Assembly (NCBI GenBank): GCA_964407485.1
Contig: CAYOVQ010000001.1
Span: forward strand, 1 to 37,213
Length of the DNA stretch: 37,213 bases
Direction of reading: 5' to 3'
Source of the DNA: an uncultured Ruminococcus sp.
GTDB taxonomy: Bacteria; Bacillota; Clostridia; Oscillospirales; Acutalibacteraceae
Both the position numbers and the translations under genes were made by a program. This document shows, one piece after another, positions 1 to 37,213 of the stretch (positions within the stretch are counted from its first letter, which is position 1; each line of letters begins with the position of its first letter). The notes under the pieces were generated by a model. The model saw only the letters and a program-made list of their open reading frames with translations. It was not told the origin of the DNA and made no database searches.

Positions 1-1364
1 CCGTTAAAGGACTTGGCGATTTCCTCTAACTTTTCAAGACGCTTGATGTAACTTTCAATGTTTTCACGGCGTGCGCCTGGGCGAGCAGCCGAAATAGCGT
101 CTGCCGCCTGAACGATGCAGGCGATAACGGTTTTAGCCTCAACATCGCCGTGGTGAGCGTGAATTGCGTGAACAACTGTCTCACTCTCGCGGTATTTTTT
201 AGCCGCTTCAACACCTAATTGAATATGTGAGCCCTCTTGCTCGTGGTCAATCGCTTTTCCGATATCGTGAAGCAGACCTGCTCTCTTCGCCATAGTAACA
301 TCTACACCAAGTTCTGCCGCGATAAGACCTGAAAGGTAACAAACCTCAAGTGAGTGGTTAAGCACATTCTGACCGTAACTTGTACGGAAATGCAAACGGC
401 CGAGAAGTTTGACAAGTTCGGGGTGCAGATTGTGCACGCCGCTATCCACCATAGCGCGTTCGCCCTGTTGTTTGATTATAGCCTCTACCTCGGCAGTAGC
501 CTTGGCAACGGTCTCCTCAATTCTTGCAGGATGAATACGTCCGTCAACAATAAGTTTTTCAAGTGTTACACGCGCAATTTCACGGCGAATGGGTTCAAAA
601 CTTGATACTGTGATTGCCTCGGGTGTGTCATCGATAATAAGGTCAACACCAGTTGCATTTTCAATAGCACGGATATTTCTACCCTCTCGACCGATGATAC
701 GACCTTTCATCTCATCGTTAGGCAACGGCACAACAGAAATCGTAATTTCTGAAGAATGGTCTGCGGCACAACGCTGAATTGCGTGGGCAATAACTTCACG
801 CGCAAGTTTGTCAGACTCTTCACGGGTCTGTTGCTCGTATTCCATAATCTTTACGGCTTTTTCGTGAGTTAATTCACCCTCAAGCATCTGTAAAAGATTA
901 GCCTTTGCCTGCTCTTTAGAAAGACCTGAAATTTTTTCAAGCATTTCAAGTTGACTGCGTTTAAGTTGCTCACATTCTTCGATTTTTGCATCGATCTGAC
1001 GCGCCTTTTCGGCAAGTTTTTCTTCTTTTGCCTCAAGATTGTCGGTCTTGCGGTCAAGTGTTTCTTCTTTTTGCTGAATTCTGTGTTCTTGTCTTTGTAC
1101 CTCTGATCTCCTCTCACGAAGATCTTTTTCGGTATCCTGACGAAGTTGATGAATTTCTTCTTTTGCTTCAAGAAGAGCCTCTTTTTTTCGGGTTTCGGCA
1201 GTTTTCATAGCATCGTTTAAAATGCGTTTTGCCTCGGTTTCGGCAGAGCCGATGGTTTTTTCAGCAGACTTGCGACGAAACGCAGAACCTGTAAAAAAGC
1301 CGATAACACAAAGCACTATTGCAACTGCGGCGAAAACAACATAAAAAATTGGATTATCGGGCAT
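1..1364 (-). CDS. rny: Ribonuclease Y, N-terminal ~454 codons (C-terminus lies beyond the left window edge)
   Basis: The minus-strand frame stays open to position 1, so it is absent from the ORF track. ATG at 1364-1362 is preceded by RBS AAAGGAGGGA (complement of 1371-1380). The translation shows an N-terminal TM helix, a Lys/Glu-rich coiled coil, KH motif [13 protein letters not shown] and HD motif LLHDIGKA. Confidence 0.95.
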
Positions 1365-1520
1365 TAAAATTCCCTCCTTTATATAATAAAGCGATTTTAC
1401 AGAACACATAAAATAAACTTCTGTCGGGGATCGCTGTTTTAAGCCCCGTGTCAATAAATATTAGGGTATTGGTAAATTTCGCCAAAATTTTCACCAATAC
1501 AAACTAAACTTATCTACATA

Positions 1521-1549
1521 ATTTTACCACTATATTTATGCTCTGTCAA
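1521..1549 (-). promoter_or_regulatory. Sigma-A-type promoter upstream of rny
   Basis: Read on the minus strand: TTGACA (1549-1544), 17 nt, TAAAAT (1526-1521), with TGg immediately 5' of the -10. It lies about 150 nt upstream of the rny ATG. Confidence 0.45.
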
Positions 1550-1603
1550 GAAAAAATGCCGTTTATATTGTATTTACATACACAAAAACGACATTTTTTT
1601 ATT

Positions 1604-2638
1604 TTAAATAAAGTAATATGACATATCCCAACACGGCAAACACTCAAAATGGCGCAGATAAATTTTGTAATCGTTACGCATTTTTAAAACTGCTTGCGGC
1701 AAAACAAACAAATCTTCACTTCGGTGGTAGGCGGCTATTTGCATTTTTGGTTTATATTGACTTATGGTGTTAATACCACCGTTTATCGCAGCAAGTTCAG
1801 CGCCCTCAATATCCATTTTTATATAGGTGGGTATGCCACTGTTTGCGAGTGTATCTACAGTAACCGATGTTATTGCTTCGCTTCCCTGCCCCGCATTTGA
1901 GCCGCGCGAACCGTTCATATTAAAAGCAGTTTCTCCGTCAATGCTACCGATGCAAGCGTTTATATTTGTAATTTTTTTAACATCAGCCGTAGCAAGACAC
2001 AGTTTGTTATAGGTCTTTTTATCAGGCTCTACGGCGATTATTTTGTTGTAGTCGCTCACCTTTGACAAAAATTCTTCTACCGTGTCTCCCCTATATGCGC
2101 CAAGGTCAAAATAGATTTCGTTGTTGTTAAATTTTAATATAGTATCATAAACTTCATTTGCGGGTGTCTGGCAGTCAAAAAGATAGTCAATTTTGCCCGT
2201 TAGTTTGTACATAACTGCGTTTTCAAAAACCTTTTTAGACACATCATCGGCAAGGCATTTATAGATTTTTTCTAGTTGCTCTTTATTATCAAGCGCATAT
2301 TCCATATTAAAAAGCGTATCGCCGTACACAGCCACATCGGGCGCATATAACTCTTGTTCGCCTGCTATGCGTTTTATATTCGCAATAACATCGGGCAATC
2401 CCGAACCAAAGCAAACAAGTACTATCATATCGCCAAAGATCTCTTTTGCGGTAGCGTAGTCTGTCACGGCAAAGCCGTGAAAAGTTTTTTTGCGCACAAA
2501 ACCGTCGGATGCAAAAACACCCGATGTTTTTATATCATATTTATTAAGCACGGATATAATCTTATCCGCGCCGTTGCCCATGCCGTAAAGCACAATGGGT
2601 TTTGTTGTCTCTTTTAAGTATGTCCATAAATCTTTCAT
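1604..2638 (-). CDS. FkbM-family methyltransferase with N-terminal Rossmann-like domain
   Basis: ORF 1604..2677; the likely start is the internal ATG at 2638 (MKDLWTYLKE...). The C-terminal half (FDLGAYRGDT, AVEPD, FNMNGSRGSNAG, IKMDIEGAE) matches the SAM-methyltransferase FkbM pattern as I recall it. Confidence 0.7.
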   Translation of the reverse strand: MKDLWTYLKETTKPIVLYGMGNGADKIISVLNKYDIKTSGVFASDGFVRKKTFHGFAVTDYATAKEIFGDMIVLVCFGSGLPDVIANIKRIAGEQELYAPDVAVYGDTLFNMEYALDNKEQLEKIYKCLADDVSKKVFENAVMYKLTGKIDYLFDCQTPANEVYDTILKFNNNEIYFDLGAYRGDTVEEFLSKVSDYNKIIAVEPDKKTYNKLCLATADVKKITNINACIGSIDGETAFNMNGSRGSNAGQGSEAITSVTVDTLANSGIPTYIKMDIEGAELAAINGGINTISQYKPKMQIAAYHRSEDLFVLPQAVLKMRNDYKIYLRHFECLPCWDMSYYFI

Positions 2639-2644
2639 AATTAA

Positions 2645-2673
2645 ATTATACCTTATAAAAGAAATTTTTACAA
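2645..2673 (-). promoter_or_regulatory. Promoter whose -10 box ends 6 nt before the FkbM-gene ATG (candidate leaderless transcript)
   Basis: Minus strand: TTGTAA (2673-2668), 17 nt, TATAAT (2650-2645), then ttaatt and ATG (2638). No Shine-Dalgarno is visible for either candidate start. Confidence 0.35.
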
Positions 2674-2681
2674 GCAAGTTG

Positions 2682-2710
2682 TAGACAAAACTAAAATTAT
2701 TTGGTATATT
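2682..2710 (+). promoter_or_regulatory. Sigma-A-type promoter for rhaB
   Basis: TAGACA (2682-2687), 17 nt, TATATT (2705-2710), with extended -10 TGg. It sits back-to-back with the divergent promoter at 2645..2673. Confidence 0.4.
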
Positions 2711-2742
2711 TAATAGGTAATAAATTTAACGGAGGGTGCTTT

Positions 2743-4209
2743 ATGAAAAAAGTTCTCGCTTTTGACTTTGGTGCTTCAAGCGGTCGCGCTATGCTTGCTT
2801 CCCTTGAAGACGGCAAAATAGTAATGAAAGAAATTCACCGTTTCGCTAACGACCCTGTCGTAGTTCGCGGCAGTATGTATTGGGACGTGCTTCGTCTTTT
2901 CTTTGAGATTAAGTCAGGCATTACCAAGGCTGTAAACGAGGGCGGTTTTGACGCTATCAGTATTGATACCTGGGGTGTTGATTTTGGACTTCTTGACAAA
3001 AACGGCAGACTGCTCGCCAACCCCTATCACTACCGTGACAGCAGAACACACTCTATACCCGAAAAGGTTTTTGAGATTATCTCTAAAGATGAACTTTACA
3101 GCAAAGCGGGTTTGCAGTTTATACACTTTAACACCATTTATCAACTTATGTACCTCAAATTCAACGAGTCAGATATGCTCGAACGCGCTGACAAAATGCT
3201 TATGATGCCCGACTTGTTCGGTTATATGCTCACAGGTGAAATGAAAGAAGAGGCAACCATCGCTTCTACCTCTAACCTGCTTAATCCCTACACAAAGGAT
3301 TGGAATTTTGAACTTATTGAGCAGTTAGGTTTGCCAAAATCTATTTTTGCGCCAATTACAAAACCAGGCAGCGTTTATGGGCTTCTTTCGGATGAAATCT
3401 GCGAAGAATTAGGTTGCGATAAGGTGCCTGTAATTGCAGTTGCATCTCACGATACTGCGTCGGCTGTTGCGGCAACACCCAGTGAGCGCGACGACTTTGT
3501 ATACATTAGTTGCGGCACATGGAGTCTTTTTGGTATTGAGAGTAAAACACCGATTTTGACCGCAGAGGCTGCAAAGGCAGACTTTACCAACGAGGGCGGA
3601 TTCGAAGATACGACACGTTTTCTTAAAAATATTATGGGTCTGTGGCTTATTCAGGAGTCACGCCGTCAGTTCCGCCGCGAAGGTGAAGAAGTTGGCTTTG
3701 ATGTGCTTGAAAAAGAGGCTCTTGCCTCCGAACCATTTAAATGCTTTATAAATGTAGACGACCCTGCATTTGAACCCGCGGGCAACCTGCCACGCAGAGT
3801 AAAAGAATACTGTGAAAAAACAGGTCAATACGTACCGCAAACACGCGGTGAGGTTATGCGCTGTATCTACCAAAGCCTTGCTATGAAATACAAGTACACC
3901 TTTAATGCGTTGAATAATATAGGTGAAAAGAAATACCACAGCATCAATATTTTAGGCGGCGGTATTAAAGATAGACTGCTTTGCCAGATGACAAGTGACG
4001 CTTGCAACGTGCCTGTTTTGGCAGGACCTACCGAAGCCACCGTTATGGGTAACATAGGTGTCGCATTTAACGCCTTGGGTGAGATTGCCGACTTTACCGA
4101 ACTGCGTAAGGTTGTATCAAACTCGACCGAAATCAAAACCTATACACCAAATGATAACGACGCATGGGAAAAGGCTTATGTTGATTATCTTAAGGCTACA
4201 GGACTTTAA
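2743..4209 (+). CDS. rhaB: Rhamnulokinase (FGGY carbohydrate kinase family)
   Basis: ATG at 2743 follows RBS GGAGGG. Motif blocks FDFGASSGRAML, EIHRF, IDTWGVDFGLLD, YRDSRT, GLQFIHFNTIYQL, MMPDLFGYMLTG, ASHDTASAV, CGTWSLFG and LKNIMGLWLIQE line up with E. coli RhaB as I remember it. Confidence 0.88.
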   Translation: MKKVLAFDFGASSGRAMLASLEDGKIVMKEIHRFANDPVVVRGSMYWDVLRLFFEIKSGITKAVNEGGFDAISIDTWGVDFGLLDKNGRLLANPYHYRDSRTHSIPEKVFEIISKDELYSKAGLQFIHFNTIYQLMYLKFNESDMLERADKMLMMPDLFGYMLTGEMKEEATIASTSNLLNPYTKDWNFELIEQLGLPKSIFAPITKPGSVYGLLSDEICEELGCDKVPVIAVASHDTASAVAATPSERDDFVYISCGTWSLFGIESKTPILTAEAAKADFTNEGGFEDTTRFLKNIMGLWLIQESRRQFRREGEEVGFDVLEKEALASEPFKCFINVDDPAFEPAGNLPRRVKEYCEKTGQYVPQTRGEVMRCIYQSLAMKYKYTFNALNNIGEKKYHSINILGGGIKDRLLCQMTSDACNVPVLAGPTEATVMGNIGVAFNALGEIADFTELRKVVSNSTEIKTYTPNDNDAWEKAYVDYLKATGL

Positions 4210-4237
4210 TTAATTTACAATTTATAACTCACGAAAA

Positions 4238-4271
4238 AACATCTCAAATGACATATGTCATTTGAGATGTT
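4238..4271. terminator. Bidirectional intrinsic terminator between convergent rhaB and the SGNH hydrolase gene
   Basis: Perfect 34-nt palindrome aacatctcaaatgacat/atgtcatttgagatgtt, with an A-run on the left and a T-rich stretch on the right. Confidence 0.65.
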
Positions 4272-4278
4272 CATATTT

Positions 4279-4920
4279 TCATATACATATTAATTTTTCT
4301 GCCAAATTCTTACCTATTATCCCGTGTGCAGGCGGAGATGGGTGTAATCCGTCAAATAAAAGTTCTTTTAAATTCTCGGTATCTTTATTTAGTCCTAAAG
4401 CCAGACCGTCTATTACATAAAAACCGAATTTATTATGTGCAATTTGCACTATTGCGTCACGGTAATCCTGCAAGGTGTTGCCGTTTTTATTTTTGTCGCA
4501 CACGCGGTACAGCGGTGTAATAAACACAATTGTTTTACCGCTGTATTTTTGGGCAAGTCCCTCACACAAAATATTAAGCGCACCGTAAAAAGTGTTCTCA
4601 TACATATCATTTGGGTTGCCTAATTTTACATCGGTGCCAAAATCGTTTGTTCCACCCAGCACACAAACAAGGTCGGCATCGTCCATATTCATATAGCGTT
4701 TTATAAACGCAAGGTCGGGCAGTTGCACGGTATCAGGGCAGATGCATGTGCCTGAAATACCGTAGTTTTTGATATTTGCACCCAATATTTGACACGCTAC
4801 ATCGCAGTATTTTGTATCCATCTCATGCCACTCGAATTCACCATTAGGGGTTGCGGTATAATATATACCCTGTGTAATCGAGTCGCCTAAAAAGACGGCT
4901 GTTTTGCCTTGCAAATCCAT
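4279..4920 (-). CDS. SGNH/GDSL-family hydrolase (esterase)
   Basis: Block I is FLGDSITQG, block III is GGTNDF, and block V is DGLHPS (D-x-x-H). RBS AAAGGTGA lies upstream of the ATG at 4920. Confidence 0.8.
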   Translation of the reverse strand: MDLQGKTAVFLGDSITQGIYYTATPNGEFEWHEMDTKYCDVACQILGANIKNYGISGTCICPDTVQLPDLAFIKRYMNMDDADLVCVLGGTNDFGTDVKLGNPNDMYENTFYGALNILCEGLAQKYSGKTIVFITPLYRVCDKNKNGNTLQDYRDAIVQIAHNKFGFYVIDGLALGLNKDTENLKELLFDGLHPSPPAHGIIGKNLAEKLICI

Positions 4921-4930
4921 CTTATCACCT

Positions 4931-5656
4931 TTAATAATGTTTTTCTATAAACTCTATAAGTGGGGTATTATCTTCTAAGCCGTGAGGATGGTGGTCGCCG
5001 CCCTCTTTTAATATCAGTTCAATATTACCACCGTGCGCTTTAAAATAATCATACAGCAGTTGTCCGTTTTCACAAAACGGCACGGTCTTATCGCTGTCAC
5101 CGCTTACCAAAAATATCGGTACGTCCGATTTTAAAAGCGCTTCCTTTTGGTCTATGGGGTGATTTCTGAAATTTAACATCTGCGATAAATCAAGTCCCAT
5201 ATTGCTGATAAATTCCGTCGGCGCGTCATTCTGACCTACACCTAACGCAAAAGGCCAACTTAAATAGTTCATAACAGGCGCGTCAAGGTAAGCACAAGCC
5301 ACATACTGCGGATACTTAGCGGCAAAATATACCGCCTGCATACCGCCGCAACTCATACCAACAAGCGCACACTTTTTGTTAAGCCCGAACTGCTCACTTA
5401 AAAATTCGCAAAAACGCGGGCGGGCATCGGTATCCTCTACAGGACACATACGGGTTTTGTTTTTCATATGCGCTACGTGATAACCTTTTTTAATCATCGC
5501 AATTTCAAGCGCAGGAAAAGCATCAAAGTATTCGGTTTTATAAAGTCACTTATTGCCATCGCACGCAACCTCGGGACAAATCAAGATACAGTCACGGTCT
5601 TCAAACTGAAAATCAAGTCTTTTAAAGCCGTTCCAAACACTTTCAGTAATATTCAT
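4931..5656 (-). pseudogene. Alpha/beta-hydrolase gene (241 codons) interrupted by one in-frame TGA at 5548-5546
   Basis: ATG at 5656-5654 lies 2 nt after the galK stop. There are 36 sense codons (MNITESVWNGFKRLDFQFEDRDCILICPEVACDGNK), then TGA, and the same frame continues LYKTEYFDAFPALEIAMIKKGYH... to the stop at 4931. The nucleophile elbow GMSCGG, an Asp in SGDSDK and a His in GGDHHPHG are intact downstream. Confidence 0.7.
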
Positions 5657-5658
5657 AA

Positions 5659-6936
5659 TTATTCACCCTTTAATTCATAACCGCCAACCGAGCGAACAAA
5701 CAATTTTACACAAGTATTTTTGCCAAATACGGTTTCAATTGTCTTTTTGTAGGTTTCAAACATTTTGTTTGGAATATAGCACTGAACAGTACCCGCAAAA
5801 CCGCCACCGTGAACACGGTATGCGCCTCTGCCGTTTAAAAATTGTTTTGTGACAGCCAAAGCCAATGTTATCGCCTGCTCGCGAGGATTTGACGGCGAAT
5901 ATACGTTTTGAAGCAGGTCGTAAGAAGACTCTCCCGAGCGCTTAACTGTAACAAAAAACGTATTAAAGTCACCTCGTTTTAGTGCCGCTTTTTGTGTAAG
6001 CACTCGACGGTTTTCATTAAACACGTGCATAGCGCGAAGTATTGCGCGGTCACCGCATTTTTTGCGGATAGCAGCAAGGTTTTGGTAAAATTCATCCTCG
6101 TCTGCATCGCGTAAAAACTCTACACCTAAACACTCGCTTACCGCTTTACATTCAAGTGTGATATCTGCATAATCACCTGTTAAATTTGCGTGACTTCCGC
6201 CCGTATCAACAACACAAAGGGTATGACCCGACTCGTTCAAGTCAAGGTTTATCTTTTCTACAATCGGATTTTGCGGGTCGCAAAAATCAGCGTATGTAAA
6301 ACCGCCCACGCTTGACGCCATTTGGTCAAGTAGACCGCACGGCTTGCCAAAATACTCACGTTCGGCAAACTGCGAATATTTTGCGATGGTGACGGCATCA
6401 ACCGATGCATTATTATAAAGGCCGTTTACAATGTTTGACACAAGCACCTCAAATGCCGCTGATGACGAAAGACCCGAACCTTTAAGTACGTCAGATGTGG
6501 TGTAAGCATCAAATCCGTCGACAGTGTGTCCGTTTTTCTTAAATGCCGCAAGCACACCACGTATAAGCGAACGCGCCCTGCCCTTTTCATCCTCCTTAAT
6601 GTCAAGGTCATTTACGTCAAGTTCGTCCATTTTGTAACCTTTAGATTTTATGCGAACGATACCTTCGTCATTTGCAGATGCAACCGCGATAACATCAAGG
6701 TTAACGCTACCAGCAAGCACAAGTCCATGCTGGTGGTCGGTATGGTTACCGCCTATTTCGGTGCGACCGGGCGCTGAAAAAAGACGAACATTATCACGCT
6801 CGCCGTAAAGATTTACAAATTCGTCAACGGCATCAAGATAGCGACTTTTTGCAGTATCAATCTCACCGTAAAGCAGTGTGAAATCCTTATCGAATTTTCC
6901 GTTTTTTATGCTTTGTTTTAATTCAGCAATATTCAT
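5659..6936 (-). CDS. galK: Galactokinase (GHMP kinase)
   Basis: Galactokinase signature GRTEIGGNHTDHQHG and GHMP ATP motif GSGLSSSAAFEV. The start is taken as ATG 6936 (MNIAELKQSI...). TTG 6975 and ATG 6963 are alternatives, and none has a strong RBS. Confidence 0.88.
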   Translation of the reverse strand: MNIAELKQSIKNGKFDKDFTLLYGEIDTAKSRYLDAVDEFVNLYGERDNVRLFSAPGRTEIGGNHTDHQHGLVLAGSVNLDVIAVASANDEGIVRIKSKGYKMDELDVNDLDIKEDEKGRARSLIRGVLAAFKKNGHTVDGFDAYTTSDVLKGSGLSSSAAFEVLVSNIVNGLYNNASVDAVTIAKYSQFAEREYFGKPCGLLDQMASSVGGFTYADFCDPQNPIVEKINLDLNESGHTLCVVDTGGSHANLTGDYADITLECKAVSECLGVEFLRDADEDEFYQNLAAIRKKCGDRAILRAMHVFNENRRVLTQKAALKRGDFNTFFVTVKRSGESSYDLLQNVYSPSNPREQAITLALAVTKQFLNGRGAYRVHGGGFAGTVQCYIPNKMFETYKKTIETVFGKNTCVKLFVRSVGGYELKGE

Positions 6937-7009
6937 ACCATTAAAGAAAGCGAAAAATAACATCCCGCGATGCAATTTTTCGCTTATCCTTTCTATTTAA
7001 GTATTAAGA

Positions 7010-8209
7010 TTAAAGCGCCTCTACGATAGCCTTTGTATCGCGTGCGATTTTGAGTTCTTCATTTGTGGGTATAATATAAACGTTAACCTTACTGTCATCG
7101 GTAGAAATCTTGATTTCTTCGCCGTGAACGCGGTTTGCCTCTGTGTTAAGTTTAACACCGAGGTATGCAAGATTTTCGCAGATATATTCGCGAAGTTCTT
7201 CATCATTTTCACCGATACCGCCTGTAAACACGATGGTGTCAACACCGTTCATAGCGGCAATGTAAGAACCTACAAATTTAAGTATCTGATAGCGCTGCAT
7301 ATCAATAGCAAGTTGAGCGCGCTCGTTACCCTCTGCTGCGGCAGCGGCAACGTCACGATTGTCGTTAGATACACCCGAAACGCCCAAAACACCCGATTTT
7401 TTGTTGCAGATAGAATCGATATCTGCGAATGTTAGATTTTCTTTTTCGGCAATATATGTAAGGGTTGAGGGGTCAAGTGTACCGCAACGTGTACCCATCA
7501 TAAAACCGTCAAGAGGTGTAAAGCCCATTGACGTATCAATGCAGACACCGTCTTTTATAGCGCTGATTGAGCAACCGTTACCAAGGTGGCAGGTGATAAT
7601 CTTAAGGTCTTTTTTGTCCTTACCTTCAAGAGCAGCGGCGCGGTCGCTTACAAAACTGTGTGATGTGCCGTGGAAACCATACTTACGAACACGGTATTTT
7701 TCATAGTATTCATAAGGCAAGGCATAAATGTAAGCCTGCGCTGGCATTGTCTGGTGGAAAGATGTATCAAACACGCCAACCTGTGGAATCTTGTCGCCAA
7801 AGGTCTTGGTGCAAGCCTCGATACCTAAAATGTTTGCAGGATTGTGAAGCGGTGCCATAACACTGCATTCTTTTACCTTTGCAATCATTTCATCGGTAAT
7901 AAGGGCAGATTTGTTAAATTCTTCTGCACCGTGAACAACACGGTGACCTATAGCGGTAACCTCATCAAGAGAGTCAATAACCTTTGCTTCACTCTTTGTC
8001 ATAGCGTAAACTACAGCCTCGAATGCTTCGCTGTGGGTAGGCATAGCGGTTTCTGCCTTGTATACTCTGCCGTCAGCGGCTTTGTGTGTGATAGCGCCTG
8101 TAACGCCTATACGCTCGCAAAGACCTTTTGCGAGAACCTGCTCATTGTCCATATCAATAAGTTGATACTTAAGTGATGAACTGCCTGCATTAACTACAAA
8201 TACTTTCAT
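7010..8209 (-). CDS. ackA: Acetate kinase
   Basis: MKVFVVNAGSSSLKYQL N-terminus, plus HRVVHGAE, GFHGTSH and FTGGIGEN motifs; 399 aa. Confidence 0.97.
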   Translation of the reverse strand: MKVFVVNAGSSSLKYQLIDMDNEQVLAKGLCERIGVTGAITHKAADGRVYKAETAMPTHSEAFEAVVYAMTKSEAKVIDSLDEVTAIGHRVVHGAEEFNKSALITDEMIAKVKECSVMAPLHNPANILGIEACTKTFGDKIPQVGVFDTSFHQTMPAQAYIYALPYEYYEKYRVRKYGFHGTSHSFVSDRAAALEGKDKKDLKIITCHLGNGCSISAIKDGVCIDTSMGFTPLDGFMMGTRCGTLDPSTLTYIAEKENLTFADIDSICNKKSGVLGVSGVSNDNRDVAAAAAEGNERAQLAIDMQRYQILKFVGSYIAAMNGVDTIVFTGGIGENDEELREYICENLAYLGVKLNTEANRVHGEEIKISTDDSKVNVYIIPTNEELKIARDTKAIVEAL

Positions 8210-8233
8210 TTTAGTTGCTCCTTAAAATAAATA

Positions 8234-8262
8234 TTGAAAGATAATTTTCTTTATGGTAAAAT
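8234..8262 (+). promoter_or_regulatory. Sigma-A-type promoter for tmcAL
   Basis: TTGAAA (8234-8239), 17 nt, TAAAAT (8257-8262), with extended -10 TGg. Confidence 0.4.
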
Positions 8263-8285
8263 ATTTCCATAAAACATACATTAAT

Positions 8286-8314
8286 ATAATACTTTATTAT
8301 TTTTGTTTTTTCAA
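8286..8314 (-). promoter_or_regulatory. Sigma-A-type promoter for ackA
   Basis: Minus strand: TTGAAA (8314-8309), 17 nt, TATTAT (8291-8286). Confidence 0.35.
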
Positions 8315-8340
8315 GTACTTTTGCAAAAAGAGGTGATTTT

Positions 8341-9516
8341 TTGTCAAGCATTGGTATTATTGCAGAATTTAACCCCCTGCATACAGGTCATAAACGCATT
8401 ATCGACCACGCGCACACTCTCGCCGATACGGTCGTGTGCGCTATAAGCGGCAACTTTGTACAGCGTGGTGACGTTGCAGTAATAAGCAAGCAACAACGCG
8501 CAAAATTTGCCCTGCTTTGCGGTGCTGACATAGTCGCCGAAATGCCTGTACTGTGGAGTATGTCAACCGCGCAGAATTTCGCTTTGGCAGGTGTTTGGCA
8601 GCTTTACAACCTTGGTTGCGACAAAATCATCTTTGGTAGCGAATGCGGAGATATTGATGCTTTAAAAAATGCCGCAGACGTGATTTACAGCGACGGCTTT
8701 TTTGATCTCGCTACACAAAAGGCGAGATCGGGTATCACCTTTGCCTCCGCGCGTGAACAGGCGGCAAGTGAATTAGGTGTTGATTTTACACTTTTACGCA
8801 ATCCTAACGATAATCTTGGTATTGAATATATATTAGCGGCAAAAAAACTTAATTTGCCGATCGAATTTCACTGTATAAAGCGTTTGGGCGCAGGTCACGA
8901 CAGTCAAGGTATTACCGACGGATATGTGTCGTCATCATATATAAGAGAAGAACTTTTAAAGGGCAATATCGGTTATACCGAACGTTTTATGCCGCGCGAA
9001 ATCAGAGGTATTATAAACCCCGAACACCTTGCCGATATAAAGCGTCTTGAAAATGCAATTCTTTGTGCTATGCGCACCAAAACGGTAGAGGAATTAAAAA
9101 ATCTGCCCGATATAAGCGAAGGACTGGAAAACAAAATTTATTTTTCGGCACGTGTTGCAACAAGTCTTGATGAACTTTATAATATGATAAAAACAAAACG
9201 GTATACACTCGCTCGCATCAGACGGCTTGTGTTGTCGGCATTTTTGAGTGTTGATAACCAGTTTTTTATGACCACCCCACCCTATGTACGCGTATTGGGA
9301 TTTAACGACAAGGGTTTATCACACCTAAAATCGCCGCAGGGCATAATACCCGTTATCACCCGAGCCGCACAAATCAAGGAATTGGATGCCGCCGCGCAAA
9401 AGATTTTTGAAACCGAATGTCGCGCCACCGATATATATAATCTTTCACTAAAAAAGCCGCTTGAATGCGGAACCGAACATAAAATGAAATTGCTTAAAAC
9501 GGAGGAACTGAAATGA
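8341..9516 (+). CDS. tmcAL: tRNA(Met) cytidine acetate ligase (YlbM/UPF0348 nucleotidyltransferase family)
   Basis: TTG start preceded by AGAGGTGA. N-terminus IIAEFNPLHTGHKRII (HxGH nucleotidyltransferase motif); ~390 aa, typical of the family. Confidence 0.8.
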   Translation: MSSIGIIAEFNPLHTGHKRIIDHAHTLADTVVCAISGNFVQRGDVAVISKQQRAKFALLCGADIVAEMPVLWSMSTAQNFALAGVWQLYNLGCDKIIFGSECGDIDALKNAADVIYSDGFFDLATQKARSGITFASAREQAASELGVDFTLLRNPNDNLGIEYILAAKKLNLPIEFHCIKRLGAGHDSQGITDGYVSSSYIREELLKGNIGYTERFMPREIRGIINPEHLADIKRLENAILCAMRTKTVEELKNLPDISEGLENKIYFSARVATSLDELYNMIKTKRYTLARIRRLVLSAFLSVDNQFFMTTPPYVRVLGFNDKGLSHLKSPQGIIPVITRAAQIKELDAAAQKIFETECRATDIYNLSLKKPLECGTEHKMKLLKTEELK

Positions 9517-10442
9517 TTAAAACGGAGATTAAAAATTATCTTAACTATGGCAAGGTGCTATCACTTTCCAACGGAGTTATCGAGGCATACGTTACAGTAG
9601 ATGTGGGTCCGCGTATTATCCGTTTTGGTTACGTTGGCGGTCAGAATTTTATGTGTGATGACCGAAACGCCGCCGCGCCCAAAGATGATGCAGAATATCA
9701 AAGTTATTTCGGCGAGGGCAAAAAATGGGAGATTTTAGGTGGTCACCGCATCTGGACTTCACCCGAAAGTTACCCCGCAAGTTACTACCCCGACCTTGAC
9801 CCCGTAAAATATGAAATCACCCAAAACGGCGCAATTTTTACACCAAACCCCGAAAAAGAAAACGGACAACAAAAACAACTTGAAATAAAAATGGACCCCG
9901 ATGATGCTAATATGTATGTTACAATGAGTGTTACAAATATAGCAAATTCTTCGCAAGAGTTTTCTATATGGGGGCTTACCGTATCGGCGCGTCACGGTGC
10001 GCTTATCATACCTATGAACGACAACGACACAGGACTGCTGCACAACCGCAACATATCCGTCTGGCCCTATACCAACCTTGCCGACAGCCGACTTCACTTT
10101 GGCAAGCGCTACGTAACACTGCGTCAGGATACAAATATTGAGCAAGCATTAAAACTTGGTTTTGACCTTAATAAAGCCGAGGCTTATTACTGTTTAGGTG
10201 ATGAGATTTTCCGCAAAAGTTATGAAACACATCACGAAACAGAAAAATACCCCGACAACAACTGCAGTTTTGAAACCTATACATGTGCAACCTTTATAGA
10301 GGTTGAATCACTTAGCCCTCTTAAAACTGTTCAACCAAACGAAACGGTGTCCCTTACAGAACACTGGTCACTGCACAAAAAGCCCTGTGGCGTAGAGTTT
10401 AACAATGATGACTCAATAGACGAAATGCTTAATAAATTATAA
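9513..10442 (+). CDS. Hypothetical protein, possibly DUF4380 / galactose-mutarotase-like fold
   Basis: 309-aa ORF whose ATG overlaps the tmcAL stop (ATGA). GGHRIWTSPE resembles the conserved DUF4380 motif as I recall it; the family call is tentative. Confidence 0.45.
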   Translation: MIKTEIKNYLNYGKVLSLSNGVIEAYVTVDVGPRIIRFGYVGGQNFMCDDRNAAAPKDDAEYQSYFGEGKKWEILGGHRIWTSPESYPASYYPDLDPVKYEITQNGAIFTPNPEKENGQQKQLEIKMDPDDANMYVTMSVTNIANSSQEFSIWGLTVSARHGALIIPMNDNDTGLLHNRNISVWPYTNLADSRLHFGKRYVTLRQDTNIEQALKLGFDLNKAEAYYCLGDEIFRKSYETHHETEKYPDNNCSFETYTCATFIEVESLSPLKTVQPNETVSLTEHWSLHKKPCGVEFNNDDSIDEMLNKL

Positions 10443-10452
10443 TCGTTATAAA

Positions 10453-10510
10453 AAACGGCGTGCATTAGCGTGATACTCCGTTAAGAGTATCACGCTAATG
10501 CACGCCGTTT
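10453..10510. terminator. Very long perfect hairpin (26-bp stem, 6-nt loop), bidirectional terminator candidate
   Basis: aaacggcgtgcattagcgtgatactc (10453-10478), cgttaa, gagtatcacgctaatgcacgccgttt (10485-10510). An A5 run precedes it and TTT follows. It lies between convergent genes. Confidence 0.7.
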
Positions 10511-10562
10511 ATTATGTCTGTTTTCACAAAAGCAAAAACATCACTGAACTGCAGTGTTAACC

Positions 10563-13500
10563 TTACAGTTCAATATTCCAACCGTTAATGTAACGCATAA
10601 GCAGTGCACAGTCTTTGTTGTTTGTTTTACCGTCAGCATACACATCTGCGGCATCAACTACTATTTCAACATTCCAACCGTTAATGTATTGCATAAGTAA
10701 AACGAAATCTTTATTGTTTATATAACCGTCATCGTTAACATCGCCAACAATATACTCTATTATTTCGACACCGGCATTCACTTTTTCAAACTCTACGTTT
10801 TTTATATCCTCATTAAACACATTTTCGGGATCATAATCGACTGCAATTTGGGTGCTGCTTACAGAAACATCATCCTTAACTCTAAAGGTAATTACTGCTA
10901 CTGTACCATTGGTTTGGTTATTGGGCTTAAGAGAATCTACCCAGTTTATCGAAAACGGATTATTACTTTCAGGTGAATATTCAATATTGGCAAACACACC
11001 TTCTTTGACTGATACAAATTCAATAACATCTGAATCATATTCAATGTCAAATTTGAATGATATTATACCAGGGTTATTATTTATAGCAATAACCACGTCA
11101 AAGGTTTCACCTATTTTAGCAGTACCGCTTGTTACAGTAACAACAGGGGTAGATTCGTCTACAACTTTTTGTGATACTGTAACGGTTAGTGTTGTTGTTG
11201 CATCGGCATAATTTACGGTAACAACCTTTTGACCCACCGTAGCAGAATCTAATTTGCTTGTAGTATAGGTTGTTATTTCACCGCTTTCACCGTCGTTGTA
11301 ATGCGCAATAACAATCATACCCCACTTGTCAAACTCTTCGCCTATATAATACGCTGTTTTGTTGGGCATTTTGTCTATTGTGATTTTTTCAACCGTGCGT
11401 ACTGTATTACACTCGTTACAGAATGTATCGTATATATCATCATAAATGTGACCTGATGTTTCACGCTCAGCACCACACTCATTACAACTGATATCACAGT
11501 TATTATCATATGTATGGGTTACAACAGTTCGTACATAGTCACACACATTACAAATAGTATCGCATTCGTTATCGTATGTATGGGTTATATCACGCAACCT
11601 ACCGCATATATTGCAGGTGGTATCACAACTGTTAAAGTATTTATGACCTGATATCTGTCTTACACCGCCGCAAACGTTGCAGTCTGCATCGCAGCCGTCG
11701 TCATACACATGGTCCGCAACGGTGCGAATTTCTCTACAAATATTGCACTGTGTATCGCAATCGTTGTCATAGGCATGTACAACGATTCTTATAATCCCAC
11801 ACTCGTTACAGGTATCATCACAGGAATTATAATATGTGTGTTCGGGCACTGTGCGCATAAATCCACAAATATTACACTGTGCATCACATCCACTGTCGTA
11901 TTTGTGAGTAATAATTCTTGTAACACCGCACTCATTACAAGAGGTATCACAATTGTTGGTATACGTATGGCTTGCAGGTGTACGGGTAAATCCGCAAATA
12001 TCACATTGTGCATCACAAAGACTGCTATATTTATGATATATGGTACGAATATTGCCACACTCGTTACAAGACGTATCACAATCGCTTGTATAGATATGCT
12101 CCGCAGGAGTGCGAACATCACCGCAAATATTACAATTTGAATCACAGTTATTATTGTATATATGATTTGACGGAACACGCACAAAATCACAAACATTACA
12201 AATAGCATCACAAGCGTTATCATAACTATGGGTTATACTTCTTATAGCCCCACACTCGTTACAGGATACATCGCAATTGTTGTCATATATGTGTGCCGAA
12301 GGGTTTCTGGTATATCCGCAAACATTGCACTGTGTATCACAATTACTGGTATATAAGTGTGTTATTGTTCGTACATAACCGCATTCGTTACAGGATGTAT
12401 CGCAATCGTTTGTATAGATATGGTCTGACGGTGTGCGCAACTCACCACAAACGTTACAAGAATTATCGCAATTGTCGTAATACGTATGGTTGCCCACCTC
12501 ACGTATATCGCCGCAAATATTGCAGGTTTTATCACAATCATTGTTGTATTTATGTTCGGTAGTTCTTGTGTCACCGCATTTATTACATTCGGTATCACAG
12601 GCATTATCGTATATATGCTCTGCAGGCACACGGTTGGTACCGCATATATCACAACTTGCATCGCAGTCGCTTGTATACGTATGTGTTGTAACCCTAACAT
12701 CACCGCACTCATTACAGGACGCATCACATTCGTTAGTGTAGATATGTTCAGACGTTGTGCGTATATCGCCGCAAATGTTACAACTTGCATCACAAGCGTT
12801 ATAATATACGTGGTCGGGCACCTGTCTTGCAGCATCACATTCGTTGCAAGAAGCATCACAGGCATTGTCATAAATATGGTCTGACGGTGTGCGTATATCG
12901 CCGCATACGTTACAATCTGCATCACAGGCGTTGTCATAGGTATGGGTAATTTTTCTTACTGCACCGCATTCGTTACAGGTTGTGTCACAAGTGTTGTCAT
13001 AAATATGGTCGGGCACTTCACGTACCGTGCCGCATATATTGCAAACTGTATCACAATCGTTATCATAAGCACAGTTTACGTCGCGCAAATCACCGCATAT
13101 GTTACAACTTTTATCACAGTCATAACTATAAACGTGGTCAGGCACCTGGCGAACTATGTTGCAATCATTACAAACCGTATCACAAATGTTATAGTATGTG
13201 TGGGGTGCTTGTCTTACCGCGCCACATTCATTGCAGGTATCGTCGCAAACATTATCATAAATGTGCGGAATATCGTTATTTGCTATCAAATCAACAATTT
13301 GCTCTTTAGAAACCTGCTCAATCGATAAGAATTTCGGCACATCGATATTGTTGTAAGATACAATGCTTCTTACACCGCCAACTATCTTTGCATAGGTATT
13401 TGTATCAAGTGCAATATAGTCTATACCCTCTATCTCATTTTCAGACGGTACATAGTCTTCACCGGTAAAAATTTCGGCATCCATTTCATCGGCATATGGC

Positions 13501-15305
13501 CACACAATATATGACAAAACCTCATAACGACCATCGCCCAAATCCTTGTAGCAACTATATTCAAACCGCACAGTCGGTCCTCCCCAGCCGCCTATGTAAC
13601 TACTGTAAATACCGTTATTATAGAAATCCTGTGAATGTAAATCATTTAAAAGTTTATCGGTTTTTTCAAAATATTTAAAGGCTATGTTTTCGTAATCGGC
13701 TTCACTTACAGTAAACTCATATGCATCTTCAGGCGCATACTGCTCAAGTTCACATGAATGAAGCAGATATTCGTTTACAAAAGCCGCGTTCGGACCGCCC
13801 GCTTCTGTAAAAAAGTAGTTATCCCCGTAATACATCCAACCGAGGTTGTCAAATGACTGCTTGAACAGGTTATCATAAATATATACGGGCGCCGCCATTT
13901 CTGCACCGCATTCATTACATACTCTGTCGCAAGCGTTGTCATAAGTATGCTCGGGCACTGTGCGCGTCCATTCGCAAGTATTACAACTGCTGTCACAAAT
14001 ACCGTCATAATCGTGCTCTGACTTACAGATGTTATAATGCCAGGTAGCATTCACGAAATAGGTATTGTAATCGGAAATCGATATATTTTTTTTGTTTGCC
14101 GCTGTACCTGTATACCAAACGTTTTTAAGACCAGTACACTCATCGAAAGCATAGTCGGCTATACTTGTAACACTGTCAGGGATAACAATATCAGTAAGTC
14201 CGCTACAATAAAAAGCATAACTTCCTATAGTCTTAACACTCTCAGGCAAAACTATAGTTTTTAGCCTTATACAGTTAAAAAATGCTCTACCACCTATTGA
14301 CATAACCGTATCGGGTAAATTAACTTTTTCAAGGCGCAAGCAACGTGAAAACACATTGTACGGTACCTCAGTAATACCGTACGGTATTGTTACTTCGGTA
14401 ATATCCGTACCGTAAAAAGCCTGCTGACCAATATACGTAACACCGTCAGGGATGTTTATTTCAGTGATTGAAGTATCATAAAAAGCATAATCACCGATAT
14501 ATGTAACACTATCGGGTACAGTTATACTTGTTATAGATGAACAAGAATAAAAAGCGTTATCGCTTATTCTTTTAAGTCCGTCGCTGATAACAACCGTTTT
14601 TAAACTGCTTGGTACATATTTATACGAGCTACCAAAAATATATGAAAAATCGGTATTAGTATTAGTGATAGCACTTCTCCCTACAAACGGTACGGTGATT
14701 TTTTCAAGATTGTCACAGTCAGCAAGTGCGCCTAGGGCAATTGAAGTAACCGCGTCACCCACAACAAGTTCCGTTAATCTGGTGCAACCTTCAAACATAT
14801 AATCATCAATGCCACACGCTGCATATATCTCGGCTTTTTGAAGCGCACTGCACCCACCAAACAGACCGTAAGACGTGTTTGAAGTAATGCCTGTAACGCT
14901 GCTTGGTATTTTTATACTTGTAAGTTTTATACAATTATAAAAAGCGCCATAGCCTATGGTTGTAACTTGATTTGGCACCGTTATGCTTGTAACGGCATAG
15001 CAACTTGCAAAAGCAAGATTGCCTATCGTTGTGACAGTGTTGGGAATTGTTATAGCGGTTAGTTGCATACAACCACTAAAAGCATTGTCGCCTATTGCCT
15101 TAACGGTATAGCCGCCTAATGTTGACGGAATGGCGATATCGCCACTTACAGATGTGTCAAAATCGGTTATTGTCGCAGCATTTTCTGATACAGTATACGT
15201 ATAATAACCCTCGGTTGCAGCACTGACAGTAAACGTAAATGCACCCAACGGCACCACTGATACAAGAAGAACTATTGCTAATAAAGTTGATAACAATTTT
15301 TTCAT
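10563..15305 (-). CDS. 1580-aa secreted multidomain protein: signal peptide, ~14 BspA-type LRRs, 2 Cys-modules, ~205-aa unknown domain, 29 Cys-modules, Ig-like domain, cohesin, dockerin
   Basis: Single uninterrupted ORF. Signal peptide is MKKLLSTLLAIVLLVSVVPLGAFTFTVSA. RBS AAAGGGG overlaps the stop of the upstream gene. Domain evidence is given in the sub-features. Confidence 0.92.
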   Translation of the reverse strand: MKKLLSTLLAIVLLVSVVPLGAFTFTVSAATEGYYTYTVSENAATITDFDTSVSGDIAIPSTLGGYTVKAIGDNAFSGCMQLTAITIPNTVTTIGNLAFASCYAVTSITVPNQVTTIGYGAFYNCIKLTSIKIPSSVTGITSNTSYGLFGGCSALQKAEIYAACGIDDYMFEGCTRLTELVVGDAVTSIALGALADCDNLEKITVPFVGRSAITNTNTDFSYIFGSSYKYVPSSLKTVVISDGLKRISDNAFYSCSSITSITVPDSVTYIGDYAFYDTSITEINIPDGVTYIGQQAFYGTDITEVTIPYGITEVPYNVFSRCLRLEKVNLPDTVMSIGGRAFFNCIRLKTIVLPESVKTIGSYAFYCSGLTDIVIPDSVTSIADYAFDECTGLKNVWYTGTAANKKNISISDYNTYFVNATWHYNICKSEHDYDGICDSSCNTCEWTRTVPEHTYDNACDRVCNECGAEMAAPVYIYDNLFKQSFDNLGWMYYGDNYFFTEAGGPNAAFVNEYLLHSCELEQYAPEDAYEFTVSEADYENIAFKYFEKTDKLLNDLHSQDFYNNGIYSSYIGGWGGPTVRFEYSCYKDLGDGRYEVLSYIVWPYADEMDAEIFTGEDYVPSENEIEGIDYIALDTNTYAKIVGGVRSIVSYNNIDVPKFLSIEQVSKEQIVDLIANNDIPHIYDNVCDDTCNECGAVRQAPHTYYNICDTVCNDCNIVRQVPDHVYSYDCDKSCNICGDLRDVNCAYDNDCDTVCNICGTVREVPDHIYDNTCDTTCNECGAVRKITHTYDNACDADCNVCGDIRTPSDHIYDNACDASCNECDAARQVPDHVYYNACDASCNICGDIRTTSEHIYTNECDASCNECGDVRVTTHTYTSDCDASCDICGTNRVPAEHIYDNACDTECNKCGDTRTTEHKYNNDCDKTCNICGDIREVGNHTYYDNCDNSCNVCGELRTPSDHIYTNDCDTSCNECGYVRTITHLYTSNCDTQCNVCGYTRNPSAHIYDNNCDVSCNECGAIRSITHSYDNACDAICNVCDFVRVPSNHIYNNNCDSNCNICGDVRTPAEHIYTSDCDTSCNECGNIRTIYHKYSSLCDAQCDICGFTRTPASHTYTNNCDTSCNECGVTRIITHKYDSGCDAQCNICGFMRTVPEHTYYNSCDDTCNECGIIRIVVHAYDNDCDTQCNICREIRTVADHVYDDGCDADCNVCGGVRQISGHKYFNSCDTTCNICGRLRDITHTYDNECDTICNVCDYVRTVVTHTYDNNCDISCNECGAERETSGHIYDDIYDTFCNECNTVRTVEKITIDKMPNKTAYYIGEEFDKWGMIVIAHYNDGESGEITTYTTSKLDSATVGQKVVTVNYADATTTLTVTVSQKVVDESTPVVTVTSGTAKIGETFDVVIAINNNPGIISFKFDIEYDSDVIEFVSVKEGVFANIEYSPESNNPFSINWVDSLKPNNQTNGTVAVITFRVKDDVSVSSTQIAVDYDPENVFNEDIKNVEFEKVNAGVEIIEYIVGDVNDDGYINNKDFVLLMQYINGWNVEIVVDAADVYADGKTNNKDCALLMRYINGWNIEL
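10566..10745 (-). other. Dockerin module (C-terminal 60 aa)
   Basis: Two Ca-binding loop/helix segments: GDVNDDGYINNKDFVLLMQYINGW and ADVYADGKTNNKDCALLMRYINGW. Confidence 0.85.
10746..11155 (-). other. Cohesin-like domain
   Basis: ~135 aa: VTVTSGTAKIGETFDVVIAINNNPGIISFKFDIEYDSDVIEFVSV...NGTVAVITFRVKDD. This is the typical cohesin beta-sandwich sequence pattern, judged by eye. Confidence 0.65.
11156..11386 (-). other. Bacterial Ig-like domain
   Basis: ITIDKMPNKTAYYIGEEFDKWGMIVIAHYNDGESGEIT...GQKVVTVNYADATTTLTVTV resembles the Big-type 'bacterial Ig-like' domains that flank surface-protein modules. Confidence 0.5.
11387..13265 (-). repeat. 29 tandem in-frame 21/22-aa modules H-x-Y-x3-C-D-x2-C-N-x-C-G-x2-R
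   Basis: Hand-parsed from the translation: 11 units of 21 aa and 18 of 22 aa, 627 aa in total. Conservation is H 28/29, Y 29/29, Cys1 28/29, D 29/29, Cys2 29/29, Cys3 29/29, R 29/29. Confidence 0.92.
13887..14018 (-). repeat. Two additional copies of the same Cys module, separated from the main array
   Basis: EHDYDGICDSSCNTCEWTRTVPE + HTYDNACDRVCNECGAEMAAP. Confidence 0.85.
14105..15173 (-). repeat. ~14 BspA-type leucine-rich repeats (LRR_5-like)
   Basis: Recurrent ~23-aa units such as IPNTVTTIGNLAFASCYAVTSIT, VPDSVTYIGDYAFYDTSITEIN and LPESVKTIGSYAFYCSGLTDIV. Confidence 0.8.
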
Positions 15306-15318
15306 TATAACTACCCCT

Positions 15319-15768
15319 TTAAATGATATTTTTATTTATTAAATCAAGCATATATTTTGCCTGTTGTTTGTTCAATTCATCCTGCATTTGTTCTAACTCT
15401 TGATTGCCTTGAAAATCAGAATTTTCTACTTTTAATGCCATTTTTGTAAACCAGTATATTTCATCAGATTTTGCCTGACTTTTAACAAAATCAATCGTTC
15501 CTCGTATGGTATGTGTTGCACACACGCACATATAACAATTCTTAAAATTTGTAAAATCTTCTGCTAAAAATTTTTGACTGTCACCTCTGGTAGTAATGCC
15601 GATTTTTTTGTTTTTATATTCTAATAAATACCAACGGTCCATCTTTTCTTGTCCGACGCGCCCAGTACCTCTAAGTATTGCGCCTTCAAGTAACAATAAC
15701 CCTACTAAACGGGTTATTGTTTTTGTTTTTCCAACCTTTTCTTTACCCTGTAATGCAATTATTTTCAT
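15319..15768 (-). CDS. Small (149-aa) P-loop NTPase of unknown family
   Basis: ATG at 15768 is preceded by AGAGGG. Walker A is GKEKVGKT in MKIIALQGKEKVGKTKTI. No clear hhhhD Walker B is visible. The stop overlaps the RBS of the 1580-aa gene, whose ATG is 13 nt downstream. Confidence 0.7.
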   Translation of the reverse strand: MKIIALQGKEKVGKTKTITRLVGLLLLEGAILRGTGRVGQEKMDRWYLLEYKNKKIGITTRGDSQKFLAEDFTNFKNCYMCVCATHTIRGTIDFVKSQAKSDEIYWFTKMALKVENSDFQGNQELEQMQDELNKQQAKYMLDLINKNII

Positions 15769-15800
15769 TTTAACCCTCTGTTTTAAAATAAATTCTCTTA

Positions 15801-15877
15801 TTTTGTTGAACACCATTCACCAAAATTAGTGCAATTATAGCATAAAATTAAAAAAAAGTAAATAGTATTCAACAAAA
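15801..15877. promoter_or_regulatory. Pair of 10-bp perfect inverted repeats flanking the divergent promoter (candidate operator pair)
   Basis: TTTTGTTGAA (15801-15810) and TTCAACAAAA (15868-15877) are exact reverse complements. They bracket the promoter at 15834..15862. Confidence 0.35.
15834..15862 (-). promoter_or_regulatory. Sigma-A-type promoter for the P-loop / giant-protein operon
   Basis: Minus strand: TTTACT (15862-15857), 17 nt, TATAAT (15839-15834), with extended -10 TGc. Confidence 0.4.
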
Positions 15878-15893
15878 ACCGAGGGAAAATTTT

Positions 15894-16151
15894 ATGTTTA
15901 AAATCAAAGCCGCTGATGGCACCAACAACCTTTGCGGACGGCGGATTGCCGAAATACGCAAGGGTAAAAAACTTTCTCAACGAAAGTTGGCAACCAGAAT
16001 GCAACTGCTGGGGTTTGATGTAGACCATTACTTTATCCGTCGGGTCGAAAACGGTGAGAGGTTTGTGACCGACATTGATTTGGTAATTTTTGCGCGCGCA
16101 CTTGATGTACCTATTACGGAAATGCTATCAGCGGAGGATGCGAAGCTTTAA
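15894..16151 (+). CDS. XRE-family helix-turn-helix transcriptional regulator (85 aa)
   Basis: RIAEIRKGKKLSQRKLATRMQL...IRRVENGER is a classic HTH_3 pattern. RBS GAGGGA lies 7 nt upstream of the ATG. Confidence 0.85.
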   Translation: MFKIKAADGTNNLCGRRIAEIRKGKKLSQRKLATRMQLLGFDVDHYFIRRVENGERFVTDIDLVIFARALDVPITEMLSAEDAKL

Positions 16152-16209
16152 ATACAATAATGTCCCCTCATCCTTTTAGCAATTATATCCACACAAATAG
16201 TAAAAGTCT

Positions 16210-16224
16210 TATGCTGACAGCATA
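16210..16224. promoter_or_regulatory. 15-bp palindrome abutting the -35 box of the kinase-operon promoter (operator or weak terminator)
   Basis: TATGCTG-A-CAGCATA has 7-bp arms. It is followed directly by TTGTAT (the -35) and a T-run. Confidence 0.3.
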
Positions 16225-16225
16225 G

Positions 16226-16254
16226 TTGTATTTTTGGGTCGTTTGTGGTATGAT
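16226..16254 (+). promoter_or_regulatory. Sigma-A-type promoter for the HTH / zinc-ribbon-LRR / kinase operon
   Basis: TTGTAT (16226-16231), 17 nt, TATGAT (16249-16254), with extended -10 TGg. Confidence 0.4.
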
Positions 16255-16278
16255 TAAGTAAACGAAAGGGTGACGGCA

Positions 16279-16701
16279 ATGCAAAAGGATACATCAAAAA
16301 TCGTAGAAGAGTTGGGACTTTGCCCCGATTTTACAACCTTTTATAATGAGAATAAGCAATATTTGATTACAGACACCTTGTCAGAAATGTTAGACCGATT
16401 ACTTGCTGAAAGGGGCTTAAAAAAATCTGCCGTTATAAAGGCGGCAGAGATGTCTGAGGTGTACGGATATCAGATTTTTTCAGGTCTTCGTGTACCCGAA
16501 CGCAACAAGCTTTTATGTCTGGCTGTTGCAATGAAGCTTAATATTGACGAGATGCAAAACTTGCTTAAAACGGCGGGTTATTCACCGCTTTATGTAAAGT
16601 TGCCCTTTGACAGCATTGTGCTTTACGGGGTATGTAAAGGTTTGTCAGTAATTGAAATCAACGAGATATTATACGAATACGGTTTAGATACTTTGGGGTA
16701 A
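16279..16701 (+). CDS. HTH-like (XRE-superfamily) protein, ~140 aa
   Basis: ATG at 16279 lies 8 nt after GAAAGGG; the ORF track starts at GTG 16270. LKKSAVIKAAEMSEVYGYQIFSGLRVPERNKLLCLAVAMKL looks like an HTH_3-type helix-turn-helix plus helix 4/5. Confidence 0.6.
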   Translation: MQKDTSKIVEELGLCPDFTTFYNENKQYLITDTLSEMLDRLLAERGLKKSAVIKAAEMSEVYGYQIFSGLRVPERNKLLCLAVAMKLNIDEMQNLLKTAGYSPLYVKLPFDSIVLYGVCKGLSVIEINEILYEYGLDTLG

Positions 16702-16709
16702 ATAAGAGA

Positions 16710-17735
16710 ATGAAAAAATGTCCGTTTTGTAAAGCTGATATAGAGGACAACGCCCGCTTTTGCCTTTACTGTATGTCCTCTTTGCAGGAAAAACAAAAGA
16801 TAGAAAACCAACAAAAAGATAACAAAAGGTGGCTGTATATACTTGCCGCCTTTTTATTGCTTGTGTTTGCTTTTGCTATAACAATATTTGCTTTAAGCAA
16901 AAATGGGGCGAATAACAATTCAAGCGAAAACTCTATGTATAGCGAAACATTACCCCTAAACAACTCGTCATATACAAGCGATATTTTATCAAGCAATAAC
17001 ACAAGTGATGACGTAAGTAAAAACACTTCAACTGATAATTCGTCACAAGATAAAACTCCACACAATAGTAGTAGTGATAAAACAAATCCCGACGATAACA
17101 GCGATACAACTACCACCACAAGCCATTCGCAAAGCAGTACTATCAGCAGTTCATCAAGCGATACAACCACATCAACTGTGTCACCCTCACAGCCAAGTGA
17201 AAGCGACAATACCCAAACTTCAGAAGAACAAAACAGCAGTCAAGAAACCATTATGCCAGTCGAGGCGGTTTATATCTACCGTGATGCTGTTGCCGCCGAT
17301 TGCTACACCGCGGGTAATATTCCCGCGCAACCAATTGAAGATGTTATTGTTATCACGGGTGTGTCTTGTGCGGCAAGTGACGGAATATACAATATACCCG
17401 AAGAAATTGACGGAAAAAGGGTTGGAGCAATTATGCCATCCGCCTTTTCCGATACTGCTATCAGCAGCACCGTCAAAAAGGTTGTAGTACCATCAACGGT
17501 AAAAACTATTTGGCAAAACGCTTTTTCTAACTGTTACAACTTGACCGATATTTATTTGTGCGGTGCAACTATAAATATCTTTGAATCAGCATTTGCTGAT
17601 GTGTCAAATCGCACAGGAACGTTAACCATACATTGCGCTCGTGACTGTAAAACCTTTGCCTTTTACTATTACAGAAATATAGTCGGTAATTATGATGCTC
17701 TATACCAAGAATGGAACGGCGGCGAGATTGAATGA
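16710..17735 (+). CDS. Membrane protein: N-terminal zinc ribbon, one TM helix, Ser/Thr/Asn-rich linker, C-terminal BspA-type LRR domain
   Basis: Zinc ribbon is CPFC-x10-CLYC and the TM helix is WLYILAAFLLLVFAFAITIFAL. A low-complexity S/T/N/D stretch spans ~aa 66-180. LRR units include IPEEIDGKRVGAIMPSAFSDTAISSTVKKVV and VPSTVKTIWQNAFSNCYNLTDIY. Confidence 0.8.
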   Translation: MKKCPFCKADIEDNARFCLYCMSSLQEKQKIENQQKDNKRWLYILAAFLLLVFAFAITIFALSKNGANNNSSENSMYSETLPLNNSSYTSDILSSNNTSDDVSKNTSTDNSSQDKTPHNSSSDKTNPDDNSDTTTTTSHSQSSTISSSSSDTTTSTVSPSQPSESDNTQTSEEQNSSQETIMPVEAVYIYRDAVAADCYTAGNIPAQPIEDVIVITGVSCAASDGIYNIPEEIDGKRVGAIMPSAFSDTAISSTVKKVVVPSTVKTIWQNAFSNCYNLTDIYLCGATINIFESAFADVSNRTGTLTIHCARDCKTFAFYYYRNIVGNYDALYQEWNGGEIE

Positions 17736-18448
17736 GTTATTTAAACACAACCCGCGAACAATACATAGAAAAACTGTTTGAAACCTATCGATTGGTATGT
17801 GTACTTGCCGACAAAAATGACTGCAAAGTCTTGCGTTTAAGACACAAACAATTAAATAAAGATTTGGTGCTGCGCAGTTTCCCAAAAGTTGTTGCGGCAT
17901 ACGAAATACTATGCAATATACGATCAAAAAATCTGCCCGAAATATATGATTCTATAACCCTCGATGACGGACAAATAGTTTTAGAAGAGTTTATTAGCGG
18001 TATGACGGTTGACGATGTTATGAAAGGCGGTAACTACCGATACCGTGGAGCAAAGCGGGTGCTGACATCGGTTTGTAACGCGCTGGACATCCTGCACAAA
18101 AACAACATAGTTCATCGTGATATTAAACCCGAAAATATAATAATTTCAGATGACAGCAGGGTTGTTTTAATTGACCTTAACATATCGCGTCAGATGTCCT
18201 ACAGCAAAAAAGACACCGTTATAATGGGCACGGTAGGTTATGCCTCACCCGAACAGTTGGGTGTTGCGGGTAGTGATACGCGAACAGACATTTATGCTAT
18301 GGGTGTGCTGCTTAACGTGATGCTTACAGGCAAGCACCCAAGTGAAACGTTAGCGCGCGGAAGGTCAGGCAAAATTGTTAAAAAATGCACTGATATAAGC
18401 CCAGACAACCGCTATCAGACAGCCGAAAAATTAGCTGAAGCATTATAA
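17732..18448 (+). CDS. Hanks-type Ser/Thr protein kinase catalytic domain only (238 aa), atypical N-lobe
   Basis: ATGA overlap with the upstream gene. HRDIKPEN (aa 128-135), DLN in place of DFG (148-150), GTVGYASPE (166-174). No TM or sensor domain. Confidence 0.85.
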   Translation: MSYLNTTREQYIEKLFETYRLVCVLADKNDCKVLRLRHKQLNKDLVLRSFPKVVAAYEILCNIRSKNLPEIYDSITLDDGQIVLEEFISGMTVDDVMKGGNYRYRGAKRVLTSVCNALDILHKNNIVHRDIKPENIIISDDSRVVLIDLNISRQMSYSKKDTVIMGTVGYASPEQLGVAGSDTRTDIYAMGVLLNVMLTGKHPSETLARGRSGKIVKKCTDISPDNRYQTAEKLAEAL

Positions 18449-18483
18449 AAAGAGCAGACTTGAAACCCAAGTCTGCTCTTTCA
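18447..18483. terminator. Bidirectional intrinsic terminator between the kinase gene and asp23
   Basis: agagcagactt (18451-18461), gaaaccc, aagtctgctct (18469-18479), flanked by AAAA and TTT. Confidence 0.65.
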
Positions 18484-18498
18484 GTTTGTATTTACTCT

Positions 18499-18840
18499 TT
18501 ATTCTGCCTCTGCAAAGTCTATGTCTTCGATGTTTACGTTAACTCTGGTTACGGCGGTGCCTGTCATAGTTTGAATTTTATCCTTAACGTTTTGCTGAAC
18601 TGCCTCGGCTACCTCGCGCATTTTTGCTTTAGCGTCTATGCAGATGTAAACATTAATATCTATCGCGCCGTTAACACTTTCAACCTTAACACCCTTAACA
18701 ACACTTTTGGTTTTGATTGCGCCTTTTAGGTCGATAGCCTTCTTTGCAACACCCTTAACGCCCTCAATCTCACAAGCGGCAAGTTCTGCCATTTTTTCAA
18801 GCACTTCGGTGCTTACGGAAACTTCTGTTCTGTTGTCCAT
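18499..18840 (-). CDS. Asp23/Gls24-family alkaline shock protein
   Basis: 113 aa. ...EVLEKMAELAACEIEGVKGV...VNINIEDIDF is the typical Asp23 pattern, and the gene sits downstream of spoIIIA as in many Firmicutes. Confidence 0.88.
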   Translation of the reverse strand: MDNRTEVSVSTEVLEKMAELAACEIEGVKGVAKKAIDLKGAIKTKSVVKGVKVESVNGAIDINVYICIDAKAKMREVAEAVQQNVKDKIQTMTGTAVTRVNVNIEDIDFAEAE

Positions 18841-18902
18841 TGTTTTTTCCTCCGTATATATAAATTGCTGTTTTGTTATTTGTAAATTATTATTACAAAC
18901 TT

Positions 18903-18931
18903 ATTGTAACATAATTCATATAACTTTGCAA
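18903..18931 (-). promoter_or_regulatory. Sigma-A-type promoter for asp23
   Basis: Minus strand: TTGCAA (18931-18926), 17 nt, TACAAT (18908-18903), with extended -10 TGt. Confidence 0.4.
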
Positions 18932-18933
18932 GA

Positions 18934-19476
18934 TTATTTTACGGTGACAATTTTTATGTTGCTTAAAGGTATTTCGGTCTGGGCGGTGACGATATCCTGT
19001 ATCTGCAGGGTCTGGGCAGTTGTAATACCCTCTGATTTTACAATCACACTTACGTCATTATCGCTTATTATCACTACCGCTTTTTCAAAACCTTTGACTT
19101 TAAGCAGTGTCTCTATATTGTTGGCTTTTTCAATCCTGTTAGCCATATCACTTGTGGCTTTTAAAGCCTGTTCACGTTCCTGTTCGGTAGCATTTGCAGA
19201 TTTTAGTGTTTCCTCTACCAGTTCCTGCGCCTCATCTAATGCTTTTTGGCGGTCACTTTTTGCGGTTTCAAAATAATCGGCCTCGCTTTCTTCTGCTTTA
19301 GCGGCAGTCTGCACAGCCTCGCCGCTTGCCGTGTCGCTATCGCTTACAAAAGTTGCTTCGCCCATATATTTTTCATTAGAAGAAAATTTCATATTAAGCC
19401 ACACCGCCGCGCCCAAAGCCAGCACCATAAGCGCTAACACTACCTGATGTTTTCCAAAGACCTTACCTTTTTTCAT
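18934..19476 (-). CDS. spoIIIAH: Stage III sporulation protein AH
   Basis: Last gene of the operon. It has an N-terminal TM (VVLALMVLALGAAVWL), an acidic/coiled middle, and a C-terminal KGFEKAVVIISDNDVSVIVKSE ring-building-motif-like segment. Confidence 0.8.
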   Translation of the reverse strand: MKKGKVFGKHQVVLALMVLALGAAVWLNMKFSSNEKYMGEATFVSDSDTASGEAVQTAAKAEESEADYFETAKSDRQKALDEAQELVEETLKSANATEQEREQALKATSDMANRIEKANNIETLLKVKGFEKAVVIISDNDVSVIVKSEGITTAQTLQIQDIVTAQTEIPLSNIKIVTVK

Positions 19477-19477
19477 A

Positions 19478-20014
19478 TTACGTTCCTCCTGAAATGTATA
19501 CTCGTTTTGATGTTATATTTAAAGCCGCAGTGACGGCATTTTTTATTTTTTCGGCAGTAAGTTCATAGTCACCGCCTGCGCAGATAATCGCGACGCCGCG
19601 TACTTCGGGCATAATCTCGGTAATAACAAGCGCCTGCTCACCGCCGTCGGCATTTTTGACCGTTATGTAAGACTGTTTTTTGCTCTCACTGCTTTGGTCG
19701 TTTGTCTCGCCTGCAGAACTTGACGTGTCGGTCTCGGCGGCGCTGGCGTAAGAATAGCGTATGCCGCTTTCAAGCGTTATTACAACAGTGGGATTTTTGT
19801 CCCCCGTGATGCTTGTTACTATATCTTTTATATCCTCTTCAAGAAGTTCACAGTACTGCTCTGCCGTATACGTAACGCCGCTTGACGCGTTTTTTTGCGT
19901 CTCGTCACCGTCGCCTGAAAAAAGCGATGATATAAAAATCAGCAGTATACCGCCGATGCCTAAAATGATTAACATTTTTGGATTTTTTGTAAGATTTTTT
20001 ATTTTTTCATTCAT
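19478..20014 (-). CDS. spoIIIAG: Stage III sporulation protein AG
   Basis: N-terminal TM and C-terminal ITEIMPEVRGVAIICAGGD...ITSKRVYI, matching the conserved PEVRGV block of SpoIIIAG. Operon position agrees. Confidence 0.82.
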   Translation of the reverse strand: MNEKIKNLTKNPKMLIILGIGGILLIFISSLFSGDGDETQKNASSGVTYTAEQYCELLEEDIKDIVTSITGDKNPTVVITLESGIRYSYASAAETDTSSSAGETNDQSSESKKQSYITVKNADGGEQALVITEIMPEVRGVAIICAGGDYELTAEKIKNAVTAALNITSKRVYISGGT

Positions 20015-20432
20015 TTATTACATCTACCTCATAACTGTCTGAACCTATTACCGCGTCTATTTTTTGTTGAGACTCGCTTGTGTAAACAGTTACCTTACTT
20101 ATAACTATGCTGCCGTCGTTTAATTTATTAGTGTCTACTATAATTTTTGTAAAATTTATCCCCTCTTGATAAAGCGCCTCGGCAAAAATTGATTGAGCCG
20201 TGACCGCTGTGTTTTGCTCGGTAAGGATTTCGGTAGTATCTGCGCTTTCAAAATAAGAAAAATCGGGTTTTGGCAATGCCACTACGGTACCTATAACACA
20301 ACAAACAAAACACAGGCAAAAAACATATTTCACACTCTGGCTCATACTGCCCGACGGACACAGCATATATAAAAAACCCAGCAGTATACAACTGACGCAA
20401 AAACTGATTATAAAGGAAGAAATATTATTCAT
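20007..20432 (-). CDS. spoIIIAF: Stage III sporulation protein AF
   Basis: 141 aa with two N-terminal TM helices. Position between AE and AG, with overlapping stop/start on both sides. Confidence 0.72.
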   Translation of the reverse strand: MNNISSFIISFCVSCILLGFLYMLCPSGSMSQSVKYVFCLCFVCCVIGTVVALPKPDFSYFESADTTEILTEQNTAVTAQSIFAEALYQEGINFTKIIVDTNKLNDGSIVISKVTVYTSESQQKIDAVIGSDSYEVDVINE

Positions 20433-21529
20433 TTTGTTGACATCACAACCACCGACAGCGCAATTATAAACATACCGCCCACCATTAAAACCACACCCAA
20501 AAGCAGTGACAGCATTGAATCTATCGCGCGCAAAACCCCCGTTATTTTAGAAAGTGAAAAAAGTTCACCCAAAGAGATATTAAGAAGCAACATACACCGC
20601 CATAAAACAAGGTCTATAATAATTGGAAGCAGTGTCACCGCCAATGCCGCAACACCGTATATGCCCACAGAAGATTTAAGCAGCCCCATAGACGTTGAAA
20701 TAGTGGATACCGCTTCGCTTAACACCCCACCTGCCACAGGCACAGAAGTACCTATTATAAATTTTGCAGTGCGCAGTGTAACACTGTCTGCCGCAGAGTT
20801 AACCGCTGTCTGAATGCCTAAAACACCTATAAACAACGTGCCTAAAAGCGACATTATCCACATAGAAATCTTTTTAACGCTTTCTACAATGCCTGAACTG
20901 TTAAGCAGAGGAGACACACCCGAACTGATGCTCAATGCCAGATATCCACCCATAAGCGGCAACACCGCAAAAGACGACACAAACGATACTACCTCTGTAG
21001 CGGCAAGCAACAGCGCGCTCATAGCAGGCGCTGTAACCGTTTTGCCCGAAAGTGCCAATGTTACACTAAAAACAGGCACAAAACTTAACATAAAAGTACT
21101 GCAACCCTTAACCGCATTTACGGCGGCAGATACGCTTTGCCACACATTTGTTGCCGCTACGGCGCTGATTGAAAGCACGGCGGCATAAATTGCCGTTTCA
21201 AATCGGGGTGCCGCACCAAATGCGGTAATAGCCGCCGACACAAAAATAATGCCCGCCACGGCAATACCCGCTACAACAGGTGTTTTAACTCCTCCCGTTA
21301 CAAACTGCCACAAATGTCGCAGTACATTGCCGTTTGTAAGACGGTTCACCCATGTGCTATCGGTTATGTCGATTCCGTTTTCTTCAAAAAAATCGCGAAC
21401 ATCACTGTCAAGGCTATCGTCAAGCGAGTCGGCGCCCACATTTTTAATTTGCGTGGCATAGTTATCCTCGGCGCAAACGGGCAAAGAAAAGATAAAAATT
21501 AATATAACAAATGCGATTATTTTTTTCAT
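20429..21529 (-). CDS. spoIIIAE: Stage III sporulation protein AE (polytopic membrane protein)
   Basis: 366 aa with a signal-like N-terminus followed by multiple TM helices. Operon position agrees. Confidence 0.85.
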   Translation of the reverse strand: MKKIIAFVILIFIFSLPVCAEDNYATQIKNVGADSLDDSLDSDVRDFFEENGIDITDSTWVNRLTNGNVLRHLWQFVTGGVKTPVVAGIAVAGIIFVSAAITAFGAAPRFETAIYAAVLSISAVAATNVWQSVSAAVNAVKGCSTFMLSFVPVFSVTLALSGKTVTAPAMSALLLAATEVVSFVSSFAVLPLMGGYLALSISSGVSPLLNSSGIVESVKKISMWIMSLLGTLFIGVLGIQTAVNSAADSVTLRTAKFIIGTSVPVAGGVLSEAVSTISTSMGLLKSSVGIYGVAALAVTLLPIIIDLVLWRCMLLLNISLGELFSLSKITGVLRAIDSMLSLLLGVVLMVGGMFIIALSVVVMSTK

Positions 21530-21921
21530 AGTCCTACAAAGCCTATTGCCGCTTCTATCACGGTTGTAAGCAGCGGAATGCTTAAAATAAAAATTACTCC
21601 TTTGCCTGCAATTTCGGCTCCTTGCGCTAAAGCGCTTAATCCAAAATCGCGACAGACATCAGCGGCAAAACCCGTTATGTAGGCAATGCCGAGCGCTTTT
21701 AACGCGGTGGTAAAATACACACCAACATTTCCGCTTTGGTCGTATAATTCCTTTAATTTTACAATGCCGCCCAAAAGGTTGCTTGATGTTGTCATAAGCG
21801 TTACGCAAACCGCGGCTATAACAAGTAAAAAAGAGTACTCCTGCAAATGCGGTCTTAACACTATGGCAAATACCGCAGCAATAATTATAAGTACAATTAT
21901 TTTTATAAGGTCGCCGCTCAC
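21526..21921 (-). CDS. spoIIIAD: Stage III sporulation protein AD
   Basis: 131-aa membrane protein. Size, hydrophobicity pattern and position fit SpoIIIAD. Confidence 0.85.
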   Translation of the reverse strand: MSGDLIKIIVLIIIAAVFAIVLRPHLQEYSFLLVIAAVCVTLMTTSSNLLGGIVKLKELYDQSGNVGVYFTTALKALGIAYITGFAADVCRDFGLSALAQGAEIAGKGVIFILSIPLLTTVIEAAIGFVGL

Positions 21922-22112
21922 AGCCCAAACAATCCTTTTACTGTGCTGAACAAATCAGCAATCGCGCCCACTACCATAAGCAACACCACCACAAGACCCG
22001 ACAGTGTTACAAGCATTGCCTGCTCTTCACGACCTGAACGTACAAGCAGTTGATGAAGCACCGTTACAATAATGCCTATAGCGGCTATTTTAAAAATAAA
22101 ATCTACGTCCAT
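21918..22112 (-). CDS. spoIIIAC: Stage III sporulation protein AC
   Basis: 64 aa. FKIAAIGIIVTVLHQLL...LFSTVKGLF closely parallels B. subtilis SpoIIIAC as I recall it. Confidence 0.88.
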   Translation of the reverse strand: MDVDFIFKIAAIGIIVTVLHQLLVRSGREEQAMLVTLSGLVVVLLMVVGAIADLFSTVKGLFGL

Positions 22113-22122
22113 ATCTTTACCT

Positions 22123-22599
22123 CTAAATCAGTAATACACCCAAGGCGAGTCCTATACAAACACCAAAGGTTTTAAACAATTTGCTTTTTTGAACAGCATC
22201 ACATTCGGCATCATTTAACCGTTTTTTTATGCTGTGACTAAAAGAAATTATGCGGTCACACTCGGCTTTTTTTGCTGATTTTCCTAAAGAAGACAGAAAA
22301 TCGTTAATAACCGCTTTATCATCAAAGGTTAAATCACTGTCTTTGCAAAGCGCTTTCCCCTTTTCGACTGTTATAAAATCACATTTGCAAAAGGAGTTTT
22401 TTATTGCCGTATCAAGTTCGCATCCACCCTGCTCTATATGCACATACAAAGTATCTAATCCGTCACAAAAAGCAGACATTTTTTTGCATCTTGCATTAAG
22501 TGAAAAACTCTTTAAAAATCCCCACATGCTGCATACCGCAACAAGTAAAATTATGCCTGTTATTTTAACTGTAAACACTGCTTGTAAACTCCCTTGCAT
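22123..22599 (-). CDS. spoIIIAB: Stage III sporulation protein AB
   Basis: ~158 aa with TM helices at both ends. Start is ambiguous: ATG 22599, or GTG 22578 which follows AGGGAG. It overlaps the spoIIIAA 3' end. Confidence 0.78.
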   Translation of the reverse strand: MQGSLQAVFTVKITGIILLVAVCSMWGFLKSFSLNARCKKMSAFCDGLDTLYVHIEQGGCELDTAIKNSFCKCDFITVEKGKALCKDSDLTFDDKAVINDFLSSLGKSAKKAECDRIISFSHSIKKRLNDAECDAVQKSKLFKTFGVCIGLALGVLLI

Positions 22600-23482
22600 C
22601 AAAAATCTGAGACGGCTCGCCTAATCTTTGTGACAGTAGCGCCACTTTTGAAATCGCGCCGCTTTTTACAATGTTTTTGGTAACATCGCGCCGCATTATA
22701 TCGCGCGCATCACGGCAATGAGCGGTCGTTATAACCGACACTCCCGCGTTAAAACACTGTGTCACACTGTTTAGTTCGTCTACGGTGCCGATTTCATCAA
22801 AAGCAATAAAATGCGGAAACATTGTACGAAGTGCAATGCCAGTACCCAAAGCCTTATCGCGCGTATATAAAACGTCGGTATTAATGCCTAAATCAAGCGA
22901 TTTTGAGCCACCCGAAATTTCACCTCGGCTATCTATTACGGCAACGCGACAATAAGCACCGTTTTCACCGTTTGAAAGCAATCGTACCAAATCACGCAAA
23001 ACAGTTGTTTTGCCACTGCCGGGCGGACCTGCAATAAGCAAACCGTTACCAGCGTGTGAAAGCAGAGGTCGCGCGCAGTCAAAAATCTGACGGGCAATTC
23101 TTATGTTTATTGAGGTTACAGACGTCATCATTCCGTCGGCGTTAAAGACACCGCATACCCCTGCGCGACATCCGCGGGCAAGTGACACAAACCCTTGCTT
23201 TATTTCGCTTTCGTGCAGATATACCGAATTATTGCAAAGCAGTGACAGTGTGTGTTGCAATTCGTCCTCTGATGCTATAAGAGTGTTTTGTGAAAATGTG
23301 TCTGTGACACTGCTGTCTTCACACACAAACATAACCTTGCCGCAAGCGGTAAGACACACGGGCAAATTCTGCCGCAATCGTATTTCTTCGCACTTTTCCT
23401 TTACTCCATCGGGAATAAAAGCAAGCGTTCTTTGTATTCTGTCTGCAATCTGCAAAACTGCATTATCAAATTCTGTGTTCAT
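22565..23482 (-). CDS. spoIIIAA: Stage III sporulation protein AA (ATPase)
   Basis: Walker A is GPPGSGKTT and Walker B is IAFDEIG. It is the first gene of an eight-gene co-oriented, overlapping cluster. Confidence 0.9.
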   Translation of the reverse strand: MNTEFDNAVLQIADRIQRTLAFIPDGVKEKCEEIRLRQNLPVCLTACGKVMFVCEDSSVTDTFSQNTLIASEDELQHTLSLLCNNSVYLHESEIKQGFVSLARGCRAGVCGVFNADGMMTSVTSINIRIARQIFDCARPLLSHAGNGLLIAGPPGSGKTTVLRDLVRLLSNGENGAYCRVAVIDSRGEISGGSKSLDLGINTDVLYTRDKALGTGIALRTMFPHFIAFDEIGTVDELNSVTQCFNAGVSVITTAHCRDARDIMRRDVTKNIVKSGAISKVALLSQRLGEPSQIFDAREFTSSVYS

Positions 23483-23502
23483 ATTTTACCTTCCTTTAAT
23501 TA

Positions 23503-23530
23503 CAATTTATGAACGAACCTGTCCTATATA
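23503..23530 (-). promoter_or_regulatory. Possible sigma-E-type sporulation promoter for spoIIIA
   Basis: Minus strand: cTATATA, 13 nt, CATAAATT, compared with the sigma-E consensus ATATT...CATACA-T. It lies ~20 nt upstream of the RBS GGAAGG. Confidence 0.3.
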
Positions 23531-23535
23531 GAACA

Positions 23536-23567
23536 AAAAAGTCTTGTTCGGTTGAACAAGACTTTTT
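23536..23567 (-). terminator. Intrinsic terminator after yebC
   Basis: aaaaagtcttgttc, ggtt, gaacaagacttttt (14-bp stem) lies 18 nt downstream of the yebC stop. Confidence 0.65.
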
Positions 23568-23584
23568 AAAATTGCAATATTTAA

Positions 23585-24319
23585 TTATTCTTCGTCTGGC
23601 ATATCCCAGTTGTGCCATATTGCCTGAACATCATCATTATCTTCAAGCATATCGATAAGTTTTTCCATCTTTACTTGCAAATCGGGGTCGTCAATCGCCG
23701 TCATAGTACCAGGTATGTACTGCACCTCGGCAGAAAGAAAACTGTAACCCTGCTCTTCTAAAGCATCACGTACTGCGCCTAAGTCGTTAGGCTCGGTAGT
23801 GATTTCAAAAACATCACCGTCAAAACTAAAGTCATCAGCGCCTGCCTCAAGTGCCGCTTCCATAACGGTGTCTTCGTCAAGGCCCTCGCCCTCAATAGCA
23901 ATAACACCCTTACGCTCAAACATAAACATTACCGAACCGCTTTGACCCAAATTGCCGCCGCACTTGTCAAAATAATGACGCATCTCGCCTGCCGTACGGT
24001 TGCGGTTATCGGTAAGGGTTTCAACAACTACTGCCACACCGCAGGGACCGTAACCCTCATAAATGAGTTCTTCATATTCATTGCCGCCTGCTTCACCCGC
24101 AGCCTTTTTGATAATACGCTCAATGTTATCGTTAGGTACGTTGTTTGCCTTTGCCTTGGCAATAGCATCTTTAAGTTTGCTGTTTTCTTGCGGATTAGGT
24201 CCACCCGCCTTAACAATTACCGAAATTTCACGACCGATTTTTGTAAAGATTTTTGCCTTTGCAGCATCGGTTTTTTCTTTTTTTCGTTTAATATTGTTCC
24301 ACTTGGAATGTCCTGACAT
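23585..24319 (-). CDS. yebC: YebC/PmpR-family DNA-binding transcriptional regulator
   Basis: MSGHSKWNNIKRKK N-terminus and a 244-aa length are typical of the family. Confidence 0.95.
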   Translation of the reverse strand: MSGHSKWNNIKRKKEKTDAAKAKIFTKIGREISVIVKAGGPNPQENSKLKDAIAKAKANNVPNDNIERIIKKAAGEAGGNEYEELIYEGYGPCGVAVVVETLTDNRNRTAGEMRHYFDKCGGNLGQSGSVMFMFERKGVIAIEGEGLDEDTVMEAALEAGADDFSFDGDVFEITTEPNDLGAVRDALEEQGYSFLSAEVQYIPGTMTAIDDPDLQVKMEKLIDMLEDNDDVQAIWHNWDMPDEE

Positions 24320-24365
24320 AATTTTACGACCTTTCGAAATTCGTTTTTACAACTTAAATATATTA

Positions 24366-25334
24366 TCACATATCGCGGTTTTGTTCAAGTGCTTTTTCAA
24401 AAATTAGTTTTACATCGTCAAGCGACGAAATTTCACCACACATACGACGTAGACTTGCCGAACCGCGAAGCCCCGTAAGATACCACGCGGTGTGCTTGCG
24501 AGACTCTAAAATCGCAGTGCGGGGTTCTTTGTATTTGTGCATAAGTTCTATCTGTTTAAGGCAGATTTTAAAACGCTCTTGTAAAGTAGGCGGAGTATAT
24601 TCGCGTCCTTCAAAAAAAGCATTTATTTCATTAAAAACAAATGGGTTTCCCTGCGCTCCGCGACCCACCATAACATAGTCGCAACCCGTGTATTCATACA
24701 TAAATTTTGCGCTTTTGGCGTCACACACATCGCCGTTAGCAATAACGGGGATTTTTACTGCGCGCTTGACATCGCGAATTATATCGTGGTTCACAGGTGG
24801 CGCATACATCTGCTTGCGTGTTCTGCCGTGAACGGTGATTGCCGCCGCGCCTGCCTCCTCGCACATACGCGCAAGTTCTACGGCGTTAAGACTGTCGTTA
24901 TCCCAGCCTGCGCGCATTTTTACAGTAATGGGTACATGTGCTGAACGCACGACTTCTTGTACAATTTTTGCGGCAAGTTCGGGTTCTTTCATAAGCGCGC
25001 TACCGCCGCCGTGACCTGCAACCTTGGGCGCGGGGCAACCCATATTTATATCAATAAAATCTGGATTTAATTCCTCGGCGTGCAAAGCCGCGGCAGCCAT
25101 TATTTCAGGATCACGTCCAAAAAGTTGCGACGCGCATACTGCGTCCCCTTTAAAGCACTCAAGCAGGCGCGCAGATTTTTTATCACCCTGCATAACACCA
25201 CGCGCGCTTGTAAGTTCGCCCACGGTAAAGCCCGCACCGTACTCCGCACATATTTCTCTCATAGCCCTGTCGGCAACACCTGCCATAGGCGCTAGAGCAG
25301 CATAACCTTTAATTTCAATATTCTTAATCTTCAT
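24366..25334 (-). CDS. dusB: tRNA-dihydrouridine synthase
   Basis: LAPMAGVADRAMREI, DINMGCP and VKMRAGWD motifs. The start is taken as the internal ATG 25334 (MKIKNIEIKG...). Confidence 0.88.
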   Translation of the reverse strand: MKIKNIEIKGYAALAPMAGVADRAMREICAEYGAGFTVGELTSARGVMQGDKKSARLLECFKGDAVCASQLFGRDPEIMAAAALHAEELNPDFIDINMGCPAPKVAGHGGGSALMKEPELAAKIVQEVVRSAHVPITVKMRAGWDNDSLNAVELARMCEEAGAAAITVHGRTRKQMYAPPVNHDIIRDVKRAVKIPVIANGDVCDAKSAKFMYEYTGCDYVMVGRGAQGNPFVFNEINAFFEGREYTPPTLQERFKICLKQIELMHKYKEPRTAILESRKHTAWYLTGLRGSASLRRMCGEISSLDDVKLIFEKALEQNRDM

Positions 25335-25386
25335 AAGTGACATTATAACCAAAAATGAATTTTCTGTCAATTTTTTAAATTTTATA

Positions 25387-25415
25387 GTGACAAAATGTTA
25401 TTATAATGCTATAAT
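25387..25415 (+). promoter_or_regulatory. Sigma-A-type promoter for polA
   Basis: GTGACA (25387-25392), 17 nt, TATAAT (25410-25415), with extended -10 TGc. Confidence 0.4.
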
Positions 25416-25456
25416 AATTATAATTATAATTATATACTAAAAGGAGAAATGGCGTT

Positions 25457-27982
25457 TTGAAACTGCTTGCAATTGACGGAAACAGCATAATAAACCGCGC
25501 TTTTTACGGTATAAAACTGCTTTCTACCAAAGACGGTCAGTACACCAATGCCGTTTACGGATTTATAAATATTTTAAATAAACTGCTTGAAAAAGAAAAT
25601 CCCGACTGTGTTGCAGTGGCGTTTGACCTCAAAGCCCCTACATTCCGTCATAAAATGTATGACGCATACAAAGCGGGCAGACACGCTATGCCCGATGAGT
25701 TGCACCAGCAGTTTCCTGTTCTTAAAGAATGGCTTACGCTTGCAGGATATAAATATATTGAATGTGAAGGCTATGAAGCCGACGATATTTTGGGCACTCT
25801 GGCAGAAAGCGCCCACAAAAGCGGTGACAGTTGCGTTATCGCCACAGGTGACCGCGATTCACTTCAGTTGGTGTCAGACACCACACGTGTTCTGCTTACG
25901 GTAACCAAAATGGGTCACCCCGAAATCACTGATTACACGGTAGAAAAACTTTTTGAAGATTACGGTCTTACTCCTGATGAGATGATAGAACTTAAATCAC
26001 TTATGGGTGACTCATCAGATAACATTCCGGGTGTTACGGGAGTGGGGCAAAAAACCGCAACCGACCTTATCACCCGCTACCACAGTATCGATTACATCTA
26101 TGAACATTTGGACGAACTTGATATTAAAGACGGCGTGCGCACAAAACTCGCCACAGACAAAGACAATGCTTTTTTAAGCCGCACACTTGGTACTATCAGC
26201 CGTGAAGCGCCTATTGATACAAACATTGCAAGTTATAAGATAAGCATGGCAAACACTAACGGCCTTGCCGCACTTATGACAAAACTTGAATTCTTTAAAC
26301 TTATGGAAAAAATGGGAATTACTCCTGTTGTCTCTGTGCAAAACACCACAAACAAAACCAAAAATCTTACCTTTAAAAAAGGCACTGCCGCCGACATTAA
26401 AGACACCGCGGATATTTATATAAGCGATAACGGTATTGCGGCAGTAAGCGGTAAAGTTGTATGCCGTTTAACCGAAACCGAATTAACTGCGCTTTTAGAG
26501 AATAAAAATATAATTAAACGCGTTTATGATTATAAAAATCTTTATAAAAAATACGCAGGTACAAAGGCGGTACAGTTTGATGCCATGCTGGCAGGTTATC
26601 TTTGCAACCCGTCTGCATCGGACTATTCTCTGCCCCGTCTTGTTGCAGAATATAGTGCCGCTGACTATACAGCAGAAAACTGTGATGATGAATGTCTCTT
26701 AACCGCAGTGCAGTTTACCGCTTGTTGTGACGGACTTACAAAGTCGCTTAACGACAGCGGACAGTTAGACCTGCTTTATAATATTGAAGTGCCCCTTGCT
26801 CGCGTGTTAGCAATTATGGAAAAAGTTGGCTTTTTAGCCGATTTTGACGGACTGCAAGAGCATTCAAAACTGTTAGCCACAAGAATTGAAGAACTTACTG
26901 CCGAAATATATAATCTTGCAGGGGAAGAATTTAACCTTAATTCGCCCAAGCAACTCGGTCAGATTTTGTTTGTAAAACTGGGTCTGCCCGCCAAAAAGAA
27001 AACAAAAAGCGGTTTCAGCACCAATGCCGAAGTGCTTGAAGAACTGCGTTACGATTACCCGATAGTAGAAATGATTTTGCAGTACAGACAACTTGCAAAA
27101 CTTAAATCCACTTACTGTGACGGTTTACTTGCGTGCCGTGGTGACGACGGCAGAATTCATTCTACCTTTAACCAGACCGAAGCAAGAACAGGCAGAATCA
27201 GTTCGCTTGAGCCAAATCTTCAGAATATTCCCGTAAGAACAGAAGAAGGCAGAATTTTGCGCAAGTTTTTCACCGCGCGTGACGGTTACGTACTCTGTGA
27301 TGCCGACTACTCACAGATAGAACTGCGTGTACTCGCATCTATGGCAAATGACCCTGTTATGATTGACGCGTTCAAAAGCGATACCGACATTCACACAGTA
27401 ACCGCATCGCAGGTGTTTAATATTCCGATTGAAATGGTACTACCCGTTATGCGCAGTCGCGCAAAAGCGGTTAACTTTGGTATTGTTTACGGCATAGGCG
27501 CATTTTCACTCGCTAAAGATATTGGTGTCAGCCGCAAAGAAGCCGACACATACATTAAGAACTATCTTGATACCTACAAGGGTATTGCGCGCTATATGGA
27601 AACCACTATCGAAGCCGCAAAGGCCGACGGATATGTCTCTACTCTTTTTGGCAGAAGACGTTATCTGCCCGAACTTTCGGCATCTAACGGTATGCTTCGC
27701 GCCTTTGGCGAGCGTGTTGCGCGCAACGCGCCCATACAGGGCACTGCCGCCGATATTATAAAAATTGCTATGATAAAGGTAAGCGACCGACTTCAAAAAG
27801 AAATACCCGACGCGCAACTCATCTTGCAGGTGCACGATGAACTTATTGTAGAATGTAAAGAGGACGATAAAGCGGCTGTTTGTAAAATTCTTGAAGAAGA
27901 AATGTCTGCCGCCGCCTCACTTACAGTAGAACTCAAGGTTGACGCGCACAGCGGCAAAACATGGCTTGAGGCAAAAGACTGA
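25457..27982 (+). CDS. polA: DNA polymerase I
   Basis: TTG start 9 nt after AAGGAG. It has a 5'-nuclease domain (LLAIDGNSIINRAFY, GDSSDNIPGV) and polymerase motifs DYSQIELRVLA, RSRAKAVNFGIVYG and QVHDEL. Confidence 0.95.
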   Translation: MKLLAIDGNSIINRAFYGIKLLSTKDGQYTNAVYGFINILNKLLEKENPDCVAVAFDLKAPTFRHKMYDAYKAGRHAMPDELHQQFPVLKEWLTLAGYKYIECEGYEADDILGTLAESAHKSGDSCVIATGDRDSLQLVSDTTRVLLTVTKMGHPEITDYTVEKLFEDYGLTPDEMIELKSLMGDSSDNIPGVTGVGQKTATDLITRYHSIDYIYEHLDELDIKDGVRTKLATDKDNAFLSRTLGTISREAPIDTNIASYKISMANTNGLAALMTKLEFFKLMEKMGITPVVSVQNTTNKTKNLTFKKGTAADIKDTADIYISDNGIAAVSGKVVCRLTETELTALLENKNIIKRVYDYKNLYKKYAGTKAVQFDAMLAGYLCNPSASDYSLPRLVAEYSAADYTAENCDDECLLTAVQFTACCDGLTKSLNDSGQLDLLYNIEVPLARVLAIMEKVGFLADFDGLQEHSKLLATRIEELTAEIYNLAGEEFNLNSPKQLGQILFVKLGLPAKKKTKSGFSTNAEVLEELRYDYPIVEMILQYRQLAKLKSTYCDGLLACRGDDGRIHSTFNQTEARTGRISSLEPNLQNIPVRTEEGRILRKFFTARDGYVLCDADYSQIELRVLASMANDPVMIDAFKSDTDIHTVTASQVFNIPIEMVLPVMRSRAKAVNFGIVYGIGAFSLAKDIGVSRKEADTYIKNYLDTYKGIARYMETTIEAAKADGYVSTLFGRRRYLPELSASNGMLRAFGERVARNAPIQGTAADIIKIAMIKVSDRLQKEIPDAQLILQVHDELIVECKEDDKAAVCKILEEEMSAAASLTVELKVDAHSGKTWLEAKD

Positions 27983-27983
27983 T

Positions 27984-28826
27984 ATGAATATTATTTTTGT
28001 GTGCACGGGTAACACCTGCCGAAGTCCTATGTCAGAGGGATATTTAAAATCTAAAAATTTAGACGGTGTATCCGTAATAAGCCGTGGTTTTAGTTGCGGC
28101 GAACCTGCTAATCCAAACTCTGTCGCCGTTATGAATGAGATGAGCATTGACATTTCAGAGCATATATCTCAATGCATTACTTCAGATGAGATATTACAAG
28201 CCGACGCTATAATATGTATGACCGAGTCACACAGGCAGATTTTATTATCATCGGGTTGCAATAAAAACCGTATATATGTTTTATCGGGCGGTATTCCAGA
28301 CCCGTTTGGCTGTGATATTGATACATACCGCAGATGCCGTGACAATATATTTGCAGGCATTGATAATCTTATAAATAACGGTTTTTTTGACACGGTTACA
28401 GTAAAATATGCAACAAGCGGCGATATTGCAGATATTGCAAAAATTGAAAAAGAATGTTTTTCTACACCTTGGAGTGAAAACGCAATAAGAGAGTCAATGT
28501 ATGCGGGTACTGCGTTTTATATAGCGCGTGTAAAAGACAATGTTGCAGGTTATATGGGTATTTCAAAAATTGCAGGCGAAGGCTATGTAACAAACATTGC
28601 GGTCTTGCCGCAACACCGTCGCAAAGGTGTTGGCAAAAAGTTGCTTGAATACGTAATAAGCGACTGTGAGCACCAACTTGAATTTATATCTCTTGAAGTA
28701 CGGGTTTCAAACGATGCTGCAATTTCACTTTATAATAAATTTGGCTTCACTCAAGTTGGCAGACGCAAAAGATTTTATACAAACCCACAAGAAGACGCAC
28801 TAATAATGACAAAAAATTTCAACTGA
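27984..28826 (+). CDS. rimI: Fusion protein: LMW protein phosphatase domain (YwlE-like) + ribosomal-protein-alanine N-acetyltransferase RimI
   Basis: ATG lies 1 nt after the polA TGA. N-terminal domain: FVCTGNTCRSPM P-loop and IPDPFG acid loop. C-terminal GNAT: NIAVLPQHRRKGVGKKLL. The frame is continuous over 280 aa. Confidence 0.85.
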   Translation: MNIIFVCTGNTCRSPMSEGYLKSKNLDGVSVISRGFSCGEPANPNSVAVMNEMSIDISEHISQCITSDEILQADAIICMTESHRQILLSSGCNKNRIYVLSGGIPDPFGCDIDTYRRCRDNIFAGIDNLINNGFFDTVTVKYATSGDIADIAKIEKECFSTPWSENAIRESMYAGTAFYIARVKDNVAGYMGISKIAGEGYVTNIAVLPQHRRKGVGKKLLEYVISDCEHQLEFISLEVRVSNDAAISLYNKFGFTQVGRRKRFYTNPQEDALIMTKNFN

Positions 28827-28842
28827 TTTTTACGGTGATTTA

Positions 28843-29847
28843 ATGATAATTTTAGCAATAGAATCGTCTTGTGACGAAACGTCGGTAGCCATAACCGATG
28901 AACGCAAAATTCTTTCAAATATAGTTGCTACTCAAATAGCCGAACACAAAATTTACGGCGGTGTTGTGCCCGAAATCGCCTCACGCAGACATACCGAGGC
29001 AATAAGTCAAGTGTGTGCAGAGGCTTTAAAGGCTGCAGGTATTACATACAGCGACATTGATGCAGTTGCTGTTACGTTTGCGCCCGGTCTTATTGGGGCA
29101 TTGCTTGTAGGGGTTAACTTTGCAAAAGGTTTAAGTCACGCTTTGGGCGTACCGCTTATCCCCGTACATCATCTACGCTCACACATAGCGGCAAACTACA
29201 TCGACACACCCGAACTTAAACCTCCGTTTATGTGCCTTACCGTATCGGGCGGCAACACTATAATCACAGAGGTTACAGATTATACCAAATTTAACCCCGT
29301 TGGCAGAACTACCGATGATGCCGCAGGCGAATGTTTTGATAAAACCGCGCGCGCATTGGGGCTTTCATACCCAGGCGGTGTCAATCTTGATAAAATTGCA
29401 ACCGAGGCGGATGTAAAAAAATATCCTCTTCCCTCACCTCACACCGAAAACGAATATGATTTTAGTTTTTCAGGACTTAAAACCGCAGTTGTAAACCTTG
29501 TTCACAACAAGACCCAAAAAGGCGAAGAGATCGACACACCTGTTCTTGCCGCTACAATAAGGCAAAAGGTGTGCGATATACTTATACAAAAAACAATATC
29601 CTCTGTGGAAAAGAGCGGTTACAAAACGCTGGTGCTTGCGGGCGGTGTTTCGGCTAATTCCGAACTGCGAGCAAGAATGCAAAAAGAATGCGATAATCGC
29701 GGCATAAAACTTTATTACCCACCGCTTAAATACTGCGGCGACAATGCCGCTATGGTAGGTGTACAGGGATATTATGAATTTGCAAGCGGGAACGTTTCTG
29801 ACGCTTCACTTAACGCGACGGCAACATTGCCTATAAATTACAGATAA
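28843..29847 (+). CDS. tsaD: tRNA N6-adenosine threonylcarbamoyltransferase
   Basis: MIILAIESSCDETSVAI N-terminus, plus HH..SHI and GGVSAN motifs. Confidence 0.95.
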   Translation: MIILAIESSCDETSVAITDERKILSNIVATQIAEHKIYGGVVPEIASRRHTEAISQVCAEALKAAGITYSDIDAVAVTFAPGLIGALLVGVNFAKGLSHALGVPLIPVHHLRSHIAANYIDTPELKPPFMCLTVSGGNTIITEVTDYTKFNPVGRTTDDAAGECFDKTARALGLSYPGGVNLDKIATEADVKKYPLPSPHTENEYDFSFSGLKTAVVNLVHNKTQKGEEIDTPVLAATIRQKVCDILIQKTISSVEKSGYKTLVLAGGVSANSELRARMQKECDNRGIKLYYPPLKYCGDNAAMVGVQGYYEFASGNVSDASLNATATLPINYR

Positions 29848-29868
29848 TCTATTTTGGAGGTTTTGCAT

Positions 29869-30780
29869 ATGAAAAACAAAAAACTTCTTATAATAACCAA
29901 TCCCCGTGCGGGAAAGGCAAAAATAAAGAATGACCTATTAAAGATTATTCAGATTTTTTCAGAAGCCGATTTTGATGTCAGCGTTTACCCCACAAAATGT
30001 CAGGGCGATGCCACAATTAAGGCGCAGTCAATACGCGAGGGCGAATATGACCGCATAGTTGTGTGCGGCGGAGACGGCACGCTCAACGAGGTAATAACAG
30101 GTATTATGCGTTCAAAAATCAAATGCACTTTAGGTTATATTCCCTACGGTACGCTTAACGAATGGTCTTCGGGACTTAATATTTCGCGCAATCCCGCAAC
30201 CGCTGCAAGCGATATTGTAAACGGTGTAGAAACCGACCTTGATATAGGTAAATTTGATGACAAATATTTCTCATATACCGCTTCATTCGGCGCATTTACC
30301 GAGGCTTCGTACTCGGCACCGCAAGAGGTTAAAAACGTATTAGGTCAGGCGGCATATTTTTTTGAAGGCATCAAAAGTTTAAGCAATATTAAACCTATTC
30401 ATCTTAAATTTAAATTTGACGACCGTGAAATTGAAGATGACTTTTTGTTTGGCGCAGTTTCAAACTCTATGTCGGTAGGCGGCATAGTAAAGTTTAATGA
30501 CTCTGTGGTTAAACTTAATGACGGCAAGTTTGAAGTTTTTCTTATTAAAAATCCAAATACAATAATGCAATTTCAATCAATTGTTGACGGAATTTTAAGA
30601 AAAGATTTGTCACGCGACGGAATAGAATTTTTCCACGCTCACGAAGTGACCATAACGGGCGGCGAAGCTGTGCCGTGGACGCTTGACGGTGAATTTTCTG
30701 CAGGTAAAGACACGCTGACACTTACAAATATTCCGTCGGCAATACATCTTATCGTTCCGCCTCAAAAGGATAACAAATAA
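29869..30780 (+). CDS. Diacylglycerol-kinase-family lipid kinase (YegS/BmrU/DagK type)
   Basis: ATG 29869 follows GGAGG. NPRAGK and the VCGGDGTLNEV catalytic-domain motifs are present. Confidence 0.85.
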   Translation: MKNKKLLIITNPRAGKAKIKNDLLKIIQIFSEADFDVSVYPTKCQGDATIKAQSIREGEYDRIVVCGGDGTLNEVITGIMRSKIKCTLGYIPYGTLNEWSSGLNISRNPATAASDIVNGVETDLDIGKFDDKYFSYTASFGAFTEASYSAPQEVKNVLGQAAYFFEGIKSLSNIKPIHLKFKFDDREIEDDFLFGAVSNSMSVGGIVKFNDSVVKLNDGKFEVFLIKNPNTIMQFQSIVDGILRKDLSRDGIEFFHAHEVTITGGEAVPWTLDGEFSAGKDTLTLTNIPSAIHLIVPPQKDNK

Positions 30781-30798
30781 GTTTTAAGGAGTTTATAT

Positions 30799-31818
30799 AT
30801 GTTTACAAGAGATATTGGCGTTGACCTTGGCACTGCTAATACATTGGTATGTGTAAAAGGCAAAGGAATTATAATGCGCGAGCCATCTGTTGTGGCTTAT
30901 GATGTACGAAACGATGCCGTGCGCGCGGTTGGTCGCGAGGCTAAAGAAATGATAGGCAGAACCCCAGGTTCCATTGTAGCCGTGCGCCCACTTAAAGACG
31001 GCGTTATTGCCGACTTTGACGTAACCGCCGCTATGCTTAAAAGATTTGTAAGTGTGGCGCTTAAAGGCTCGTTCTTTTCGCGCGTTCGTATGGTAATCTG
31101 CATACCCACCGGTGTAACCGAGGTTGAAAGCCGCGCTGTTTACGATGCCGCAAAGCAAGCAGGCGCATATGACATTGACCTTGTTGAAGAACCTATGGCA
31201 GCGGCGGTAGGCGCAGGACTTCCAGTTCAGGAAGCCACAGGTAATATGATAGTTGATATCGGAGGCGGTACAAGTGAAATTGCCGTTATTTCATTAGGCG
31301 ATATTGTTACCGCACAATCACTGCGCATTGCAGGTGATGACCTTGATGAAGCAATCATTAACTATATGCGTAAAAAGCACAATCTGCTTATAGGTGAACG
31401 CACTGCTGAACAGATTAAAATAGATATTGGCTCTGCAAAAGAGTATGAAGGTGAAACATCTATAGAAATCAAGGGTCGAAATGTTGTTGACGGTCTGCCA
31501 AAGAACGTTACCATAACTTCTGCCGAAGTGCGTGACGCCATGGTTGATCCTATCTCACAGATAATTGATGCAATACGTTCAACACTTGAAAAAACACCTC
31601 CCGAACTTTCTGCCGATATTATAGACAGCGGTATAACCCTTACGGGCGGCACCGCGTTACTTCGCGGACTTGCCGAACTTATAGCAGAAGAGACAGGCAT
31701 GCCTGTAAGCGTTGCCGCAAATCCCCTCGACTGCGTTGTTTTGGGCGCGGCAAAGCGTCTTGAAGACGACAGCGGATTCCAGAACTATGTATTCCGCAGA
31801 GGAAAAAGATTTAGATAA
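30799..31818 (+). CDS. mreB: Rod shape-determining protein MreB
   Basis: DIGVDLGTANTLV, EEPMAAAVGAG and DIGGGTSEIAVISLG motifs. Confidence 0.96.
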   Translation: MFTRDIGVDLGTANTLVCVKGKGIIMREPSVVAYDVRNDAVRAVGREAKEMIGRTPGSIVAVRPLKDGVIADFDVTAAMLKRFVSVALKGSFFSRVRMVICIPTGVTEVESRAVYDAAKQAGAYDIDLVEEPMAAAVGAGLPVQEATGNMIVDIGGGTSEIAVISLGDIVTAQSLRIAGDDLDEAIINYMRKKHNLLIGERTAEQIKIDIGSAKEYEGETSIEIKGRNVVDGLPKNVTITSAEVRDAMVDPISQIIDAIRSTLEKTPPELSADIIDSGITLTGGTALLRGLAELIAEETGMPVSVAANPLDCVVLGAAKRLEDDSGFQNYVFRRGKRFR

Positions 31819-31835
31819 ATTAAGGAGAAATAAAA

Positions 31836-32696
31836 ATGCGTTTTTTTCTTCGCAGCCGTCAGTTTAAAATTATACTGGCAGTTTTTTGCGCCGTTGTTTT
31901 GTTAACGGCTTCCTTTGCAATTTTTGCTAAACGTATGTCGCCGCAAACCGACATTGCGGGTACTGTTGCCGCACCATTTAGAAGTTTTTTTACCAGCGTA
32001 TCAAATATCGTTACTGATTTTTTTGAAACTTATAACAGCGGCAGCGAACTTAGTCTTGAAAATTCAGAACTTAAAGCAGAAATTGATTCTTTACGTCAAA
32101 AGATTGCCGATTATGAAGAAATTTCCGAGCAGAACGAATTTTATAAAGATTATCTCGGTATAAAAGAAAATAATCCCGATTTTGATTTTTGTGATGCAAC
32201 ACTAATTGCCCGCGATCACGACGACCCATACGGCGGTTTCACTATAAATAAGGGGTCCACCGCAGGAATTGATAAATACGATCCCGTTATTACCGACGCA
32301 GGAATTGTGGGTTACGTTACCGAAGTTGGTCTTACTTCGTGCAAGGTTACCACAATATTCAGTCCCGATATAACGTTAGGCGCTCTCGACAACCGAACAA
32401 GTGATTCGGGTATTGTTACAGGCTCTTTATCATTCGCCGAAAACGGATTTTGCCGTCTGCAAAATCTTGCACGCTCATGCAGTGTTGCCGTAGGCGATTA
32501 TGTAATAACTTCGGGTGAGGGTATTTTCCCCGAAGGCCTGCTTATAGGCTCGGTTAACAACATTGGCATTGATGAAAACAACAACTCTATCTATGCCGAA
32601 ATAAAACCTTTTGCCGAGATTTTCGAACTGCGCTCGGTTATGGTTATAACCTCTTTTGAAGGACAGGGCGGTATAAACGTCGAGGGCGGTGAATAA
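31836..32696 (+). CDS. mreC: Rod shape-determining protein MreC
   Basis: N-terminal TM, coiled coil (LENSELKAEIDSLRQKI), and beta-rich C-terminal domains (GIVGYVTEV, VITSGEGIFPEGLLIG). Confidence 0.9.
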   Translation: MRFFLRSRQFKIILAVFCAVVLLTASFAIFAKRMSPQTDIAGTVAAPFRSFFTSVSNIVTDFFETYNSGSELSLENSELKAEIDSLRQKIADYEEISEQNEFYKDYLGIKENNPDFDFCDATLIARDHDDPYGGFTINKGSTAGIDKYDPVITDAGIVGYVTEVGLTSCKVTTIFSPDITLGALDNRTSDSGIVTGSLSFAENGFCRLQNLARSCSVAVGDYVITSGEGIFPEGLLIGSVNNIGIDENNNSIYAEIKPFAEIFELRSVMVITSFEGQGGINVEGGE

Positions 32697-32700
32697 GCCT

Positions 32701-33213
32701 ATGACCAGTCAAAAAAACATTTTTACATTACGGTTTATTAACTCTCTGTTATTTATCCTCTTGATATTTGTTCAATATAACAATGTATTCTCATTAAAAA
32801 TTTTTCACGCCAACCCTATATTGCCATTAGCGCTTCTTGTGGCTGTTTGTATGTTTTGTTCAGAACTTACCGCCGCAATATCAGGGCTTATAATCGGTAT
32901 TTTTATGGATACTACTGCAAGCACGCCGCAAGGCTTTAATGCAATAATATTTTTAATTATAGGACTTTGCGCAGTGCTTATTATAAAGCATTTGTTTAAT
33001 AATAATATTTTATCGGCAATAGCGCTTTGCCTTATATGTACGGCGTTTTACTTTGTTTTACGTTGGCTGTTGTGCTATGCTTTCTCTATGTCTCTTACAG
33101 AAAATTTAACCTATTTAATGCGCACGGTGTTTCCCTCTTGTGTATATACCGCCGCTTTTATAGTTCCGTTTTATTATCTTGAAAAACACCTTTATAAAAA
33201 ATTTTATAAATAA
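32701..33213 (+). CDS. mreD: Rod shape-determining protein MreD
   Basis: ~170-aa polytopic membrane protein immediately after mreC. ATG 32701 is preferred over GTG 32689, which lies inside mreC. Confidence 0.72.
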   Translation: MTSQKNIFTLRFINSLLFILLIFVQYNNVFSLKIFHANPILPLALLVAVCMFCSELTAAISGLIIGIFMDTTASTPQGFNAIIFLIIGLCAVLIIKHLFNNNILSAIALCLICTAFYFVLRWLLCYAFSMSLTENLTYLMRTVFPSCVYTAAFIVPFYYLEKHLYKKFYK

Positions 33214-33246
33214 TTTTAAATATCTTTAAAAGCGAGGTGACTTTAA

Positions 33247-35232
33247 GTGCCGTTCACAAAAAAACATCAGACCACCCTTACAGTACTGTCAATACTGTTG
33301 GTGTTGATTATCATACTTTATACCGCAAGAATATATTCTATACAAATCGTAAATTCTTCAAAATATTCGTCTAACGCTCAGGGTAGCACGTCTTCAAGAA
33401 CGGCGGTTCTTAAAGCGCCACGCGGTGAAATACTTGACAGTTACGGCAGACAGATAGCCGCCAACCGTGACGGCTACAACATTGTTTTTAACAAGGCTTA
33501 TGTTAAAGACAATATTAATGATATTATCCTTACGCTTGTTAATTTGCTGGACGAAAAAACTGTTGAGCACAAGGACAGGCTACCGCTCAATTATCAGGCT
33601 CCCTACAATTTTAATGAGGGCGAATCTACCGAAAAACTTATTAAAACATTAGAACTTGCCGATTATGCCACGGCAGAAAACTGTTTTGTGCGTCTGGTAG
33701 AGCGTTATGAACTTGAAAATTATACGGTAGATCAACAACGCAAAATAATGGGCGTGCGTTACAGTATGGAAATTGAGGATTTTTCAATTTCATACCCATA
33801 CACCTTTGCAGAAGATATTCCTAACGAACTTATGCTCAAAATATCAGAGTCAAACTTTATGTTAGACGGGGTTTCGGTAGAGGTTGTTCCGTTCAGATAT
33901 TACCCCGATACGTCACTTGCCGTAAATCTTATCGGTACAGTGGGTCCTATTTATGAAGAGGACTGGGCAGAGGGTGAAAATTACAAGAAGCGTGGCTATT
34001 CCTTTGACGATAAGGTTGGCAAAAGCGGTATCGAATACTATGCCGAAGAATATCTTCGCGGAACCGACGGTGAAATAACCTACTACCTTGACGAAGAGGG
34101 CAATATTATAAGCCAAGAGGTTACAAAAAAAGCAGTTGCAGGCAAAACGATAATGCTGACTATTGACGCAAAAATGCAACGCACCGTACAGGACGCGCTT
34201 GCAAATACCGTTAAAACATTGCAGAGCGAGGGCGGTACAGCCCGCGCAGGCGCCGCAGTTGTAATTGATATAAATAGCGGCGGTGTTATTACCTCTGCAA
34301 ATTATCCTACGTACGATACGGCTACAATGTCAGAAAATTACGACGCACTGCTTGCCGACCCCACCAATCCACTTACCGACCGCGCTTTTCAGGGTGTGTA
34401 CCCTATAGGCTCTACAATCAAGCCTATTGTTGCGGCGGCGGCACTTGAAAATAATCTTTACACCACTGGCGAAACAATCTATTGCTCACGTACATATAAA
34501 TACTTTGACGACTTTCAACCCAGTTGTATGCATTTTCACAAGCATATGAATCTTACGACGGCGCTTTCAAAAAGTTGCAACTACTTTTTCTTTGAACTTG
34601 GTCGCCGCGTTGGCGCTATGACTCTTACCGATTACTATAAACAATTTGGTTTAGGTGTAAAAACAGGCGTCGAAGTTAATGACAGCGCGGGTATTTTGGT
34701 TGAGCCTACGTCTAACGGCTTTGGCGGTGACACGTTGCAGATTGCAATTGGTCAAATGAATGCCTTTACACCGCTTCAACTTGCAAATTATGTCGCCACA
34801 TTTGCTAACGGCGGCACACACTATAAGGCTACACTTATTGACAAAATTGTCTCTTACGATATGACCGAAACCTATGATGAATGTGATCCGCAGGTGGTTA
34901 ATACCATAAGTCTTAAAGAAAGTACGATATCCTCTATAAAAACGGGCATGCTGTCGGTTACAGTTGACGGTACAGGTCAGGCAGCGCTGGGTGATTACCC
35001 CATTAAAATAGGCGGTAAAACAGGTACCGCGCAGGTAGAAGGCAAGGCAGATCACTCAACCTTTATTGTGTTTGCGCCTTATGATAACCCAGAAATCGCT
35101 ATTTCGGTAGTTCTTGAGCACGGCGCATCGAGTTATGCCTCGGGTAATCTTGTTCGTCAGATACTTGATGCATACTTCTTCTCAACAGAAAACACCGCTT
35201 CGGATATTCTGCCTTTTACTGTAATAGAATAA
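33247..35232 (+). CDS. mrdA: Penicillin-binding protein 2 (elongation-specific class B transpeptidase)
   Basis: GTG start follows GAGGTGA. N-terminal TM, plus motifs STIKP (SxxK), SKSCN (SxN) and KTGTA. Confidence 0.88.
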   Translation: MPFTKKHQTTLTVLSILLVLIIILYTARIYSIQIVNSSKYSSNAQGSTSSRTAVLKAPRGEILDSYGRQIAANRDGYNIVFNKAYVKDNINDIILTLVNLLDEKTVEHKDRLPLNYQAPYNFNEGESTEKLIKTLELADYATAENCFVRLVERYELENYTVDQQRKIMGVRYSMEIEDFSISYPYTFAEDIPNELMLKISESNFMLDGVSVEVVPFRYYPDTSLAVNLIGTVGPIYEEDWAEGENYKKRGYSFDDKVGKSGIEYYAEEYLRGTDGEITYYLDEEGNIISQEVTKKAVAGKTIMLTIDAKMQRTVQDALANTVKTLQSEGGTARAGAAVVIDINSGGVITSANYPTYDTATMSENYDALLADPTNPLTDRAFQGVYPIGSTIKPIVAAAALENNLYTTGETIYCSRTYKYFDDFQPSCMHFHKHMNLTTALSKSCNYFFFELGRRVGAMTLTDYYKQFGLGVKTGVEVNDSAGILVEPTSNGFGGDTLQIAIGQMNAFTPLQLANYVATFANGGTHYKATLIDKIVSYDMTETYDECDPQVVNTISLKESTISSIKTGMLSVTVDGTGQAALGDYPIKIGGKTGTAQVEGKADHSTFIVFAPYDNPEIAISVVLEHGASSYASGNLVRQILDAYFFSTENTASDILPFTVIE

Positions 35233-35262
35233 TTTTAATAGTTAATTTAAGGCTTTTGTTAA

Positions 35263-35291
35263 TTGACATAAAATACCTTTTATGATAAAAT
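35263..35291 (+). promoter_or_regulatory. Sigma-A-type promoter for the minD-like gene
   Basis: TTGACA (35263-35268), 17 nt, TAAAAT (35286-35291), with extended -10 TGa. Confidence 0.5.
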
Positions 35292-35329
35292 ATTTTGAAA
35301 AAGCAATCAATAGTCAGGAGGCGCATTAA

Positions 35330-36061
35330 ATGGGTATTTGTATAGCCACCACATCGGGTAAAGGCGGCACAGGCAAGTCTACCGTTTCGTGCGGACTGGC
35401 TCTGGCTTTTGCAAAAATGGGCAAAAGCGTTCTGCTTATTGATATGGACGAGGGACTGCGTTGTCTTGACCTTCTTTTAGGTATAGACCATAAGGTTGTT
35501 TTTGACCTGTCGGATATTTTAAACGGCGCGTCCATTGGCGATGCTACCTATACCCTGCCCACAAATGCGCAGATAAGCGTTATTCCTGCGCCGTCGCATA
35601 TAGGCAGTATATCGTTCGGTGCTTTATCAGACTTTGCAAAAAAAGTAAAATCAATGTATGACGTTGTAATTTTCGACTTTCCCGCAGGGCTTGACTTTTC
35701 ACTCTATTCTGCAATCGGTGAGGACACACAGTTTTTAAGCATCTGCAATCCCGACCCTGTATCTGTGCGCGATGCCGCCGCTGTTTGCCAAACTTTAGGC
35801 GATAGAAAAATAGCGCCGCGACTTATAATCAACCGTTTTGATGCAGAATATATTAAAAAGAAAATATACAGCAATATTGATGATATAATAGATATATCGG
35901 GCTTCAGGCTTTTAGGGGTGGTACCTCAAAGCGCAGAACTTATGTTACTTAGCGTTACTCATAACATTAACAGAAAAACAAGGGCATTTAAGGCTCTTTA
36001 CCGCATAACTCAAAGGCTTGACGGCAAAGAAGTCAAATTGCCAAAAATCAAAAAAATATAA
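35330..36061 (+). CDS. minD: MinD/ParA-family ATPase (MinD-like, 243 aa)
   Basis: Deviant Walker A is SGKGGTGKST. DMDEGLRCLDLLLG and FDFPAG blocks parallel MinD. RBS is AGGAGG. Confidence 0.75.
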   Translation: MGICIATTSGKGGTGKSTVSCGLALAFAKMGKSVLLIDMDEGLRCLDLLLGIDHKVVFDLSDILNGASIGDATYTLPTNAQISVIPAPSHIGSISFGALSDFAKKVKSMYDVVIFDFPAGLDFSLYSAIGEDTQFLSICNPDPVSVRDAAAVCQTLGDRKIAPRLIINRFDAEYIKKKIYSNIDDIIDISGFRLLGVVPQSAELMLLSVTHNINRKTRAFKALYRITQRLDGKEVKLPKIKKI

Positions 36062-36097
36062 GCAATACAAATACACTTTCTAAGGGGGCAAAATTTT

Positions 36098-36499
36098 ATG
36101 ACTATTGCTTTAATCGCACACGATGCAAAAAAGGAACTTATGGTGCAGTTTTGTATAGCATACTGCGGAATACTCAGCCGACATAATCTTGTAGCCACAG
36201 GCACTACGGGTAAAACCGTGGCCGAGGCAACAGGACTTGAGATAACACGCTTTTTGGCTGGTTCACAGGGCGGCGCGCAACAGATTGCATCTCGCATAGG
36301 CTGTGATGAAATCGACCTGTTGTTGCTCTTCCGTGACCCGTTAACGCCAAAGCCAAATGAGCCCGACGAGCAAGCATTATTGCGCCTTTGTGATGTGCAT
36401 AATATTCCCGTTGCTACCAATATTGCCACCGCCGAAGTGCTTATACACGGTCTTGAGCGTGGTGACCTTGATTGGCGCGAAATTCTTAAAAATTCTTAA
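36098..36499 (+). CDS. mgsA: Methylglyoxal synthase
   Basis: [16 protein letters not shown] and GGAQQI motifs; 133 aa. Confidence 0.95.
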
Positions 36500-36528
36500 A
36501 TTTTATATAGTCAGGAAGTTATTTTAAA

Positions 36529-37213
36529 ATGGCAGAAATTAACCGTGCTATAAAAGGCACGAACGATATGTTACCCGCAGACTCTCACAAATTTCATTTT
36601 GTAGAGGGTAAAATGTTGGATATTGCTTCACTTTACGGTTTCCGTGAGATACGCGTTCCCGTTTTTGAGCATACCGAAGTATTTCAACGCAGTGTCGGTG
36701 ATACAACCGACGTTGTACAAAAAGAAATGTACACTTTTGACGATAAGGGCGGCCGCTCAATCACATTGCGCCCCGAACTTACCGCTGGTGTTGTACGCAG
36801 TGTTATAGAACACGGTCTTGTAAACGGCGCATTGCCTGTTAAGGTTTGTTACGTGGGCGGTTGTTACCGTTATGAAAAACCGCAGGCTGGCAGACTTCGT
36901 GAATTTCATCAATTTGGAGTAGAGTGTTTTGGCGCGGCTTCACCTGCCGCCGATGCCGAGGTTATTTCATTAGGTTTACAGGTATTAGAGACGGTTGGTA
37001 TAAAAAATATTTCACTCGAAATTAACTCTATCGGCTGTCCCGAATGTCGTAAAAATTACCACAAGGCATTAAGCGAATACTTTGCATCTCATATAGATAC
37101 GCTTTGCGAAACCTGTCGCGACAGGCTTTCCCGCAACCCGATGCGTATACTTGACTGTAAGTCACCCATATGCTCGGCGCTTGCCAACGACGCGCCAAAA
37201 GTTATAGACTTTT
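36529..37213 (+). CDS. hisS: Histidine--tRNA ligase, N-terminal 228 codons (continues past the right window edge)
   Basis: The frame from ATG 36529 stays open to the window end, so it is absent from the ORF track. KGTNDMLP, LRPELTAGVVR and YRYEKPQAGRLREFHQFGVE class-II motifs are present. Confidence 0.95.
   Translation, partial: MAEINRAIKGTNDMLPADSHKFHFVEGKMLDIASLYGFREIRVPVFEHTEVFQRSVGDTTDVVQKEMYTFDDKGGRSITLRPELTAGVVRSVIEHGLVNGALPVKVCYVGGCYRYEKPQAGRLREFHQFGVECFGAASPAADAEVISLGLQVLETVGIKNISLEINSIGCPECRKNYHKALSEYFASHIDTLCETCRDRLSRNPMRILDCKSPICSALANDAPKVIDF

Follow-up and report, generated by a model that had tools for sequence, protein, structure and literature searches.

A 21-22-residue cysteine-histidine repeat as a candidate metal-interlocked stalk in a secreted cohesin-dockerin protein of Clostridia

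Fibrillar adhesins carry a signal peptide, a binding head, a long repeat stalk and an anchor, and the number of stalk repeats varies between homologs (PMC9210967). The known stalk domains of such proteins (Ig-like, Rib, SasG G5-E) are β-sandwiches of 70-100 aa with hydrophobic cores, isopeptide bonds or Ca2+; the text of PMC9210967 does not mention zinc or metal and contains cysteine only in a reference title. The LRR-dockerin proteins of the Ruminococcus flavefaciens type combine a signal peptide, leucine-rich repeats (LRR) and a dockerin (PMC2930009). The same study also lists transglutaminase-like domains, neighboring serpins and cohesin, as found among the partners of the repeat family described here, while the intervening regions are filed as 'unknown' and no Cys-rich repeat is described. 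Firmicutes normally keep Cys out of the proteins they export, and in anaerobic Firmicutes exported proteins show no bias toward the even Cys numbers of disulfide-bonded proteins (PMC2823432).

We analyzed a window of 37,213 nucleotides from an uncultured Ruminococcus sp., in which one gene encodes a secreted protein of 1580 aa related in layout to both groups (Table 1). As in fibrillar adhesins, the signal peptide is followed by a binding head (LRR_5), a long stalk of 29 + 2 repeats and an anchor, here a non-covalent one made of cohesin and dockerin, and the number of repeats varies between homologs. The organization of signal peptide, LRR and dockerin is shared with the proteins of PMC2930009, but unlike these the window protein has its own cohesin; Dockerin_1 and Cohesin both score above the Pfam gathering score, which identifies a cellulosome-type component. 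Unlike the known stalk domains, the repeat unit is only 21-22 aa long and Cys-rich, and it belongs to no known stalk family: it has no Pfam match, and a single Big_3 domain stands after the array.

Table 1. Features of the gene and its product (positions in the window; residues numbered in the 1580-aa protein)
Feature	Position	Strand	Residues	Basis and remarks
Gene for secreted LRR / repeat-stalk / Big_3 / cohesin / dockerin protein	10563..15305	(-)	1-1580	ORF list
Bidirectional intrinsic-terminator-like hairpin	10458..10505			20-bp stem; between gene 10563..15305 and convergent gene 9513..10442
Sec-type signal peptide	15219..15305	(-)	1-29	Read from translation; putative cleavage between MKKLLSTLLAIVLLVSVVPLGAFTFTVSA and A
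BspA-type leucine-rich repeat head	14061..15173	(-)	~45-415	Approximate boundaries; Pfam LRR_5 E=1.9e-87, 4 stretches
Cys427	14025..14027	(-)	427	Motif ATWHYNIC-KSE-H closing LRR domain; proposed N-terminal capping ligand of first site
Two-unit mini-array	13887..14018	(-)	430-473	
Insert of 206 aa between the two arrays	13269..13886	(-)	474-679	
Main array	11388..13268	(-)	680-1306	29 units of 21/22 aa
Cys745	13071..13073	(-)	745	Replaces His of unit 6 (NCAYDNDC); ligand-preserving substitution
Tyr1292	11430..11432	(-)	1292	Replaces Cys1 of last unit (HIYDDIYDTFCNEC); array end
Bacterial Ig-like domain group 3	11175..11366	(-)	1314-1377	Pfam Big_3 E=4.2e-08, above gathering score
Cohesin	10845..11141	(-)	1389-1487	Pfam E=5.2e-10, 40.1 bits (cut-off 24.1)
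Type I dockerin	10584..10745	(-)	1521-1574	Pfam Dockerin_1 E=2.1e-11, 44.3 bits (cut-off 22.9)

The gene has a plausible ribosome-binding site (AGGGG, 8-10 nt ahead of the ATG), and Pfam domains occur in the same frame on either side of the array; terminator-like hits numbered 7 against 0.3 expected in shuffles. The signal peptide is free of a twin-arginine motif. On the LRR head, NCBIfam returned partial LRR-adhesin matches, all under their cut-offs, and the WHYNxC...H context of Cys427 is also present in homologs. In the second mini-array unit Met takes the place of Arg, and after it comes what looks like the degenerate beginning of a further unit (VYIYDN). For the insert between the arrays, no match was obtained in Pfam and no homolog by word-indexed search or among 230 family members, and a single-sequence AF2 model of aa 425-722, which spans it, was unusable (pLDDT 35.6). 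The internal duplication of the dockerin is visible in the DNA as a 96-bp tandem repeat of 1.8 copies (10569..10742).

The consensus of the 29 main-array units reads x-H-x-Y-x3-C-D-x2-C-N-x-C-G-x2-R-x2-3, the cysteines being referred to below as Cys1, Cys2 and Cys3. The original prediction, made from the sequence without database searches, had counted 29 consecutive in-frame units and two more at 13887..14018, and a scan of all six frames returned exactly these: the pattern [HC]x[YFW]x4[DNE]xxCxxC matches 31 of 31 units in one minus-strand frame and is found 0 times in the other five. The main array, first placed at 11387-13265, is real but its ends were off by 1-3 nt (correct span 11388..13268). 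H, Y, D, the three Cys and R had been called essentially invariant, and a recount gave the same picture, with 28-29 of 29 units at each of these positions (H 28, Y 29, C1 28, D 29, C2 29, N 27, C3 29, G 23, R 29). The sole His exception is a Cys at aa 745, and the full C-x3-C-x2-C occurs in 28/29 units, the exception being the last, where Cys1 is replaced by Tyr (aa 1292) and Big_3 comes directly after. Shuffling the protein 2000 times produced a mean of 0.5 and a maximum of 4 C-x3-C-x2-C motifs, against 30 observed. The 627-aa array contains 87 C, 78 D and 65 N vs 0 W, 1 M, 5 L and 5 F, and this near-absence of core-forming residues supports metal ligation and the view that the array would need cross-links.

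In the main array, 21-aa periods mostly alternate with 22-aa ones, and the two subtypes largely follow unit length (NEC in 8 of 11 cases with 21-mers, N[IV]C in 14 of 18 with 22-mers). The super-period of ~43 aa that had been read from this alternation is a weak local feature, because similarity at the DNA level is barely higher at lag 2 (0.62) than at lag 1 (0.595) and the family does not generally alternate: periods of 22 aa occur 1028 times and of 21 aa 530 times, and 22->22 is the dominant transition. The super-period is thus not a family-defining trait. The strong divergence of the DNA copies, noted at the outset together with a lack of long identical stretches, stood up to measurement. 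The 57-nt unit cores have a mean DNA identity of 60% (maximum 79%), and no word longer than 20 nt is repeated exactly. Codons for the same amino acid agree at 52% of third positions between copies, and Arg codons are mixed (AGA/AGG 10, CGN 19). Across the array, Tandem Repeats Finder picked up a 23-nt row of period 9 (12180..12202) but nothing of unit length. These figures support an old array, apparently held by selection, with saturated synonymous sites.

No domain family could initially be named for the module, and wider searches agreed. Scans of the whole protein against Pfam and NCBIfam (E<=1) matched the flanking domains and nothing on the repeat, DUF7535 (16.4 bits, cut-off 27) and Gam being dismissed as noise. 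Neither the 627-aa array nor a 77-sequence profile matched any PDB sequence (E<=10), and six units searched by tblastn had no match in phage or plasmid collections. A literature search found no description of the repeat, nor did the texts of PMC9210967 and PMC2930009 contain one. Structure prediction for 4-6 units had also been suggested, and AF2 with units 7-12 (six units, 77 aligned segments) gave a model of pLDDT 93.8 and pTM 0.60 with almost no regular secondary structure, only isolated β-bridges beside the CxxC. Foldseek found no significant match to this model in the PDB (best E=0.58) and a single marginal one in BFVD, a phage 'NOA36 protein' (E=3e-4, TM 0.19), which we judge to reflect generic Zn-knuckle similarity; the weak, non-significant neighbors were all zinc ribbons, RanBP2/NZF, LIM, PHD or RING modules.

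A whole-protein search of GTDB representative genomes yielded two LRR relatives only, and an exact look-up did not return the 1580-aa product from the protein collection. A profile of the repeat searched against 1.84 billion proteins collected 2466 clusters (50% identity), and those with a taxonomic label belong to Clostridia. Arrays range from 3 to 36 or more units in proteins of up to 6716 aa, and some members, such as P0021, are little else than repeat. The adjoining domains comprise LRR_5, dockerin, cohesin, SLH, SH3_3, M23, NlpC/P60, amidase_3, CHAP, transglutaminase, fn3 and CBM. The family is large and unnamed in Pfam and NCBIfam, and other InterPro member databases or AlphaFold DB may hold a name for it.

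This family made it possible to ask which residues go together. In 2057 units from 197 proteins, the His and Cys conservation expected of homologs was indeed found, with His retained in 99.6% and Cys1 in 95.6% of internal units. The 17 non-His cases at the His position are mostly Cys (12/17, with N, T or Q in the remaining 5), and the substitutes for Cys1 are His or a Cys shifted by one residue. Since these swaps preserve a ligand at both positions, they argue for metal binding rather than disulfides, and four conserved Cys/His positions with ligand-preserving substitutions would place the repeat in the general Zn(Cys3His) class.

The metal site had originally been drawn within one unit, as a zinc knuckle preferred over simple disulfides. 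Self-contained knuckles, in which each metal takes the His, Cys1, Cys2 and Cys3 of its own unit and the units are independent beads on short linkers, would agree with the contiguous H-x5-C-x3-C-x2-C, whose four residues are ~96-100% conserved, and with the way in which most tandem zinc fingers work. The ends of the arrays, set by a regular expression requiring Y, D, Cys2, Cys3 and R that can miss degenerate units, speak otherwise. Last units lack Cys1 in 29.6% of cases, internal ones in 4.4%, and Cys1 alone is lost, His, Cys2 and Cys3 being retained. Where the last canonical unit keeps a Cys1-type ligand, 231/242 precede a His (or Cys) at the next-unit position followed by CxxC; where it is lost, 76/84 arrays truly end (Fisher 2e-52). 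This dependence of Cys1 loss on a missing downstream His and CxxC (76/84 vs 11/242) is left unexplained by self-contained knuckles. So is the extra Cys or His found 2-6 residues before the His of first units that nonetheless have their own Cys1: Cys lies within 6 aa ahead of that His in 42% of truly first units, and Cys or His in 58%, against ~1-3% of internal units. First units keep their own His position (99% His or Cys), and ~40% of the truly first units have no obvious fourth ligand.

Internal units give the same indication. Among the 78 that lack Cys1, 34 have a Cys or His shortly ahead of the next His, at a distance of 2 residues in 30 cases and of 3 in 4, the remainder showing a Cys shifted by one (36), C1->H (4) or nothing (4); when Cys1 is present, such a residue precedes only 8 of 1648 next units (Fisher 5e-42). 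The 34 compensated cases, counted as sequences rather than as independent evolutionary events, are all different and come from 20 proteins in 17 unrelated groups. The compensating residue sits in the trailing linker of its own unit and could fold back, but its distance is fixed to the next His (H-2 or H-3) and not to the preceding Cys3. The pattern suggests that Cys1 behaves as the fourth ligand of the site formed by His, Cys2 and Cys3 of the next unit. Most likely, the four ligands do not all come from one unit and Cys1 goes with the following site; of the original proposal, metal binding is retained and the single-unit site is not, and self-contained knuckles appear unlikely. A site composed of Cys1, Cys2 and Cys3 of one unit and the His of the next was rejected because first units keep His and gain a cap ligand and last units lose Cys1 only.

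We propose that the array is probably a stalk of interlocked Cys3His metal sites between the LRR head and the cohesin-dockerin base. It would be built of very small metal-binding modules of 21-22 aa with almost no hydrophobic core, each held by a tetrahedral Cys3His site, with Zn2+ as the most likely metal, taken up after Sec export. Metal i+1 would be bound by Cys1 of unit i and by His, Cys2 and Cys3 (the CxxCG knuckle) of unit i+1; each metal would then staple two successive units, making the array one interlocked, semi-rigid rod and not beads on a string. The protein would contain ~30 complete sites, 2 in the mini-array and 28 in the main array, one of the latter being a Cys4 site since unit 6 has Cys for His. 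For the first mini-array site, the cap would be Cys427, which closes the LRR domain. In the main array, the first unit has no obvious fourth ligand and would form an additional site with three ligands, and Cys459, Cys1 of the second mini-array unit, is kept although no canonical unit comes after it. We infer the identity of the metal, the exact geometry, the rigidity and the spacer function of the array, and the geometry of the inter-unit sites from the sequence statistics only. Ca2+ could contribute too, given the many conserved Asp and Asn.

The rod would keep the BspA-type LRR binding head at the N-terminus at a distance from the C-terminal part with Big_3, cohesin and dockerin, through which the protein would plug into a cohesin-dockerin assembly at the cell surface. 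A spacer between LRR head and dockerin, already put forward in the original prediction, fits the order of signal peptide, LRR_5, array, Big_3, cohesin and dockerin. A stalk also agrees with the variety of extracellular domains that adjoin the repeat across the family.

The repeat might be primarily functional and not a spacer, either as a surface metal reservoir or scavenger (zinc sponge) or by itself binding a ligand from a host, a plant or a microbe. Some 30 metal sites per molecule would represent a large capacity, and array length varies from 3 to 36 or more units with some members consisting of little else. Pneumococcal histidine-triad proteins hold Zn; membership of that family is refuted by the missing Strep_his_triad match in Pfam and by the lack of HxxHxH in the units. 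A functional repeat is nonetheless distinctly improbable: Cys3His binds Zn very tightly and would make a poor exchangeable store, a specific binding surface is argued against by the poor conservation of non-ligand positions (mean unit identity 56%), and the repeat accompanies many unrelated enzymatic or binding heads and wall anchors, as stalk modules do.

We consider a covalently linked stalk, with inter-unit disulfides or with enzymatic thioethers as in SCIFF/ranthipeptides and a purely structural His, very unlikely. Small Cys-rich extracellular repeats of eukaryotes (EGF, TNFR, laminin-type) are disulfide-stabilized, and a Cys followed by Asp or Asn may resemble thioether acceptor contexts. 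The number of Cys per unit is odd (three), however, and Cys1 and the N-cap Cys swap with His, and His with Cys, whereas His forms neither disulfide nor thioether. The host is a spore-forming, Ruminococcaceae-type member of the Clostridia, its MreB being 95% identical to proteins of MAGs labeled 'Clostridia bacterium' and 'Ruminococcaceae bacterium'. A Cys bias of the disulfide type is absent from anaerobic Firmicutes (PMC2823432). SCIFF/ranthipeptide membership was rejected: the protein is a 1580-aa Sec substrate and not a leader-peptide precursor, no maturase, Dsb or radical SAM gene is present in the 37-kb window, and the neighborhoods of two homologs have nothing in common and include no adjoining radical SAM or Dsb gene.

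Sec substrates are exported unfolded, and a protein exported in this way cannot carry a pre-assembled cluster; the Sec-type signal favors Zn over Fe-S. A chain of redox centers, another early suggestion, in which Fe (rubredoxin-like Fe(Cys)3His) or Fe-S sites and the invariant Tyr would conduct electrons outside the cell, is highly improbable and found nothing in its support: the C-x3-C-x2-C spacing equals the one at the cluster sites of radical SAM proteins, some [2Fe-2S] clusters have 3Cys+1His as ligands (e.g. the CDGSH/mitoNEET family), Tyr adjoins every site and the host is anaerobic, but there is no similarity to any Fe-S family (Pfam, NCBIfam, PDB, Foldseek), a Sec-type and not Tat signal peptide means that no cytoplasmically assembled cofactor is exported, no cytochrome, flavin or other electron-transfer gene lies nearby in the window, and the repeat is accompanied by adhesins, wall hydrolases and components of cellulosomes. 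Should ~30 evenly spaced Cys3His sites and Tyr form an electron 'wire' with extracellular Fe or Cu, to which we give very little credence, this would be a non-heme, non-flavin route of extracellular electron transfer in a Gram-positive anaerobe, derived from a 21-aa repeat.

There is about an even chance that metal sites shared between neighbors represent a previously undescribed way for disulfide-avoiding anaerobic Firmicutes to build rigid rods. If the interlocked stalk is correct, a large family unnamed in the searched libraries, with at least 2466 clusters (50% identity) and proteins of up to 6716 aa, would embody a new construction principle for bacterial surface stalks, 21-22-aa modules stapled by shared Cys3His sites, and would explain how strict anaerobic Firmicutes with no disulfide system and Cys-avoiding exports make thin, stiff rods (PMC2823432). 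It becomes testable whether gut and rumen Clostridia rely on zinc supply for their surface architecture (cellulosome-type assemblies, wall hydrolases, SLH-anchored proteins); such architecture, if zinc-dependent, could respond to host zinc sequestration or dietary zinc. Equally testable are the scaling of adhesive-head reach with repeat number and the use of a minimal metal-interlocked repeat as a designable rigid spacer. The repeat profile would annotate hundreds of residues apiece in thousands of 'hypothetical' proteins.

With radical SAM enzymes the repeat has in common the C-x3-C-x2-C spacing, present 30 times here. The resemblance to their [4Fe-4S] sites, which the original prediction had pointed out, went no further: no match was obtained (E<=1) to PF04055, the cytoplasmic core domain, which is a partial TIM barrel of about 200 aa or more with a single motif, whereas here 30 motifs follow one another at intervals of 21-22 aa in a protein with a Sec-type signal peptide. 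Unlike in radical SAM, His and the inter-unit Cys would complete the site instead of SAM. With zinc knuckles and ribbons (rubredoxin-type; RanBP2/NZF; DnaJ CxxCxGxG) it shares the tight turn Cys2-x2-Cys3-Gly and β-bridge seen in the AF2 model, the Cys3His ligand set and a tiny module with no hydrophobic core, although none matches significantly (PDB best E=0.58, TM<=0.19). The zf-CCHC spacing (PF00098, C-x2-C-x4-H-x4-C) differs from H-x5-C-x3-C-x2-C and gave no Pfam match, nor did the DnaJ cysteine-rich domain (PF00684), whose four CxxCxGxG repeats make two interleaved Zn sites and from which the repeat is set apart by the motif CNxCGxxR with an additional His and Cys1. Unlike zinc knuckles and ribbons, the repeat is extracellular and runs in arrays that can reach 36 units or more; it also has invariant Tyr, Asp, Asn and Arg and would borrow its fourth ligand from the previous unit. 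In cross-braced and interleaved zinc domains (RING, PHD, FYVE, DnaJ), ligands consecutive in sequence likewise go to different metals and tie otherwise independent parts of the chain. These are closed intracellular domains with two metals, whereas the interleaving proposed here would propagate open-endedly along the array, with dedicated N-caps (extra Cys/His at H-2) and Cys1-less C-terminal ends. EGF-like, TNFR and laminin EGF modules have no sequence or fold relationship to the repeat, but they too are small, core-less, cross-linked modules forming rods that space extracellular binding domains. The cross-link proposed here is a metal instead, which would suit a host that, as an anaerobic Firmicute, has no oxidative folding system.

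The minus-strand ORF encoding the 1580-aa window protein looks, from its context and frame, like a genuine gene: its ATG is preceded by a Shine-Dalgarno-like AGGGG, a terminator-like hairpin lies after its stop codon, between it and the convergent gene for a 309-aa protein, and Pfam domains flank the repeat array on either side in the frame of the array itself. The ORFs of 83-191 aa that overlap the array in other frames, on both strands, all lack the unit motif and are taken to be by-products of a repetitive, stop-poor composition. The aromatic- and acidic-rich insert that interrupts the repeats has no Pfam match, and no homologue was found for it in a search of 5.8 billion proteins or among 230 family members.

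Features of the window and of the 1580-aa protein, with sequence coordinates on the forward strand
Feature	Position	Strand	Remark
Gene for 1580-aa window protein	10563..15305	-	single ORF
Sec-type signal peptide, without twin arginine	N terminus of window protein	-	read from translation
BspA-type LRR_5 repeats	after signal peptide	-	Pfam E=1.9e-87
Motif A-[TI]-W-[HY]-Y-[ND]-x-C	14025..14048	-	before first unit
Two-unit mini-array	aa 430-473	-	after LRR_5
Insert, 206 aa	aa 474-679, 13269..13886	-	interrupts repeat stalk
Main array	aa 680-1306, 11388..13268	-	unit parsing
Big_3, then cohesin, then type I dockerin	C-terminal of main array	-	Pfam
96-bp tandem repeat (TRF)	10569..10742		1.8 copies, 76% match; the dockerin's two duplicated segments
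23-nt period-9 row (TRF)	12180..12202		within main array
Other-frame ORFs over array	11709..13328	both	e.g. 11709..12140 (+), 12362..12937 (-)
Bidirectional intrinsic-terminator-like hairpin	10458..10505		perfect 20-bp inverted repeat, T-runs on both strands
HIGH-nucleotidyltransferase gene	8341..9516		4-nt overlap (translational coupling) with 309-aa ORF
309-aa ORF	9513..10442	+	no Pfam match
165-aa ORF	15319..15816	-	ends 13 nt upstream of window-protein gene; Walker-A-like GKEKVGKT; no Pfam match
XRE-type HTH regulator	15894..16151		between LRR_5/kinase pair and window-protein gene
Second, smaller BspA-type LRR_5 protein	16710..17735	+	weak double-zinc-ribbon match at N terminus
238-aa Ser/Thr protein kinase gene	17732..18448	+	overlaps smaller LRR_5 gene by 4 nt
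spoIIIA-type sporulation operon	19478..23482	-	AA, AC/AD, AE, AF matches
mreB-mreC-mreD-PBP2-minD	30799..35232	+

Parsing of the main array confirmed the uninterrupted run of 29 units, each 21 or 22 aa long, described in the original prediction (consensus x-H-x-Y-x3-C-D-x2-C-N-x-C-G-x2-R-x2-3, whose three Cys are called here Cys1, Cys2 and Cys3), 28 of them with a complete C-x3-C-x2-C and the last with Tyr instead of Cys1. The residues announced as near-invariant proved to be so (H 28, Y 29, C1 28, D 29, C2 29, C3 29 and R 29 of 29), the single non-His being a Cys (unit 6, aa 745); N is found in 27 and G in 23 of the units. Two extra copies do form a mini-array, and the unit pattern matches 31 times, always in one and the same reading frame. 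The C-x3-C-x2-C motif occurs 30 times in the protein versus a mean of 0.5 and a maximum of 4 after shuffling. In the window protein, units of 21 and 22 aa do largely alternate, in step with NEC versus N[IV]C; this is not a property of the family, in which periods of 22 are twice as common as 21 and 22-to-22 transitions dominate. The DNA copies have diverged: 57-nt unit cores are on average 60% identical, no exactly repeated word exceeds 20 nt, Arg codons are drawn from both the AGR and CGN families and Tandem Repeats Finder (TRF) detected no unit-length DNA repeat over the array, only a short period-9 row. This divergence makes the array an old one, kept up by selection at the protein level, as had been proposed.

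The repeat is widespread. The array region retrieves 1827 proteins from a word-indexed collection (E<1e-5); matches that bear a label belong to Clostridia, Ruminococcaceae or Lachnospiraceae MAGs, annotated as 'hypothetical' or named solely for another domain. A six-unit profile searched against 1.84 billion representatives matches 2466 clusters at 50% identity, 570 of them with E <1e-30, in proteins of up to 6716 aa. In the hits from the word-indexed collection, the precomputed Pfam domains are of extracellular or cell-wall types and leave the repeat itself uncovered; they comprise LRR_5, dockerin, cohesin, SLH, SH3_3, peptidase M23, NlpC/P60, amidase_3, CHAP, transglutaminase core, fn3, Big and CBM. 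The earlier failure to name the module was justified: Pfam and NCBIfam hold no model for it, PDB sequences gave no match, not even to a profile at E<=10, and no description was found in the literature searched, nor in the text of a fibrillar-adhesin stalk survey and an R. flavefaciens dockerin-protein inventory. Some members, of the P0021 type, carry a C-D-x2-C-N-x3-C-x3-R variant. The gene of one homologue, P0095 (locus L003), is flanked by two GH5 cellulase genes, one with CBM3, and that of another, P0052 (L004/L005), lies directly downstream of two serpin genes; both sets of neighbours are reminiscent of the repertoire that accompanies the cellulosome in Ruminococcus flavefaciens.

The distribution of potential ligands was surveyed over 2057 units in 331 arrays of 197 proteins, with an anchor requiring the aromatic residue, Asp, Cys2, Cys3 and Arg and leaving His and Cys1 free. 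Cys1 is kept in 95.6% of internal units versus 70.4% of last units. When the last canonical unit retains a Cys1-type ligand, the His (or Cys) and CxxC of a next unit follow within 40 aa in 231 of 242 cases, a variant unit outside the search pattern; when the ligand is missing, the array comes to a true end in 76 of 84 cases (Fisher 2e-52 between the two classes). Truly first units (n=112, with no CxxC among the 45 residues before them) retain His and are preceded within six residues of it by an extra Cys in 42% of cases and by Cys or His in 58%, position H-2 (two residues before the His) being Cys in 23% and His in 11%; such extra residues precede about 1-3% of internal units. Loss of Cys1 inside an array is compensated as well. 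Among 78 internal units without it, an additional ligand stands at H-2 (16 His, 14 Cys) or H-3 (4 His) of the next unit in 34 cases, the Cys has moved by one residue in 36, His takes its place in 4 and only 4 show no replacement, whereas an extra pre-His ligand accompanies an intact preceding Cys1 in just 8 of 1648 units (Fisher 5e-42). The 34 compensated cases are 34 different sequences from 20 proteins in 17 unrelated groups. In last units Cys1 alone is lost, and the retention of His, Cys2 and Cys3 (of which the anchor demands the two Cys) makes these residues independent of any following unit. Taken together, these four independent patterns indicate that metal site i+1 appears to draw Cys1 from unit i and its other three ligands, His, Cys2 and Cys3, from unit i+1. 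A site with all its ligands in one unit explains neither the loss of Cys1 from last units nor the extra ligands at first units, and one combining the three Cys of unit i with the His of unit i+1 would orphan the first His and leave the last unit siteless.

The window protein conforms to these family-wide rules: the last unit, with its Tyr, is directly followed by Big_3, unit 6 has exchanged His for Cys, and Cys427 precedes the first unit of the mini-array within a recurrent end-of-LRR motif, ATWHYNxC. For the opening unit of the main array a fourth ligand is not evident (Asp lies at H-3), and Cys459 is retained although merely a degenerate start, VYIYDN, comes next; the insert, through H516-x-C518, might supply the missing partners of Cys459 or of the first main-array site. 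With C585, this pair might complete the metal sites of the flanking units. In its general form, A-[TI]-W-[HY]-Y-[ND]-x-C, the motif also recurs before the first unit of homologues P0025, P0079, P0090 and P0097, places a Cys 4-6 residues ahead of the first His and resembles a dedicated head-to-stalk junction. Many arrays (P0195, P0061, P0118, P0151, P0027, P0153 and others) run on into variant units that lack Cys1 and bear a hairpin-like insertion of 15-25 aa between His-x-Tyr and CxxC (for example ITHTYKTVTTKATLTKNGKTVKQCSVCGK); such modules may cap the chain at its C terminus.

Among the 627 residues of the array are 87 Cys, 78 Asp and 65 Asn, with no Trp, one Met, five Leu and five Phe. In a 21-aa unit such a composition allows no hydrophobic core, so cross-links are needed. 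Their nature can be read from substitutions. Across the family His is replaced by Cys in 12 of 17 non-His cases (Asn, Thr or Gln in the rest), and Cys1 is replaced by His, either in place or elsewhere as a functional stand-in. Since a metal ligand may be either Cys or His, whereas His cannot take the place of Cys in a disulfide or a thioether, these exchanges, along with the odd number of Cys per unit (three), point to metal ligation. A Sec substrate crosses the membrane unfolded and must acquire any cofactor outside; the Sec-type signal peptide thus favours Zn2+ over Fe-S clusters, and we infer that the metal is Zn2+. A link to Fe-S or radical SAM proteins is not supported; the C-x3-C-x2-C spacing is all that the repeat and radical SAM enzymes have in common. 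The idea of one metal site per repeat survives as to ligation, but the site is probably inter-unit.

The host was also counted toward metal over disulfides. The spoIIIA-type operon and the mre, PBP2 and minD genes mark the contig, which also carries polA, acetate kinase, tsaD and dus, as chromosomal DNA of a rod-shaped spore-former, and MreB is 95% identical to Clostridia/Ruminococcaceae-type MAG proteins; judged by this gene content, the host is a spore-forming bacterium of that type. Firmicutes generally keep Cys out of the proteins that they export, and among anaerobic members the Cys counts of such proteins have no bias toward even numbers (PMC2823432).

Structure prediction was run on units 7-12 with an alignment of 77 segments, each of six units, drawn from homologues and from the window protein itself. 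AlphaFold2 reached a mean pLDDT of 93.8 (87.5-93.8 over five models) and a pTM of 0.60, in a model with neither helices nor sheets. Each unit has one isolated beta-bridge, which pairs the residues directly preceding Cys2 and Arg, a placement that in the model is that of CxxC knuckle geometry. Without the alignment the repeat was not predicted at all, and the confidence therefore derives from family covariation. Foldseek found nothing significant in the PDB (best E=0.58, TM<=0.19) and one marginal match in BFVD (E=3e-4, TM 0.19); all the weak neighbours are zinc ribbon, RanBP2/NZF, LIM, PHD, RING or IBR modules.

We hold with moderate confidence that the array is an interlocked Cys3His (Zn) stalk. 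It would form an open-ended chain in which every metal staples two consecutive units, yielding a continuous, thin, semi-rigid rod; the rod would keep the LRR binding head distant from the cohesin/dockerin end, through which the protein would dock into the cell-surface cohesin-dockerin network. The spacer role envisaged from the start is plausible and agrees with the domain order, the variable repeat number and the diverse partners; we infer this role, as well as the rigidity and length of the rod. Homologues carry from 3 to at least 36 repeats, and no conserved neighbouring gene was found in the window or around two homologues, which together with the diversity of partner domains fits a general-purpose stalk module without a dedicated maturation system. 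The 165-aa ORF preceding the window-protein gene on the same strand is probably co-transcribed with it.

We rate the repeat as a domain family unnamed in Pfam and NCBIfam, not as a categorically new system, and place it among two known kinds, structural zinc modules and surface-protein stalk repeats. On the first side, its Cys2-x2-Cys3-Gly part has the form of a classical zinc knuckle, and the proposed ligand sharing between adjacent sequence segments is reminiscent of the cross-braced RING and PHD domains and of the cysteine-rich domain of DnaJ; these are closed, intracellular, two-metal domains, whereas the array would be open-ended and is part of a secreted protein. On the second, fibrillar-adhesin stalks and the disulfide-rich EGF/TNFR-type rods of eukaryotes offer functional likenesses, from which the array differs in unit size and in the proposed chemistry of its cross-links.

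What the first reader, a model, noticed from the sequence alone, without database searches (positions are those of the whole stretch)
16279..18448. Three-gene operon that looks like a split LRR-receptor / Ser-Thr kinase signalling module
Seen: one predicted promoter (16226..16254) and one terminator (18447..18483) enclose three genes spaced by 8 nt and then by a 4-nt ATGA overlap.
- Gene 1 is a ~140-aa HTH-like protein.
- Gene 2 is a membrane protein with a cytoplasmic CxxC-x10-CxxC zinc ribbon, a single TM helix, a ~115-aa Ser/Thr/Asn-rich linker and an extracellular BspA-type LRR domain.
- Gene 3 is a 238-aa kinase that is only a catalytic domain, with no TM and no PASTA or other sensor.

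Established: characterised bacterial Hanks kinases of the PknB/PrkC type carry their own TM and sensor domains. LRR ectodomain + kinase is the logic of plant receptor kinases.

Inference: here sensor and kinase appear to be separate polypeptides made in fixed stoichiometry. The zinc ribbon is a candidate docking site for the kinase and the HTH protein is the candidate phospho-target or output.

The same LRR type heads the neighbouring 1580-aa protein, so the module may sense or regulate that surface system. I am not aware of a described system with this composition.
Basis: partly seen in the sequence, partly recalled or inferred. Interest (0 to 1): 0.7.

Follow-up and report, generated by a model that had tools for sequence, protein, structure and literature searches.

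The report
Conserved regulator, membrane LRR protein, odd kinase
Three tightly packed genes, for a DNA-binding regulator, a membrane protein with an outward-facing leucine-rich-repeat domain and an unusual soluble Ser/Thr kinase, stay together in about 80 gut Clostridia species behind a conserved palindromic DNA site, so this is very likely a real but uncharacterised signalling cassette.

Summary
The three genes, their 8-nt gap, the 4-nt ATGA overlap, the terminator hairpin and all the domain calls are as described.

The trio keeps its order in essentially all 80 related species genomes fetched (Acutalibacteraceae/Oscillospiraceae MAGs). Its downstream neighbour differs almost everywhere, so it behaves as a self-contained cassette.

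New findings:
- **Operator.** A perfect palindrome, TATGCTG-N-CAGCATA (16210-16224), abuts the -35 element. It is exact in 69/80 orthologous loci and is a likely operator for gene 1.
- **Core pair.** Gene 1 belongs to a large family of ~140-aa XRE-type HTH proteins across Clostridia. A kinase of this type lay within the fetched flank, in most loci directly adjacent, in 34/35 non-identical distant loci.
- **Atypical kinase.** The whole family lacks a glycine-rich loop. The β3 Lys is Arg or His in this clade, and helix αG is missing. HRD, Asn and DFG-Asp are invariant. It resembles the recently catalogued "DYD" bacterial kinase family.
- **Membrane partner.** Relatives often carry their own TM helix and ectodomain, and Zn-ribbon+TM proteins recur nearby.

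The split sensor, kinase and regulator reading is plausible and gains comparative support, but no interaction or phosphotransfer is shown. The link to the neighbouring 1580-aa protein is weak. I rate this a new variant of a known kind, interest about 0.6.

The parts
16210..16224 (.). Perfect 15-bp palindrome TATGCTGACAGCATA, the candidate operator of the gene-1 HTH protein. Its centre lies about -44 from the inferred transcription start.
   Evidence: It is exact in 69/80 orthologous loci, once per locus in 67 of them (two carry a second copy), 64-135 nt upstream of gene 1. The centre base is free and the flanks have diverged. It is the only match in the window at up to 2 mismatches.
16226..16254 (+). 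Promoter of the operon: -35 TTGTAT (16226-16231), 17-nt spacer, TGn-extended -10 TATGAT (16249-16254).
   Evidence: The sequence is shown. The register is conserved in 39/69 unique orthologous loci, 38 of them with a TG-extended -10. It is not reported by the consensus scan.
16279..16701 (+). Gene 1: a 140-aa XRE/Cro-C1-type HTH protein with a two-helix N-terminal and a two-helix C-terminal extension. Lys3 and Thr5 are invariant (Thr5 codon 16291-16293).
16710..17735 (+). Gene 2: a 341-aa bitopic membrane protein. It has a cytoplasmic CPFC-x10-CLYC zinc ribbon (aa 4-21, nt 16719-16772), a TM helix (aa 41-62, nt 16830-16895), a Ser/Thr/Asn-rich stalk (aa ~63-185) and a C-terminal BspA-type LRR_5 ectodomain (aa ~186-341, nt 17265-17732).
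17732..18448 (+). Gene 3: a 238-aa soluble Hanks-fold Ser/Thr kinase with an atypical N-lobe. The β1-β2 turn is LADKNDCKV with no Gly. β3 is Arg48. HRD is at aa 128-130. DFG is D148-L-N150. Asp161 occupies the position of the PknB activation-loop phospho-Thr173. Helix αG is absent.
18449..18481 (+). Intrinsic-terminator-like hairpin closing the operon. It may act in both directions, because the Asp23 gene converges on it.
15894..16151 (+). Upstream 85-aa XRE (HTH_3) gene. It is an optional companion and may be the local regulator of the divergent surface-protein gene.
   Evidence: Pfam HTH_3 at 8.8e-6. It is present just upstream in 33 of 82 related loci at a median 85% identity.
10563..15305 (-). 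Divergent 1580-aa secreted protein (LRR_5 x4, Cys-rich CxxC repeats, Big_3, cohesin, dockerin). It is a recurrent but not constant neighbour, and no link to the module has been shown.
   Evidence: Of 58 loci with enough upstream flank, 19 have a divergent protein of 700 aa or more, and 16 of the upstream divergent neighbours share a domain with this protein. There is no operator copy near it.

Best explanation
This is a self-contained, autoregulated three-gene signalling cassette.

**Gene 1** is an XRE-type DNA-binding regulator. It binds the palindrome TATGCTG-N-CAGCATA just upstream of the operon's -35 element. Because the site always lies upstream of the core promoter, positive control is somewhat more likely than repression.

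**Gene 3** is a soluble Hanks-fold Ser/Thr kinase of an atypical, "DYD-like" family. It has no Gly-rich loop and β3 is Arg, His or Lys, but the catalytic loop, the metal-binding Asp and the substrate-binding P+1 loop are all intact. It is the dedicated partner of gene 1. Most likely it phosphorylates gene 1, with the invariant Thr5 as the candidate site, and so changes operator occupancy.

**Gene 2** is a bitopic membrane protein. Its LRR ectodomain, held out on a long Ser/Thr-rich stalk, binds an external or cell-surface ligand. Its short cytoplasmic zinc-ribbon tail recruits or regulates the kinase. Functionally it supplies what the TM helix and ectodomain supply in related one-piece kinases.

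**Shown:** gene structure, domain identities, conservation of the trio, conservation of the HTH-kinase pair across Clostridia, the conserved operator, and the motif states of the kinase.

**Inferred:** who binds the operator, the direction of signal flow, the zinc ribbon-kinase contact, phosphorylation of Thr5, and catalytic competence.
For: **Operon and linkage.**
- The genes have tight spacing and overlap, one promoter and one terminator.
- The same order is kept in the 80 fetched genomes, while the downstream neighbours fall into 60 clusters out of 68.

**The HTH-kinase pair is the core.**
- The gene-1 family has 1053 representatives at E<=1e-10, nearly all about 140 aa.
- In 34/35 non-identical distant loci a kinase gene lies within the fetched flank. 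In most it is adjacent: divergent, convergent or co-directional. Independent gene calls agree.

**Gene 1 binds DNA.**
- Relatives reach HTH_3/HTH_31 at 5e-10.
- The model matches the DdrO N-terminal domain, 434 Cro, P22 c2 and SinR over its HTH core.
- The exact palindrome is conserved whether or not the upstream XRE gene is present.
- It sits 1 nt from the -35 in 39/69 unique loci and about 30 nt further upstream in most of the rest.
- Second copies lie about 75 nt upstream of other genes in L008 and L075.

**The kinase is probably functional.**
- HRDxKxxN, DFG-Asp and GT..Y[AS]PE are invariant in 75 orthologues.
- The fold matches PknB at TM 0.77.
- β3 Arg/His is never paired with DFG-Gly. 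It is always paired with D, E, N or another polar residue, while Gly occurs only with Lys. This matches the compensating contact proposed for DYD kinases (PMC12599244).
- Asp replaces the activation-loop phospho-Thr in 128/129 sequences.

**Membrane partner.**
- The zinc ribbon and the TM helix are present in all 82 gene-2 orthologues examined.
- Related kinases carry their own TM helix and ectodomain.
- ZR+TM proteins occur in 10/35 distant loci, against 1 non-gene-2 ORF of that type in 827 kb of the orthologous loci.

**Candidate phospho-site.** Lys3 and Thr5 are invariant across 67 sequences down to 30% identity, and Thr5 is kept in all distant loci.
Against: - No interaction or phosphorylation could be tested, because no multimer prediction was available.
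- Lack of a Gly-rich loop, Arg or His in place of the β3 Lys, and no clear αC Glu would classify the protein as a pseudokinase by the usual rule. K-to-R is a classic kinase-dead change.
- Thr5 is the N-cap of helix 1 in the model, so its invariance could be purely structural.
- The palindrome could be bound by another factor.
- The ZR+TM partner is absent from the fetched flank in 25/35 distant loci, and it also accompanies kinases that already have a TM helix. It is therefore not simply the missing half of a split kinase.
- The gene order is the opposite of a fission product.
- The orthologous loci were chosen as the best 80 of 200 by gene-1 similarity. They share ancestry, so the counts are not independent events.
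Confidence: 0.5

Rival explanations
1. Non-catalytic switch. Gene 3 is a pseudokinase, or only an ATP-binding protein. It acts as a scaffold that tethers or releases the gene-1 regulator at the membrane through gene 2. This would be partner-sequestration logic like an anti-sigma or anti-repressor, with no phosphotransfer.
For: There is no Gly-rich loop. β3 Lys is R in 55, H in 18 and K in 1 of 75 orthologues. The αC Glu is not clearly conserved and αG is absent. The similar DYD family is listed among pseudokinase-rich families (PMC12599244; bioRxiv 10.1101/2025.01.12.632604). Bitopic zinc-ribbon+TM proteins are a common anti-sigma-like architecture (my own knowledge).
Against: HRD-Asp, the catalytic-loop Asn, DFG-Asp, the Ser/Thr-type HRDxKxxN and the GT/SPE substrate loop are all invariant. 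That is unexpected if catalysis were lost. About half of the wider family keeps the β3 Lys, and Arg is always paired with a polar residue at DFG+2.
Confidence: 0.2
2. Gene 2 is cargo rather than sensor. The HTH-kinase pair is the regulatory unit, and the LRR membrane protein is simply a co-transcribed surface protein (an adhesin or cell-envelope factor) whose expression the pair controls.
For: The HTH-kinase pair exists without a detectable ZR+TM gene in 25/35 distant loci. LRR_5 proteins are common surface proteins in these genomes and often lie next to the module. The ectodomain and stalk evolve fastest, with median identity 52-55% against 65% for the kinase and 74% for the HTH protein.
Against: The cytoplasmic zinc ribbon is strictly conserved with fixed spacing in all 82 gene-2 orthologues examined. 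Gene 2 sits between the regulator and the kinase and overlaps the kinase start in the window. ZR+TM proteins with unrelated ectodomains recur near distant pairs in different gene orders. This points to the cytoplasmic and TM module, not the ectodomain, as the conserved partner.
Confidence: 0.17
3. Toxin-antitoxin or anti-phage defence module of the HipB/HipA or Stk2/PD-T4-6 kind. The XRE protein neutralises and co-represses a toxic kinase.
For: The layout is an XRE protein next to a Ser/Thr kinase with a palindromic operator. PADLOC kinase models (PD-T4-6, mad6, Stk2) hit the kinase domain. Some distant pairs sit beside integrase, resolvase or Mob genes. Flanks of the trio are highly variable, and one MAG has two copies (L023 and L069).
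Against: The PADLOC and NCBIfam hits cover only the generic C-lobe and fall far below family cut-offs. The fold is Hanks-type, not HipA-type. No PADLOC model hits gene 1. The window's context is chromosomal housekeeping (spoIIIA, Asp23, tRNA-modifying enzyme). The module includes a membrane protein with an ectodomain. It is found in at least 200 species genomes, with identities consistent with vertical descent.
Confidence: 0.08

Closest known systems
"DYD" family of bacterial Ser/Thr (pseudo)kinases (Kannan-lab atlas, bioRxiv 10.1101/2025.01.12.632604; review PMC12599244)
   Same: Both are found in Firmicutes. The β3 Lys is often replaced by Arg (60% in DYD; here R/H in the clade and roughly half K, half R in the wider family). 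There is no canonical αC Glu. HRD and DFG-Asp are retained. DFG is altered, with an acidic or polar third residue proposed to contact the β3 Arg. Relatives here read DFD or DYD and never combine Arg with Gly. Relatives are membrane-anchored.
   Different: The window protein reads DLN (DFN in most orthologues), is soluble at 238 aa, and lacks αG. As far as I could read, those papers do not describe loss of the Gly-rich loop. "XRE" and "helix-turn-helix" occur nowhere in either text and "zinc" nowhere in the review, so no such gene partner is described.
PASTA-type Hanks kinases (M. tuberculosis PknB, B. subtilis PrkC, S. pneumoniae StkP)
   Same: This is the best sequence and fold match. [quoted passage not shown]
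   Different: There is no TM helix or PASTA domain in the kinase polypeptide, no Gly-rich loop, no β3 Lys, no αG, and Asp replaces the activation-loop phospho-Thr. The NCBIfam PknB_PASTA_kin score is 125 against a cut-off of 450.
HipB-HipA (XRE antitoxin with a Ser/Thr kinase toxin)
   Same: Both pair an XRE-type HTH protein with a Ser/Thr kinase and place a palindromic operator at their own promoter.
   Different: HipA has a different kinase fold (PI3/4-kinase-like). No toxin-antitoxin behaviour is indicated here. This module includes a membrane LRR protein, and in relatives the pair is mostly divergently transcribed.
Plant LRR receptor kinases, and bacterial membrane-sensor-to-transcription systems such as RsgI/SigI of cellulosome-producing clostridia
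   Same: The logic is the same: an extracellular repeat or binding domain, a single TM helix and a cytoplasmic transducer controlling transcription. The genomic setting is also a cohesin/dockerin-bearing organism.
   Different: This is analogy only. Here the sensor and the kinase are separate polypeptides, the LRR is of the bacterial BspA type, and the output is an XRE protein rather than a sigma factor.
C. difficile CD2148 (atypical STK)
   Same: It is a clostridial Hanks-like kinase without PASTA domains and with degenerate motifs.
   Different: CD2148 lacks the catalytic Asp and Asn and the GT/S and SPE motifs (PMC9674922). All of these are invariant here. It is not the same family.

Membership tests
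Hanks-type (ePK-fold) Ser/Thr protein kinase | Pfam Pkinase above the gathering score and a bilobal kinase fold | tested here: met
   PF00069 scores 109.5 bits against a cut-off of 31.7. The AF2 model matches the PknB kinase domain at TM 0.77, E = 4e-14.
Hanks-type (ePK-fold) Ser/Thr protein kinase | Catalytic loop HRDxKxxN and metal-binding DFG-Asp | tested here: met
   H128, R129, D130, K132, N135 and D148 are invariant in 75 orthologues and in alignment A6 of 56 homologues.
Hanks-type (ePK-fold) Ser/Thr protein kinase | Gly-rich loop GxGxxG | tested here: not met
   It is replaced by L[SA][DE]KN[DE]C[KR]V in the clade and by xLxxSEKxxV in distant relatives, with no conserved Gly.
Hanks-type (ePK-fold) Ser/Thr protein kinase | β3 (VAIK) Lys paired with the αC Glu | tested here: not met
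   The window has Arg48. Among the 75 orthologues the position is R in 55, H in 18 and K in 1, and the αC Glu column is not conserved.
PASTA kinase (PknB/PrkC/Stk1) | C-terminal TM helix plus extracellular PASTA repeats | tested here: not met
   The protein is 238 aa with no hydrophobic segment and no PASTA hit. NF033483 scores 125 bits against a cut-off of 450.
DYD bacterial kinase/pseudokinase family | β3 Lys to Arg with HRD and DFG-Asp retained | tested here: met
   The feature definition is taken from PMC12599244.
DYD bacterial kinase/pseudokinase family | DFG replaced by DYD, with a second Asp | tested here: not met
   The window reads DLN and orthologues read D[FL]N. Many distant relatives read DFD or DYD.
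DYD bacterial kinase/pseudokinase family | Assignment by the authors' constraint profile or similarity to their reference sequences (WP_153409036.1, WP_039364684.1) | not testable with these tools
XRE / Cro-C1 HTH transcription regulators | Five-helix HTH_3/HTH_31 domain | tested here: met
   The window protein alone is sub-threshold (HTH_31 15.8 bits against 27). 17/48 family members hit HTH_31 and 13/48 hit HTH_3, down to 5e-10. The model superposes on the DdrO N-terminal domain at 1.8 A over 66 residues, and on 434 Cro, P22 c2 and SinR.
XRE / Cro-C1 HTH transcription regulators | Sequence-specific binding to a palindromic operator | not testable with these tools
   Only indirect evidence is available: a conserved 15-bp palindrome at the promoter.
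BspA-type leucine-rich repeat (LRR_5) proteins | Pfam LRR_5 above the gathering score | tested here: met
   The score is 32.3 bits against 27.7. 34/42 orthologues hit at 1e-3 or better.
HipBA-type kinase toxin-antitoxin | HipA-fold kinase | tested here: not met
   Pfam, PDB and Foldseek all place gene 3 with Hanks kinases.
Known anti-phage defence systems (PADLOC) | Full-length match to a system-specific model, with the partner genes also matching | tested here: not met
   Only generic kinase-domain hits were found, and nothing hit gene 1.

The most novel reading that the evidence does not exclude
Clostridia possess a widespread, undescribed one-kinase/one-regulator signalling system. A ~140-aa XRE-type regulator with an invariant N-terminal Lys-x-Thr is the dedicated substrate of a Hanks kinase family that works without a glycine-rich loop or a β3 lysine. 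In Acutalibacteraceae the sensing half is a separate zinc-ribbon/TM/LRR subunit. That would make it a bacterial receptor plus soluble-kinase complex, analogous to eukaryotic receptor/co-receptor kinases.
Probability: 0.35. Interest if true: 0.75.

Novelty: new variant of a known kind. Interest (0 to 1): 0.6.

Why it matters
- **Dedicated regulator.** Hanks-type kinases in Firmicutes are mostly known as PASTA-domain cell-wall sensors with many substrates. A kinase family that is almost always encoded next to one small XRE regulator would be a rare bacterial case of a Ser/Thr kinase with a dedicated transcription factor, wired like a two-component system.
- **A test of what counts as a pseudokinase.** The family lacks the Gly-rich loop and often the β3 Lys, yet keeps every C-lobe catalytic residue. 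It is therefore a clean natural test case.
- **Experimental handles.** The conserved operator gives an immediate handle for EMSA, reporter assays and regulon prediction.
- **Tractable sensing.** The separate LRR subunit offers a way to study how gut Clostridia sense surface or host/dietary ligands.
- **Ecological reach.** The module is present in at least 200 species-level genomes of animal-gut Oscillospirales, and its HTH-kinase core is present in many Lachnospiraceae.

Tried and rejected
- **CD2148.** I tested equivalence with C. difficile CD2148 and rejected it. CD2148 lacks the catalytic Asp and Asn and the GT/SPE motifs.
- **PADLOC and NCBIfam.** These gave only generic kinase-domain hits, and nothing for gene 1.
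- **Simple gene fission.** I considered a fission of a kinase-TM-ectodomain gene and rejected it. The gene order is reversed, and ZR+TM partners also accompany kinases that already have a TM helix.
- **Control of the 1580-aa gene through the operator.** This is not supported. There is a single site in the window at up to 2 mismatches.
- **The upstream 85-aa XRE protein as the operator binder.** This is unlikely. That gene is present in only 33/82 loci, whereas the palindrome is exact in 69/80.
- **Ectodomain homology.** A search for similarity between gene 2's ectodomain and the ectodomains of TM-bearing relatives found none. It found only other LRR_5 proteins, in L163 and L164.
- **Metagenome scan with a very diverse alignment.** This failed because no conserved stretch was available. 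I repeated it with a narrower alignment.
- **Cluster look-up for taxonomy.** It returned no names.
- **Perfect palindromes upstream of distant gene-1 homologues.** Most loci had none. Two had related GCTG-N-CAGC cores (L086, L141), and three carried the exact site elsewhere in the locus (L102, L103, L136).
- **Literature searches** for an XRE, Hanks kinase and zinc-ribbon system found nothing relevant.


Full report
**1. What is in the window**

Mechanical ORF listing gives three co-directional genes:
- Gene 1, 16279..16701, 140 aa. An upstream GTG at 16270 has no ribosome-binding site and does not match the orthologue N-terminus.
- Gene 2, 16710..17735, 341 aa.
- Gene 3, 17732..18448, 238 aa.

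The 8-nt spacer after gene 1 and the ATGA overlap between genes 2 and 3 can be read directly from the sequence.

A 14-pair hairpin at 18449..18481 follows gene 3. It folds at -22.7 kcal/mol, z = -6.8 against shuffles.

The consensus scan misses it because the -35 matches only 3/6. Conservation supports it (section 4).

Domain calls:
- Gene 3 is a Pkinase domain, E = 2.5e-31.
- Gene 2 has CPFC-x10-CLYC at residues 4-21, a hydrophobic helix at 41-62, a Ser/Thr/Asn-rich stretch, and an LRR_5 match above Pfam's cut-off.
- Gene 1 gives only a sub-threshold HTH_31 match on its own.

The surrounding genes are chromosomal housekeeping. Asp23 and spoIIIAH/AF/AE lie downstream, and a HIGH-family nucleotidyltransferase lies upstream. 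The divergent 1580-aa protein carries LRR_5 x4, Big_3, cohesin and dockerin domains.

**2. The trio is conserved as a unit**

Gene-1 and gene-3 homologues share many contig lengths in the protein database. Two look-ups showed the same three genes in unrelated contexts, a ribosomal-protein operon and a GH77/ABC cluster.

A scan of one genome per species with a gene-1 alignment found 200 genomes, and 80 loci were kept. All are Acutalibacteraceae, Oscillospiraceae or "Clostridia" MAGs from animal guts.

In these loci, gene 1 is followed by a zinc-ribbon/TM protein and then the kinase, in the same order. The only exceptions are loci where the contig ends.

Median identity to the window proteins:

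| Protein | Median identity |
|---|---|
| Gene 1 (selected to be at least 70%) | 74% |
| Kinase | 65% |
| Gene-2 cytoplasmic/TM part | 55% |
| Gene-2 ectodomain | 52% |

The downstream neighbour differs almost everywhere: 68 neighbours fall into 60 clusters. The three genes, with their promoter region, are therefore kept together while everything around them changes. One MAG carries two copies (L023 and L069).

Caveats: the loci share ancestry and were picked by gene-1 similarity, so these are not 80 independent events.

**3. The conserved core is the HTH-kinase pair**

An exhaustive profile search shows gene 1 belongs to a large family. There are 3689 representatives at E<=1e-3 and 1053 at E<=1e-10, nearly all about 140 aa and matched end to end.

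Family members reach Pfam HTH_31/HTH_3 at up to 5e-10. Where sources name them, they come from Lachnospiraceae, Lachnospirales, Ruminococcus and Eubacteriales.

A metagenome scan seeded with distant members (about 35-49% identity) returned 80 loci. A kinase ORF lies next to the gene-1 homologue in almost all loci with enough flank. Usually it is divergent with a 30-230 nt gap, and sometimes co-directional.

After removing identical gene-1 sequences and short contigs, 34 of 35 loci have a kinase gene within the fetched flank, in most cases directly adjacent. Independent gene calls with precomputed Pfam annotations agree.

These kinases are 233-579 aa. The longer ones have a TM helix at about residue 220-260, followed by varied extracytoplasmic regions or polytopic tails.

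**4. A conserved operator**

The window has a perfect palindrome, TATGCTGACAGCATA, at 16210-16224, one base before the -35.

- The same 7+1+7 palindrome is the top inverted repeat upstream of gene 1 in nearly all orthologous loci.
- The exact pattern TATGCTGNCAGCATA is present upstream of gene 1 in 69/80 orthologous loci. Two of them (L008, L075) carry a second copy.
- The centre base varies freely, and the flanks have diverged.
- It is present whether or not the upstream 85-aa XRE gene is present (33/82 loci). This points to gene 1 as the binder.

In 39/69 unique loci the best promoter has its -35 exactly 1 nt after the palindrome (TTGAAA, TTGACA or TTGTAT), and 38/39 of these have a TG-extended -10. 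In most others the -35 lies about 30 nt further downstream.

The site centre is thus near -44 or near -74, always upstream of the core promoter. By inference this fits activation at least as well as repression.

In the window there is no second site even with two mismatches. Second copies in L008 and L075 lie about 75 nt upstream of other neighbouring genes. The exact site also occurs in three distant loci (L102, L103, L136).

**5. The kinase is atypical**

PDB sequence matches cover only the C-lobe, residues 83-203. Aligned to PknB, 75 orthologues show the following:
- No Gly-rich loop. The sequence is L[SA][DE]KN[DE]C[KR]V.
- The β3 Lys is replaced by Arg (55), His (18) or, rarely, kept as Lys (1).
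- The αC Glu column is poorly conserved.
- DFG reads D[FL]N.

In contrast, HRDxKxxN, the DFG Asp, the GT..Y[AS]PE loop, the αF Asp and the αH-I Arg are invariant or nearly so.

The distant, gene-1-associated kinases also all lack the Gly-rich loop. They split roughly evenly between β3 Lys and Arg.

Across 129 sequences, DFG-Gly occurs only with β3 Lys (11 cases). β3 Arg or His is always paired with Asp, Glu, Asn or another polar residue. Asp occupies the position of PknB phospho-Thr173 in 128/129.

The AF2 model (pLDDT 85) has a normal bilobal fold with a tight β1-β2 turn, a short αC, a low-confidence activation loop and no αG. Its best structural match is the PknB kinase domain, TM 0.77.

The literature describes a "DYD" family in Firmicutes and Actinobacteria with K-to-R, no αC Glu, retained HRD and DFG-Asp, and a second Asp proposed to bridge the β3 Arg. 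AF3 predicts ATP binding for that family.

The present family looks like, or sits close to, DYD. I could not test membership, and the window protein itself reads DLN and is soluble.

C. difficile CD2148 is a different case, since it lacks the catalytic Asp and Asn.

My reading is that the protein most likely binds ATP in a non-canonical way and is probably catalytic, but a non-catalytic role is a serious rival.

**6. Gene 1 structure**

The AF2 model is confident (pLDDT 93.7) and has nine helices. The central five superpose on Cro/C1-type HTH domains. These include the DdrO N-terminal domain (1.8 A over 66 residues), 434 Cro, P22 c2, SinR and R-M controller proteins. No whole-chain match was found.

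Lys3 and Thr5 are invariant across 67 sequences down to 30% identity. Thr5 is kept in all distant loci.

Thr5 is a candidate phospho-acceptor, by inference only. It is also the N-cap of helix 1 in the model, so a purely structural role is possible.

**7. Gene 2 and the "split receptor" idea**

In all 82 gene-2 orthologues examined the four Cys keep the same 18-residue motif, and the TM helix sits at about residue 42-62.

The stalk varies from 21 to 272 residues and is 49% Ser, Thr and Asn. The C-terminal domain hits LRR_5 in 34/42 orthologues.

A profile of the zinc-ribbon+TM part finds similar small membrane proteins next to distant HTH-kinase pairs in several gene orders. By a simple motif and hydrophobicity rule, 10/35 distant loci have one. 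The same rule finds 1 non-gene-2 ORF in 827 kb of the orthologous loci. This background is rough, because it comes from different genomes.

Both lineages with short soluble kinases have such a protein nearby (L096 type and L103). However, so do some kinases that already have a TM helix.

The ectodomains are unrelated. The gene order here is the reverse of a fission product.

The membrane protein is therefore best seen as a recurrent accessory subunit, not a broken-off half of the kinase.

**8. The neighbouring surface protein**

Of 58 orthologous loci with at least 2.5 kb of upstream flank, 19 have a divergent protein of 700 aa or more, most with a signal peptide or N-terminal anchor. Sixteen of the upstream divergent neighbours share LRR_5, Cys-repeat or cohesin/dockerin parts with the window's 1580-aa protein.

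Other recurrent upstream neighbours are a 390-aa Band_7_1+zinc-ribbon protein and a coiled protein of about 365 aa. The adjacency is enriched but not constant, and no operator copy lies near the gene in the window.

**9. Verdict**

This is a real, conserved and apparently uncharacterised signalling cassette.

| Claim | My confidence |
|---|---|
| The three genes are functionally linked | about 0.9 |
| Gene 1 is the DNA-binding output acting at the palindrome | about 0.7 |
| The kinase acts on gene 1 | about 0.5 |
| Gene 2 is the sensor that docks the kinase through its zinc ribbon | about 0.4 |

It is a new variant of Hanks-kinase signalling rather than a new category. The literature library held no description of this composition.

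Noticed in passing
window 10563..15305 (-): A 1580-aa secreted protein combines four LRR_5 blocks, about 30 tandem Cys-rich units of the D..C[ND].CG type, a Big_3 domain, a cohesin domain and a dockerin domain in one chain. Having cohesin and dockerin in the same polypeptide could allow self-assembly or chaining.
   Followed up: partly
window 15319..15816 (-): A 165-aa ORF lies between the large surface-protein gene and the XRE gene. It has a Walker-A-like GKEKVGKT motif and no Pfam family. Weak relatives (36-40% identity) occur upstream of the trio in only two other loci (L037, L053).
   Followed up: no
window 16160..16205, and the same position in orthologous loci: A conserved CCC(T)C(A)TCC...ATTATA stretch lies 25-45 nt upstream of the palindrome. 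In loci such as L002 it coincides with the RBS and -10 of a divergent 85-aa DUF6809 gene. The window has no such ORF, so its conservation there is unexplained.
   Followed up: partly
L002 4462-4495, L050 and other loci of the second promoter class: A 14-bp-arm inverted repeat, GCCGTGCTTTGTCA-N5-TGACAAAGCACGGC, lies between the palindrome and gene 1 in one subclade. Its right arm contains a TTGACA -35. It could be a second operator or a leader hairpin.
   Followed up: no
L008 4436-4450; L075 5291-5305: Second exact copies of TATGCTGNCAGCATA lie about 75 nt upstream of neighbouring genes, a 291-aa protein in L008 and a 382-aa coiled/TM protein with a Cys-rich C-terminus in L075. This hints at a small regulon beyond autoregulation.
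   Followed up: partly
L023 and L069 (both from MAG RGIG3004): One genome carries two diverged copies of the whole trio (gene-1 identity 78% and 72% to the window). The cassette can therefore be duplicated.
   Followed up: no
L163-L168: Some distant HTH-kinase pairs lie next to integrase (rve), transposase, resolvase and Mob_Pre genes. L163 also has a Zn_Ribbon_1+LRR_5 protein and LRR_5/Flg_new proteins within 5 kb.
   Followed up: partly
L096 200..3555 (-): In the lineage with a 233-aa soluble kinase, a run of four small membrane proteins, ending in a 342-aa zinc-ribbon/TM protein, lies further along the same strand as the kinase. A separate 111-aa HTH_3-like ORF lies on the opposite strand between the kinase and this run (3750..4085).
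   Followed up: no
window 18499..21529 (-): An Asp23-family gene and the spoIIIAH, AG(?), AF and AE genes lie directly downstream. The organism is therefore a spore-former, and the trio lies in an ordinary chromosomal context.
   Followed up: yes
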